From Dendrobates tinctorius (lineage: Eukaryota), in assembly GCF_039654945.1 (NCBI RefSeq), contig NW_027362106.1:310001-374000 (forward strand): DNA of 64,000 bases, written 5' to 3'. The translations under genes were made by a program, and so were the position numbers. The notes below the pieces were generated by a model. The model was not told where the DNA came from. It saw only the letters and a list, made by a program, of their open reading frames with translations, and did not search any database. Every line of letters starts with the position of its first letter. The first letter of the stretch is position 1. Positions 1-64,000 of this stretch are shown here, piece by piece.

Positions 1-444
1 CCTGTTGGTTCCATGCTTGATTTTAGTTAGTTTTTTTCCATGCGTATACAATGGCGGAGAAAATGGGATGATTATGGGTGGTAGAGTTTCGGTTGAGCAA
101 GAGATTGAATATTAGTTATTTTGAGTGTTTATGATTATTTCAAAAGGAGCTCTTGAACTGAGGACAGGACACATTGGGAAAGCATTTTTTCTTATCTGCT
201 GCCTTGTCTAGTATATCATCCAGGGCTTGACCGAAAATAGAATTAGACTTACCGGTAATTCAGATTCTAGGAACCCTTCACGACAGCATAGGAGTTTGTC
301 TCCACACCCTAATGGGGGACAGGAAGCACAAAGAGGTTAAAAAGCCCCTCCCACCTTCTACTCGCCAGTGACTTATAACGAACACCATAGCACAGGTTAC
401 CTTTAAGCTCCAAGGAATAGTCCAAGGAACATAGGGAAAGAATT

Positions 445-533
445 AGTGCTGTCGTTGAAGGTTCCTAGAAACCGAATTACTGGCAAGTCTAATTCTATTT
501 TCTCTAGTTACCCTCCACGACATCATAGGAGGA
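445..533. repeat. DIRS internal complementary region (ICR) of element B
   Basis: First half is complementary to 234-290; second half copies the opposite terminus; the halves join at CTATTTTCTCTAG. Confidence 0.88.
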
Positions 534-2077
534 ATACCAACTAATACAGCACTAGGGGGGACCACAGCCTGGAGTACTTTCCGGCCATTGACTAGATCCC
601 TATTGGACAATAAGTCCAATCTATATAGTGTTTTGTGATGGTATGAAGCGAAGACCATGTTGCGGCCCTGCAGATCTGCTCGGTGGATGCACCTGCTCTT
701 TCTGCCCAGGAGACTGATGTGGATCTCATAGAGTGTGCCTTGAACCCAGCTGGAGGGGGGGGTTGTCATGTACTGAGCCAGCTACGTTTCGGATATAGCC
801 TTCTAGATACAATTCGAGATGGTGCTTTTTGCAACTTTCTTCCCTTTATTTTGACCCAGTTGATGAACAAACAAATGTTGTCTATTTCTCCAGGAACTGG
901 TTTGTTCTAGGTGGTATAAGTTGGTACGCCGAACATCGAGAGTATGGAATTCTTCCTCTTTTGGATAGGCTGGATTCTGGCAAAAGGAGGGGAGGACGAT
1001 CTCCTGAGACCAGTGGAAATCAGACAACTTTAGGAAGAAAGGACAGATCAAGACGGAGGACTATAGAGTCAGCTCTAATTATTAAAGTTCTCTTATTGAT
1101 AAAGCTTGTAATTCTCCTACACGCCTTGCTGTGGTTATAGCGACAAGGAAAGCAGCTTTGTATGCGGGGAGTTGAGGAGTACAGGAAGACAGGGGTTCAA
1201 ACGGTGGGAGTGAGCCCCTTGAGGACTAAGAAGGGACGACAGTCTGTTTTCTGGAATGCGATCTGAGAGCCAGTATCAAAAATCTCTTAATCCAACGGTG
1301 GTTTGACCAAGTCCTGATCGAATATGGAAATTAGGGCGGAGACCTGAACCTTCAGAGTACTAGGCTTAAGGCCTAATTCTAGCTCTTTCTGTAGGAAGTC
1401 CAATATTTGTGAAATATTTGGGTGGAATGGAGCAGGAAGATTAGGGAAGCAGAAGGATGAAAACATCTTCCACACCTTATTATACTGTATATGGTATTGG
1501 TAACTGGCTTTCTGGATCTCTGTAAAGTAGTAATTACGGTGTCCGAAAGTCCTCTAGCACTTAGCACCTGGGCATCAGTAAACAGGCAGCTAGATTCAAT
1601 ATTTGAGGTTCTGGATGATGAAGGGGTCCTTGTGAAAGAAGGTCAACTTCCACTGGTAAATGAACTGGACTGTTTTTCTGGAGCTCGACGATGAGGTTGA
1701 ACCTGCTACTCTTTGGCCACTCTGGAGCCACCAGGATAGTTGGGACCTGAGTATTCGCCAACATTGGAATCGGTGGAAAGGCGTAGGCCAACTGAAAGCT
1801 CCATTTTTGAGCAAAGGCATCTACTCCCCTGACCCTGGGATTCAAGGAAAAAAAGGCTTTGACCTGGGTGTTTTGACCTGAAGCAAGCAAATAGATTTCT
1901 GGTAGGCCCCATGTATCTACCAAAATTTTGTAGACTCTTCTGTTCATGCTCCATTCTCCCGACTGTATGTCCTGGTGACTCAGGTAATCTGCCTGAAAGA
2001 TCCCTTTAGATGAACAGCTGTCAGGGAGAGAAGGTGTTTTTTGGCCCAACAGAATATTCGGCCTGAAATGCCTCTTA

Positions 2078-2475
2078 GGGTACCGTTACACTTAGCGATG
2101 CACCAGCGATCCCGACCACGATATGACGCGGTCAGGATCGCTGGTGCATCGCTAAGTGGTCGCTAGTGAGCTGCTACACAGGCAGATCTCACCAGAGACA
2201 TAGCAGGGGTCGGGGGTCGTTACTTACCTTTCAGACGAGGAGATCCTGACGTCCTCCCGCCCGCGTCCACGCGTCGGCGCCACAGGAAGCCCAGCAGGAA
2301 GTGGTCGACGAGAAACGGCCCAGGACGTTATCGCGCGATCAGCGATAACCAGCGGGGGAGCGGGTCGGAGGCAAGTATCAGACATAGCGATATCGCTAGC
2401 AATATCGCTGCTGCATCACAAAACCAGTGACGTTACAGTGATATTGCTAGCGATATCGCTTAGTGTAACGGGCCC
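2078..2475. mobile_element. Harbinger-type MITE in DIRS B
   Basis: TIRs GGGTACCGTTACACTTAGCGA / TCGCTTAGTGTAACGGGCCC; TTA on the left flank; interrupts pol. Confidence 0.75.
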
Positions 2476-5400
2476 TTTAAGCTGTTGAACCTTGTGCTCC
2501 CCTGATGTTTGAGGTGGGCAACTGCAGTCATGTTGCTCGAATAAATTCTGAAGTGACATCTGGAGATTAGATTGCTTGCAGCAAGAAGAGCTTCATCCAC
2601 TGTCTTCAACTCTTTGAAGTTGGGGGACCTTGTGCTTATCCTCTGATCCCAGAGATCCTGGAAAGGAGTACAAGATACTATGGCTCCCAGCCTCGTTTGC
2701 TGGCATTAGATGTTATCGTAACCATGGGAGATTGTGACCAACTCATGCCTCTGCAAAGATTTTTGGGGTTCAACCACCACGCTAGGGAGGCCCTTACGCG
2801 TCCTGAAGTGTGTTTTCTCTTTAGAGTGCTGGGATTCCCGTTCCAATTCTCAAGGATGTGGGCTTGAAGAACTCTGGAGTGGGCATGCGCCCAGGACACT
2901 GATTGAATGCAGGCCGTCAAGGAGCCTAGTATTGACATGGCTTCCCGAAGGGTAGGGAGACCTTTGCTTTCGGAGGTTTGCAATCTTTGCCATCATAGTC
3001 AGGCGATGATCCTCAGGGAGAAAGGACATCTGCTTCCCAGAGTCTAACAGGACCCCCAGAAACCTTGTTTTGGAGGGCTGAAGCTGAGACTTCTTCAGAT
3101 TTGGCAGCCACTCCAGAGATAGCAGAATATCTAGAGTTCTTGACACATGGCTCCTGAGAATATGAGCAGAGGAGCCTACGACTAGCAAATCGTCCATTGG
3201 GGAGATTGTGTTTGACCTTAAGAGATCTTGGAGGCCTGTCATCAGCATTGTCTGGGCTCCCTGAGATGGAAGGGAGGTGACTTTCAGACTCCGAGGGGGG
3301 GGGGGACTCGAACTCTATCAAGAAGCCCTCCTTGATGGTATTTATCACCCACTGGGAATTGGAAATGGCCTCCCAATGGTGGAAAAAAATTTGCGAGCCT
3401 CCCCCCCACCGGGTAGGAGTCATTGTTTATCCTGCTGGTGCTGCTGCTGGGGAACAAGGATGTTCTTCCCCTTTCCCTTAGCATAACTCCATCTCCCAGT
3501 TTTACCTTTTCCCTTTGTCTGGGGGGTCTGAGACAAAGGCACGAAAAAAATTGTCCCTGGGAGGTTTTTACTCAGGAAGGGCTTTTTTTTCCTATCAGTG
3601 GCCTTCTCTAAAATTTCATCAAGAGCAGGACCAAAAACGTATTCGCCTTTAAATGGGATTGAGCATAATTTGCCTTTTGAGACTAAATTCCTGCTCCACA
3701 ACATGAGCCAGAGAGGTCTTCTGGCAGAGGTAGATTGAACCAGTGATCTGGCAGCAATCCAAATTGACTATTGGCCCTTTGGAGAATAGGTAGAGTCCAA
3801 TACTCTCTTGAGGTACGCTGGGATATAGGATGTTCCAACTCTTCCAGCCATCCGAAGAGGGCTCTGGTCACACAGGTGGAAGCGATATTAGATTTTAACG
3901 CAGAGGTGCACGTTTCCCAGGATTTCTTCAGCAGATTTTCTATCCACTGGATCTTTTAGCTGCAAAGAATCCTCAAAGGGGAGTGCGGTTTTCTTTGCTA
4001 CACTCGCCACCTGAATGTTCACCTTAGGAACATCCCAAGTAGGGGGAATCATGCTTCAAGGATACCTATGTTTCAATTCTGAGGGGGTGGTAAAGCGTTT
4101 TTCTGGAAGCTCCAATTCCTGAGATATCAGATCCAGGATGTTTTTATGTACTGGGAAGCCAATCTGTCTCCCTGTTTTAAGCCCCCAAACATTTTGTCCT
4201 GAATGGACTCAGGGACTGACTCTTCCAACCCCATAGTCCTACGTACTGCGCTCACCAGCTCTTCTATATACTCTGAAGAGAAAAAATATTTTCTCGCCTC
4301 CAAAGTTCTACGGGATGTAGATTCTTCCCATTTTTCTGAGGACGAAGTATAATAGTGTTCGGACTCAGAGTCCACCACCTGAATTTTCCTTTTTTCAGAA
4401 GGAGTTGGCCCTGGAAAAGATGGTGGCGGAGGAGGAGGGGTAAAGGCGTTTAAGGAGGATTGAACCTCCTGCTTAGCCAGGGTACGGATTTCCTTGATGA
4501 GAGAGGGATGTTGCAGATAGCACATTTGGGAGGCTTTTTGGCAGGGGCCTTATGGGCAGAGTTGTCTCCCTAAAAGAGAGAGGCAGAGTAGTGTAAGTAG
4601 AGGGACAATCTACACTTCCCAGGACCTTAGGCAGAGACCCACCCCACATCCGACCTACTGGAGGAGGGGCAGCGCTGGGCTCTGCAGGCCCAGGGCAGGA
4701 AGCACCATCCATACTGAGGTAATCAGTCTTACCTGGAGGTGTCTTCAGGCAGGTTTATATAGCCATAAACCCTGCCCTCAGCGCGACTGAATATTCCCCC
4801 CTCCTCCTCCCCGGGTCCAAGAGCAGGCTTCCGCGTACTTCTGTGTGCTCAGAACGCCGTTCGGTAGTCCGGGGGCCACAGGAGGCTGAAACCGGAAGTA
4901 CATGCGTTCCAGCGTGGAACGCAAGGCCCGGAAGTGACACGCGCCCTTTATTGACGTCACTTCTGGGACGCCGAACAGCGCAAAAAGGGAAGAGGAAAGA
5001 CCGGAGAGCTCAGGGAGGCCTCCGGTCGGGGATCACCGGCCTGCTTTACCCCCATGTGGGGACGCAGGTGGGCCGGGAAAGGTCCCGAGGCCAAACACTG
5101 GGCGACGGCAGCAGAAACAGAGGAGGAGGGCCGAACTCACAACCACCACTGCCCGGCTAATAGGAGGTACGCTGTAGTCACCAGCCCCACATCATACGTG
5201 GTAACCTCTCCATGCTCCATGGGAGACAGAAAAGACAATGGCGAGCAGGAGGGGCTTTTTAACCTCTTTGTGCTTCCTGTCCTCCATTAGGGTGTGGAGA
5301 CAACCTCCTATGCTGTCGTGGAAGGTGACTAGAGAAAAGGTATTTCCCTTCACATGGGATAGAGCATAGCCTAGACTTGGACTGGGCATCTCCCGGCCAG

Positions 5401-7600
5401 CTTTTGATTCTGTGGGCAGCAGTGGACAGGTTTGCCGATCTGGCTGCTAATCTAACAGAATCGGTCGAGGTGTCAGCCAAAAAGGAAGCTGCTCCCTGCA
5501 ACAGCAGAAGGTTGGCCAGGATCTTTTCTCTCCGGGTGTTGTCTCTAAGATGGTCTTCATGCTGCTGTAGCCACACCATCATAGACCTTGCCGTGCAGGT
5601 TGCTGCTATTGCTTTAACGAGCCTGTCGATGATACCCAGGCTTGATTTAGGAAGACTTCAGCCTTCTTGTCCAAGGGATCCCTGAGAATCCCTAGGTCCT
5701 CAAAGGGCATCGTAGAAGTTTTGACCAATTTTGTAACCGCGACGTCGATCTTTGGGGTCTTCTCCCATATGCCTGCCTATTCCTCATCAAAAGGATATCT
5801 CCTATTTGAAGATGGTAGTGGACCTTTCCTTTCCGGCCTCTTCCACCCTCTACTAATACAGTAAGCATCTTGATTTTCTCATTAACTGGAAAAGAACACC
5901 TCTTCCTCTGCTCCAAGTCACTGAACATAATGTCCTGGACTGTTCTGCTAGTCTTGGGATCAGTTATTTCCATAGTGGACCTTATTGTCCTAACCAGCCT
6001 GTCGGTACCCTCAGGAGGGAAGCAGGGTCTACCCCGTGTCCTCATCAAAGAAGGAAGAGGAGGATGAATTTGTCAGGTCCGAATCCTCCCCTTTAAACGC
6101 TACTAATCCTTCAGACTCTGACGACAGTAGTTCTGGCTTTCCCTCTTCTCTTTGCCCCATCAGGTGCTTTAAGGAATCCTGGACCTCCGATCTAATGATG
6201 GCCTTTAGGTACATAGCGAACCCAGAGGTTTCTTCCAAGACAGTCTGCTGTATACACCCTGGGCAGAGCCTCTTACTATAAAGCACACGGTAAATCCCCC
6301 TTGCACAGTGCACACCCACTATTGTTCTGCTTTGAACATTTCAGAGGCCTTTCCTAGTAAAGGAATACACAGAGAAAGGGGATGTGTTTTAATTCAGCGC
6401 ACTTTCACTTAGCTCACTCACCATTCAGCTGATTAACCTACGGTACTGGAGACGAAGGCTGAGTTGGTTCCGAAGAACGTCTTCCCCTGGAGATGGGCTC
6501 GTGACCTGCCTTGCTTTTCAGGCTGGTCTTGCTGCTTGTATGACTGCCATCACTGCGTCCTTGCCAATGCTGCTGGCGGTGCTGAAATGGTTCCTGTGTC
6601 GACTGCAGCGAAGATGGTGGTGGTGGCATTGGGCAACGCACTGCTGTGGCTCTGATATAGGTTACCTTGACGTTTGGTAGAGCGGCTTAGTATACATTTT
6701 TTACAAAAAAAGTATCAGCCAAATACCCTGTTTCTTTATCATCTTTTTACTAGCACTTGCTGTTTACTGTTACTTCTTTACAACAGAGTATTTTTATACG
6801 TTTGTTTACTGTGCATTTCTATGTGTCAGTCTTTTGGTGGTGTGAACACTGTCCTACAGACTTATTCTCTGTGTGCATGGCCCATGTGTTTGCATGTATT
6901 TGCTGTGGCTGCTGCAGTTCATCCATGATCCGGATTGCTGCAGGAAATGCCATCATTTTTCTGGGCACCTCCCCTTTATGCCGGATGGCCCAGCCCACTT
7001 CTGGCTCCATCTCCCTGAAGTTCAAATCCGGTGCACTGTGTGCAGGGATGCATGTAGCCCTGCGTAGTCCCGGATGGCCGCTGTAGTTCACGACGTGCTA
7101 AGTCATCGAGATGCGCCGGATATCATCCTGCGTCCCGCCTGGGCGGCCTCACTTTCCGGCACACTCTGTCCCAGGACACACCAGCTCCATCCAACGTCCC
7201 AGACCCGGAAGCAAGTCCCGGCGCACATCGCTGTGGCGCTCATGGAACCTCCAGCGCACACAGACCCAGGACCTTGTCAGCTAGAGACATCTACCCAAAA
7301 GGTCTCAGCCTGCATGGCACTGCACCAACCCCCCCCGGTTAGTGTTACCTCACCCGCGGACGACATCCCTCGTTATGGGACACCCTCCTGAGAAAGTGTA
7401 CGGCTTCATTCTGCAGGTTCCCACGAGGACAGGAAACCAAACTGATATGAAGTAGAGATACCGCCTTTTTATTAAGTAGGTTTCCTGTCCTGGTGGGCGG
7501 ATACCCCCTCAGGTGGTGCTGTCATGGGAGAAGGGAAACACATTTTCATGCCATTGTAGACATAATGTATGTACTGCATATTGATAGTTCCATCTAGAAT

Positions 7601-8052
7601 CACATTGTAGAACATCCACATGTGGGGTGTCCACATTCTGGAGTATACAGACGTGGTGGGGGGGTGTCCACATTCTGGAGTATACAGATGTGAGGGGTTG
7701 TCCACATTCTGGAGTATACAAACGTGGGGGGTCCACATTCTGGAGTATAAAGACGTGGGGGGGGGTCCACATTCTGGAGTATAGACGTGGGGGGGTCCAC
7801 ATTCTGGAGTATACAGACGTGGGGGGGGGTCCACATTCTGGAGTATACAGACGTGGGGGGGGGGGTCCACATTCTAGAGTAAACAGATGTGGGGGGGGGG
7901 GGTCCACATTGTAGAGTAAACAGATGTGGGGGGGTCCACATTCTGGAGTATACAGAGGTGGGGGGGTCCACATTCTAGAGTATACAGAGGTGGGGGGGTC
8001 CACATTCTGGAGTATACAGAGGTGGGGGGGTCCACATTCTGGAGTATACAGA
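7601..8052. repeat. G-rich minisatellite, unit of about 31 bp
   Basis: About 14 copies of GTCCACATTCTGGAGTATACAGACGT(G)n. Confidence 0.95.
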
Positions 8053-8219
8053 CAGACACACGTGGAAGACAATTTGTCTGAATAATAGCTTAGTTTGTGA
8101 GTGATCAAGTTCTAGACTTAATTGTGAAATGGAGTAAAATGTGTTTTACTCATAAAAATATTCTTTTTATTATTTGATTCCTCTCTACTGGGGCCACTAA
8201 ACAGTTAATATAAAATTAT

Positions 8220-8660
8220 TTAAAAAAAAAAAAAGATTGTGAGGTAGATTTCAAAATGGGGAGATACAAAGGCCTGGTTGGGATGCGCACATGGGACAAT
8301 AATACTGAGAATCACTCCTATATCATGCTTGCTACAAACCCGGCATCTTTTTTGGGGATGCCTCCTGGACCGTGGAGTCAAATGGGAGACCCTCAGCAAT
8401 TTTCTACTGGAACTGGAGGAACGCGAGTGCTCCTTGTAACTTTTTATAGAGGACAAAGCTGCTGTGGGTAGAAATCTGGATAAGGTAGATTGCTACTTTT
8501 TTTTTTTTTTTATTAACGAACCTGGTCTTCCATTTCACCAGGTACGGTTGCAGCATCTGGTCTGACAGGTCAACGTCTCCCATATTTTTATTACAGCCTG
8601 TGATGGTTTTGCCTTGTTCCTGGTGGTGACTCAGTCTCTGACCGCCCCGTCTCTGACCAT
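8220..8660 (-). pseudogene. piggyBac transposase C-terminal remnant
   Basis: MGDVDLSDQMLQPYLVKWKTR at about 8583-8521 and Cys-rich QKRCRVCSKH at about 8350. Confidence 0.75.
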
Positions 8661-8696
8661 CACAGTGGTGTCCGCATGCAGTGTGGTCAGCATGTA

Positions 8697-9740
8697 CGAG
8701 AGGCGTTCATTTAAGATCTCCCCTGACCCACTTCTATTTATCACTGAACACTGAAACGGCACATGTAATGATGTAAGTCTCTATTGGTTATGTGCCAATT
8801 TGCAGCTCAGAACTGATAACGGTGTTGATTTTACAGGTGCTGAAGTGGTGCAAAGTTTAATAATGGACCCAGTGGAATACAAAGCAGTCATCAAGTTTGC
8901 ACCAAAGTCCGACCACATTGGCATTGGCGATGCCAGTTCTTGATTACATCATATGATGGGGAATCATCACCATAAACCTCTTTCATCTCCTCGAACGTCT
9001 TCTTTGGTGAGCGGCATTTCAAGTAAAGGAATTTGAAAGGCTGCTCACCAAAAAAGACGTTCGATGAGATGAGATGAAAGAGGTTTATGGTGATGATTCC
9101 CCATCATGATGTAGTCAAGAACTGGCATCGTCAATGCCAATGTGGTCGGACTTTGGTGCAAACAGTTCCAATTCCAGGGCGACACCACTCTGCTGTTGAT
9201 GAACATAGCATCAAGCAAGTGGAATTTGCCATTTTGGAAAACCGCCGCGTAACCATTTGCCACCATGCCCAAAATGTCAATTTTAGTGTGGGGTCCGTGG
9301 AAAAAAAATCATTCCAGACCATCTTCACATGCATAAGGTATCCGCTCGCTGGGTTCCTCGGCTGCTCACACCTTTCCAGAAGCAGGAACGAGTCAAATGC
9401 GCTCAGGATCTATTGACGATATGCCATGGCAAACAGGAGGTCTTTTCCAGACTGATCACATAGGATGAAAGCTTGGTCCATCACTATGATCCTGAGAATA
9501 AAGTCCAGTCAATGCAATGGAAGCATCATGACTCACCACCTCCAAAGAAGGCACGTGCCCAACCTCCGGCAGGCGAGATCATGCTCACAGTATTTTGGGA
9601 CCATCATGGAGTAGTATTGATGGATTTCATAGCAAAGGGTACCATGATCACTGGGACATACTATGCTTCACTGCTGTAGAAATTGCAGGAGGCCATCAAA
9701 ACCAAGAGATGTTGCATGCTCATCAAAGGTGTCTGCCTTC
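8697..9740 (+). mobile_element. Truncated mariner element
   Basis: TA+CGAGAGGCGTTC terminus; WVPRLLT motif near 9350; DES.VHHYDPENKVQSMQW..MLTVFWD..GTYYASLL; contains stops and frameshifts. Confidence 0.85.
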
Positions 9741-9775
9741 TGTATATTTTTTTGTAACTTTTGAAAACACCCTAA

Positions 9776-10158
9776 GGCCATGTGCACACGTTGTGGATTT
9801 TGCTGCGGATCCACAGCGTTTCTGGCTCTGCGGGTCCGCAGCAGAATCTGCTGCATTGTACAGTACAGTACCATTTTACTCTGTGTAAAATGGAAACCGC
9901 TGTGCACATGCTGTGGAATTTTCCACGCGTTTTGCTGCAGTTTCAAATCCGCAGAAAGAAATGACATGTCACTTCTTTTCTGCGGATTCCGCTGCAGTTT
10001 ACCATCTCCTCCATTGTAGAGGTAATAAACCGCAGGGCAAAACCGTAGACCAATCCGCAGGTAAACCAAAGGTCTTTTGACCTGAAATTTCCCTGCGGAT
10101 TTTACAAAATCCACGGGGAAAAATCCGCAGCAACTAAAAACTACGTGTGCACATACCC
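9776..10158. mobile_element. Harbinger-type MITE
   Basis: TIRs GGCCATGTGCACACG / CGTGTGCACATACCC; TAA TSD on both sides; CCGCAG-rich interior. Confidence 0.85.
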
Positions 10159-10986
10159 TAAGAGGCAAAGAATGAAGAAATGTAAATGCTAAAATACAAA
10201 AAAAAATATCTGACTAGGGGGATTACACTGGGGATAATCAAGGGGATTATTAGAAGATTGGAGAAGGATTTATTGAAATCCAGCTATAAATGTGATTTTT
10301 TTTTTTTCCTCTGCACTCAGACGTAGTTACATGTCTTCTCTCTCAGAACAACTACAAGGACAGAAGACAGAGGTACAGCCCAAGCACCGCCATATTTAAT
10401 ATTATTGGGGCTTTAGATCACTGTCATAGGGTCTATTCACAGTCAGGAGCCAACAGAAAAAAAATCCCTGAGGTTACCGGGTGCAGCCAGGCAGATCTTG
10501 ATGGGTGCACTGCGCAAGGGCCTACCATTTTGCTTGAGGACAAGAAAGAGGGAGGGCGGGGATGGCAGATCCGGTACCAAGGTATTGTGGGGCGCCTGAG
10601 GAGATCATTTCTCTTTCCTCTGGCATGTTATATCATGTCAGAAGAGAAATTATTTTCACATCTGATCACAGGGATGTTTTTATGTGATCACCGTTATTCA
10701 TTGAATAACGGCAATCACGTGATCAGGGATTGGAAAAACCAACTCTGATCATGCTCTCCACAGTCTCAGCAACTGCCAGTAGTTGAAACCTCAGATTATC
10801 TGACTCTGGGGGGCACTGGTACCTTATTGCCAATTGCAGTTTTAAAACGCCAATGAAGGAATAATGTCCCTTAGCGTCCACCTTTGTTTGTGTATCGGCG
10901 GTCAATAAGGAGTTAAAAGTACAAAAGGTGATTGTTAAACAATAGGGTCATTTTAACCCCCCAATGCATTAGAGAAAAACAAAATG

Positions 10987-11540
10987 TGCCTCTGTACAAA
11001 TCCCTGGTTAGACTGCACATGGAGTACTGTGTACAGTTTTGGCCACCGATGCTCAGGAAGGATGTAATGGAACTAGAGCGGGTACAAAGGAGGGCAACAA
11101 AATTAATAAAGGGGGTGGGGGAACTACATTAGCCAGAGAGACTAGCAAAACTAGGATTATTTAGTCTAGAAAAAAAGACGTATAAGTATATAAGGGGACA
11201 ATGCAAAATATCTCTCCGAGGATCTGTTTATACCAAGGAAGGTGACGGTCACAAGGGGGCATTCTCTGCGTCTGGAGGAGAGAAGGTTTTTCCACCAACA
11301 TAGAAGAGGATTATATACTGTTAGGGCAGTGAGAATCTGGAATTCCCTGCCTGAGGAGGTGGTGATGGCGAACTCAGTCGAGGGGTTCAAGAGAGGCCTG
11401 GATGTCTTCCTGGAGCGTAACAATATTGTATCTTACAGTGATTAGATTCTTTAGAAGGACGTAGATCTGGGGATTTATTCTGATGGAATATAGGCTGAAC
11501 TGGATGGACTCATGGCTTTTTTCGGCCTTGCTAACTAGGT
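10987..11540 (+). mobile_element. CR1 LINE 3' fragment
   Basis: [28 protein letters not shown]; TRGHSLRL..WNSLPEEVV. Confidence 0.9.
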
Positions 11541-11709
11541 TTCCTCAAGGTCAACACAGTTCAGTGGACAACCATCCAACCATTAATTTTCCCCATATCT
11601 CTGCTCGCTTCTGCCCTGTGGTCCCAGAATGATATTGGAGAATGCTGTACCCAAAAGGTGAAGGTGACTACTAAGTGCATATAGAATAAAGTCTGCAGGG
11701 CTAGATTAC

Positions 11710-11827
11710 CGTCTGGTATGTCGTCATGGTCGTCTACGCCCCTCTTTACTACTCGCGGTCTGGCCTGACCATCCTGAGGGGTGCCCCACTCATCCGGAAT
11801 GGCGCTGTGCTGGAACTGGACGATCAC
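11710..11827 (-). CDS. SEC23IP: SEC23IP exon 6 equivalent
   Basis: VIVQFQHSAIPDEWGTPQDGQARPRVVKRGVDDHDDIPD(G); acceptor ctgcag, donor gtaatc; 118 bp. Confidence 0.95.
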
Positions 11828-14670
11828 CTGCAGATTGGACACAGGACTGGAGTCAACGACTTTCAAACAACAGGATTTTTGGCCAGGGCTGTCCGTGAAA
11901 ACCTCTGACAACACTTGGGCAAATGGTAATTAATAGGGTTGTTCAGTAATTTTTTTTTTTCCCCAAACCGAAAGTGAGCAGAAGAAAAAAAAAAAACGCA
12001 TCATGCACTAGTCTCTCTCGCATTCTGACGGTACTCGTTTATTCATGTGTATGGGTGCAAGAATAACTCTAATCCCACAAGGATCAACCATATAGCAGCG
12101 GACTGTTATGGACACACTGCAATTCTTTAACTCAGGAAACGATATTTAGACTTGTGAATTTAAAAAACTTCTGCTATGTAAAAACGGAAACAGATGCCAT
12201 AAGCGTGACAATGCAGATTAATCTTTGGGGCTTTTTTGGATGAAAAATTTACTTTTTGTTTTGCGCTTGAATGAACTTGGCTTTATAGCTGTTTCTCTCT
12301 ATTGGAAAGGAATATATCCTAATATAAATCCCCCATATATATCCCCCTAGTGCACATGCTGCAGCCATGTGCGGAGCAGAAAGGTTCTTGTAGCCACGTT
12401 CGGCAGAAAATGTATATGTGTTGTAAGGTAGCACTCTCATTCAAGTAGGGGATACTCGCTTAGCAGCCACAAAACCAGATCTGGCACGGGTTTTCCACAA
12501 AACAATCATAGTCCATGCGGTTTATTAGGCATCATAAACCCAAAGCAGTAACATAAACTTCATAGATTCAGCATAGCGTCCATGATAAGAGTTCAGCTCT
12601 GTAATCCCTGTGGTCACACAGGTTATGCACACACAGGCTCTTCAGCCTCCGTTATCTCACCCGTCAGGGTTCACTCATGGTTCCTTCACCACGCTGCAGA
12701 CGTCCATTCCCTCCAGGGAATTACCAGGCACGTGCAGCCATTCAACACAGCGTTCACTTGCTGTCAGAAGGCAGCCCCATCTCTCTCAGACGGGACCTTC
12801 CAAAACGGACCAACCAGGTCCCTGCATTCACCTCATGTGACCTACCCTGGCCACCTTATATGGTCCGTAGCCACACCTACCGGGTCACATGGCTATGACC
12901 TCATCACAGGTTTTTCAACCACTCATACACACTTTACAATAGCGTTCTTAACCCCTTCATGACCAAGCCTATTTTGACCTTCATGACCAGGCAATTTTTT
13001 GTCCCTTTATGAGGCAATAAATCAGGAACGCTTCAACGGATCCTAGCGATTCTGAGAATGTTTTTTCGTGACATAGTGGGCTTCATGTTAGTAGTAAATT
13101 TAGGTTGATAATTTTTGCGTTTATTTGTGAAAAAATCAGATATTTGGTGAATATTTAGAAAATTTCGCAATTTTCAAATTTTGAATTTTTATTCTGTTAA
13201 CCCCTTCCTGACATCCGACGTACTATCCCGTCCACGGTACCCGGGCCCGTATGACCGTGGACGGGATAGTACGTCTACCGCGATCAGCGGCGCCCACGTT
13301 GTGAGCGCCGCTGATCGCGGCCGGGTGTCAGCTGATTATCACAGCTGACACCCGGCACTATGTGTCAGGGGCGGTCACGGACCGCCCCCGACACGTTAAC
13401 CCCTTGCACACCGCGATCAAACATGATCGCGGTGTACCGGGAGTTAAAGGGAAGCATCGGGAGGGAGGGGGCTCCCTCCGTGCTTCCCTGAGCCCCCCAC
13501 GGCAGCGCAATGTGCAGCGCTGCTGCGGGGGGCTCCTATCCTCCAGGCCCCCGAATCCAAGATGGCGACGGGGGCCTTCGGGGACCTGAGGAAGCTGGCT
13601 TCCTCAGTGCCTGCAAAGCGCAGGCAAGAGGAAGTCTTCTTCAATGCCTGTGACAGATTGCTGATCTGTCACAGTGATCTGTGATGTGACAGATCAGCGA
13701 TCTGTCACAGGACAGTGATGTCCTACCTGGGACTATGTAATAAAGTAAAAAAAAAAATTAAAAAAAAATGTAAAAATAAATTTAAAAAAATCGCCAAATA
13801 AATTAGAAAAAAAAAAAATATTCCCTCAATAAATCCATTTTTTGGAAATAAAAAAAAAAAACAATAAAAGTACACATATTAGGTATCGCCACGTCCGTAA
13901 TGACCCGCCCTATAAAACTGTCCCATTAGTTAACCCTTTTAGCGAACCCCTTAAAAAATAAAAAACGAAGCAAAAAAATAATGATTTATTATCATACCGC
14001 CAAACAAAAAGTGTAATAACGCGCAATCAAAAAGACGCATATAAATATCCATGGTACCGCTGAAAACGTCATCTTGTCCTGCAAAAAACGAGCCACCACA
14101 CAGCATCATCAGCGAAAAAATAAAAAAGTTATAGCTCACAGAATAAAGCGATGCAAAAATAATTATGTTTTATATAAAATAGTTTTCATTGCATAAAACC
14201 GACAAAAACATAAAAAAAGACCTAAACGAGGTATCGCTGTAACCGTACTGACCCGAAGAATAAAACCGCTTTATCAATTTTACCGCACGCGGAACGGTGT
14301 AAACGCACCCCCCAAAAGAAATTCATGAAATGCTGTTTTTTGTTCATTCTGCGTCCCAAAAATAGGAATAAAAAGCGATCAAAAAATGTCACGTGCCCGA
14401 AAATGGTACCAATAAAAACGTCAACTCGTCCCGCAAAAAATAAGACCTCACATGACTCAGTGGGTCAAAATACGGAAAAATTATAGCTCTCAATATGTGG
14501 TGATGCAAAAACTATTTTACAATAAAAAGCGTCTTTTAGCGTGTGACAGCCGCCAAACATAAAAACCGCCATAAATAGTAAGTCAAACCCCCCGTTATCA
14601 CCCCCTTAGTTAGGGAAAAATAATAAAACTAAAAAAAAAAGTATTTATCTCCATTTTCCCGTTAGGGTAA

Positions 14671-15049
14671 GGCTGTGTGCACACGCTGCGGATTAGGTGC
14701 GGATTCATCCGCGCGGATTTTGTAAAATCCGCAGGTGAAACCGCAGGTCAAAAGACCTGCGGTTTTACCTGCGGATTGCTCTGCGGTTTTGTCCTGCGGT
14801 TTTTCATCTCCTCAATAGAGGAGATGGCAAACCGCAGGAGAATCCGCAGAAAGAATTGACATGTCAATTCTTTCTGCGGATTGAAAACCGCAGATAATCC
14901 GCGCGGAAAATTCCGCACCGTCTGCACTGCGGTTTTTGATTCCCATAGGGAATCATGGTACTGTACACCGCAGCAAAAACTGCTGCTGGTCCGCAGCGGC
15001 CAAAACTGCTGCGGAACCGCAGCAAAATCCGCAGCGTGTGCACACAGCC
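14671..15049. mobile_element. Harbinger-type MITE inserted in a telomere-like tract
   Basis: Perfect TIR GGCTGTGTGCACACGCTGCGGATT; flanks TAA / TTA. Confidence 0.88.
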
Positions 15050-15142
15050 TTAGGGTTAGGGCTAGGGTTAGGGCTAGGGCTAGGGTTAGGGCTAGGGTTA
15101 GGGCTCAGATTAGGGTTAGGGGTGTGTTGGGGTTAGGGTTGG
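15050..15142 (+). repeat. Telomere-like (TTAGGG/CTAGGG)n tract
   Basis: Read directly from the sequence. Confidence 0.9.
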
Positions 15143-15149
15143 AGTTATA

Positions 15150-17400
15150 ATTGGGGGTTTCCACTGTTTGGGCACATCAGGGGCTCTCCAAATGCAACAT
15201 GGCGTCTTATCTCAATTCCAGCCAATTCTGAGTTGAAAAAGTCAAATGGTGCTCCTTCCCTTCCAAGCTTTGCCATGCGCCCAAACAGTGTTTTACCCCC
15301 ACATGTAGGGTATCAGCCTACTCAGGACAAATTGCAAAACAATTTTTGGGGTCCAATTTCTCCTGTTACCCTTAGGAAAATAAAAAATTGGGGGCAAAAA
15401 TATCATTTTTGTGGAAAAAAATGATTTTTTTATTTTCACGTCCGAGTGTTATAAACTTCTGTGAAGCACTTGGGGGTTCAAAGTGCTCACCACACATCTA
15501 GATAAGTTCCGTGGGGGGTCTAGTGTCCAAAATGGGGTCACTTGTGGGGAGTTTCAATAGTTTAGGTACATCAGGGGCTCTCCAAACGCACATGACACCC
15601 GCAGACCATTCCATCAAAGTCTGCATTCCAAAACGTCACTGCTTCCCTTCCGAGCCCCGACGTGTGTCCATACAGTAGTTTTCTCCCACATATGGGGTGT
15701 CAGCGTACTCAGGCCAAATTGGACAACAACTTTTGGGGGTCCAATTTCTCCTGTTACCCTTGGGAAAATGAAAAAATTGGGGACTAATTGATCATGTTTC
15801 TGGAAAAAATACGACTTTTTTATTTTCATGCCCTGGCATTATAAACTTCAGTGAAGCCCTTGGGGGTTCAAAGTGCTCACCTCACATCTAGATAAGTTCC
15901 TTAGTGGGTCTAGTTTTCAAAATGGGGTCATTTGTGGGGGGTTTCCACTGTTTAGGTACATTAGGGGCTCTCCAAAGGCAACATGACACCCGCAGACCAT
16001 TCCATCAAAGTCTGCATTCCAAAACGTCACTACTTCCTTTCCGAGCCCCGACGTGTGCCCATACAGTAGTTTTCTCCCACATATGGGGTATCAGCATACT
16101 CAGGACAAATTGGACAACAACTTTTGGGGTCCAATTTCTCCTGGTACCCTTGGGAAAATAAAAAAATGGTGACTAAAAGATCATGTTTGTGGAAAAAATA
16201 CGAATTTTTTATTTTCACGCCCGGGCGTTATAAACTTCTGTGAAGCACTGGGGGGTTCAAAGTGCTCACCACACATCTAGATAAGTTCCTTGGGGGGTCT
16301 AGTTTCCAAAATGGTGTCATTTGTGGGGGGTTTCCACTGTTTTGGTACATCAGGGGTTTTCCAAACGCGACATGGTGTCCGATCTCAATTCCAGCCAAAA
16401 ACGTCAAATGGCGCTGCTTCCCTTCCGAGCTCTGCCATGCGCCCAAATAGTGGTTTACCCCCACATGTGGGGCATCAGCGTACTCATGACAAATTGCACA
16501 ATAACTTTTAGGGTCCTGTTACCCTTGGAAAAATAAGAATTGAGGGTGAAAAGATCATTTTTGTGGAAAAAATATGATTTTTTAATTGTATGGCTTTATG
16601 TTATAAACTTCTGTGAAGCCCATGAGGGTTCAAAGTTCTCACCACACATCTAGATAAGTTCCTTAGGGGGTCTAGTTTCCAAAATGGTGTCATTTGTGGG
16701 GGGTTTCCACTGTTTTGGTACATCAGGGGTTTTCCAAACGCGACATGGTGTCCGATCTCAATTCCAGCCAAAAACGTCAAATGGCGCTGCTTCCCTTCCG
16801 AGCTCTGCCATGTGCCCAAATAGTGGTTTACCCCCCACATGTGGGGTATCAGCGTACTCAGGACAAATTGCACAATAACTTTTAGGGTCCTGTTACCCTT
16901 GGGAAAATAAAAATTGGGGTGAAAAGATCATTTTTGTGGAAAAAATATGATTTTTTAATTGTACCGCTGTACGTTATAAACTTTTGTAAAGCCCCTGTGG
17001 GTTCAAAGTTCTCACCACATATCTAGATAAGTTCCTTGGGGGGTCTAGTTTCCAAAATGGGGTCACTTGTAGGGGGTTTCCACTGTTTAGGTACATCAGG
17101 GACTCTCCAAACGTGACATGGCGTCCAATCTGAATTCCAACCAATTTTGCATTGAAAAAGTCAAACGGCGCTCCTTCCATTCTGAGCTCTGCCATGCGCC
17201 GAAACAGTCGTTCCCCCCCACATATCAGGTATCTGCGTACTCAGGACAAATTGCACAATAACTTTTGCATTCCAATTTCTCCTGTTACCCTTGGTAAAAT
17301 AAAAAAAATTGAACCTGAATTATTTTTTTTATGAAAAAAGTTAGATGTTCATTTTTTTTTAAATATTCAAAAAAATTCCTGTGACGCACCTAAAGGGTTA
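15150..17400. repeat. Tandem array with 373-389 bp units inside the inner piggyBac-like element
   Basis: The marker TTATAAACTT recurs at about 15449, 15839, 16228, 16601 and 16974. Confidence 0.9.
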
Positions 17401-19330
17401 ATAAACTTCTTGAATGTGGTTTTGGGCACCTTAAGGGGTGCAGTTTTTAGAATGGTGTCACTTTTGGGTATTATCTTTCATATAGACCCCTCAAAGTGGC
17501 TTCAAATGTGATGTGGTCCTAAAAATAAAATGGTGTTGTAAAAATGAGAAATCGCTGGTCAACTTTTAACCCTTATAACTTCCTAACAAAAAAAAAATTT
17601 TGGTTCCAAAATTGTGCTGATGTAAAGTAAACATGTGGGAAATGTTACTTATCAAGTTTTTTGTGTGCCGTATCTCTGTGATTTAAGGGCATAAAAATTC
17701 AAAGTTGGAAAATTGCGAAATTTTCAAAATTTTTGCCAAATTTCCATTTTTTTCACAAATAAACGCAAGTTATTTGAATGAAATTTTACCACTAACATGA
17801 AGTACAATATGTCACGAGAAAACAATGTCAGAATCACCGGGATCCATGGAAGCGTTCCAGAGTTATGACCTCATAAAGGTACAGTGGTCAGAATTGTAAA
17901 AATTGGCCCGGTCATGAAAGTGCAAACCACCCTTGGGGGTGAAGGGGTTAAACCAGAGAGTTATGCGACACAAAATAGTTGCTAAACAACATTTCCCACA
18001 TGTCTACTTTACATCAGCACAATTTTGGAAACAAAATATTTTGTTGGTAGGAAGTTATAAGGGTTAAAAGTTGACCAGCGATTTCTCATTTTTACAACAA
18101 AATGTACAAAACCATTTTTTTTTGGGACCACCTCACATTTGAAGTCACTTTGAGGGGCCTATATGGCAGAAAATACCCCAAAGTGACACCATTTTAAAAA
18201 CTGCACCCCTCAAGGTGCGCAAAACCACATTCAAGAAGATTATTAACCCTTCAGGTGTTTCACAGGAACTAAAGCAACGTGGAAAGAAAAAATGGACATT
18301 TTAATTTTTCCAACAAAAATTTTCTTTCAGCATCAATTTTTTCATTTTCACATGGGCAACAGGATAAAATGGATCCTAAAATTTGTTGGGCATTTTCTCC
18401 TGAGTACACCGATACCTCATATGTCGTCATAAACCACTGTTTTGGTGCACGGCAGGGCTCAGAAGGGAAGGAGCGCCATTTGACTTTTTGAATGGAAAAT
18501 ATGCTGGAATATTTAGCGGTTGCCATGTCGCATTTGGAGAGCGAGCCCCTGTGTGCCTAAACATTGGAGCTCCCCCACAAGTGACCCCATTTTGGAAACT
18601 AGACCACCCCAAGGAACTTATTTGTTGGGCAATTTCTCCTGAGCACACCGATACCTCATATGTGGTCATAAACCACTGTTTGGGCGTACGGCAGGGTCCA
18701 GAAGGGAAGGAGCACCATTTGACTTTTTGAATGGAAAATTATCTCCAATCGTTAACGGACACCAGGTCGCGTTTGGAGAGCCCCTGTGTGCCTAAACATT
18801 GGAGCTCCCCCCAAGTGACCTCATTTTGGAAACTAGACCCCTTATGGAACTTATCTAGATGAGTAGTGAGCACGTTGAACCCCCAAGTGCTTCACAAAAG
18901 TTTATAACACAGAGCAGTGAAAATAAAAATTTTTTTTTCCTCAAAAATGATTTTTTAGCACGCTATTTTTAATTTTCACAAGGGTAGCAGGATATATTAG
19001 ACCCCAAGAGTTGTTGTCCAGTTTGTCCTGAGTACGCTGGTACCCCATATATGGGGGGAAACCATTGTTTGGGCACACGTAAGGACTCAGAATGGAAGTA
19101 GTAATGTTTTGAAATGCAGACTTTGATGGAATGGTCTGCAGTCGTCATTACATTTGCAGAGCCCCTGATGTGCCTAAACAATAGAAACCCCCCACAAGTG
19201 ACCCCATTTTGGAAACTAGACCACCCAAGGAACTTATCTAGATGCCTGGTGAGCACTTTGAACCCCCAAATGCTTCACAGAAGGTTATAACGCAGAGACG
19301 TGAAAATAAAAAAATAAAAAATTTTCCACA

Positions 19331-19469
19331 CCCCTAACCCTAATCCCAACCACAAGCCTAACCCTAATTCCAACCCGAACCCTAATTCTAACTCTAATTC
19401 CAACCCTAACCCTAATTCCAACCCTAACCCTTGTTCCAACCCTAACCCTCTTTCCAACCCTAACCCTAA
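19331..19469 (-). repeat. Degenerate telomere-like (CCCTAA)n tract
   Basis: Read directly; lies at the position homologous to the 15050 tract in the outer element. Confidence 0.88.
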
Positions 19470-20688
19470 TGGAAAAATAAAAATAAAACTAATTTCTTTA
19501 CTTTATTAGTTGTTCCTGCCTATGGGGGTGATAATCGGGGGGGTTTATTTACTTTTCATTTTATTTTGATCACTGTGAGAGTTTATCACATCGCCGCTGT
19601 CATTCAGTGGCGGGGGGTAGATCGCCCCCGTTAACCGGTGGGGGGGTTGGATAGGTGTCACCAGCCATGTCCGATGCTACAGCAGCGTCGGACACGGCTC
19701 TATTGTAATATTTCATCAATTTTCATTGATGAAATATTACTATCGCTCTGATTGGCTGTTAAAAGTGAAACAGCCAATCAGAGCGATCGTAGCCACATGG
19801 GGGCAAAGCCATGCCCCCCGTGGTGAAGTACAAAGCCCCCTGTATCTGCGGGTCGGGTGACCTTTCAGTGACCTAGGTCACCCAACCCGCATGGGGGCTT
19901 TGAAGTCATGACACAGGGTATGCGTCATTGGTCGGAATGGCACCGACTTTCATGACGCATATGCTGTGTCACTGGTCGTGAAGGGGTTAAACTCACCCCC
20001 TGGGTGGGTTTGTAGGTAACTGGGACGGCCCGTCTCCCCAGCTACCTGGAGACTTCTCCCTGACACATTGAAACAGCATATCAGCAGTATCACTGCTGAT
20101 CAACACACACACACACAAGTCTCCATCTCAAGGCCACCCACCTTGAGATACATAACGGTCATTCAGGATTCTGCCATTCATCTTCTCTCCTAGGACACCC
20201 ACACAGCGCCCCCCTAGCGGACACAGTGGTCACTACACCACAGTGTATACATGGCTGACACGAGACACTTCAGTACAGAGAGGAGGAATGGTTTGAACTC
20301 CATCTGCATGGGTTTCATCTTATGGAGTGTGTCATAGCACAGATTGTGCCGGCAGCATCTCAGATTCCACCATTACCATAGTATGTGCCCTGTCCTGTGC
20401 AGGATCCATGTGATAGCGGAAGTGAGCTATACCAGTTATATCTGTCCATTATATGGCCTGCCAGTTTAATAAGTCTACCCCGCCTGAAAGTTACCCAAGG
20501 TAGAACTACAACTGCTGTGCGTGCCACTATGGCTCCAGTAGTCGACAACATTGTTAAATCGCCCTGGCCTATCATATGTGTTTAACGGGACGATGGGGCT
20601 CGCCTGTCGTGTGAGATTGGCGCAATTTTGTAACAGGTCAGTTTACTCATGATGGGAAGAGATGGGTGCAGGGATCGGAAGGAATCAC

Positions 20689-20778
20689 CTTAGGATTGTG
20701 CATGATAATAATCTCTCCTCCTGGGAACTCCAACCTCCGGTGCCACTGATTACTGCTCACCGCTTTCTTGTACTCCAT
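20689..20778 (-). CDS. SEC23IP: SEC23IP exon 5 equivalent (not in the ORF track)
   Basis: Read by hand: cacag|ATG GAG TAC AAG..AAT CCT AAG|gtgatt = MEYKKAVSSNQWHRRLEFPGGEIIIMHNPK; 90 bp, phase 0 to 0. Confidence 0.95.
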
Positions 20779-21219
20779 CTGTGCAAAACACAACCACAAT
20801 TATTATGGTCTGGGTGATCACGCGCCATCACTGTTCTGAATAACTCCAACAATTCTGCTCATCCTGTACATTCATATCAGAAGACCAGAGCCACAATCAA
20901 GATATACATTGCCTATATTGGATTACATGCATACGCCATTGTCTGTGACAACTGCTATGGGAGCAGACATGGTGGCTGAAACTTGGTTACAACATTTGTA
21001 TAAAACAAGAGCTGAATACAGAGCAGTGCCCTGGACTAGTAGAGGGGCTCCTCCACCAACTAAGAATACTGGAAAACTGGACAGTCCTAAATAGAGGACC
21101 TAATCTTTCTGGGGGGGGGGGGGACTTTCCTCTGCTACATGAGTTTGGTAAGGGAACACTCTAGTACGTGTGTCTAAGGTTTACTTGATTAGGTTGATAT
21201 CTGCTCTCAATCTGACGGA

Positions 21220-21900
21220 TGATCTGGTATGTAACCTTCATCTCTCCTCTCCATCTGATGGCAGGATCCCGTGTGTGAACCTGATCTCTCCTCTCCACCT
21301 GACAGAATCTGGTATGTAACCGTCACCTCTCCTCTCCATGTGATGGCAGGATGTGGTGTGAAACCCTCATCTATCCTCTCCATCTGAAGATAGGGCCTGG
21401 TGTGTAAACCTTCTCTCTCGTCTCCATGTGATAACAGGATTTCGTGTGGTAAGCCCCCGTCTCACATAGCGAGATCGCTGTTGCGTCACCAAAGATCTCG
21501 CTACGTGTGACACATAGTACGTGTGACACATAGCGGTGATCGGGCTCGAATGTCCTGGGCCATTTTTTGATCGCTGGTGTCCCGCTGGACAGCATGCATC
21601 ACTGTGTTTGACAGGGACAACGACAAACGACCTCAATACTAGAGGTCTGAGAGACAGGGTCCCAACGACTGTCGTATCGTTCCGTATCGTTGCTGCGTCG
21701 CTGGTGAGATCTGACTGTTTGACATCTCACCAGCGACCACGTAGCGACGCACCAGCGATCCAGGTCATATCGTTGTCGGAATCGTTGGTGCGTCGCCAAG
21801 TGTGAACGTACCCAAACCCTCATCTCTCCTCTCCATGTGATAGCAGAATTTGGTGTGTAACCCTCATCTCTCCTCTCCACCCGACAGCAGGATCAGGTCA
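21220..21900. repeat. Degenerate minisatellite, unit of about 43 bp (CTGGTGTGTAACCCTCATCTCTCCTCTCCATCTGA..)
   Basis: The same unit recurs at 35150-35194 and 36021-36403. Confidence 0.8.
21453..21813. mobile_element. Harbinger-type MITE (older)
   Basis: Imperfect TIRs GCCCCCGTCTCACATAGCG / CGCCAAGTGTGAACGTACCC; inserted at the TAA of a minisatellite unit. Confidence 0.65.
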
Positions 21901-21952
21901 GTAACAGTTATCTTTCTTCGCCATTAGAACGCAGGGTCTGGTGAGTGACCTA

Positions 21953-22131
21953 CAGTGCTGTGCAAATTAATTGGGACAAAGCATTTTTTTTTTTTTTTTT
22001 AAGTAAAATCCTAAGTTGGTTACCAGTCAGTGATTTAAACCAGTTTTAACTGCCTTGAACAGGTGTGACTGGTAACCAACTTAGGATTTTAAAAAAAAAA
22101 TGCTTTGTCCCAATTAATTTGCACAGCACTG
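21953..22131. mobile_element. Tc1-type MITE, nearly palindromic
   Basis: TA TSD; CAGTGCTGTGCAAATTAATTGGGACAAAGC arms of about 70 bp around a 36-bp spacer. Confidence 0.9.
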
Positions 22132-22778
22132 TACCTGTCATAGAAAATATTAAAATCTCTAAGCCCCTAGTGAAGGTGGTGTTCGCCTCCCTCCCTCCTT
22201 TCTTCCCTCTCAGCTGTTTTCTTCATCACTGGAAATCTGAGTGACAGTTTAAATCTCTTAGACTCAGATTAGTACAATGGACATAAGGAGCAGGAAATCT
22301 TAACATGAAGAAGCTCCTGTTAAAATAAAAGTCCATGGCAGTAACAAGGAGGATCTCTGTTGTGTGTAGACAAAGTTATAGTTTGGACAGGTAACTGAGA
22401 CAGAGCTCTTTACAGAGTGCTGGACAACAATAGAGTACCTGTGTTAACACATAGATAGCAAAGTGAAAGTGTCTTTGTTAACAGGAAATACATATTGAAT
22501 TCAAATGTGACTGTGGCTTACTGCAGGAGAAATGCTGTCTACAAATATCTCAATCTCAAGGGCTGTCACACTGTAGAAGGATCATCTTTATTCTCATTTG
22601 CACAAGAAACGACTTGAAGCAATGGGAAGAAACTGAATGGGAGGAGACAGATTAGATATTAGAAAAAACTTTTTGACAGTTAGAGTGATCAATGAGTGAA
22701 CAGGCTGCCACGATTTGGTGAGTTCTCCTTCAATAGAAGTCTTCAGAGGCTGGACAGACATCTGTCTGGGATGATTTA

Positions 22779-24379
22779 GGTTGGTTTCACATTTGCGTCT
22801 GTGTGCGCAGCGTTTGATCTCCATAGATCCGCATGCATCATGCATACATATATTTAACATTGGTGTACGCAGGGACATGCGTTTGCATGCTTTTGCGTAT
22901 GCATGCGTCATTTCGCAGCGAGCAAATGATGCATTTTTTGAGGCGTCAAATATGCACAGGCATGCGGATGAGAGCATCAAAAAAACGCATTACTGTCTAT
23001 GGGAACGCATGAGTACGCAAGGACGTGTACGCATGCGTTATTCAAAATACATATAGAAATCACATGAGACATGCCCATTTTTGTCTGGTGTCATATCCAA
23101 CACATGCACATAAACAACGCAAATGCATGCAAAAAAGCATACAAACTGTTAGCGTGGCTGGTCTGGAGCCGGAATCTACAGGAGTGGACTCTCTGGGCCG
23201 TGGCACCGTGGGGCCCCGGGCGAGTTGCCAGGTGGAAGCGACCCCTATACAGGGACCGTTAGGAGCAGGCCCAGGGGTTCGAGTGCCATGGTAGCCGGTA
23301 CTGAGAGGGGCGGCTCAGGATGGACTGGAGGAGGAGAGTGGGACTGAAGTGTAAATGATAGGACAGAGCTGAAACACAGGAAACAGGAGTGGAGTAAGAC
23401 TGTAGATTGGAACGTGGAGGGATGGCTGGAGCAGGAACACAGGAGACAGGATTGGAGTAGGACGGAAGGACTGGAGCAGGATGGAACAGGAACACCAGAG
23501 GCAGGACTGGAGTAGGAGAGAAGGACTGGAGCAGGATGGCACAGGAACACCGGAGGCAGGACTGGAGTAGGACGGCAGGACTGGAGCAGGATGGAACGGG
23601 AACACCGGAGGCAGGTCTGGAGTAGGATGGCAGGACTGGGGCAGGCTGGAACGGGAACACCGGAGCCAGGACTGGAGTAGGACAGCAGGACTGGAGCAGG
23701 ATGGAAGAGGAACACCGGAGGCAGGGCTGGAGTAGGACGGCAGGACTGGAGCAGGATGGAATAGGAACACCGGAGGCAGGACTGGAGTAGGACGGCAGGA
23801 CTGGAGCAGGAACACCGGAGGCAGGACGGAGGACAGCAGGGAACACGGATAGCAGGACTGCGAGGCTGCTGCAGGGAGCACCAGAGAACGGGACTGTGAG
23901 ACTGCAGAGAGCACACGAAGAATCGGGGCCCAGTGTGCTAGGAAACACAACGATCGGGCGCCTCCCTCAGGGAGAAGCGGCCTGATATGCCTCTGTCTGG
24001 TCTGCCATTGGTCAGAGGGTGCTTCCGGGTCAGGGCATAGCCGGAGCACAAGAAGTAGAAGGGAGGCGCGGCCGCGGCCTATGGCGCATTGCATACAGAG
24101 ACGCCGTCGGCCGCGCGCCTGTCAGAGGTGACTGCTGTGGCTGTAGAACAGCGAGGGGCTGCGGCGTGGGAGCGATGGCCAGGTGAGTATGCAGAGATGG
24201 TGTGGGAGTGGAGGCCGGGTGAGTATGTCGACACGGCGTGACACAAACGCATGCATACGCAGAGTTTTTTCCGTCATGCGTAAGATGATGCACATAAACG
24301 CTGCATAAATATGCGTTTTGCATGCGTTTGTGCATGCGGATGATACGCTGCGGACTCAGACGCTAATGTGAACCTAGCC
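22779..24379. mobile_element. Harbinger-type MITE containing an LTR-like insert
   Basis: TIRs GGTTGGTTTCACATTTGCGT / ACGCTAATGTGAACCTAGCC. Confidence 0.75.
23147..24243. mobile_element. Solo-LTR-like element with an internal tandem repeat of about 60 bp
   Basis: TGT..ACA ends; 5-bp TSD CAAAC; tandem block at 23420-23840. Confidence 0.75.
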
Positions 24380-25872
24380 CAAGTGAATACTGCTTTGAGC
24401 AGGGGGTTGGACCAGATGACACAGGACGTCCCCTCCAACTCTACCATTCTATGATTCTATACTACAATAGCAAGCCCAGACTTTGTCTCCAAAAGAAAAA
24501 TAGAACTACACTTACCGGTAGTTGGATTTCTAAGACCCTACACGACAGCACACAGAAGGTTGCCTCCCCATCCTTATTAGGGACAGGAAACAGGAGGTTA
24601 AACAGCCCTCCCCTTCCTCTATTCCCCAGTGTTTTCCAAGGACCACATGGAGTGAATGCTTGATATATTATTTATTCATACAAGTCAAATGAACAAAAAT
24701 TGTTAGGGGGGGGGAATTACCCGTGCTGTCGTGGAGGGTCTTAGAAACTCAACTACCGGTAAGTGTAGTTCTATGTTCTCTAATCCCCTCCACGACAGCA
24801 CACAGGAGGTATACCAAAGAATAATGGTTTAGGGAGGGACCACGGCTTGCTGAACTTTCCTGCCAAAGGCTAGATCTCGTACTGACATAAGATCTAATCT
24901 ATAATGCCTAGTGAAGGTATGGACTGAAGACCAGGTCGCAGCCTTGCAGATCTGCTCGATGGATGCATTTGCCTTTTCTGCCCAGGAAACGAAGACAGCG
25001 CTAGTGGATTGGGCCTTCAAGGATTCCAGAGGTAGATCGTGATTTTTATAAGCAGCCGTGATTGCTTTCTTGATCCAGTTAGCTAGGGAGCTTTTGTACG
25101 CTTTTTCCCCCCTTTGTTTGGTCCGCCATACTGAACAAAAAGATTCTGATGTTTCTTCCAGAGTTTTGTTTCTTCCAAATAGGCCAGGACTGCTCGCTGG
25201 ACATCCAGAGAATGGAATCCCACTTCTCTCATCCTTCGGGTTATCACAGAAGGAGGGCAGTATTATTTCTTGGGACCTGTAGAAATCCAAAGACACTTTT
25301 GGCACAAAGGAAGGGTCTAGCCGGAAGATTAATCTATCGTCCAGAATTCTTAGATAAGACTCTCTGATGGACAGAGCCTGAATTTCGCCCACCCTTCTTG
25401 CCGTTGTAAGGGATACGAGTAGTGCTGTTTTCCAGGATAGTTTATCTATCTGGGTCTGGTCGATAGGTTCAAATGGAGGGCTTGTTAGACCCTTTAGGCT
25501 AAGTGCAGATGTACTTTTTAGGCTGGTTTCACATTTGCGTTTTTTAGCGCTGGAAAAAAACGCTAACCTGCGCATGCGTTTTTTCCCCTATATTTAACAT
25601 GGGTGCGCATACCTGCGCGCTGCCATGCGCATGTATGCGATTTTCATGCGCTGCGTTTTTTTGGGGTATGCGTTGGTATTTTCCAGACGCAGCATGTTGC
25701 ATTTTTTGGCCCTGCAAAAAAGCGCATGCGCACATATGCGCACGTTTTGCGCTAAAAATGGCCATTATAGCCTATGGGTGCGCATATGTGCGCATTGGCA
25801 TGCTTATGTATGCGTTTTTTTGCACAAGCGTTGTTTTTTTTTAACCATGGAATTTAGGGGTTTGGGTTAGAG

Positions 25873-26003
25873 NNNNNNNNNNNNNNNNNNNNNNNNNNNN
25901 NNNNNNNNNNNNNNNNNNNNNNNNNNNNNNNNNNNNNNNNNNNNNNNNNNNNNNNNNNNNNNNNNNNNNNNNNNNNNNNNNNNNNNNNNNNNNNNNNNNN
26001 NNN
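25873..26003. other. Assembly gap (N run) within the telomere-like tract
   Basis: Run of n flanked by GGGTTAG repeats. Confidence 0.99.
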
Positions 26004-26021
26004 AAGGGTTAGGGTCAGGGT

Positions 26022-28432
26022 TATAGAATCATAGAATCATAGAATCGTAGAGTTGGAAGGGACCTCCTGGGCCATCTGGTCCAACCCCCTGCTCAAAGCA
26101 GGATTCGCTAAATCATCCCAGTCAGATGTCTGTCCAGCCTCTGTTTGAAGACTTCCATTGAAGGAGAACTCACCACTTCTCGTGGCAGCCTGTTCCACTC
26201 ATTGATCACTCTAACTGTCAAAAAGTTTTTTCTAATATCTAATCTGTGTCTCCTCCCATTCAGTTTCATCCCATTGCTTCTAGTCTTTCCTTGTGCAAAT
26301 GAGAATAAAGTTGATCCTTCTGCAATGTGACAGCCCTTTAGATATTTGTAGACAGCTATTAAGTCTCCTCTCAGTCTTCTCTTTTGCAAACTAAACATTC
26401 CCAAATCCTGCAACCTTTCCTCATAAGACAGGGTTTGCAGACCGGTCACCATTCTGGTCGCTCTTTTCTGAACTTGCTCCAGTTTGTTGATGTCTTTTTT
26501 AAAATGTGGTGCCCAAAACTGGACACAATATTCCAGATGAGGTCTGACCAAAGAGGAGTAGAGGGAAATAATGACTTCACGTGATCTAGACTGTATGCTT
26601 CTGTTAATACATCCTAGAATTGCATTTGCCTTTTTTGCTGCTGCATCACACTGTTGACTCATATTCAGTCTGTGATCTATTAGTATACCCAAGTCTTTTT
26701 CACATGTGCTGTCACTTAGCCCTATTCCTCCCATTCTATATATGCTTTTTCCATTTTTATTGCCCAGATGTAGTACTTTGCATTTCTCCCTGTTAAAAAC
26801 CATTCTGTTTGTTGCTGCCCACTTCTCCAGTTTATTTAAATCTTTTTGAATCCTCTCTCTCTCTTCTCTAGTATTAGCTATCCCTCCTAGCTTTGTGTCA
26901 TCTGCAAATTTAATCAGTTTACCCTCAATGCCTTCATCTAAATCGTTGATAAAGATGTTGAACAATACAGGGCCCAGGACAGAGCCCTGTGGTACCCCAC
27001 TTGAGACATTCTTCCAACTGGATGTGCAGCCATTTACGACCACTCTTTGGGTCCGATCTCTAAGCCAGTTATGAATCCACCTAACAGTTGCCTTGTCCAT
27101 TCCATACTTAATCATTTTTTCAATAAGGATTGTATGAGAGACTTTGTCAAATGCTTTGCTGAAGTCAAGATATACTATATCTACAGCATTTCCTTGATCC
27201 ACCCAATCAGTGATACCGTCATAGAAGGAAATTAAGTTAGTCTGACATGACTTATTAGTTACAAACCCATGCTGACTCTGTTTAATCACTTCATTCTTAT
27301 CCAGGTATTGACATACATGTTGTTTAATAATTTGTTCAAAGATCTTTCCTGGTATAGAAGTCAGACTCACCGGCCTATAGTTACCTGGGTCCACCTTCTT
27401 CCCCTTTTTGAAGATAGGAACAACATTTGCTCTTCTCCAGTCTTCTGGGACTTCTCCTGTTCTCCAAGAATTTTCAAAGATTATAGAGAGGGGTTCAAAA
27501 ATTTCTTCTGCTATCTCCTTCAGTACTCTGGGGTGTAATTCATCTGGACCTGGAGACTTGAATTCATTTAGGCTAGCTAAGTGTTTCCTCACTATCTTTC
27601 TGTTTATAGATATCCTGGATTCTTCTATTCCCTTAATAGGACAGTGAATAACAGTTGATGTTACATTTCCTTTCTGAGAGAAAACAGATGCAAAATAGGA
27701 ATTTAAAAGTTCAGCCTTCTCAACATCCTGTCTTACCATTTCATCATTTTCATCCTGTAAAAATCCTATAGCATCTTTGACTTTTCTTTTACTTTTGACA
27801 TATCCCCAAAATCCTTTATTATTGCTTTTGACATCTCTTGCAAGCCTCAATTCATTTTCAGCTTTAGCTAATCTGATTTGTGCCCTGCAGGTTCTGCAGA
27901 CAGCATTATATTCTTCTTTAGATATGCCTCCCTCTTTCCATTTTATAAACATTTTTTTCTTCCTTTTTAGCATGTGCTTAAGTTCTGTGTTCATCCATCC
28001 TGGTTTCCTTAACTGCTTCCTATTCTTCCCTCTTTTCGGAATTGTTAACAACTGTGCTTTGAGAATTTCATTTTTCAAGATTTCCCATCCTTCCTGGACA
28101 TTTTTGTCTTTAAGGATATCCAGCCATTGGATCCCTCCAATTCTCTTTCTGAATCCCTTAAAATCTGCCTTTCTGAAATCTAACCTTGACGTCTGAGTCT
28201 TCACAGGTCTTCCGCCTCTAGTTATCCAAAATTCTAAAATAGCATGGTCGCTACCTCCTAGGGTCCCAGCCACTTTTACCTCCTCAACCATTTCCTCCCT
28301 GTTTATAAGGATTAGATCCAAGGTAGCAGTTCCCCTTGTTTTCTCCCTTACCTTTTGGAAGATAAAGTTGTCAGCAAGAGAGGATAAGAATTTCCTTGAC
28401 CTGTTAGTTTTGCCTGAGAGAGATTCCCAAAA
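26022..28432 (-). mobile_element. Young, 5'-truncated CR1 LINE
   Basis: (GATTCTAT)n 3' tail at about 26022-26047; uninterrupted ORF2. Confidence 0.95.
26108..28321 (-). CDS. CR1 ORF2 (end of endonuclease plus reverse transcriptase), 5'-truncated
   Basis: 737 codons without a stop; [27 protein letters not shown] and KFADD motifs. Confidence 0.93.
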   Translation of the reverse strand: MDLILINREEMVEEVKVAGTLGGSDHAILEFWITRGGRPVKTQTSRLDFRKADFKGFRKRIGGIQWLDILKDKNVQEGWEILKNEILKAQLLTIPKRGKNRKQLRKPGWMNTELKHMLKRKKKMFIKWKEGGISKEEYNAVCRTCRAQIRLAKAENELRLARDVKSNNKGFWGYVKSKRKVKDAIGFLQDENDEMVRQDVEKAELLNSYFASVFSQKGNVTSTVIHCPIKGIEESRISINRKIVRKHLASLNEFKSPGPDELHPRVLKEIAEEIFEPLSIIFENSWRTGEVPEDWRRANVVPIFKKGKKVDPGNYRPVSLTSIPGKIFEQIIKQHVCQYLDKNEVIKQSQHGFVTNKSCQTNLISFYDGITDWVDQGNAVDIVYLDFSKAFDKVSHTILIEKMIKYGMDKATVRWIHNWLRDRTQRVVVNGCTSSWKNVSSGVPQGSVLGPVLFNIFINDLDEGIEGKLIKFADDTKLGGIANTREERERIQKDLNKLEKWAATNRMVFNREKCKVLHLGNKNGKSIYRMGGIGLSDSTCEKDLGILIDHRLNMSQQCDAAAKKANAILGCINRSIQSRSREVIISLYSSLVRPHLEYCVQFWAPHFKKDINKLEQVQKRATRMVTGLQTLSYEERLQDLGMFSLQKRRLRGDLIAVYKYLKGCHIAEGSTLFSFAQGKTRSNGMKLNGRRHRLDIRKNFLTVRVINEWNRLPREVVSSPSMEVFKQRLDRHLTGMI

Positions 28433-28439
28433 ATACTTA

Positions 28440-28658
28440 TGGTTAAGTATGGTTTGGTCAAGGGTTAGGGTCAGGGTTAGGGTCAGGGTTAGGGTTAGTT
28501 AGGGTTAGGGTCAGGGTTAGGGTTAGTTAGGGTTAGTTAGGGTTTAGGGTTTGGGTTAGGGTTAAGTATGGTTTGGTTAAGGGTTAGGGTCAGGGTTAGT
28601 TAGGGTTAGTTAGGGTTAGGGTCAGGGTTAGGGTTAGTAAAGTCTTGGTTTGGGTTAG
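28440..28658 (+). repeat. Telomere-like (TTAGGG/TCAGGG/TTAG)n tract
   Basis: Read directly; continues the tract at 25855-26021. Confidence 0.92.
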
Positions 28659-31600
28659 TGTGAGGGGCCACCTAATGTTGGAAAAAAACGCAAACGCGGT
28701 AAAAACGCACTAAAAACGCTTACAAACGCATAAAAACGCTGCGTTTTTTTCATGCATGCTCATAAAAATGCTTGAAAAAAACGCAGCAGTTGTATGCTTT
28801 TGTATGCGTTTTTTTAATGCGTTTTTTTGCGGGAAAAACGCGCTGCAAAAAAAAGCAAGTGTGAAACTAGCCTTAGCCCTGCGGATTTTTCCGCGCAGAG
28901 CTGAAGAAATCCGCAGGTCAAATGACCTGCATTTTTCCTGCGGATTTCTTCCAGTTTTCTTGCGGTTTTTGTGCAGTTTTCCCCTGCGGATTTGGAGAAT
29001 GGAGCAGGTGGAAAACCGCACAAAAGAAGTGACATGCTGCATATTTTGAACCACAAGAAAACCGTGCGGAAAAATCAGCAGCGTCTGCACAGCGGTTTTT
29101 TTTTCTATTGACTAACATGCTACTGTACATCAGAATGCGGATATGCAATGTTTCTGTGCGGTAAAATCTGCTGCGGATCCGCTGGATATCTGCATTGTGT
29201 GCACATGGCCTTAGTACTATATTCGAGTCCCAATCTGGGACCATGCTGGATTTGTTTGGACGGATTCTGGAAGCTGCTGACAAATCTCCTGATCCATCGA
29301 TGCTCTGCTAGGTTTTGGTCGAAGTAAGAACTCAGGACTGATACTTGGACCCTCAAGGTACTTGGTTTTAGTCCCTTGGATAAGCCATCTTCTAGGAAAT
29401 CTAGGATCTTTGCTAAGTCTGGGTGGAAGGGATCAATGGCAGTGGATCCATACCATGCCGAGAAAGTCTTCCATATTTTGGAGTATATGGCGTTTGTGAT
29501 TGGTTTCCTACTCTTTTGTAAAGTGGATATCACTGCATCTGAGAGTCCTCTGGCTTTCAGGATTGTGGTTTCAGAAGCCAGGATGCCAAGCTTAAGCTGT
29601 GGGAGCCGGGTGAAGGATGGGACCTTGATGTAGAAAGTCGCGGTCCAAAGGTAGGATCAGAGGACCCCCTGAGTTCATTAGTCTTAGGGCTCCGAATCAG
29701 CTCTTTTGGCCAGAGAGAGGCGATCAGGATAGTTTTGACCCCGTCTGTCCTGACCTTTTGCAGAGTTCTTGGTATTAGGGGAATTGGTGGAAAGACGTAT
29801 GCCTGTCTGAAGTTCCACGGGTGAGCGAAGGCATCCGCCCTTGAATGTTTTTCGTTTGGACCTATGGAGAAGTACTGCTTTGTTTTGGCGTTCTCCCGGT
29901 TCGCAAATAGGTCTACCTCTGGGAGACCCCATTTTTTTGTTATGTGTGGAATACTCTCATATTGAGGCTCCATCCTCCCGGATCTATGTCTATCCTGCTT
30001 AGGAAGTCTGCCTCGACGTTGTCGGATCCTTTCAGGTGGAGAGCTGATAGGGACTGGAGATGGCGTTCTGCCCAGCCAAATATCCGTGTCGAAACGTTTT
30101 GCAGGCTACCGTATTTTGTGTTGCCCTAATGACGTAGATGAGCCATGGTGGTCATATTGTCGGAGTAAATCAGGACATGGGTTCCCTGGATTGAGGCTTC
30201 CGCTGCCTTTAGGGCTTCTTATACCGCTCTCAGTTCTCTGTAATTGGATGATTGTTTTTCCATGTCTTTGGGCCAGAGTCCCTGGAAGACTCCCTGCAAT
30301 GATATTGCTGGCATCTTTGCTGGCATCTGTTGTGATTGACATCATGGGATATTGTATCCAGGGTGTCCCTTTTGCTAGATTTCCCTGGTTGAGCCACCAG
30401 TTGAGACAGCTTTACGTGTTGGGGTAGGGAAATTCTCGTATTGAGGGTCTCTGGGTCTTTGTTCCAGTGGGATAGGATATATCTCTGAAGTATCCTTGAG
30501 TGGGCCTGGGCCCAGGGGACCGCCTGGATGCAAGAAGTCATTGACCCTAATGTTGACATGGCAAACCTTATAGTCACCGGTTTTTGACTTTTTAAGAGTC
30601 CGAACTTTTGATCTTACGCCTACCTGCTTGGTTGGCGGAAGAAAGGATATTTGGTTCTGGGAATCTAGGAGGATCCCTAAAAAAAACCTTCCTGGTTGAG
30701 GGATTCAGGTCTGATTTTTCCAATTTACCATCCAGCCTAGGGATGCCAGGGTCCGCAGGACTGATTGCAGGTGCTCTCTTAGAGTGGTGTTGGAAGGAGA
30801 CATAACCAGAAGGTCGTCTAGGTAAGGGACGACACATATGTCCTTTCCTCTGACGAATGCTACCACTTCTACCATTATTTTTTAAATGTTCGGGGTGCCG
30901 ATGATATGCCGAAGGGCAGAACCTTGAACTGGAAGTGGTGTATTTCTTCATCTAGAGTGACTGCAAACATTATATATCGCCAATGAGACGGATGGATGGG
31001 TACGTGGTAATACACCTCTTGGAGCTCTATGGTGGCCATGGGAAAATCTTTTCCGATCACTGGTATTGTGGTCTTTATCAATTCCATCTTGAAGCGTTGG
31101 TAACGGACATGTTGGTTCAGTTTCTTTAGGTTGATGATGACCCGGTATTTCCCACTTGGCTTTTTCACTAAGAACAGCCGAGAGTAGTGGCCTTGACCCT
31201 GCTCCGGTTCTGGAACTGGTTAGATTACCGCCGATGATAGCATCTTTTGGAGTTCCGAATGCAGAGCTTTTTTTGAAGTCTTGCTGAAGGAAGGCGTGAT
31301 ACTTCCAGGTTTTGAGGGGGGCTGGAGGAAAATTCTATTTTTACGCCCCATCTGACAGAGTCTAGGATTCTTCGATCTGTGGTTATCTTCTGCCAGTTCG
31401 GGAAGTAGTTTGCGATTCTGCCCCCTACCTGCTTGGCGTCATTTCCTGTCTGTCTGAGCGAGAGTCGTGAAAAATATTCCTGCCTTTTCGGTAGCTCCAT
31501 CGCCCTGTTTTCCCTTTCCCACTGTATTGAGGGGTTTGAGCCTGGGGTGGGCTAAAGGGCATTTTCTTGGGTGGTTTCAGCTCGGGAAGATTTTTCTTCT

Positions 31601-33329
31601 TGTCGGTCACCTTTTCTAGTAGTTCATCCAGAGCTGGACCAAATACATATTCGCCCTTGAATGGAATAGAGCACAATTTTGATTTTGAATATCTCCACTC
31701 CACATTTTCAGCCATAAGGCCCTTCGGGTGGTGTTGAAAAGTACTGATGTTCTTCCCGCAATACGGACAGATTCTGCCGAGGAGTCCGCTAAAAAGCCTG
31801 CTGCCTTCTGTAGAAGCGGTAGAGAGGATAGAAGATCTTCCCTCGGAGTTCCACTTTTGATATGTTCCTCTAACTGCTGAAGCCAGAGGTACAGGGTTCT
31901 AGTTACACAGGCCGATGCAACATTTGTTTTTAAGGAAGCAGCTGATGCTTACCAGGACTTCCTCAGTAGACAATCCATCTCCTGGTCAAGCGGGTCCTTG
32001 AGCTGAGAGGAGTCCTCGAAGGGTAGCGTAGTTTTTTTTAGCTACTCTAGCTACGTGGATATCTACTTTCGGAACCTCAGTCCAAGGCTTCGCGGCTTCT
32101 TCATCCAGGGGAAACCGATCTTTCATTTCGCCCGGGATACTTTGCTTCTTTTCCAGGAATTCCCTTTCTTCCAAGATTAGATTCTGGACATTATCATGGA
32201 TAGGGAAAACCATTTTCTTCCTAGACTTCAGGCTGCCAAATAGATCATCCTGCACTGAGCGAAATGTCTATATTCTTCTACTCCCATTGTGTTCCTGACA
32301 GCCGAGAGTAGTTCTTCCATATCATCTGAGGAAAAGAACCATTTCCTATCATCTTCTGTCTGGGTTGGGGTTAATTCACCCTATTCCCTCCAATCCGCTG
32401 ACTCGGGTTCAGAATCTGAGATGTCCTCAGGGGCATATTTCCTCTTCCTTGAGGGCCCCCCCTGAATGACTGGGAAAAGGTAGCCAGGGACGACTGGATC
32501 TCCTGTCGCACCATCCCCCTTGCTTCATCCATCAGGAATGGTTGTTCCTCCCAGATGATTTTTCCCCGTTCATTGCTGGCACAAGGTTTTTTGTAATTGG
32601 AGGGGAGATTTTTCCTACAGATGGAGCATTTGCGGCTTGTAGACTTTTCTTCCGCTTTTGGTGCAGGATCCTTGTCTCCTTGAAAGAGAGAAAGGGAGGG
32701 GGGCCCCTAAGAATAGGTCCTGAACCAAAAAAGGGGTATACCCTTTTCCAAGTGTACTCACTGGGCTAGGGTTTGCGCTGGGCTCTGCAGAAGCAGCTTT
32801 CAGGGAAGACGCATCCATCATGCAGACGTTAGTCCTACCTTATGTAGTCTTCCATCGGGGTCCTTAAATAGGAACCGAGATCCAGCGTTTCTTTACCTCA
32901 TCCAATCGGATGAGATCACTCCCCCTCAGTTCCTGGCGTCATCCTGTTTTTTTTTTCCCCCGAATTTCAAATCTCCCGCCAAGATGGCGGTGCGTTCCAC
33001 TGTGGAACGCAAGGCGGAAGTGACGTCTCGCCTTCAGACCTGGCGGTGAACGTCACTTCCGGTGCATGCTGCGCGATTAGAAGCGAGCATGCGGCGCGCG
33101 GGGGGGAGCGGATCCTGGGCTGGGGAGCTTTGGGAGGCCCCCAGCCCGGTTACTACCATCCAGCATTGCCGAGGCGCCGGAGGACGGTGCGGGTCCCGCC
33201 AGAGGCAGGAGTAGCGTCCGGGAAGGAAGCTCCGGGACAATCGACCCCAGCTGCCCAGCTTCCAGGTAGGACTCCGGGATTTTCCGGCCCCATCCACGGA
33301 GCACAGAACCTCTTCATCCGAACTAGGGA

Positions 33330-34172
33330 TTTAAAAACCACCAGCCATAAGACCATTTCAACCAGAAAGTACCAGACAGGATATAAATAGTCAATAATCT
33401 TTATTGTATTGGTGGTTTCATATAAAAAACAATTAAAAACAATGTACACGTTTGGGGACAGTTTTTACACACATTTGTAAAAATATAAAATTGGACCCAA
33501 TTAATATGCATTCCTCATATATTAAAGGGTGAAAAAAACTTTGCATAAAAATTATTTAATAAGCAAAAAAGTGCATGTGCATGAATAAAAATATATTAAT
33601 TGAATCAAATGGTAAGTACTGCCATATAAAGTGCAGCGTGCATTGTGGCTCTTTTTTTCATATGATATGTTAGCACATGGTTGTTTCTTTGCACAATGCA
33701 CTTTATATGTCAGTGATTTATTTACTTATCATTTGTTTCAATTGATATATTTTTATTCATGCACATGCACTTTTGCTTATTAAATAATTTTTATGCAAAT
33801 TTTTTTTCACCCTTTAATATATGAGGAATGCATATTAATATAATTGGGTCCAATTTTATATTTCTACAAATGTGTGTAAAAACTGTCCCCAAACGTGCAC
33901 ATTGTTTTTAATTGATTTTTATATGAAACCACCAATGCAATAAAGATTATTGATTATCTATATCCTGTCTGGTACTTTCTGGTTGATAGGTCTTATGGTT
34001 GGTTGTTTTTAAATTTATATCAGTGGTTCAATCACTATCTTCACTAGACACTGGTGGTAGCTTACATTATTATAACTTATTTAATCGGTCATCACTATAT
34101 ATAAAGCAATATATATAGAATCATATATATACACTATATATAATACCACATCTGGTACTAGTGTTTTTTTCT
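33330..34172. mobile_element. AT-rich insertion with a long inverted repeat, possibly Penelope-like
   Basis: Arms at about 33329-33642 and 33690-34014; imperfect flanking duplication ATCCGAACTAGGGA / ATCCCGACTAGGGA. Confidence 0.6.
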
Positions 34173-35194
34173 ATCCCGACTAGGGACAGGAAAACACTGG
34201 GGATTAGAGGAAGGGGAGGGCTATTTAACCTCTTGTTTCCTGTCCCTAATTAGGGTGGGGAGGCAACTTCCTGTGTGCTGTCGTGGAGGGGATTAGAGAA
34301 ATTATGAATATTGGCGTTTGTTTGTCCCATCACTATAAGATTTATACAATTTCAGCTACAGGGTGAATAGGGGAAGAATATGCATATTTCTTCACAACTG
34401 TGACACCTGCCTATAAGCCACAAATCAAAAGCGGCCAGATAACTGACACCAGCCATGTCACATTCGATCTCTGGGCAACTATAAAATCACAATACAAAAT
34501 ATGCCGGCAATCTGGAACATCTTTGAGAGAAGTTATCGCATAAGTTGAGAATTTCATAAAATCCTGGAGGGGTCAAGAACAACCCACGGCCCTGATCATG
34601 TGAGGTCATCAAGCGGGGGTTGGTTGGTGTAACTCAGGTACTGATAAAAGATCAAGCCAAATTATGATCTTGGTTCTTGAAAAGAGATACACATCATGTA
34701 TGCATGAATCCCATTCATTGAACGTCCCCAAACGAAGTGTTCTCATTCGGCTAAGTTGACTCATCTCTGTAAATCAGCATAAGTTTCTTCAGATATTCAT
34801 TTTTATTTTATGTGCTGTATATGCTGTATCGTTTTGTCACCTTTGTAAAATATTTTGTATATTTTTTTTTATAAACACTGTCTCGCTTTGGATTAAATGC
34901 AAAACTTTAATAGTTATGTTCATTTTGTTCTGTAAGTCACGCCCTGAAGTCAAACGCTACCAAAACCAGGCATCCAGTCAGCCTGTATAAACGACTAGTA
35001 AAGCAGCAGGTAGTCTGCGGATATCGTGGAGTTCTCAGTGACTGTATTGGGGGTATAAACATATATTCCATTCACTGGAATTGGAGGGACACATACCATA
35101 CGCTCACTGTTAGCTTCCTGACACCACTCCAGTGTCCCCTACTTGGCATAAGCCTCATCTCTCCTCTCCATCTGAAGGACCATCTGGTGTGTAA

Positions 35195-36020
35195 GGCTAT
35201 GTGCCCACGTTGCAGAAATGCTGCGGAAATGTCCGCAGCATTTCCGCAACTCCCTGCCGCAGGGAAAACACATGCGGAATTCGAATGCGTTGTCCCACAA
35301 AATACAAGCGTTTTGCAAGCGTTTTTAGCTTGCAGAATGCTTGCGCTTTCCAAGCAATTTGAAGCATCGCTTGGAAAGTGATTGACAGGCTGGTCACACT
35401 TGTCAAGCATAGCGTATCAGTATGCAGAATCAGTAGTAAAAAGATAGGATGTTAAAAATAATTGAAAAAAAAAAAAGAATAAAACAAATAGTCATATACT
35501 CCCCTTCTGGCAGCCCCTGGAATCGTCCCCCCGGAACCCTCCTCTCCTCCAGACCCTGGGTACCATTCGCACATGAAGAACTTACTTCATGCATGGTGGG
35601 CATAGCCACATGCGTAAAGTGAGCACTTCAATGCAATCCTATGTCGGCAGAATCGCCGCGATTCCGCAGAAATAATCAATATGCTGTGAATTTTACCGCT
35701 ATGGCCTGTTTCACACTTCCGTTTTTTCAAATTCGTCAAAATCCGTTGTTTTCTGTTAAAAAACGGATCCGCCATTTTTTGCAGGATCCGTTTTTTTTGG
35801 TCCCATAGACTTCCATTACGGTTACCGCGGATCCGTCAAAAAAACGGAAACGGATCCGTTTGGCGGACACAAAAACGGAAGTGTGAAACAGGCCTATGCG
35901 ATTCCGCAGCGGCACAGCAACTGTGGAATCCCATAGGATTCCATGGGGATGCATTTTATTAGCGTTTAAGAGTTTCTGCTGCAGCGAAATGCATAGAAAA
36001 CGTAACGTGGGCACACAGCC
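35195..36020. mobile_element. Harbinger-type MITE
   Basis: TIRs GGCTATGTGCCCACGTT / AACGTGGGCACACAGCC; TAA TSD. Confidence 0.88.
35703..35894. mobile_element. Nested small Harbinger-type MITE
   Basis: Perfect TIR GGCCTGTTTCACACTTCCGTTTTT; TAT TSD. Confidence 0.88.
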
Positions 36021-36403
36021 TAACCCTCATCTCTCCTCTCCATCTGACGGACGATCTGGAGTGTAACCCTCATCTCTCCATTCCATCTGACGATCTGGTG
36101 TGTAACCCTCATCTCTCTTCTGACAGGTGATCTGGTGTTTAGGCCCGATCTGTCGCCTTCATCTGACGGCAGGGCCTGGTGTGTAACCCTCATCTCTCCT
36201 CTCCATCCGACGGACGATCTGGTGTTTAGGCCCGATCTGTCGCCTTCATCTGACGGCAGGGCCTGGTGTGTAACCCTCATCTCTCCTCTCCATCCGACAG
36301 ACGATCTGGTGTTTAGGCCCGATCTCTCGCCTTCATCTGACGGCAGGGCCTGGTGTGTAACCCTCATCTCTCCTCTCCATCTGACGGACGATCTGGTGTG
36401 TAA
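36021..36403. repeat. Minisatellite with an 86-bp higher-order unit
   Basis: Three near-identical 86-bp units at 36131-36390. Confidence 0.92.
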
Positions 36404-39046
36404 ACTACAATCCATCCCAATTCAAAATAAGTTTGGCAGCTGTGTAATAATACGTAAAGAAACCAGAATGCGATGATCTGGAAATCTCTTGAGTACGGCA
36501 GAGGGCACAGCCTGGTCAGTGGTCACAACTTTAAAAGGCGTGCTACTGCCTTCAATATCACTAATTAGTTAATTTTTTTCATATAAAGTGAAAAAATGTC
36601 CACCAACTTCACGGCTGTGTCTCCGTTCTGTGGGATAAAATAAGGCAATGACAGATTTCTAAATGATCGCATTCTGGTTTTCTGCACATTTTACATAGCG
36701 GAAAAACTGTTTGTTGATTGAGGCTACATTTCCCTTTTGCCATTTTTAAACTGTAAAGCGCTGCGGAATATGTTGGCGATATAAAAATAAAGATTATTAT
36801 TAAGCATTGGGCCAGTAAGTTACTCTTTGACTTCTATGGAGGCATCAGCAGCAAATTCTCCGATATCTAGGATGAACTCAGCTACTTGCATTACATCAGG
36901 TCTGTCTCCCCTAGTAACACTGCTGACCCCACTCCTGTGTGCACAACTAGAGATGAGCAAATATCTTTGGCTCCATCCCTCCATGCAATGAGAGGTTGTT
37001 TGTTGGGCCCTCCATGCATGTAACTTAGTAACACAGTAGTTAAGGTTGAAGGGAGACTTTAAGTCCATCTAGTTCAACCCATAGCCTAACATGTTGATCC
37101 AGAGGAAGGCAAACAAAGAACATGCGGCAAACACTAAGCTCCACATTGAGGAAAAAAATTCCTTCCCGATTCCACATACGGCAATCAGACTAGCTCCCTG
37201 GATCAAGAGCCCTATCAAGCAAACTAGTGTATATACCCTGTAATATTATACTTTCCAAGAAAGGCATCCAGGCCCTTCTTAGATTTTAGTAGGGAATCAC
37301 TCATTACAACATCATACGGCAGAGAGTTCCATAGTCTCACTGCTCTTACAGTAAAGAATCCGCGTCTGCGAGTATGCTTAAACCTTCTTTCCTCCAAACG
37401 TAGAGGATGCCCCCTTGTCCCCGTCACAGGTCTAAGAGTAAAAAGATCATTAGAAAGGTCTTTGCTCTGTCCCCGCATATATTTATACATTGTAATAAGA
37501 TCACCCCTAAGCCTTCGATTTTCCAAGCTAAGGCTGGTTTCACACTAGCGTTGGATCACGCAGCGCATCGTGCGCACGTGCAATGTCCCCCTATCTTTAA
37601 CATGGTGATCGCAGGGTCTTGCGAATGTACGCGCTCTTCAGCGTTTAGCGTGCGCTGCGCATTTTACAGGTGTGCGCCCAGACACGCCGTACACTACATG
37701 TTGCATTTTTTTTCCGGCAGCATCGTTAAAAAAATCGCGCGCGCCCAAAAAGAGCATTACAGTCTGTGGTCGCTGAAAAGCGCTCGGCACCGTGCACGTT
37801 AGCGCCTTGTGCACGCACGCGATTTGAGAAATCAATGTCTAGACACTTGTCTAGAACTCCCCCTAAACAAGCAACATTGTTTTGGAGGAGTGTACATAAA
37901 AGAAGGTGTCTTCAGGGTCAGACAATTACTCTACATACAGCCTTGCAGAGACCAGACAAGCATTCTACAAGAGCCTTCTACCTGTGGATTCAAGCTTCAG
38001 GAGCCAAAATGTGAGTATTCTTAAAACTAATGTCTGTGTGTCCTGTACAATTTATTATGTACTAATGTATTTTTTGTTTTCTTTTCAGCATGTCTTCTTC
38101 CGGATCGGTCTATTCACCATCTCGGCAAAAACTGGCCGTGAGGTGAGAATCTTGCTGCCTTTTGGTAAGTATAGCTGCCTCTAGAAATGTGTTTTAATTT
38201 TTTGTTTCTTTACAGACATCAGACACAGGCAGTGAAGATGGAGTGCGGGAGCGGTCTGAGCGGGAGAAGTCAGAGCGGTCTGAGCGGGAGCAGCGTAGTC
38301 AAGTCGTGGCGAGGAGACGCAATGTGAGTAAATACTGTATATATTTTTTCTTTCTGTCTTTCTTTCTCTTGCTTCTTTTCTGTTTCTTTTGGTATCTTTT
38401 CCAAACTTCTAAACATTCTATATTTTTTTCTTGGTTCCACAGCAGGATGACGAAGAAGTCTACATAGACAACGAGCACCTCATCCGCCTCGTTGAGGAGC
38501 GCATCCCGTTGTGGGACAGCCGTGACCAGCAGTACAGAGACACAGTGGTGACCCGGCAGCTCTGGAATGAGGTGGCCGCAGCGATGATGGATGGCTGGGA
38601 CAGCGCCTCTGCAGCTTCAAAAAGGGCGTTCAGTAGGTATAAAGATGCTCTGTGATACAGCATTTATTTTTGGACCGGATGGTGCTGATATGTTTTTTGC
38701 AAGATATATTCTTGCATTAAACACACCAATGCATGGTGGAAAACTGTCATTGATTTGTGTCTTGAACTGCTGCATTGTTTTTTGCACCTGATGGTGCTGA
38801 TGTGTTTTTTGCAAGATATATTCTTGCACTAAACACACCAATGCCTTGTTGAGAACTGTGATTGATTTGTGTCTTCAACTGCTGCATTGTTTTTTGGATC
38901 GGACAGTGGTGTTTTTTTGGCAAGATATATTCTTGCATGAAAAGCACCAATGCCTTGTTGAGAACTGTGATTGATTTTTCAACTGCTGTCTTGATCCTGT
39001 TTTCACTCTAGTTCCTGATGATACTGTTGTTTTCGCTAAATACGTA

Positions 39047-40267
39047 CACTCACTGGCCACTTTATTAGGTACACCATGCTAGTAAGGGGTTGGACCCCCT
39101 TTTGCCTTCAGAACTGCCTCAATTCTTCGTGGCAGAGATTCAACAAGGTGCTGGAAGCATTCCTCAGAGATTTTGGACCATATTGACATGATGGCATCAC
39201 ACAGTTGGCGCAGATTTGTCGGCTGCACATCCCTGATGCGAATCTCCCGTTCCACCTCATCCCAAAGATGCTCTATTGGATTGAGATCTGGTGACTGAGG
39301 AGGCCATTTGAGTACAGTGAACTCATTGTCATGTTCAAGAAACCAATCTGAGATGATTCGAGCTTTATGACATGGCGCATTATCCTGCTGAAAGTAGCCA
39401 TCAGATGTTGGGTACATTGTGGTCATAAAGGGATGGACATGGTCAGCAACAATACTCAGGTAGGCTGTGGCGTTGCAACGATGCTCAATTGGTACCAAGG
39501 GGCCCAAAGAGTGGCAAGAAAAAATTCCCCACACCATGACACCACCACCACCAGCCTGAACCGTTGATACAAGGCAGGATGGATCCATGCTTTCATGTTG
39601 TTTACGCCAAATTCTGACCCTACCATCCGAATGTCGCAGCAGAAATCGAGACTCATCAGACCAGGCAACGTTTTTCCAATCTTCTACTGTCCAATTTCGA
39701 TGAGCTTGTGCAAATTGTAGCCTCAGTTTCCTGTTCTTAGCTGAGAGGAGTGGTACCCAGTGTGGTCTTCTGCTGCTGTAGCCCATCTGCCTCAAAGTTC
39801 AACGCACTGTGCGTTCAGAGATGCTCTTCTGCCTACCTTGGTTGTAACGGGTGGCAATTTGAGTCACTGTTGCCTTTCTATCAGCTCGAACCAGTCTGCC
39901 CATTCTCCTCTGACCTCTGGCATCAACAAGGCATTTCCGGCCACAGAACTGCCGCTCACTGTTTTTTTTTTCTTTTTCGGACCATTCTCTGTAAACCCTA
40001 GAGATGGTTGTGCGTGAAAATCCCAGTAGATCAGCAGTTTCTGAAATTCTCAGACCAGCCCTTCTGGCACCAACAATCATGCCACGTTCAAAGGCACTCA
40101 AATCACCTTTCTTCCCCATACTGATGCTCGGTTTGAACTGCAGGAGATTGTCTTGACCAAGTCTACATGCCTAAATGCACTGAGTTGCCGCCATGTGATT
40201 GGCTGATTAGAAATTAAGTCTTAACACACAGTTGGACAGGTGTACCTAATAAAGTGGCCAGTGAGTG
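39047..40267 (-). mobile_element. Tc1-family DD36E (Incomer-type) transposon, 1221 bp
   Basis: TA TSD; perfect 29-bp TIR CACTCACTGGCCACTTTATTAGGTACACC. Confidence 0.92.
39079..40119 (-). pseudogene. DD36E transposase, 346 codons with one premature stop
   Basis: The two listed ORFs are in the same frame, separated by TGA at 39801-39799. WSDES, QQDNA and NPIE motifs, with 36 residues between the second D and the E. Confidence 0.9.
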
Positions 40268-43200
40268 TATATTGTAGCAGGAAACATCAGTGTCCTCCGT
40301 CTCAACAGTTACTGCATTGTGTCTAGAATTTTATTGGTGCTGCAGCAGTGACTGTTTTCAAAGTTCAATCAGGTGTGTGTGGTGAGAATGACGTTAAACT
40401 AGTGCATCAATTTTTTTTTTTTTTTTTTACCAACAGTGAAAAAAATCCGCACACGTTGGCGCTCGATGAAGGACACCTTCAACACTGATGTTCGTGCTGA
40501 GGGACAGGTTCGGAGTGGTTCTGCGGCAAGGTGCAGAAGATAGTACCTCTACCATCGCGAGTTGGCATTCCTGAGACCGGTCCTTGCCAGCAGAGCGCAA
40601 GTTTTTTTTTTTTTTCCGTTTGTTCTTAATATGTGCTTTTCTATTCCACAGGTGATGCTTCTTGTAAATGCATGATACTAATGTTTTCCCTTTCTTTCCA
40701 CAGCACTTGGAGCAGCACCCTGCAACCTGACCCTGTCCCGGGAGCGGTCCTTCATGGATCGACCTCGGACTCGTCCCAGCCATCCGACAGCCAGGAAGCA
40801 TCTTGCAGGTCAGCAACACAGACAGCTGTTGACCAGGAAGCTGGTGCATCAGGTGTTCCCCTGTCTCAGGTCTCTGTCACTGGTTATGCAGGCACTACCC
40901 ACCAGCGGCAGAGGGCCTTGGCCAGGAATGTCATGCCCGAGTTCATGTACTTCAGCGAGGCCTTTAAGGCCAGCCTCAAGGCACTGGCCGCCAGAACGGA
41001 AAGCGGTTTTTCCCTGATGGAGCGTGGTTTTAACCACATGGAACACCGCTTCCACTCTGTTGACCAGCGCTTTGACAGTCTGGAGGCCGACCTCAACAGA
41101 CCAGCGCACCATTTTTTCAGTAAAATTGAACTGGGCATGGCGGAACACCTTAGTCCTGAGCAACAGCTGAGTGTGTTACAGGCCTGCAACACTGCTTACT
41201 TGCAGGCTATGCAGAATAGGCATGTTCAGCAGTCAGTGGTGTCATTTCCAACAGTTCCACCGCTGACTCGCTTAACCACACTACCGACTTCTGCTGCATA
41301 CCACTGCACGGCCACCTGCATTCCCAGCGAAGCCGGACATTACTACACCACCCCAAGTCTGAGTGCTGCTGGACACTCCTCCGCCACCACCACTATGGCA
41401 AGCGCTGCTCCTGTATGGAGCACCACCAGCTTGGAGCCAAACCACCACAGAACCTGCTTGGGCCACCGACACCAGCAGTCAACAGCAACAGAGCACCGCC
41501 AGCACTCCTCAAAGGAGCACCGCCACCAATTCTCCTCATCAAAGGAGCACCGCCACCAATTCTCCTCCTCGTAGTCCCCCAAGAACTTTGGCTGAGATAC
41601 CTATACGCAGCCTCCTTCACGTAGCACCGACCCAACATGCTCCCCTTCTAGGAGCACCGCCACTGCCACTTTCAGCAGCACCGCCACCACTGAGCAGCAA
41701 AGGGGTGATCCGCAATCCCTATTTTACAGGGCAACGCCACAGTCCACAGTCACCAGGCGGTCTACAAAAGAAAGGCGGTCACAGGCTGCAAGTAGGTCGG
41801 GGGCAGGATATGCCTGTGCCAAAAAAGAAGAAAAAAAAAAAACCACCTTTGTTTATCCACCGTCTCCTCCTAATCTGTCTCAACCTGCCTCAGAGTCCAT
41901 TCCAGAGCTCCCTTCCCGGAGTACTTTTGTCGCCCCTTCTCCTAGAACCCCTTCCTCTACCTCCAGTCGTTCCACGTCTCTCCACACACCCAAAGTATCC
42001 CAATCTTCCCCCAAACGTCATTCATAATAAAATTTTTCTTGTTTATTTTTGGTTTCAAAATAAATGTGCACTTGTGCTTTCAAAAAATTGGTATTGGTTT
42101 ACTGTGTCTATCGCCGACTACACACACACTACGCCGTACACACACTGCGCCGTACACTTAGGGTTTTTGCAAAAACATATATCTCCATTACTGTTTCTTG
42201 TGCGAGACTTGTTTCTTGTGTCAGTCTTGGAGATATGTGTTGTCAACAAACCAAATCTACATGACTTTCCTTTTCCAGAACAGTCTCTACATTCTAGGAA
42301 TATTGCACATAGTGCATCCAGCAGGGATCCCAAACTCCAGTCCTCAAGGTCCAACAAAAGATCATATTCTATGGAATCCTCTGCTATGGATTTCATTACA
42401 ACATGATCTGTTGGTGGACCTTGTGGAGTTGGGGAACCCTGCTGGATCTAGTGTGTTCAGTATTACTAGAATGTAGAGACTGCTGTGGAAAAGACAAGTC
42501 ATATAGGTATAATCTACATGACTTTCCTTTTCCAGAACAGTTTCTACATTCTAGGAATTTTGCACAGAGTGCATCCAGCAGGGTTCCCCAACTCCAGTCC
42601 TCAAGGTCCAACAAAAGATCATGTTGTATGGAATCCTCTGTTTGAAAAATTTTTAGCAACTGAAGCTATGGATTTCATTACAACATGATCTGTTGTTGAA
42701 CCTTGTGGAGTTGGTGAAGATGTAGATATGTTTTGTCAACGAAACCAATCTCCAAGACTGACACAAGAAACGTCAGTAATCGAGATATCTGGTGTATTGC
42801 AAACTGAATAGAGTTGGTTTCCCTAAATACTTTGTTCAAACCAAACCAACATAGCATGTTTTTAGTAATTACATTGGAGTTAAAAAAAAAAAAATTTAAA
42901 CATGATATGTTGGTGGACATTAGGAGTAAATTTTTAAAACCCTTGCTATAGAGGATGGTGTTGAGTGCAAGGTATATCTATTGTTCTCATTTAAAAAAAT
43001 GCAAGGAACTATAGATATACCTTGTAAATAACCACATAATCTATATAGTCACCAACTTAGGAGTATTAGCGAATTCATGATGCACAAAACACAGCATCAT
43101 AAATTCACTGATACACACGGCTACTTGGTAATGGTATTGGTTGTGTAAAAACAGAGAATGCGCTCAGTACAGGTATCAAAACGTTTGTTTTTATTAACAT

Positions 43201-44448
43201 ACGAACAACATGCAGGACAAATTTTTTAAGCCATTTGCTCTTGCCATTCCACCTGTCCTACATCTGAGTTGAAGTATGCCGCAAATTGGTCCCTCATTTG
43301 GCCAACTTCAACAGATGACCTGAGAGGGTGCTGTGTAAATTCAGGCAGTGGATTAGGATCAACATCATCAAGATCAAAGTTCGGGTGCTCTCGAGAAAGT
43401 ACAAAGTTACGTAGAACAACACAAGCCTTGACCACCTCATCCACGGTTTCCAGTTTCAGATTAATAGCTATGCCAAGAATGCGCCATCTCGATACAAGTA
43501 TACCGAAGGCACACTCTACTGTTCTCCTGGCCCAGGTGAGCCTGTAATTGAAAATTCTTTTTTGTAGGTCCAAGTCCCAGCTGGAGTAGGGTTTGAGGAG
43601 GTGTTGGCACATCTGGAATGCTTCATCACCAACCATTACAAATGGCTGTGGCGGAGCTTTGGTGTTGGGAAGAGGCCGTGGCATGGGGAAATTGAAGTTG
43701 TTGCCATACAACCTCCTGCCCATGTCCGATGTCTTAAAAGCCTGGGAGTTATTACCACGGCCAAATGCCCCAATGTCCACTGCAATAAACGTACAGTCTG
43801 CATCCGCAATGGCCATCAGTACAGTAGAAAAGTACTTTTTGTAGTTATAGAACTCAGAGCCAGTTCTTTTGGGCTTGATAATCCGGATGCGTTTCCCATC
43901 CACCGCTCCCAAACAGTTAGGGAAATTGCAGACAGTCCAGAATCTTTCAGCGATGTCCAACCACTTTTCTACGGTTGGCATGGGCATGAATTCGGGACAA
44001 AGAACATTCCAGAGAGCACGGCAGAGGTCTGCTACAATTCCAGACAACGTGGAGAATCCAATCCGGTACTGGAAGTGCAGTGATGAGAGGGTCTCTCCAG
44101 TAGCCAGGAATCTGTGACAGAAAGAAAACAAAAATTAATATTTTTGTTAATGTAATTTTTTTTTTTTTTTTATACACACGTTACATAAAAAAAAAAAAAA
44201 AAAAAAATATTCTGCAGCCTTTGTTTCAATACATGCCATCCAAAAATTAACGCAGCTTGTAGTTACCGACATGGCAGAACTGTAATTCTGCCAGATTTGG
44301 AAGCATACATGTCACAAGCAAGAAAATTCAGCAGACATTGGTTTAGCAAAACTACGTACCTTAATGTGACCAGGAGCCGTTCCTCAGGAGTAATCGCACG
44401 CCGGAGCTGTGTGTCCTGTCTCCGGATGACTTCTTTTACCCGAACAAG

Positions 44449-44762
44449 ATTCACTAGTAGGATTTTTTATGGATTAAACGTGCGCTGCCAGACCATCACT
44501 CCTCACAAGTTGTGTGCTTAATACATTTATTTCCCAACGCGTTTCGAAGTTAAACCTCTTCTTCAGGGGATGACATGTACATAAAAAATCCTACTAGTGA
44601 ATCTGAAGATTTATGGCCACAGCGTGGTCATTTGGATGTGCAGCAAGCTGACCTTGTTCCTTTATGCCTGCTACTCTCCTACATAGGGTGAGTATAATGG
44701 TTTTACTTCTCGATTTTCTCAGATAAGACCCTATTGCGCTCTTTTCCTTTCAGTTTCCACTA
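44449..44762. mobile_element. 314-bp Penelope-like or retrozyme-like insertion
   Basis: Perfect 14-bp TSD TTTACCCGAACAAG (44435-44448, 44763-44776); 23-bp internal inverted repeat; hammerhead motif. Confidence 0.7.
44532..44570 (-). ncRNA. Minimal type I hammerhead ribozyme motif
   Basis: UCCC-CUGAAGA-A-GAGG-UUUAA-CUUC-GAAACGCGUU-GGGA: complete core, 4-bp stems I and II, palindromic stem III. Confidence 0.72.
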
Positions 44763-45796
44763 TTTACCCGAACAAGCAAATAGTGAAATGTTTCTTGGGT
44801 CATTAGGGTATAATCCGTAAATTTCTCCGGGTTTGCCTGTAGCTCGCTGTAGAGGGTGTGGTAAGCTCCACGGCTCTCCCGGAGTTCCATAATGGGACGT
44901 ATCCACATACGCAGCTGCTGCCGTCTTCGCTGCCTCTCTCTCTCCCTCTGTTCATGGCAAGCAACGGCATAAGCCTGAGCCGTCCTCATGTCCAGATCCA
45001 AGTCAAAGTAAAAGCTCTTCCAGCGCAGATCCATGTTTCTCAAGTCAAATGCAAGCAAATGTGAAGAATTCAGGTGTAAACAGTGGCTATATAAAGAATT
45101 TCCATAGACACGCCCACTGGTGTCCCATTGGTGGAGTGTTGCAAGAATTTTTCAAGGATTTTTTCTCCAGTTTATTGCGCATAAAAAATGCTAACGCATG
45201 AAAAACGCTGCTTTTTTTTTTGTTCTAATGCGCACAATAAAGCTACAAAATAACGCAGCGTTTACAAGCGTTTGCATGCATTTCATGTGCGCTCCGAACG
45301 AAGCACAAAAAAAAACGCTAGTGTGAAAGTAGCCTTAATAACCCCAAGTGTAGTAACCTGTCTTGGTATTGCAGACCCCCCAGTTCCCTAATAACCTTTG
45401 TCGCTCTTCTCTGCACCCGCTCCAGTTCAGCTATGTCTTTCTTATACACCGGAGACCAGAACTGTACACAGTATTCTAAGTGTGGTCGCACTAGTGACTT
45501 ATATAGAGGTAACATTATGTTCTCCTCATGAGAATCTATGCCTCATTTAACACATCCCATAATTTATTTGCCTTTGCAGCAGCTGCCTGACACTGGCCAC
45601 TAAATGTGAGTTTGTCGTTCACCCATACCCCCAGGTCTTTTTCAGTGACAGTTTTGCCCAATGTTTTACAATTAAGCACATAATTATACATCTTATTTGC
45701 TCTGCCCAAGTGCATGACCTTACATTTATCCTCATTAAAGCTCATTTGCCATTTATCAGCCCAAGCTTCTAGTTTTCATAAATCCTCCTGTAATAC

Positions 45797-46876
45797 CGTA
45801 CTCGCGTTTAAGACGAGATTTTTCAGCCCATATTTTGGGCTGAAAGTCCCCCCTCTCGGCTTATACGCGAGTCATAAGAGCCAGGGGGTCGGCGGGGGTG
45901 TCAGATCATACTTACCTCCCCCGGCCCGTCTCTGTAGCACCCCCGCTTCTCCCGGTCTCAGGCTCCTTCCTTCAGCGGTCATGTGGTACCGCTCATTAAA
46001 GTCATGAATATGCACATGTTCATGACTTTAATGAGCGGTACCACGTGACCGCTGAAGGAAGGAGCCTGAGACCAGGAGAAGCAGGGCTGCAGAGACCGCG
46101 CCAGGAGGGGGTATGTGCAATATTCACTTGTCCCCGGCCCACGGCTGCTCTGTCCTCCAAGTCCTCTGGCTGTGATGTTCAGGCAGCAGAGGGCACGATG
46201 ATGTAGTCAGTGCGCACCGCGCCCTCTGCTGCTTGAATGTCACTGACAGAGGACCCGGAAGAGAGTGGCAGCGGTGGACTGGGGACAGATGAAATTTCTC
46301 AGGTGCCAGGACCCTGAGCCAGCGGCGACATCGGCACCTGGCCCCCAGCGACGGAGAGGGGAGTATGTTTTTTTTTATTATTTGCAGCGGCAGCAGCATA
46401 TGAGGCAGCATATGGGGGCTTAACTATGGATCTTATTGGGGTATAATCTATGGAGCTTCTTATGGGGGCATAATCTATGGAGCAGCATATGGGGCATAAT
46501 TTGTGGAGCATCTTATGAGGCCATAACCTTTATGGAGCAGCATATAGGGAATATTATTCTACGGAGCATCTTATGAGGCCATTATTAACCTTTGTGCAGC
46601 ATTATATGGGGTGCATTTTGTATGGAGCATCTTATGGGCCATCATGTGTGAAGCACTGTATGAAGCATTATATGGGGCTCCTAATTCAATATGGATATTC
46701 AAAAACATTTAACTTACTGATGTCTCATTCATTTTACTTTTATTGGTATCTATTTTTATTTTTGAAATTTACCAGTAGCTGCTGCATTTTCCACCCTAGG
46801 CTTATATGCGAGTCACTAAGTTTTCCCAGTTTTTTGTGGCAAAATTGGGGGGGGGTCGGCTTATATACGAGTACTA
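45797..46876. mobile_element. Non-autonomous TA-flanked DNA element (pogo/Tigger-like) with an internal hairpin
   Basis: Ends GTACTCGCGTTTAAGACGA / TCGGCTTATATACGAGTAC; internal palindrome at 45942-46086. Confidence 0.6.
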
Positions 46877-46918
46877 CCGTAGCTGAAGAGCCCGGCTATA
46901 GTAACTAACTGTGGTTAG

Positions 46919-47575
46919 TGTCATGATTTGTAGTTTTGCCCTGTCCTGTATTTTGTATAATATGTCATTTAACTTTTCTCTGGTTGTATTTGCTGTAAAT
47001 TAACCATGTCTCCTTCCCCCAATACTTTGCAATGTCTTGTGATGTACCTGGACCATAATCTAATTTAGGCTTGTGTCAACAGCTAAGTGGAACTTTGGCT
47101 ATTGTTTTCCTAAGCAGAAGATAGTCTACAGGATATGTATTGTAGGTTAAGTGGAGCCCTTACATTTCTAGAATCTTCTGATGGACCAAACCATTGAATA
47201 GTAGGTGTGACCCCCTACCCCCCTTCAGATGGGCTGATCCTAGGAGCCCTGACAATACATTCTTGTTTTAAGATCAGTTGTGATTTGAGTGCGGAGGTGG
47301 AAGGAGTCACGAACTGAGTTGAGGCCAGCTCGTGACGTCCGTGGGATTGTGTGGAATCCTGTGGACTATTGCAAGGATTATTGTTATCGCATCTGGCACA
47401 AGGACTATCGTGAGGTGCCCGGATTTGTTTCCATTGTGTGGACTTATTGTGGACTTCTCATGGACTCCAAGGACATTATGGATATTTGATGTTGTATGCT
47501 CCCTGCCTTAATAAATCTCGTTGGATCGTCCCTCGGCCTGTTGTCCCTTCTTGCTCTGTCGTATACCTCGTCACA
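46919..47575 (+). mobile_element. Solo LTR
   Basis: TGT..ACA ends; 5-bp TSD GTTAG; AATAAA near 47510. Confidence 0.85.
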
Positions 47576-47597
47576 GTTAGTTATAACAAATTATAAT

Positions 47598-48080
47598 TAT
47601 CCTCCATCCCATAGTCCCGTGCTCATATACCCATCATACATATCCACCATCCCATAGGCCCGTGCCCATATACCCATCATACATATCCTCCTTCCCATAG
47701 GCCCGTGCCCAAATACCCATCACACATCCTCCATCCCATAGGCCCGTGCCCATATACCCATCACATATCCTCCATCCCATAGTCCCATGCCCATATACCC
47801 ATCATACATATTCGCCATCCCATAGTCGAGTGCCCATATATCCATCACACATCCTTCATCTCATAGTCCCGTGCCCATATAACCATCATACATATCCTCC
47901 ATCCCATAGTCCCGTGCCCATATAACCATCATACATATCCTCCATCCCATAGTTTCGTGCCCATATACCTGTCATACATATCCTCCATCCCATAGTCCAG
48001 TGCCCATATACCCGTCATACATATCCTCCATCCCGTAGTCCAGTGACCATATACCAATCACACATCCTCCATCCCATAGT
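47598..48080. repeat. Minisatellite, unit of about 41 bp, possibly inside a Helitron-like element spanning about 46880-49950
   Basis: About 12 copies of ATCCTCCATCCCATAGTCCCGTGCCCATATACCCATCATAC. Confidence 0.9.
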
Positions 48081-48446
48081 CAACCATTATGACATCATAA
48101 TGAGCGGCGGGGCTTGCAACCTATGACTACATCAGCGTCGCCATGGCAGCCATTGTGACATCATAATGAGGGGCGGGGCTTGATACGTACACACTGTTTC
48201 CCCAGTATGTAGATAGGGGCATTATGACATCACGATGGGCGGGGCTTGACGCGCGCACACTTTTTCCCCAGTATGTAGATAGGGGCAAAATTGTTTGGTG
48301 AAATGGAACGCCGGGGTTAAAATTTCGCCTCACAACATAGCTTAGGACGCTCTCGGGGTCCAGACGTGTGACTGTGCTAAATTTTGTGGCTGTAGCTGCG
48401 ACGGTGCGGATGCCTATCCCGGACATACACACACATACATACATAC

Positions 48447-49921
48447 TGTCACGCCGCGCTCACCTGGGGGCGGGACCTCGGTCCCGACGTCATCTCTTCC
48501 AGAGCCGCGGTCACTCCGGGGGTCCCGTCGGGTGCGCACGCGCAGCTCTCGTCCCCGGGTCTCCTCCTACATGTCACGTTTGCGCACTTGTTATGAGTTC
48601 ATTTTTCCCTTCACCATTGAGGTCTGATGAACTCCCTCCTCTGGTGAAGGAAGGTAGTGAGACTGATTGCCAAACACCTGGGCAGATAGATGATAACTGG
48701 GTGGCTGGAATTGAGGACTGGATATAAGGCAGCCGACGCCCTTCTTCCTGGCTGGTGACTTTCCTTCTGAATTCTTGGAGACCAGTCTGATTCCTGCGTC
48801 TCAAAGCTAAGTTTTTCTGCTCTGCTTTGTACTCTTCAGTTTTGTTTTTGTTTGCCTTGTTTTTTGGGAGTTCTGCCATCCCCGGCCGGGGGTGAGCTGA
48901 ATTCCATTTTTGTCTCTGATCTGTTGATCTTTTGCTCTGTCTTCAGAATATACCTGGGTGCGGATATAGTCTTTTGAAGCCTAGCGACTTCAGGGCCTGT
49001 TTTTCCTTCGGTGACTCATCATAACACGCGCTCCTGTCAGTGCTGTATAGGGCTCGGTCCTCTTTATGGTAATGGAGGACCTGACCCGGAACCAGTAGTA
49101 GTCATGTGCTATATCAGACGACCTCCCCCTAGGGGAGGTGCCTGATTATTGTTGTGCTTCCTGGCTTGGTCTGCCGTGTCCCTGCCTGGCTGTGCGCTGT
49201 ATTCAGGTCCCCTGCCTTGTACTTGGTTGTGCCTCCTGGCACACGCTCTGACCCTGTGCTCTGTCTCGTACTCGATTGTGCCTCCTGGCACATGCTCTCA
49301 CCCTGTACTCTGTCTCATACTCGGTTGTGCCTCCTGGCACACACTCGGATTCCGTGCTCTGTCTTATACTCAGTTGTGCCTCCTGGCACATGCTCTGATT
49401 CCATGCTCTGTCTCGTACTCGATTGTGCCTCCTGGCACATGCTCTGACCCTGTACTTTGTCTCATACTCAGTTGTGCCTCCTGGCACATGCTCTGATCCT
49501 GTACTTTGTCTCTTACTCTGTTGTGCCTCCTGGCACACGTACCAATCCTGCTCTCTGTTTTATGCTCAGTTGTGCCTCTGGCACACACCCTGCTCCTGTA
49601 CTCTGTTACACCTTCTGGCACACCTGCTGCCTGACTCAGTGCTCTGACGTGCTCCTTGCACGCATCCTGCTTCACTCACACCCGGACGCACGAAGTCTCT
49701 GTATACCACGTGTTCCCGTGTCCACGCTTTACACGTTCCTGCAGACACACTCACCCAACGTGTCTCCTGTGAGCCGGCCGCCTGGTGCCAGCAGTCGTGG
49801 TGCCTCACCCCCTGGGGCTTGCCCCTGACACTCCCTGTATAGGGGGTGGTCTTCACTAGGTCAGCTCGCCCTGGGAGGGTTGGTGTCACGACCCAGAGGG
49901 TCCACTCCAGGAGTCGTCACA
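48447..49921. mobile_element. Solo-LTR-like element with an internal tandem repeat of about 48 bp
   Basis: TGTCA..TCACA ends; 5-bp TSD CATAC; tandem block at 49225-49620. Confidence 0.7.
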
Positions 49922-50019
49922 CATACACACTTTGAGCTTTATATATTAGCTATACGGTACATAGAACCTGTAGCCAACTGAGAAGTCGGCCTAGTTCTCC
50001 ATGAACCCAAACCCCTCCT

Positions 50020-50830
50020 TCTTACACCAATTCCCGAGCCACTTATTTATTTCCCGTTGCCTCTCTGGCGTGGCACAGGAAGTATTTCAGAGAATACCAC
50101 CTTGGAGGTCCTTGCTTTAAGCTTGCAGCCTAATTCCCTGAAATCATCTTTAACAACCTTCCACCTACCTCCAATTTTTTTCCATTTGTGCCAATGTTCA
50201 CTATGACTGCTGTGTCCTCACCAGCCCCTCCCAGTAATCTATCAACCCAATCAGTGGTGTGTCATATTCGAACGCCAGGTAAGCAGCACGCTGTTTGAAG
50301 ATCCCTGCCTTTGTGACAGATTGCCCTATCAGTTCCCCTAATAATGGAGTCCCCCACTACCAGCATCTGTCTGACCTGGCTTGCCCTCCTATCTCCCCGC
50401 TTACTGGAGCAGACACTCCTCCGGATTTCAGAGGACATGCGTTGCTGCAACAGGGATACCCCTGTACTGACACTCCCCTCATCTGCCAACTTAGCAAACT
50501 TATTGGGGTGTGCCAGATCAGGACTAGCCTCTCTGGCACTCTATCACCCAGCTAGCTACCTCACTGTCCTGCAGCTCCATACTACCATCCTCCCCCTCAT
50601 CTATCCCATTGAGCGTCTGCTCAGCAAGCAGGAGACTTCTTTCCATATTGTCTATGGATCTCAGTGTTGCCAGCTGCACATTTAGATCCAGTATCTGGGC
50701 TTCCAAATACACAACGTGCTCACATCTCGCACAGCAGTATGCACCCTCCACCGGCTGTTCAAGGATTGCATACATGTGGCAAGATGTACACTGGATGGCA
50801 TTGTCAATTATGGAGCCAATTTCCTAATGG
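50020..50830 (-). pseudogene. CR1 ORF1 remnant (zinc finger, coiled coil and SGNH esterase)
   Basis: YCCARCEHV..LEAQILDL; VVGDSIIRG; frameshifted. Confidence 0.8.
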
Positions 50831-51363
50831 GGATTGCACCAGACAGAAATGTTTAGTAAAAACAAATATAAAGTATTAATAATATATAACAGCAATTCAG
50901 TAATTCCTCCCTTGTCAATTCCCTGAATCCAAAGTCATTGAATCACAAGTCACACACTTACTTCTGTTTGCACTTACGCTCCGTTCACACTCGCTAAGGA
51001 AGAAGATTTAAAAAGTGTTTTTTTTCCCCCTTTAGCAGCAATCCAACCTAGAGTTCAATGCACTTCCAAGTGACCATGTATTGTGACTGTCACACAGCCG
51101 CGACATATGCAGCTGCAGCGTTTTACAGCTGATCAACGGGAACCCTCCAGGTATCCAGGTTCCCGCGGCAGCTTGTTAGGAAATCGCTATAGCTTTCCGA
51201 ATAAGGAGGGAGCCGAAGACATCCGCTCATCTCTATACACAACACACGCTGAAGAGACACACAGGGTCAGACTAATATTAGAGTTGCAGGGACTGCAATC
51301 ATTTTAGAATTTTGCAGTAAAACTCCTACGCTTATCTGGATGTCTTCTCTTCTAGACACTCAC

Positions 51364-51557
51364 TTCCAGCTTCTCACTGAAGTCCTCGCTGTAGGGAATG
51401 AACCTGCTGTCTGCGTCTCCTTTATAGAACCAGGAGCATCGTCTGACTTCAGAGTCCTCCTCCTCCCAGTATACAGCCTTCATCTCCCGATCATATAGGC
51501 AGACGTCATAGCGTCCTCCAGCTGTACTCACCACCACGCTCTCTGGATCTGGCTGAA
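51364..51557 (-). CDS. SEC23IP: SEC23IP exon 4 equivalent (WWE-like region)
   Basis: (V)[64 protein letters not shown]; acceptor tttag, donor gtgagt; 194 bp, phase 1 to 0. Confidence 0.96.
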
Positions 51558-51601
51558 CTAAAAGAAGGCAAAATGAGTGTCAAACAATATGAGCCCTCAT
51601 A

Positions 51602-53240
51602 CAGTCATATGTTAAAGTTTGGGCACCCCTATTAATGTGAACCTTTTTTCTTTATAACAATTTTGGTTTTTGCAACAGCTGTTTCAGTTTCATTTATCTA
51701 ATAACTGATGGACTCAGTTATATTTCTGGATTCAAATGAGGTTTATTGTACTAACAGAAAATGTGCAATCTGCATTTAAACAAAATTTGACCGGTGCAAA
51801 AGTATGGGCACCATTATCATTTTCTTGATTTGAACACTCCTAACTACTTTTTACTGACTTCCGGAAGCACTAAATTGGTTTTGTAGCCTCATTGAGCTTT
51901 GAACTTCATAGCCAGGTGTATCAAATCATGAGAAAAGGTATTTAAGGTGGCCACTTGCAAGTAGTTCTCCTATTTGATTCTCCTATGAAGAGTGGCATCA
52001 TGGGCTCCTCAAAACAACTCTCAAATGATCTGAAAACAAAGATTATTCAACATAGCTTTTCAGGGGAAGGATACAAAAAGTTGTCTCAGAGATTTAACCT
52101 GTCAGTTTCCACTGTGAGGAACATAGTAAGGAAATGGAAGAACACAGGTACAGTTCTTGTTAAGCCCAGAAGTGGCAGGCCAAGAAAAATATCAGAAAGG
52201 CAGAGAAGAAGAATGGTGAGAACAGTCAAGGACAATCCACAGACCACCTCCAAAGACCGGCAGCATCATCTTGCTGCAGATGGTGTCACTGTGCATCGGT
52301 CAACAATACAGCGCACTTTGCACAAGGAGAAGCTGTATGGGAGAGTGATGAGAAAGAAGCCGTTTCTGCAAGCACACCACAAACAGTCGCCTGAGGTCTG
52401 CAAAAGCACATTGGGACAAGCCAGTTACATTTTGGAAGAAGGTCCTGTGGACTGATGAAACAAAGATTGAGTTGTTTGGTCATACAAAAAGGCGTTATGC
52501 ATGGAGGCTAAAAAACACAGCATTCCAAGAAAAACACTTGCTACCCACAGTAAAATTTGGTGGAGGTTCCATCATGCTTTGGGGCTGTGTGGCCAATGCC
52601 GGCACCGGGAATCTTGTTAAAGTTGAGGGTCGCATGGATTCAACTCAGTATCAGCAGATTCTAGACAATAATGTGCAAGAATCAGTGACGAAGTTGAAGT
52701 TACGCAGGGGATGGATATTTCAGCAAGACAATGATCCAAAACACCGCTCCAAATTTACTCAGGCATTCATGCAGAGGAACAATTACAATGTTCTGGAATG
52801 GCCATCCCAGTCCCCAGACCTGAATATCATTGAACATCTGTGGGATGATTTGAAGCGGGCTGTCCATGCTCGGCGACCATCAAACTTAACTGAACTGGAA
52901 TGGTTTTGTAAACAAGAATGGTCACAAATACCTTCATCCAGGAACTAATTAATAGCTACAGGACGCGACTAGAGGCTGTTATTTTTGCAAAAGGAGGATC
53001 TACGAAATATTAATGTCACTTTTATGTTGAGGTGCCCATACTTTTGCACCGGTCAAATTTAGTTTAAATGCAGATTGCACATTTTCTGTTAGTACAATAA
53101 ACCTCATTTGAATCCAGAAATATAACTGAGTCCATCAGTTATTAGACATATGAAACTGAAATAGCTGTTGCAAAAACCAAAATTGTTATAAAGAAAAAAG
53201 GTTAATATTAATAGGGGTGCCCAAACTTTAACATATGACT
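51602..53240 (+). mobile_element. Tc1 DD34E transposon with about 210-bp IR/DR-type TIRs, in SEC23IP intron 3
   Basis: TA+CAGTCATATGTTAAAGTTTGGGCACCCC terminus; TIRs at 51602-51813 and 53031-53240; transposase from ATG 52000 with a frameshift near 52395; QQD-34 aa-E. Confidence 0.92.
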
Positions 53241-53428
53241 AACTTCCCCACAGATGACCACCCTCATAACGACATGCTCCAACACAGAAGAGGAGTTCCT
53301 GGGTAAGCACCTGAACCTCACAAAGTGATGTCCCTTATAATGAGTAGTACCACAGGTGAGGACCCTCATAAAGACCTGCTGAACCACAGAAGATGATGAC
53401 CACCCTCAATGACTCACTCACCACTTAC

Positions 53429-53648
53429 CCGAGTTATAGACTTCTTCAAGGTGGGCAGAGTCATAAACGCTGAACGGCATCCAAATCTCCCGATCTTCCA
53501 CTAACTTGCAGAAGAACCAATGTGGCTGGACAGGCTCATACAGGTTGGGTAAGAAAGGAGCTGTGATTGGCACGGGGGTTACTGTCGATTTGGAGTTTGA
53601 ATAGGACTGAACCATTGGTGCTGGCATAAAACCTGGTGCTGCAGGGGG
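53429..53648 (-). CDS. SEC23IP: SEC23IP exon 3 equivalent
   Basis: YEPVQPHWFFCKLVEDREIWMPFSVYDSAHLEEVYNS; acceptor ttgcag, donor gtaagt; 220 bp, phase 0 to 1. Confidence 0.95.
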
Positions 53649-54629
53649 CTGCAAGGAAAAACCCAGAGTGAGTTTGAGGGATAATAAATCCAGACATACC
53701 AACTAGGATAAGCAAAGCTTCAGGGCACAGGCCAGCTGTAGTGGACCCCATTAAACATGTGAGCAGCTCCTGGTACCAGTCAGAACTCTGCGCCCTATCC
53801 AGGAGGACATTAATTTATTTCGGGGGCAGAACACCAAAGAAATCCTATAGTACCTTCCACCATCATTCCATGGAGCCAGATAGCCAAGAGCAGCCACACA
53901 CTGAAAAACTGTGGCTGGGACGCTATCCTTACAAGTCTACGGGGCAATGGAAAGTGCCAAGTATTTTGAACCCCATAAATTAGTGAAGCGGAGGCACTGA
54001 AAGTCATGACATTGCTGCCTTCATAGAAGTGTACAGGAGCCAAATAACCAGATATTTAAGTACACTATGTGTAGAAAAGTGCATGGAGCTCCTCAATTTC
54101 CATGACACCACTCCACTTGGGGCGAGGGGCCTCAGGTTTTGGATTGGGGAGGAAAGGAGGGCGAGGGGCAGGAGGTTATACACCAGGAAGGTGGAGGGGC
54201 GAGAGGCAGGAGGTTATACACCAAGAAGGTGGAGGGCAAAGGGCCAGAAGCTATGGACTGTGGAGGAAAGGAGGGTGAGGCGCTGGAGAGAGAGGAGCTG
54301 GGGGTTATACATCAGGAAGTTGGAGGGCGAGGGGCCAGAGGTTATGGACTGGGAAAAAAAGGGAGGGCGAGGGGCCAAAGGTTATACACCAGGGAAGGGA
54401 GGAGAGCAAGGGGCGCGGAGGGCAAGGAGACGAATGCTATACACCAGGGCCCAATAGGATTGAATTGAAAACCTAAATTCAACTAATATAACGTGTGGAA
54501 CAATACTTTTCTCTATATAATTTATATTGTGCATCCAGGCCACTCCCACACAAAAACACCAGAATCAGCATTTGTATGTGATTATTGCTTTCATAGTCTC
54601 ACCCGTACCAGACCAGACCTATAACTTAC

Positions 54630-55159
54630 AGGGGGCAGGGAAGCTGAAGAACTGGGGTACAGTGGAGGTCCTGGTGTCCCTTGGCTGTTGATGCCCATGG
54701 GTAGATCCTGCTGCAGCTGTGGAGGAGTTAGGTAGGGATTTGCCCGGCTGCTCTGTATGTTATGGCGATATGGGTTATAACAGGCCTGAGAGATGACTGG
54801 GGGAGGAGTAGAGTACATGATTGGCGGAGGACACATCTGTGTGTTGGTAAAGAAAACCCCAGAGGTATCACTGGAAACTTCTGGAGGAATAGTGGGAAAG
54901 GGAGATGAAGTCCTGATAGTCGTAGAGTTCTGTCCATTGTGAACTCCAGAGGCCACAGACACTGGAGGTTTCGCAAATGCAACAGAGTCGGGCACTTGAG
55001 GTGCAGTGGTGGCTGGGATCTGCCCTATGCTGGCAAATGGGTCACTGCTGCTGGTGAGGCTTGAGGTCTGTGAGAAGTAGCTGAACGTCTGTGGCGTGTT
55101 AGTAGTACTTGCAGTCTGCCCCAGAAAGCTGTCCTCCTCCCCGACCTCCACGGAGCCAT
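54630..55159 (-). CDS. SEC23IP: SEC23-interacting protein p125, exon 2 equivalent (Pro-rich region)
   Basis: Translates GSVEVGEEDSFLGQT..PQTFSYFSQ..SSSDPF..YNPYRH..SSRANPYLTPPQLQQ, matching the vertebrate SEC23IP N-terminus as recalled. Acceptor ctgcag at 55161-55160, donor gtaagt at 54629. 530 bp, phase 1 to 0. Confidence 0.93.
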
Positions 55160-55297
55160 CTGCAGAAGGGAAAAGCCACAGATCACTGCCTGCTAAATAA
55201 CTTCACACACATGTACCCCCCACCCTACAGAACTAACCAAACGTGTGTATAATTATATTATATATACACACACACACATATATATATATATTTACAT

Positions 55298-57020
55298 ATA
55301 GAATCCTAGAATGTTGGAGCTGGAAGGGACATCCGGTGTCCTCAATGCAGGCGTCACTAAACCATCTCAGACAGATGTCTGTCCAGCCTCTGTGTGAAGA
55401 CCTCCATTGAAGGAGGACTCACCACCTCTCATGGAAGCCTGTTCCACTCATTGATCACACTCACTGTCAACAAGTTTATTCTAATATCTAATCTGTAACT
55501 TCTCCCTTTCACTTTTATTCCATTGCTTCCAGTGTCTCCATGTGCAAATGAGAACAATGATGATCTCTCTACACGGTGATAACCCTTCAGATATTTGTAG
55601 ACAGGTATTAAGTCTCCTTTTAGCCTTCCTTTTCTAAAATGTGGTGCACACAACCAAACATAGTATTCCAGATTAGGCCTGACCGAGGAGTAGAGGGGGA
55701 TAATTACTTCACGTGATCTAGACTCTATGCTGCTCTTAATACAGTCTAGAACTGCATTTGCCTTTTTTGCTTCTGCATCACACTGTTGACTCCTGTGCAT
55801 TCTGTGATCTATTAAATACCCAAGTCTTTCACACGTGTTGTTGCTTAGTTCCATTCCTCTCATTCTGTAGATGTAACTTTTTTCTTGCCTAGATGTAGAA
55901 TCTTGCATTTATCTGTTAAAAACCATTCTATCAGTCACTGCCCATTGTTCAAGCTTATCTGGATCCTTCTGAATGTCTTCTCTAGTGTTAGTCAGCCATC
56001 CTAGCTTTGTATCGTCTGCAAATTTCATGAGTTTACCTTCAGTTCCCTTACCTAGATCATTTATAAAAATGTTGAACTCATCTCTCTGAGGCCAGGACAG
56101 ATCCTTGTGGTACCCCACTTGAAACACTTTTCCAATTGGATGTACAACCATTTATTACCACTCTTTGGGTATGATCACTGAGCCAGTTATGAATCTACCT
56201 AACTGTAGCCTTGTCAATCCCATACGTGTTCATTATTTCAATAAGGATAGTAAGAGATACTTTATCAAATGCATTGCTGAAGTCTAGATATACACGGCTC
56301 AAAAAAATAAAGGGAGCACTTAAACAACAGAATAGAACTCCAAGTAAATCAAACTTATGTGAAATCAAACTGTCCACTTAGGAAGCAACACTGATTGGCA
56401 ATTTCACATGCTGTTGTGAAAACGGTTTGAAACCGACTCTATGAGGATGGCCTGAGTGCCGGACGTCCACAGATGGGGTTGTGCTCACAGCATCTATGAA
56501 TTTTCTTTTGCTTTTGACTGACCCCCCAGAATCCTTTTTTGCTACTTTTAGTCTCCCTGACAAGCCTCACTTCATTACTGGCTTTAGCTCTATCGCTTGC
56601 CCTGCATTCCCTGCAGACAGCATTATATTCTTTAGATATGCCCCCTCTTTCCATTTGATGTACACTTTTCTTTTCTTTTTCAACAAGTGACTAAGTTCTG
56701 TGTTCATCCATCTAGGCCTCTTTAAATGCTTCCAATTTTTCCTTCACTTCGTGATGGTTACCGATTGTGCAGTGAGAATTTCATTTAGTAAAATCTCCCA
56801 TCCTTCTTGGACATTTGTCCTTCAGAACATGCAATTGGACCTTTTCTAACCTCTGAGTCCATTAAAACCTGCCTGTATGAAGTCCAACCTTAAAGTCTGA
56901 GTCCTCGCTGGTCTTCTTCCTCTTGTAATCCAAAATTTGAGGCTAGCACGATCACTGCCTCCTAAATTCCTTTACTTCCTCTGTCATTTTCTCCCTTGGT
57001 GAGACTCAGGCCCAGGATGG
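55298..57020 (-). mobile_element. Degraded CR1 with an inserted Tc1 end fragment (about 56292-56420)
   Basis: KFADDTKLG and YLDFSNAFDKV fragments; TA+CACGGCTCAAAAAAATAAAGGG terminus. Confidence 0.85.
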
Positions 57021-57076
57021 CTAAAGACATATAGATACATGCACAGACACAGACACACACTGCACGGCCCCACACA

Positions 57077-59420
57077 TGTAACAAGGGGGCACGGGGTGGT
57101 AGTCATGACTGAGTCCATTAAACAGTCAGCGCGCACCCCGGCCCCTTGCACACGTTAAGAGAAGTGAAATCCCAGTCCTGCGGTAGTCAGTTACCTTCAT
57201 CACACGCTCACTTCAGCCACTGGGGATGAGTAATCAGGAAACCACCACAGACCACAGTTCTGTTCCAACGAGAAATCTTCACTGTACAGTGAACACCACA
57301 ATGCTTCCTGCTCTGTCCCTGCAACTTCAGGCAGCTGCTCAGCAGCAATGGCTCCCATCCAGATTTGAGAACCACAACAGTCCTTCTGGAGACGTTCACA
57401 CAGTACCAAGGCCCGTCCACACTACCCAACAGTCCGTGGCAGGTTGTCCCTGGACATGGAGAGCGTCTTGCCCTAGGCAAGCTTGCCCAGGCTCTGCCGC
57501 AAGGACAGGAAATTCTTTTCCTATAAGCCTGTTGGACCGTCCCCCTTTCTTAACTCCCCCCAACAGTTTAACACTGTTGCCTTTCTATCCCTAACCGTGT
57601 GCTTAAACACAGCACATCACAGTATACACAGTATAAGAACAGGCATAACAGACAGCACATGACACATAGTAAAGAAAACTTGGCACTCAACTTATGTGGA
57701 TGAATTAGGTAGTGTTTATTATAGTCAGTGGTTCAAAATCCAGATGTTTCGGTCCAAGTTGACCATCAGTGTACTGACAAAAGGATAAAGTATATGAGAA
57801 AATAATAAACCAGAGTAATACAAATGACCTTCTTGGTCATATATTCCATAGGGAATGTAAATCCCTCAGAAGCATTTTTAATACCATAAACATGGCACGA
57901 GAAAAATATAAGAAACAATAAATCATAATATAATAAACAAAAAGAGTGGTGAAGAGCAAAATTAGGGTTAAGATAACCTACCCGACTGCTATGTATAGGC
58001 AAGACGATGATGAAAGGGAGCAAAGCGTGGTGACCCTAAAAATGCCTATTAAGATAAGGGATAATATAAAGTGGTGGACCATAAAGGTGAGTAGTGGTGA
58101 TCTAAAATAAAGTCACCTACTTATTATTACAATTTTTAGTGGACCAGGTCCTATGTAGAGGAGTACCTTGTTGGTCAGATCAGAACTAGTGAGGTGGGAT
58201 GCCGGTGATAATGAATACAAGTGAGGTGGAGAGATTCATATCTTTTAATAATAAAGGTGCTGTTCATACATCAAAGTACATCCTACGGAATGCGGTATCT
58301 AAAGCACATGACATTAATATACAACATTGGTGAGCCATCAGTGTGTCTCAAGGGACACACGTGCCCGATATATGTAGGAGAGAAAAGGCAGTTGAGGGTC
58401 CCTGCCACCTCCTTACACTCATCTCCCCTAAAATATGGACGTCCCTGACCATGATGGTTCCTGTAAACATGAAACAGCTTATAAAATGTACATAAAACCG
58501 ACACAGCCTTTATGTGATGCTGGCGATGGGTCAAAAGTGACCTCGGCTCTGCTGGGTTGAGACCCCAGAATCAAAGCATTCCAGTTTATCTTAAAGCCGG
58601 TCTGATTGACCCCCCCACGGTCCAGTGGCTCCCGGGACCCATCCAAACAGAGGCCCGATAGCCACTCAACACTAGTCCACGTAGTCCTGAACCGGCTCGC
58701 TCCTCGGGTACTCCTGCACAGCTTCTCCACCTCCCTCCTTTTACTAGATTATGGGCCCATTAACACACTGGTATGCTGCTTTTAACAGGGGCTAGCCCAG
58801 GGTTAAAAATAGGTAAAGTTCAAGGTTAAAATAGTTCAGTCTTTACAGCTGCTGCACGCACAGTCCATAGCAACCAACCCTCGTTGGGTTTCAGCCCCGT
58901 AAATCCAGCAGGGGGTGCGCAAAGAAACTTGGAAGGGGGGGGGGGGGGGGGGAATAAAAACAAAAGTCATTCAACTGTGACCATGACACTAACATTTAGT
59001 CCTGGTGCCACACAGGGCTCCCTGCCCTTGAAAGACGCGGAACAGTCTCTTCACAAACATTTTTTCACTTCAGTGCAATCTGCACAACTCTCTTAAAGAG
59101 GTCGCATCAGTCAATACACAGCCATGGGTTAAAATAGTGGGCTGTATTTGGGCCCTGTACAACAATATATGTATGGGCCAAGGTTCCGCTGCAGGAGGAG
59201 TATCTGCTATTTCTTCTGCTCCGCACCCCCTCCAGCGGTGGCCCAATGGCTCCCAGAGCTGCCTGCTCTAGTGACACACCTGCTGCCGCAACAGTCTGTC
59301 CAAGCACCGCTTCCTCCTGTATAGCTGCAAAAGCTGCGACCATTGCAGCAGGATTTTGGCCGTTGCAGCTGAAAGGAGGACATCAGTAAACCGCACACCG
59401 GTAGGAATTTTGGCACTTTT
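57077..59420 (-). mobile_element. Probable LTR-retrotransposon 3' remnant with a further insertion
   Basis: TGT start at 57077; purine tract next to TGT on the minus strand at about 59030-59012. Boundaries are uncertain. Confidence 0.4.
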
Positions 59421-59456
59421 TTTCACCATTTTCATATATCATTAACAATAAGAACA

Positions 59457-60415
59457 TGGAAGAGGCCAGGAGCCATTTGGCGAGCTGCATTTCTTACTAC
59501 ATGTTCACAGACTTACGGTGGAAAAGACAAACTTCACATGCCACAAATGCAAGCTTGTGTCCCTGTTGGAGGAAAAGTTTCAAAGTCTACAAGAGAGGTT
59601 AGCGATATTGAAGATCATTAAGGAAGGTGAAGAGTTCTTAGACAGAGCAGAATTATCTCTTCATGTTACAGAAAGAGAAGAAATTCGAAGTGCACCTGAA
59701 GAAACAGGGGAATGGAGACATGTGACCCAGAGAAGCAGGAGGATCAGGAGGCAGTCAGCACCCATACTGCTCAGGAACCAGTACCAGGCTCTCACGCAGG
59801 AGAATGATGAAGAAATACAGCAAGAAAAGACTTTGTCCGCAAAGAACAACCTTGTACGCAATCAGAGTCCTCCTGGATGGAGAAAGAAAAATGTTGTGAA
59901 GAAGAAACAGAGTGGTGGTCATGGGGGATTCCTTGTTGAGAGGAACAGAGGCCGCTATCTGCAGACCGGATATAACCTCAAGAGAAATGTGCTGTCTTTC
60001 AGGTGCAAAAATTAAAGATGTGTCTGACAGGATATCAGGACTCTTCAGACCTACAGATGACTACCCATTCCTGCTACTACATGTGGGGACAAATGACACC
60101 GCAGGAAAAGACTTGGAAACCATCTGCAGAGACTTTGAAAACTTATGTAAGAAAGTGAAAGAACTGGGAGCGCAGGTGGTCTTCTCTTCCATCCTCCCAG
60201 TGGATGGCCATGGAACAAGGTGGTGGACTAAGATTCTGCAGGTGAACAACTGGCTACGTCGATGGTGCCGTCAGCAAGGATTTGGATTTCCGGATCACGG
60301 AGTAAATTTCCTATACGATGGACTACTTGCTAGAGATGGGGTGCACCTTACGAAGACTGGAAAACATGTATTTGGAAGCTGCCTTGCTGCACTCATCAGG
60401 AGAGCTGTTGTGTAA
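59457..60415 (+). pseudogene. CR1 ORF1 remnant (zinc finger, coiled coil and SGNH esterase)
   Basis: TCHKCKLV..LEEK; VMGDSLLRG, HVGTND and DGVHL blocks; frameshifts. Confidence 0.85.
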
Positions 60416-60653
60416 ATCAAGATTATTAATGAAATTGTAAGATACAGAATCCATGAATATTCATGAAAAAGTAAAGAAAACATAATTACCATTTACATAA
60501 GGACATCTACTGTAAGTTATTAACAGTTGTACAGCTACTATTATATTTATACTAGCTATAATCAGTATATTGGTAATTTTACAAAACAATCAATAAAACT
60601 AATATTTAAATATTCTGTTAGCTTGTTATATTCAATCATTTATAAAAGATACC

Positions 60654-61340
60654 TGTCATGATCCAGGACAGGGTTTCGCTTTGGCCCGTCCTGATCAAGA
60701 CTGGGGGTTAATTGTTCCGCCCTCTCTGGCAGAGGGCAGCTATTTAATGCCCACAGGACCTAGGTCCGGTGTCAGTTATACTCCTGCCCTCGGCTGAGTT
60801 AGTTGACCTTGTGCCCGATATCTTGCTTGTTTGGTTTTGATCAGGTTCTGTCCCTGTTAAGAGTTCTGCCTGTCCCTCTTGTACCGCCGCTCTCTCTCGT
60901 GTATGACTCTCTGCTTGTGACCCGACTTCTCTCTGCTCGTCCCCTTGGTACCGCGTCGCCCTCTTGTGTATGACCTTTGGCTTGGTCTGACCACCCGTCT
61001 GTTTGTCCCTCCTGTGTCTCGTTTGCCCGTACTGTGTGTGACCTCCGTTTTGCCTGACTCTGAGCTGTTGTATTGTGTCCTGTCATCTCTGAAAGCAGGA
61101 CGCTATGCCCCGCCCCCTTGCAGTCACATGACCATAGGTCCTGTGCCAGCTTTCTAACTTCAGCTTCCCAAGGTCCTGTGTATCTTTACTTTCCGGCGCT
61201 GACAGGATCCTGACACTGATAGTTTGAAGCACGCATTGTCACCTCTGCTGCCCTGCTCCACAGGCATCTTTTAGCACTGTTTCTGTACTGAGGACACTCG
61301 CAATGGCTCAGTGAGTGAGTGTAGTGCGGTGTTCCTGACA
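60654..61340. mobile_element. Solo-LTR-like element
   Basis: TGTCA..TGACA ends; 5-bp TSD ATACC. Confidence 0.8.
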
Positions 61341-61345
61341 ATACC

Positions 61346-63385
61346 TAGAAAAAGGGGTCTGTCTAGGTAAATAAAAAGAAAAAACTAGAGAAGAAAAAGA
61401 GTGAATAAAAGTGAAACAGAGGAAGGGAATTATGGGATATTAGAACGGGGAGCACAAGCTCCCTAAACCAGGAAGAACGTGAAATCTCTGACCACTCAAG
61501 AAGGGGATCAAGAGTCCAGACTAATAACTCAGACTATAGGTAGGCTAAGTGCCATCTATCTAAATCACAGGGGCATCCATGCTAAGTAAATATATGCATT
61601 AAGATCCCGATACCCAGGATTCCAATTCAGAAGTTTCTCTAAAAACAATCCAGGGAGGCCAAGATGTCATATACTCTGTCTGAGTTTCTGACTATTTGAC
61701 CTATCATTTGCTCCATTCTATAAATATTAAGATCCGCAACAAATTCAGAACGTGAAGGGAACCTCTCCTGCTTCCAATATCTGGGAATCAAGCTTCTAAC
61801 AGCTGTAAGAAAATGCCCAAGAAGACCTCTCTTGAACTTGGGGACCTATATGTCACTTAAGGACAGCAAAGCTACTTTCATTGTATGTCCCGACATTGAT
61901 AGATAATCTAGTATAGAGGAGATCAAAGATTGCTAGCCACAAGTTCTTTATAGGCAGGCAATATCACCAGATGTGAGTAAATTTGCCCACCTCGTGTAAA
62001 TATCTCCAACATGTATCTGGGACCTTCAGAAATATAGAGTGCACAGCCGATGGGCATCTGTACCATCTTGTTAGAATCTTATAGCGCCTCTCCTGTGATG
62101 TCGAGCATAATGACGACCTAAAAAAGTATATAAAAGAGAATCTTTGCGCTGTCCTCAGTTGATAAGAATCTTCCCAGATCGATCTCCCACTTAGAGAAAA
62201 ATAATGGAAATTCTTGCAGATGAATTTCTCCCTCTTGAAAAAGTTTATACAACAGAGAGACAGTGTTATCTGGGGGGTTCTTGGATAAGCAAAGAGTCTC
62301 AAATGCTCTAAAGAGACTAGTTTGCTTAACCAATTTAGTTATAAAACTTTTCAATTGTTCAAAAAAGAACCAAAGAACCTATCGGTGGTTTCTCATCTAA
62401 GAAAATATCCTGTAACAACTTTATTCCTGTTCTATTCACGTAATCAACCTATAGGATGAGAGCTTCTATCTTTAATTAGATAAATCTTTTTATTTAATCC
62501 AGCTGTAAAAGACGGATTACCATATAATTAGAAGTTAAATGACAAGGGGATGAAGAAATCCCTAAATTTCAGCCTTCTCGTCTAATGAATGCCACCATGT
62601 TCCTGGTAAGGAAGGGCAATGGTACGTTGCCCTCCCCCTCCTTTCTTGGAGACCAGATGATTATTTGGGAGTCCCAACCGTTGAAGTCATTTTCTAAGTC
62701 GCCCCCTCCCCCCCCCCCATTTTTTTTTTCTTTGCCCAACCAAGAAAGCTGCATACCTGTGCCATCTTTCTAAATCTAACTCAGCTTTACGTAAGGCTAA
62801 CTTGAAATTTGCATCATATAATTGAGATATTTTAGCTGTAATTTTAACCCCCAAAGAGGTGAGAGAATCAAAGCGCCATCGAAAAGGAAACGAGGCACTC
62901 AGTTGCTCAATCATGGGTGGCTTCAGGGATATGTTTAGGATCTGACTTATGAGAATTAATCTTGAAGTTGCTTGAATGACCAAATCTATGCAGCTCTAGG
63001 AAAATATTTGGTAAACTCATGATCGGAGAGGAAATGTATAAAAGGATATCATCTGCAAAAAGTGCCAGTTTGTGTTCTTCTGATTGAAGTTTTGGACCTT
63101 TAATTGTAGGATTGGTACAAATTGTTGCTGCTAAATGTTCCATCGTTCATATGTAGAGTAAGGGTGAGAGGGGACAACCCTGCCTTGTGCCATTCCGAAT
63201 TGGAAATGCACCATTAGCTTTAATTTGTGCACTTGGTGATGTATACAAGTAAGAGATTCTACAGAGCATATTTTCTTTTAGACCCACTCCCTCCAGTGTC
63301 TGAAATATGAACTCCCAGTGTAACCTATCAAAGGCCTTCTCTGTGTCAATTGACAAGATGCACATGGGGACCCCTTCTCTGGTCG
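61346..63385 (-). mobile_element. Degraded L1-clade LINE ORF2 3' part
   Basis: SIDTEKAFDRLHW, GTRQGCPLSPLL, LFADDILL, and RRYKILTRWY..TCW..HIW. Confidence 0.88.
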
Positions 63386-64000
63386 CCCTATCAGAGATAG
63401 TCCTGTCATTTGGACAAAGAGGTTAGAGTCCACTCTCCAGTCTTCTGTGAGTTTTAGGCAATGAAGAACAGTCCTTTTAACGTCCAAAAGGTCGAGAGAG
63501 CGTTCCTTCTCGTTGCTGTAATTCTGACAGAACGTAGGCAAAACTCTCTCTTGATTCCTGTGGAAATTGGAAACCACTTTGGGAAGAAAGGCTGGATTTA
63601 AATTTTAAGACAATGTAGTCCTCTTGAATCTTTAAATATGGATGTTCTACAGACATGGCCTGGATCTCCCCTATGCATCTTGCAGTGGTTATTGCTACCA
63701 GAAAGAGGGTCTTGAACGTTACCGACCTTAGGAGGGCCTGCTCTAGTGGTTCATATGAATCCTTGTGTAGTGCACTTAGAACTAAGCTGAGATCCCAGGG
63801 TGGTATTTAGCTACGGATTGTGGGTCTCATACGCTGTGTGGCTTTTATGAACCTCACCACCCAGGGATGATTGGAGAGTGGATAATCAAAATATGATCCT
63901 AGGGCTGACACCTGTACTTTCAGCGTACTAGGCCTCAGTCCTTTGTCAAAACATGCTTGGAGGAAGTTGAGGATGTGGGGAATATTTGGACATTGGGTGA
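63386..64000 (-). mobile_element. DIRS tyrosine recombinase fragment (element D), running off the window
   Basis: GLRPSTLKVQVSAL..IAITTARCIGEIQAM..LDVKR. Confidence 0.85.

Follow-up and report, generated by a model that had tools for sequence, protein, structure and literature searches.

A gag intron close to the ATG in DIRS1-like retrotransposons of frogs, probably kept through the copying of mostly unspliced RNA

The locus examined here raises the question of how an element that is copied through RNA could hold an intron in its first gene. An earlier note, made from the letters of the DNA alone, had pointed to an intron inside ORF1 of a DIRS retrotransposon in Dendrobates tinctorius and to a splice donor shortly before the ORF1 ATG, and had suggested that such elements replicate from unspliced RNA and use alternative donors much like a retroviral major splice donor. 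We re-read the minus strand of the window, by which we mean the whole stretch of 64,000 nucleotides (contig NW_027362106.1, positions 310,001 to 374,000), and recovered the observation with every coordinate as described (Table 1). Our answer is that frog DIRS1-like elements probably bear a spliceosomal intron at the start of gag, which is likely spliced in the window element B and kept via the copying of mostly unspliced RNA, with spliced mRNAs started separately.

DIRS1-like elements of the window and the intron at the start of gag

Three DIRS elements lie in the window. Element B interrupts an older one, element A (about 1-7532), whose gag reads PCEGKYLF before B and GQALDDILDKAADKKK after B's right end, where the frame resumes. 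B has the traits of the DIRS1-like superfamily: inverted repeats (5248-5333 and 266-351) of 93% identity, and an internal complementary region (ICR; 447-532) that matches 5304-5338 and 233-288. The LAP2alpha-type ORF1 is recognized by PF11560 above cut-off in the relatives L141, L173 and L225, with no match in the window copy's own gag fragment, and RVT_1 and RT_RNaseH score above cut-off in the intact relatives L179 and L238, the window copy being decayed. As in the superfamily, there is a tyrosine recombinase without a DDE integrase. The recombinase frame of element C has 38 homologs, several of them named Tyr recombinase domain or bearing PF00589; direct Pfam matches for the recombinase are weak (E 0.0016 and 0.058, below cut-off), and L145 gave none. 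For the adenine methyltransferase that follows RNase H in the superfamily, one of three RT frames has a possible Dam match (PF05869) at E 0.007, again below cut-off. The closest matches to the DIRS proteins of this genome are frog proteins.

After CAIC, B has a 70-nt deletion relative to its sibling L008 that takes the second cysteine pair (CxxC) and shifts the frame, so gag cannot be made from the window copy. Other repeats in the window include a LINE-like RT-bearing frame inside element C (26108-28498, minus strand), a Tc1-type transposase (39079-39798, minus strand), a fragment of a Harbinger-type DDE nuclease (43226-44134, minus strand), and telomere-like TTAGGG arrays beside tandem repeats of about 385 nt in both orientations (15039-19481 and 28440-28651).

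Table 1. Features of the DIRS elements in the window; a slash marks a proposed splice boundary
Feature	Position	Strand	Remarks
DIRS1-like element B, full length but decayed	234-5338	-	Inserted at a T run within gag of element A
Predicted upstream promoter in left inverted repeat: TATA-like GTTAAAAA and initiator-like CCATTG	5235-5262	-	Predicted
Antisense donor-like site in leader	5167-5172	+	Candidate; TACC[TG] in 11/13 representatives
Leader donor-like site GG/GTAAAG	5044-5049	-	Candidate; G/GTGAGT in C, CAG/GTAAGA in G
Predicted internal TATA box TATATAAA, 5' of ORF1	4754-4761	-	Kept in B siblings
Donor-like site CAG/GTAAGA (CCAG/GTAAG, GT at 4732-4731)	4727-4732	-	Candidate; 20 nt before ATG 4712 in this copy, 19-40 nt before the ATG in families B-F
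gag exon 1, 18 codons, 54 nt, MDGASCPGPAEPSAAPPP	4659-4712	-	54 nt in 17/21 scored B copies
gag intron 1, 89 nt, phase 0	4570-4658	-	GTAGGT...CTTAC...TTTTAG; branch-like CTTAC and pyrimidine tract
gag exon 2 of B (zinc finger and LAP2alpha-type region)	3420-4569	-	Broken: 70-nt deletion at 4512/4511 and later lesions
RT / RNase H region of B, decayed	1565-3419	-	Insertion near 2085-2470; ends approximate
Tyrosine recombinase region of B, decayed	555-1590	-	By tblastn to element C; ends approximate
Element A intron 1, 93 nt	6354-6446	-	In-frame stop; second donor G/GTGAGT at 6421; two-donor layout as in families G and H
Element C, third DIRS of the window	about 24500-34300		Interrupted by additional insertions
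Element C exon 1 and 82-nt intron (32761-32680)	32680-32821	-	Acceptor mutated in window copy
Element C TATA-like box (32870-32863) and donor-like AAG/GTAGGA at 32838	32833-32870	-	

Removal of the GT-AG intron that follows the 18 codons of B yields GDNSAHKAPAKKPPKCAIC; the unspliced frame misses the cysteines and then meets a stop. The donor of the window copy is GTAGGT, and GTAAGT stands in 18 of 21 scored B donors. Element C had been said to share the layout, and it does in its exon, donor and intron plan; the acceptor of its window copy, however, has gone from AG to AA at 32680, an AG that 22 of 29 anchored C copies keep. Likewise, the similar sites noted in element A do include an intron, but exon 1 is longer there and two donors lie inside the intron.

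We fetched 30 copies of family B, 30 of C, 25 of D and 25 of E, in each case the best-scoring of 40 candidates and with the window copies included; 8 of these 110 loci had no anchors and were left out, giving 102 anchored copies. A phase-0 intron stands immediately 5' of the gag zinc finger in every DIRS family examined. Among the anchored B-E copies a donor is found at the exon end in 94 and an AG acceptor in 86; exon 1 has a length divisible by 3 in 88 of 94 scored copies, and the intron measures 68-94 nt, with an in-frame TAG in the 81-nt introns of C and D. The spliced frame arrives at the CxxC of the zinc finger in 72 of the 102, the unspliced frame in 7. Conservation of the splice sites against a divergent interior, which the earlier note had proposed as a check, is what the families display: in pairwise comparison of B, C, D and E (6 pairs, family F having no representative), identity is 67-89% over the final 27 bases of the exon and 36-55% in the intron interiors, where shuffled sequence gives 43-47%. 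Donor, branch-like site, pyrimidine tract and acceptor are retained in families whose interiors have diverged to the shuffle level, as in a spliceosomal GT-AG intron. A motif joining the exon-1 end to GTRAGT occurs 955 times in the 6.36-Gb assembly and 0 times as a reversed control, so the layout is more than chance. In the distant families A, G, H and H2, exon 1 is longer, and the intron, unchanged in position and phase, holds another donor, GTGAGT, at 17-27 nt into its length.

Splicing had been held necessary to reach the CxxC frame. None of the 77 anchored B, C and D copies reads through, which agrees; 7 of 25 E copies do, having an intact frame from ATG to CxxC across a stop-free intron of 75 or 78 nt. 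These belong to one subfamily, E2. The sister subfamilies have 76 nt and the same splice sites, and we therefore read the open frame in E2 as a chance of phase, not as absence of the intron. One family E copy, L141, is open from ATG to stop over 464 codons, and the Logan proteins P0052 and P0058 resemble read-through of an in-frame intron. Gag models from toads and tree frogs (Bufo, Dendropsophus, Engystomops) begin with 16-20 residues, followed by G[ED]K or EKD and then the zinc finger, as the spliced form would. Reads of four runs of unknown kind, aligned to an E copy, gave no GT..AG joint among the 15 listed of 37, these runs being perhaps DNA skims, to judge by their size and longest record; on a G copy, reads of four runs guessed to be RNA gave none in 10, cover of the intron being thin or absent. 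Neither comparison speaks for or against splicing. A joint at 982-2533 in the E copy L145, which two runs from two studies contain, takes out gag at a microhomology and looks like a genomic deletion; it is probably a deleted, non-autonomous E copy.

Genomic copies that precisely lack an intron

An NCBI gag model (P0060) matches a copy of the young family G at 100%, as two exons, and such models may come from protein alignment instead of reads. The genome itself holds a record. Intron-less copies, for which the earlier note had advised a search, were found in G, though not in B-F: L173 and L174 lack exactly 135 nt and L175 exactly 136 nt, from GT to AG. All three are complete elements with both inverted repeats and the ICR. 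They are singletons from three different subfamilies, each with intron-bearing sisters, and these three independent losses share one junction. Intron 1 is real at group level, and family G has undergone its precise removal in vivo. Copies so precise must therefore reflect splicing in the germ line, and spliced RNA can be converted into a whole element. By homology to G, the introns of element B and of families B-F would be spliced as well.

The same counts bear on the proposal that these elements replicate from unspliced RNA, which they uphold: integrated copies come overwhelmingly from RNA that kept the intron. By pattern count, 3 G copies are without intron 1 and 182 have its acceptor (3/185), so that about 98% of scored G copies derive from intron-retaining RNA, and in B-F the ratio is 955 intron-bearing copies to 0, by an exact pattern with which decayed copies would be missed. 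G copies that join donor a to other acceptors yielded nothing new, the 4 matches being the 3 known copies and a donor point mutant, L192; nor did a genome search find other donors joined to the G exon-2 acceptor.

Family H offers a second case. Near the 3' end of its gag lies intron 2 (GAG G/GTGAGT...TTTTATAG/G; 94 nt, GT-AG), which entails a frame shift of one. Seven full-length H copies (L225-L231) are without exactly these 94 nt while keeping intron 1, both repeats and the ICR, and in L225 LAP2alpha, RT and RNase H are read in one frame of 1035 codons; the 23 sister copies examined keep intron 2. The seven come from 150 scored candidates, matching the joined protein without gaps at 94% or more, and since the ranking favours them, their share is at most 5%. 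On an RT-region tree, intron 2 has to change 5 times, at least 3 of these changes being required by well-supported branches; an equally low number arose in 46 of 500 shuffles, with bootstrap values that had yet to settle fully. Model P0140 maps in two pieces across intron 2 on the intron-bearing copy L235, and in 12 of 13 gag+RT models from three poison-frog species the frame switches directly after KxCxxPC[QE], 47-50 residues before the RT motif VGGRL.

Since the RT frame of H has no Met before codon 184, the intron-2 splice is a direct way to make RT in that family. The intron-2 donor GTGAGT is absent in families B-G, where RT must consequently be made otherwise; the RT frame of G does have an early Met. 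That splicing serves downstream mRNAs, as had been suggested, is thus borne out for Gag-RT in H, although it proceeds through intron 2 at the gag 3' end and not from the donor before the ATG. In the sister family H2, all 8 fetched copies (L245-L252, picked for a continuous gag-RT frame) are without intron 2 and keep intron 1, and they are 95-97.5% alike where the alignment is clean; L196-L198, for their part, form one clade in the RT-region tree. On both counts, loss of intron 2 may be heritable and tolerated. Possibly the H2 lineage makes only Gag-RT.

Donors, predicted promoters and a proposed division of RNAs

The donor before the ATG has the exact 20-nt placement claimed for it in element B. 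A fixed 20-nt spacing was nevertheless rejected: family B has 19-24 nt, C 20, D 22-25, E 31-32 and F 40, a range of 19-40 nt over these families. Its core, AG/GT[AT][AG]G, is kept in all five with neighbouring bases that do not align, and it is absent from families G and H. Of the architecture described as shared by DIRS 5' ends, then, the ORF1 intron was present in all families examined, and the upstream donor in B-F only. This donor sits 23-32 nt downstream of an AT-rich box, near the expected internal start site.

Two predicted promoters can be placed relative to it. In the left repeat, a TATA-like box and an initiator-like [CT]CAGT are 28-30 nt apart in 11 of 13 scored representatives (1 of 14 had no terminus match) and 22 nt apart in the window copy. 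The internal AT-rich box, which follows a GC-rich stretch, is TATTTAAG in C and G, TATTAAAA in F and weaker in D and E2. The presence of a TATA/initiator pair in the left repeat and an AT-rich box before the ATG suggests separate replication and messenger RNAs. At the right end of every family, some 20 nt from the terminus, a short palindrome holds a strong sense donor-like site (CCG/GTAAGT, CAG/GTATGT); this site (window 248-262, minus strand; also L141, L176 and L235) may serve the recombinase, bind U1 or do both.

In the mechanism that we propose, intron 1 splits the ATG exon from the zinc-finger exon in all families examined. Its removal from GT to AG in the germ line leaves spliced RNA that can be reverse-transcribed into a complete element, as the G copies show, while intron-keeping RNA is the source of every B-F copy scored by motif and of 98% of those scored in G. 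Removal of intron 2, its donor within the G-E-F codons near the gag end, shifts the frame by +1 and joins Gag to RT, which the H copies bear out. The left-repeat TATA/initiator promoter would supply the replication template, and the internal promoter before the ATG a messenger RNA that lacks the left end and hence could not be copied; RNA from the first start would be the natural template.

The model of the earlier note, which we consider unlikely, combines a single promoter with alternative splicing of the retroviral kind: transcripts begun in the left repeat would either stay whole for copying or be spliced, the donor upstream of the ATG being joined to acceptors for RT or the recombinase. 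It would account for a donor core that persists in five families amid unalignable bases, and leader donors are present in G and H too. Yet the donor before the ATG is missing from precisely those two families, no joint starting at it was seen and the only downstream splice seen uses another donor, so that the retroviral-major-donor reading is not supported as stated; the AT-rich box, moreover, lies 23-32 nt upstream of that donor, and in H the RT and recombinase frames have no early Met, so a non-coding leader alone could not start them. As an analogy the retroviral major donor may hold, without being the best reading. The donor may function less as a major splice donor than as a U1 site close to a promoter; most likely, from its position, it would be either a U1 site at the internal start or a donor on the long RNA only.

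Still less probable, in our judgement, is that introns persist since copying usually starts from an antisense RNA, begun at the copy of the left-repeat promoter that the inverted right repeat holds, and that sense RNA, once spliced, is copied only by accident. The right repeat is indeed a 94-100% inverted copy of the left with the same TATA/initiator, and antisense donor-like sites are conserved in the leader; against this, ten complete elements derive from spliced sense RNA, and in Dictyostelium, DIRS-1 loses through retrotransposition a marker intron that is spliced out of its transcript, according to the intron passages of PMC7192593. In their own right, the antisense donor-like sites, conserved in C-H leaders, suggest leftward transcription from a GC-rich internal promoter. 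That the splice sites are incidental or vestigial, with gag made from a downstream Met or by read-through and intron-less copies arising from occasional cryptic splicing, would suit the open frame of E2 and the several NCBI models that begin at later Met codons, but it has very little chance of being right given splice signals conserved across shuffle-level interiors and one junction in three independent losses, and for G and H it is largely refuted.

If template and messengers are separately started, as we favour, the intron must still be kept. Poor splicing of the template slows irreversible loss across the divergence time of the families but cannot stop it, and intron-less copies must therefore fare worse. 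Loss of intron 1 would thus be selected against, most likely since its donor or donors serve another product, for example the recombinase. Such a need is our guess at the simplest reason for retention.

In families C, E, G and H, the recombinase core lacks its own start codon. Directly 5' of it, a CAG in phase after a pyrimidine-rich run, a candidate acceptor, is found at 51 of 57 loci; it occurs in C, E, G and H without being universal: the bases differ in one H copy, in E3, in L025 and L089, and in the window copy. The residue at this candidate acceptor varies among 43 database RT proteins. In E and G (L147, L150, L178, L179, L186) the recombinase frame begins immediately downstream of the TGA of gag, shares the gag frame and continues without a stop across the whole RT overlap, for up to about 1000 codons; TGA read-through from gag is possible there. 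For H such read-through is excluded, its recombinase frame opening about 1.2 kb later. The frog model P0035 has a serine/arginine-rich N-terminus like gag exon 1 before its recombinase core, which could be an exon-1-recombinase splice or a prediction artefact.

More tentatively, and with rather less than even confidence, we suggest for vertebrate DIRS elements a complete splicing programme from one ATG exon. Removal of intron 1 would give Gag, removal of introns 1 and 2 Gag-RT, and joining of an intron-1 donor to an acceptor directly before the recombinase core would give the recombinase its start; intron-less copies would be dead ends, and the exon-2 acceptor would explain the capture of LAP2alpha and ZNF451.

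Comparison with known elements and meaning

Goodwin and Poulter reportedly mention an intron in some fungal DIRS. We found no report of native DIRS introns in titles and abstract openings, a scope outside which older papers and Repbase lie and an earlier mention is possible. The words 'intron' and 'splic' are absent from the main texts, supplements aside, of 10.1101/2021.08.05.455354, PMC3266345 and the fungal survey PMC3783388, the intron passages of PMC7192593 concern the Dictyostelium marker, and the accessible portions of PMC9341512, PMC5890265, PMC5718144 and 10.64898/2026.05.21.726589 added nothing. The anuran DIRS1-like elements DIRS_XT/XL of Xenopus, as the main text of 10.1101/2021.08.05.455354 and the overview PMC3266345 present them, resemble ours in having three ORFs (LAP2alpha-type gag, RT/RH, recombinase), inverted repeats, an ICR, T-run ends and a length of about 5-6 kb; here, by comparison, an intron divides gag, and a second one allows RT to be fused to it.

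Among other retroelements, barley BARE1 (Copia) has two TATA boxes, the upstream one giving the copied RNA and the downstream one a capped, partly spliced mRNA that starts too far in for copying, in the passages available from PMC3735527. The two-box layout of DIRS would work similarly, if both predicted promoters are real. BARE1 differs in being an LTR element with an integrase, and the Copia/BARE rule, by which splicing yields a Gag-only RNA and unspliced RNA Gag-Pol, is reversed for intron 2 of family H, where unspliced RNA gives Gag and spliced RNA Gag-RT. In the Arabidopsis Ty1/Copia element EVD (PMC5580714, in part) a conserved splice likewise balances Gag against enzymes, with a role of U1 beyond splicing, but the polarity is opposite and no ATG exon is separated from gag. 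Penelope-like elements, in the available text of 10.1101/2021.04.23.441226, also keep an intron through retrotransposition, near an internal promoter; theirs lies in the 5' untranslated region, and their enzymes and ends are different.

The donor-like site upstream of the gag ATG in B-F fits, by position, the retroviral donor 5' of the gag start. Foamy viruses have a spliced pol RNA. U1 binding at the retroviral donor can guard against early polyadenylation, and foamy viruses have an internal promoter, going by the portion of PMC12789967 available. Retroviruses, however, read gag from unspliced RNA, whereas in most DIRS families gag depends on splicing: without it the zinc finger is reached in 0 of 77 copies from B, C and D, the 7 of 25 in E being the exception.

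Spliced LAP2alpha exons of TMPO and ZNF451 have been traced to DIRS ORF1 in PMC4495291, in whose accessible text the word 'intron' is absent. In two gene models, P0044 and P0045, host exons (a kinase and an AP-3 subunit) are joined to DIRS gag at the start of exon 2; the native acceptor may trap host transcripts.

What we describe is a conserved intron in a known kind of element, with two splices proven in-genome in related families, from which we infer a two-RNA strategy. How three overlapping DIRS frames are expressed, two of them often without an early start codon, has no answer in those parts of the literature that we examined, and natural genomic copies record the exact junctions for the gag intron and the Gag-RT fusion. 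They also set a measured retention of the intron against a steady, irreversible loss (3/185 copies, in a single family); puzzles of this sort have come mainly from Penelope elements. For annotation that relies on ORFs, the consequence is that these elements, abundant as they are in the genomes of frogs, receive a truncated gag N-terminus and their Gag-RT protein is missed. If the programme from one ATG exon is true, loss of intron 1 would remove the recombinase donor, which would explain why the intron is kept despite its loss in about 1 in 60 new copies, and the exon-2 acceptor would account for the two mammalian captures of DIRS gag as a spliced terminal exon, in LAP2alpha and in ZNF451.
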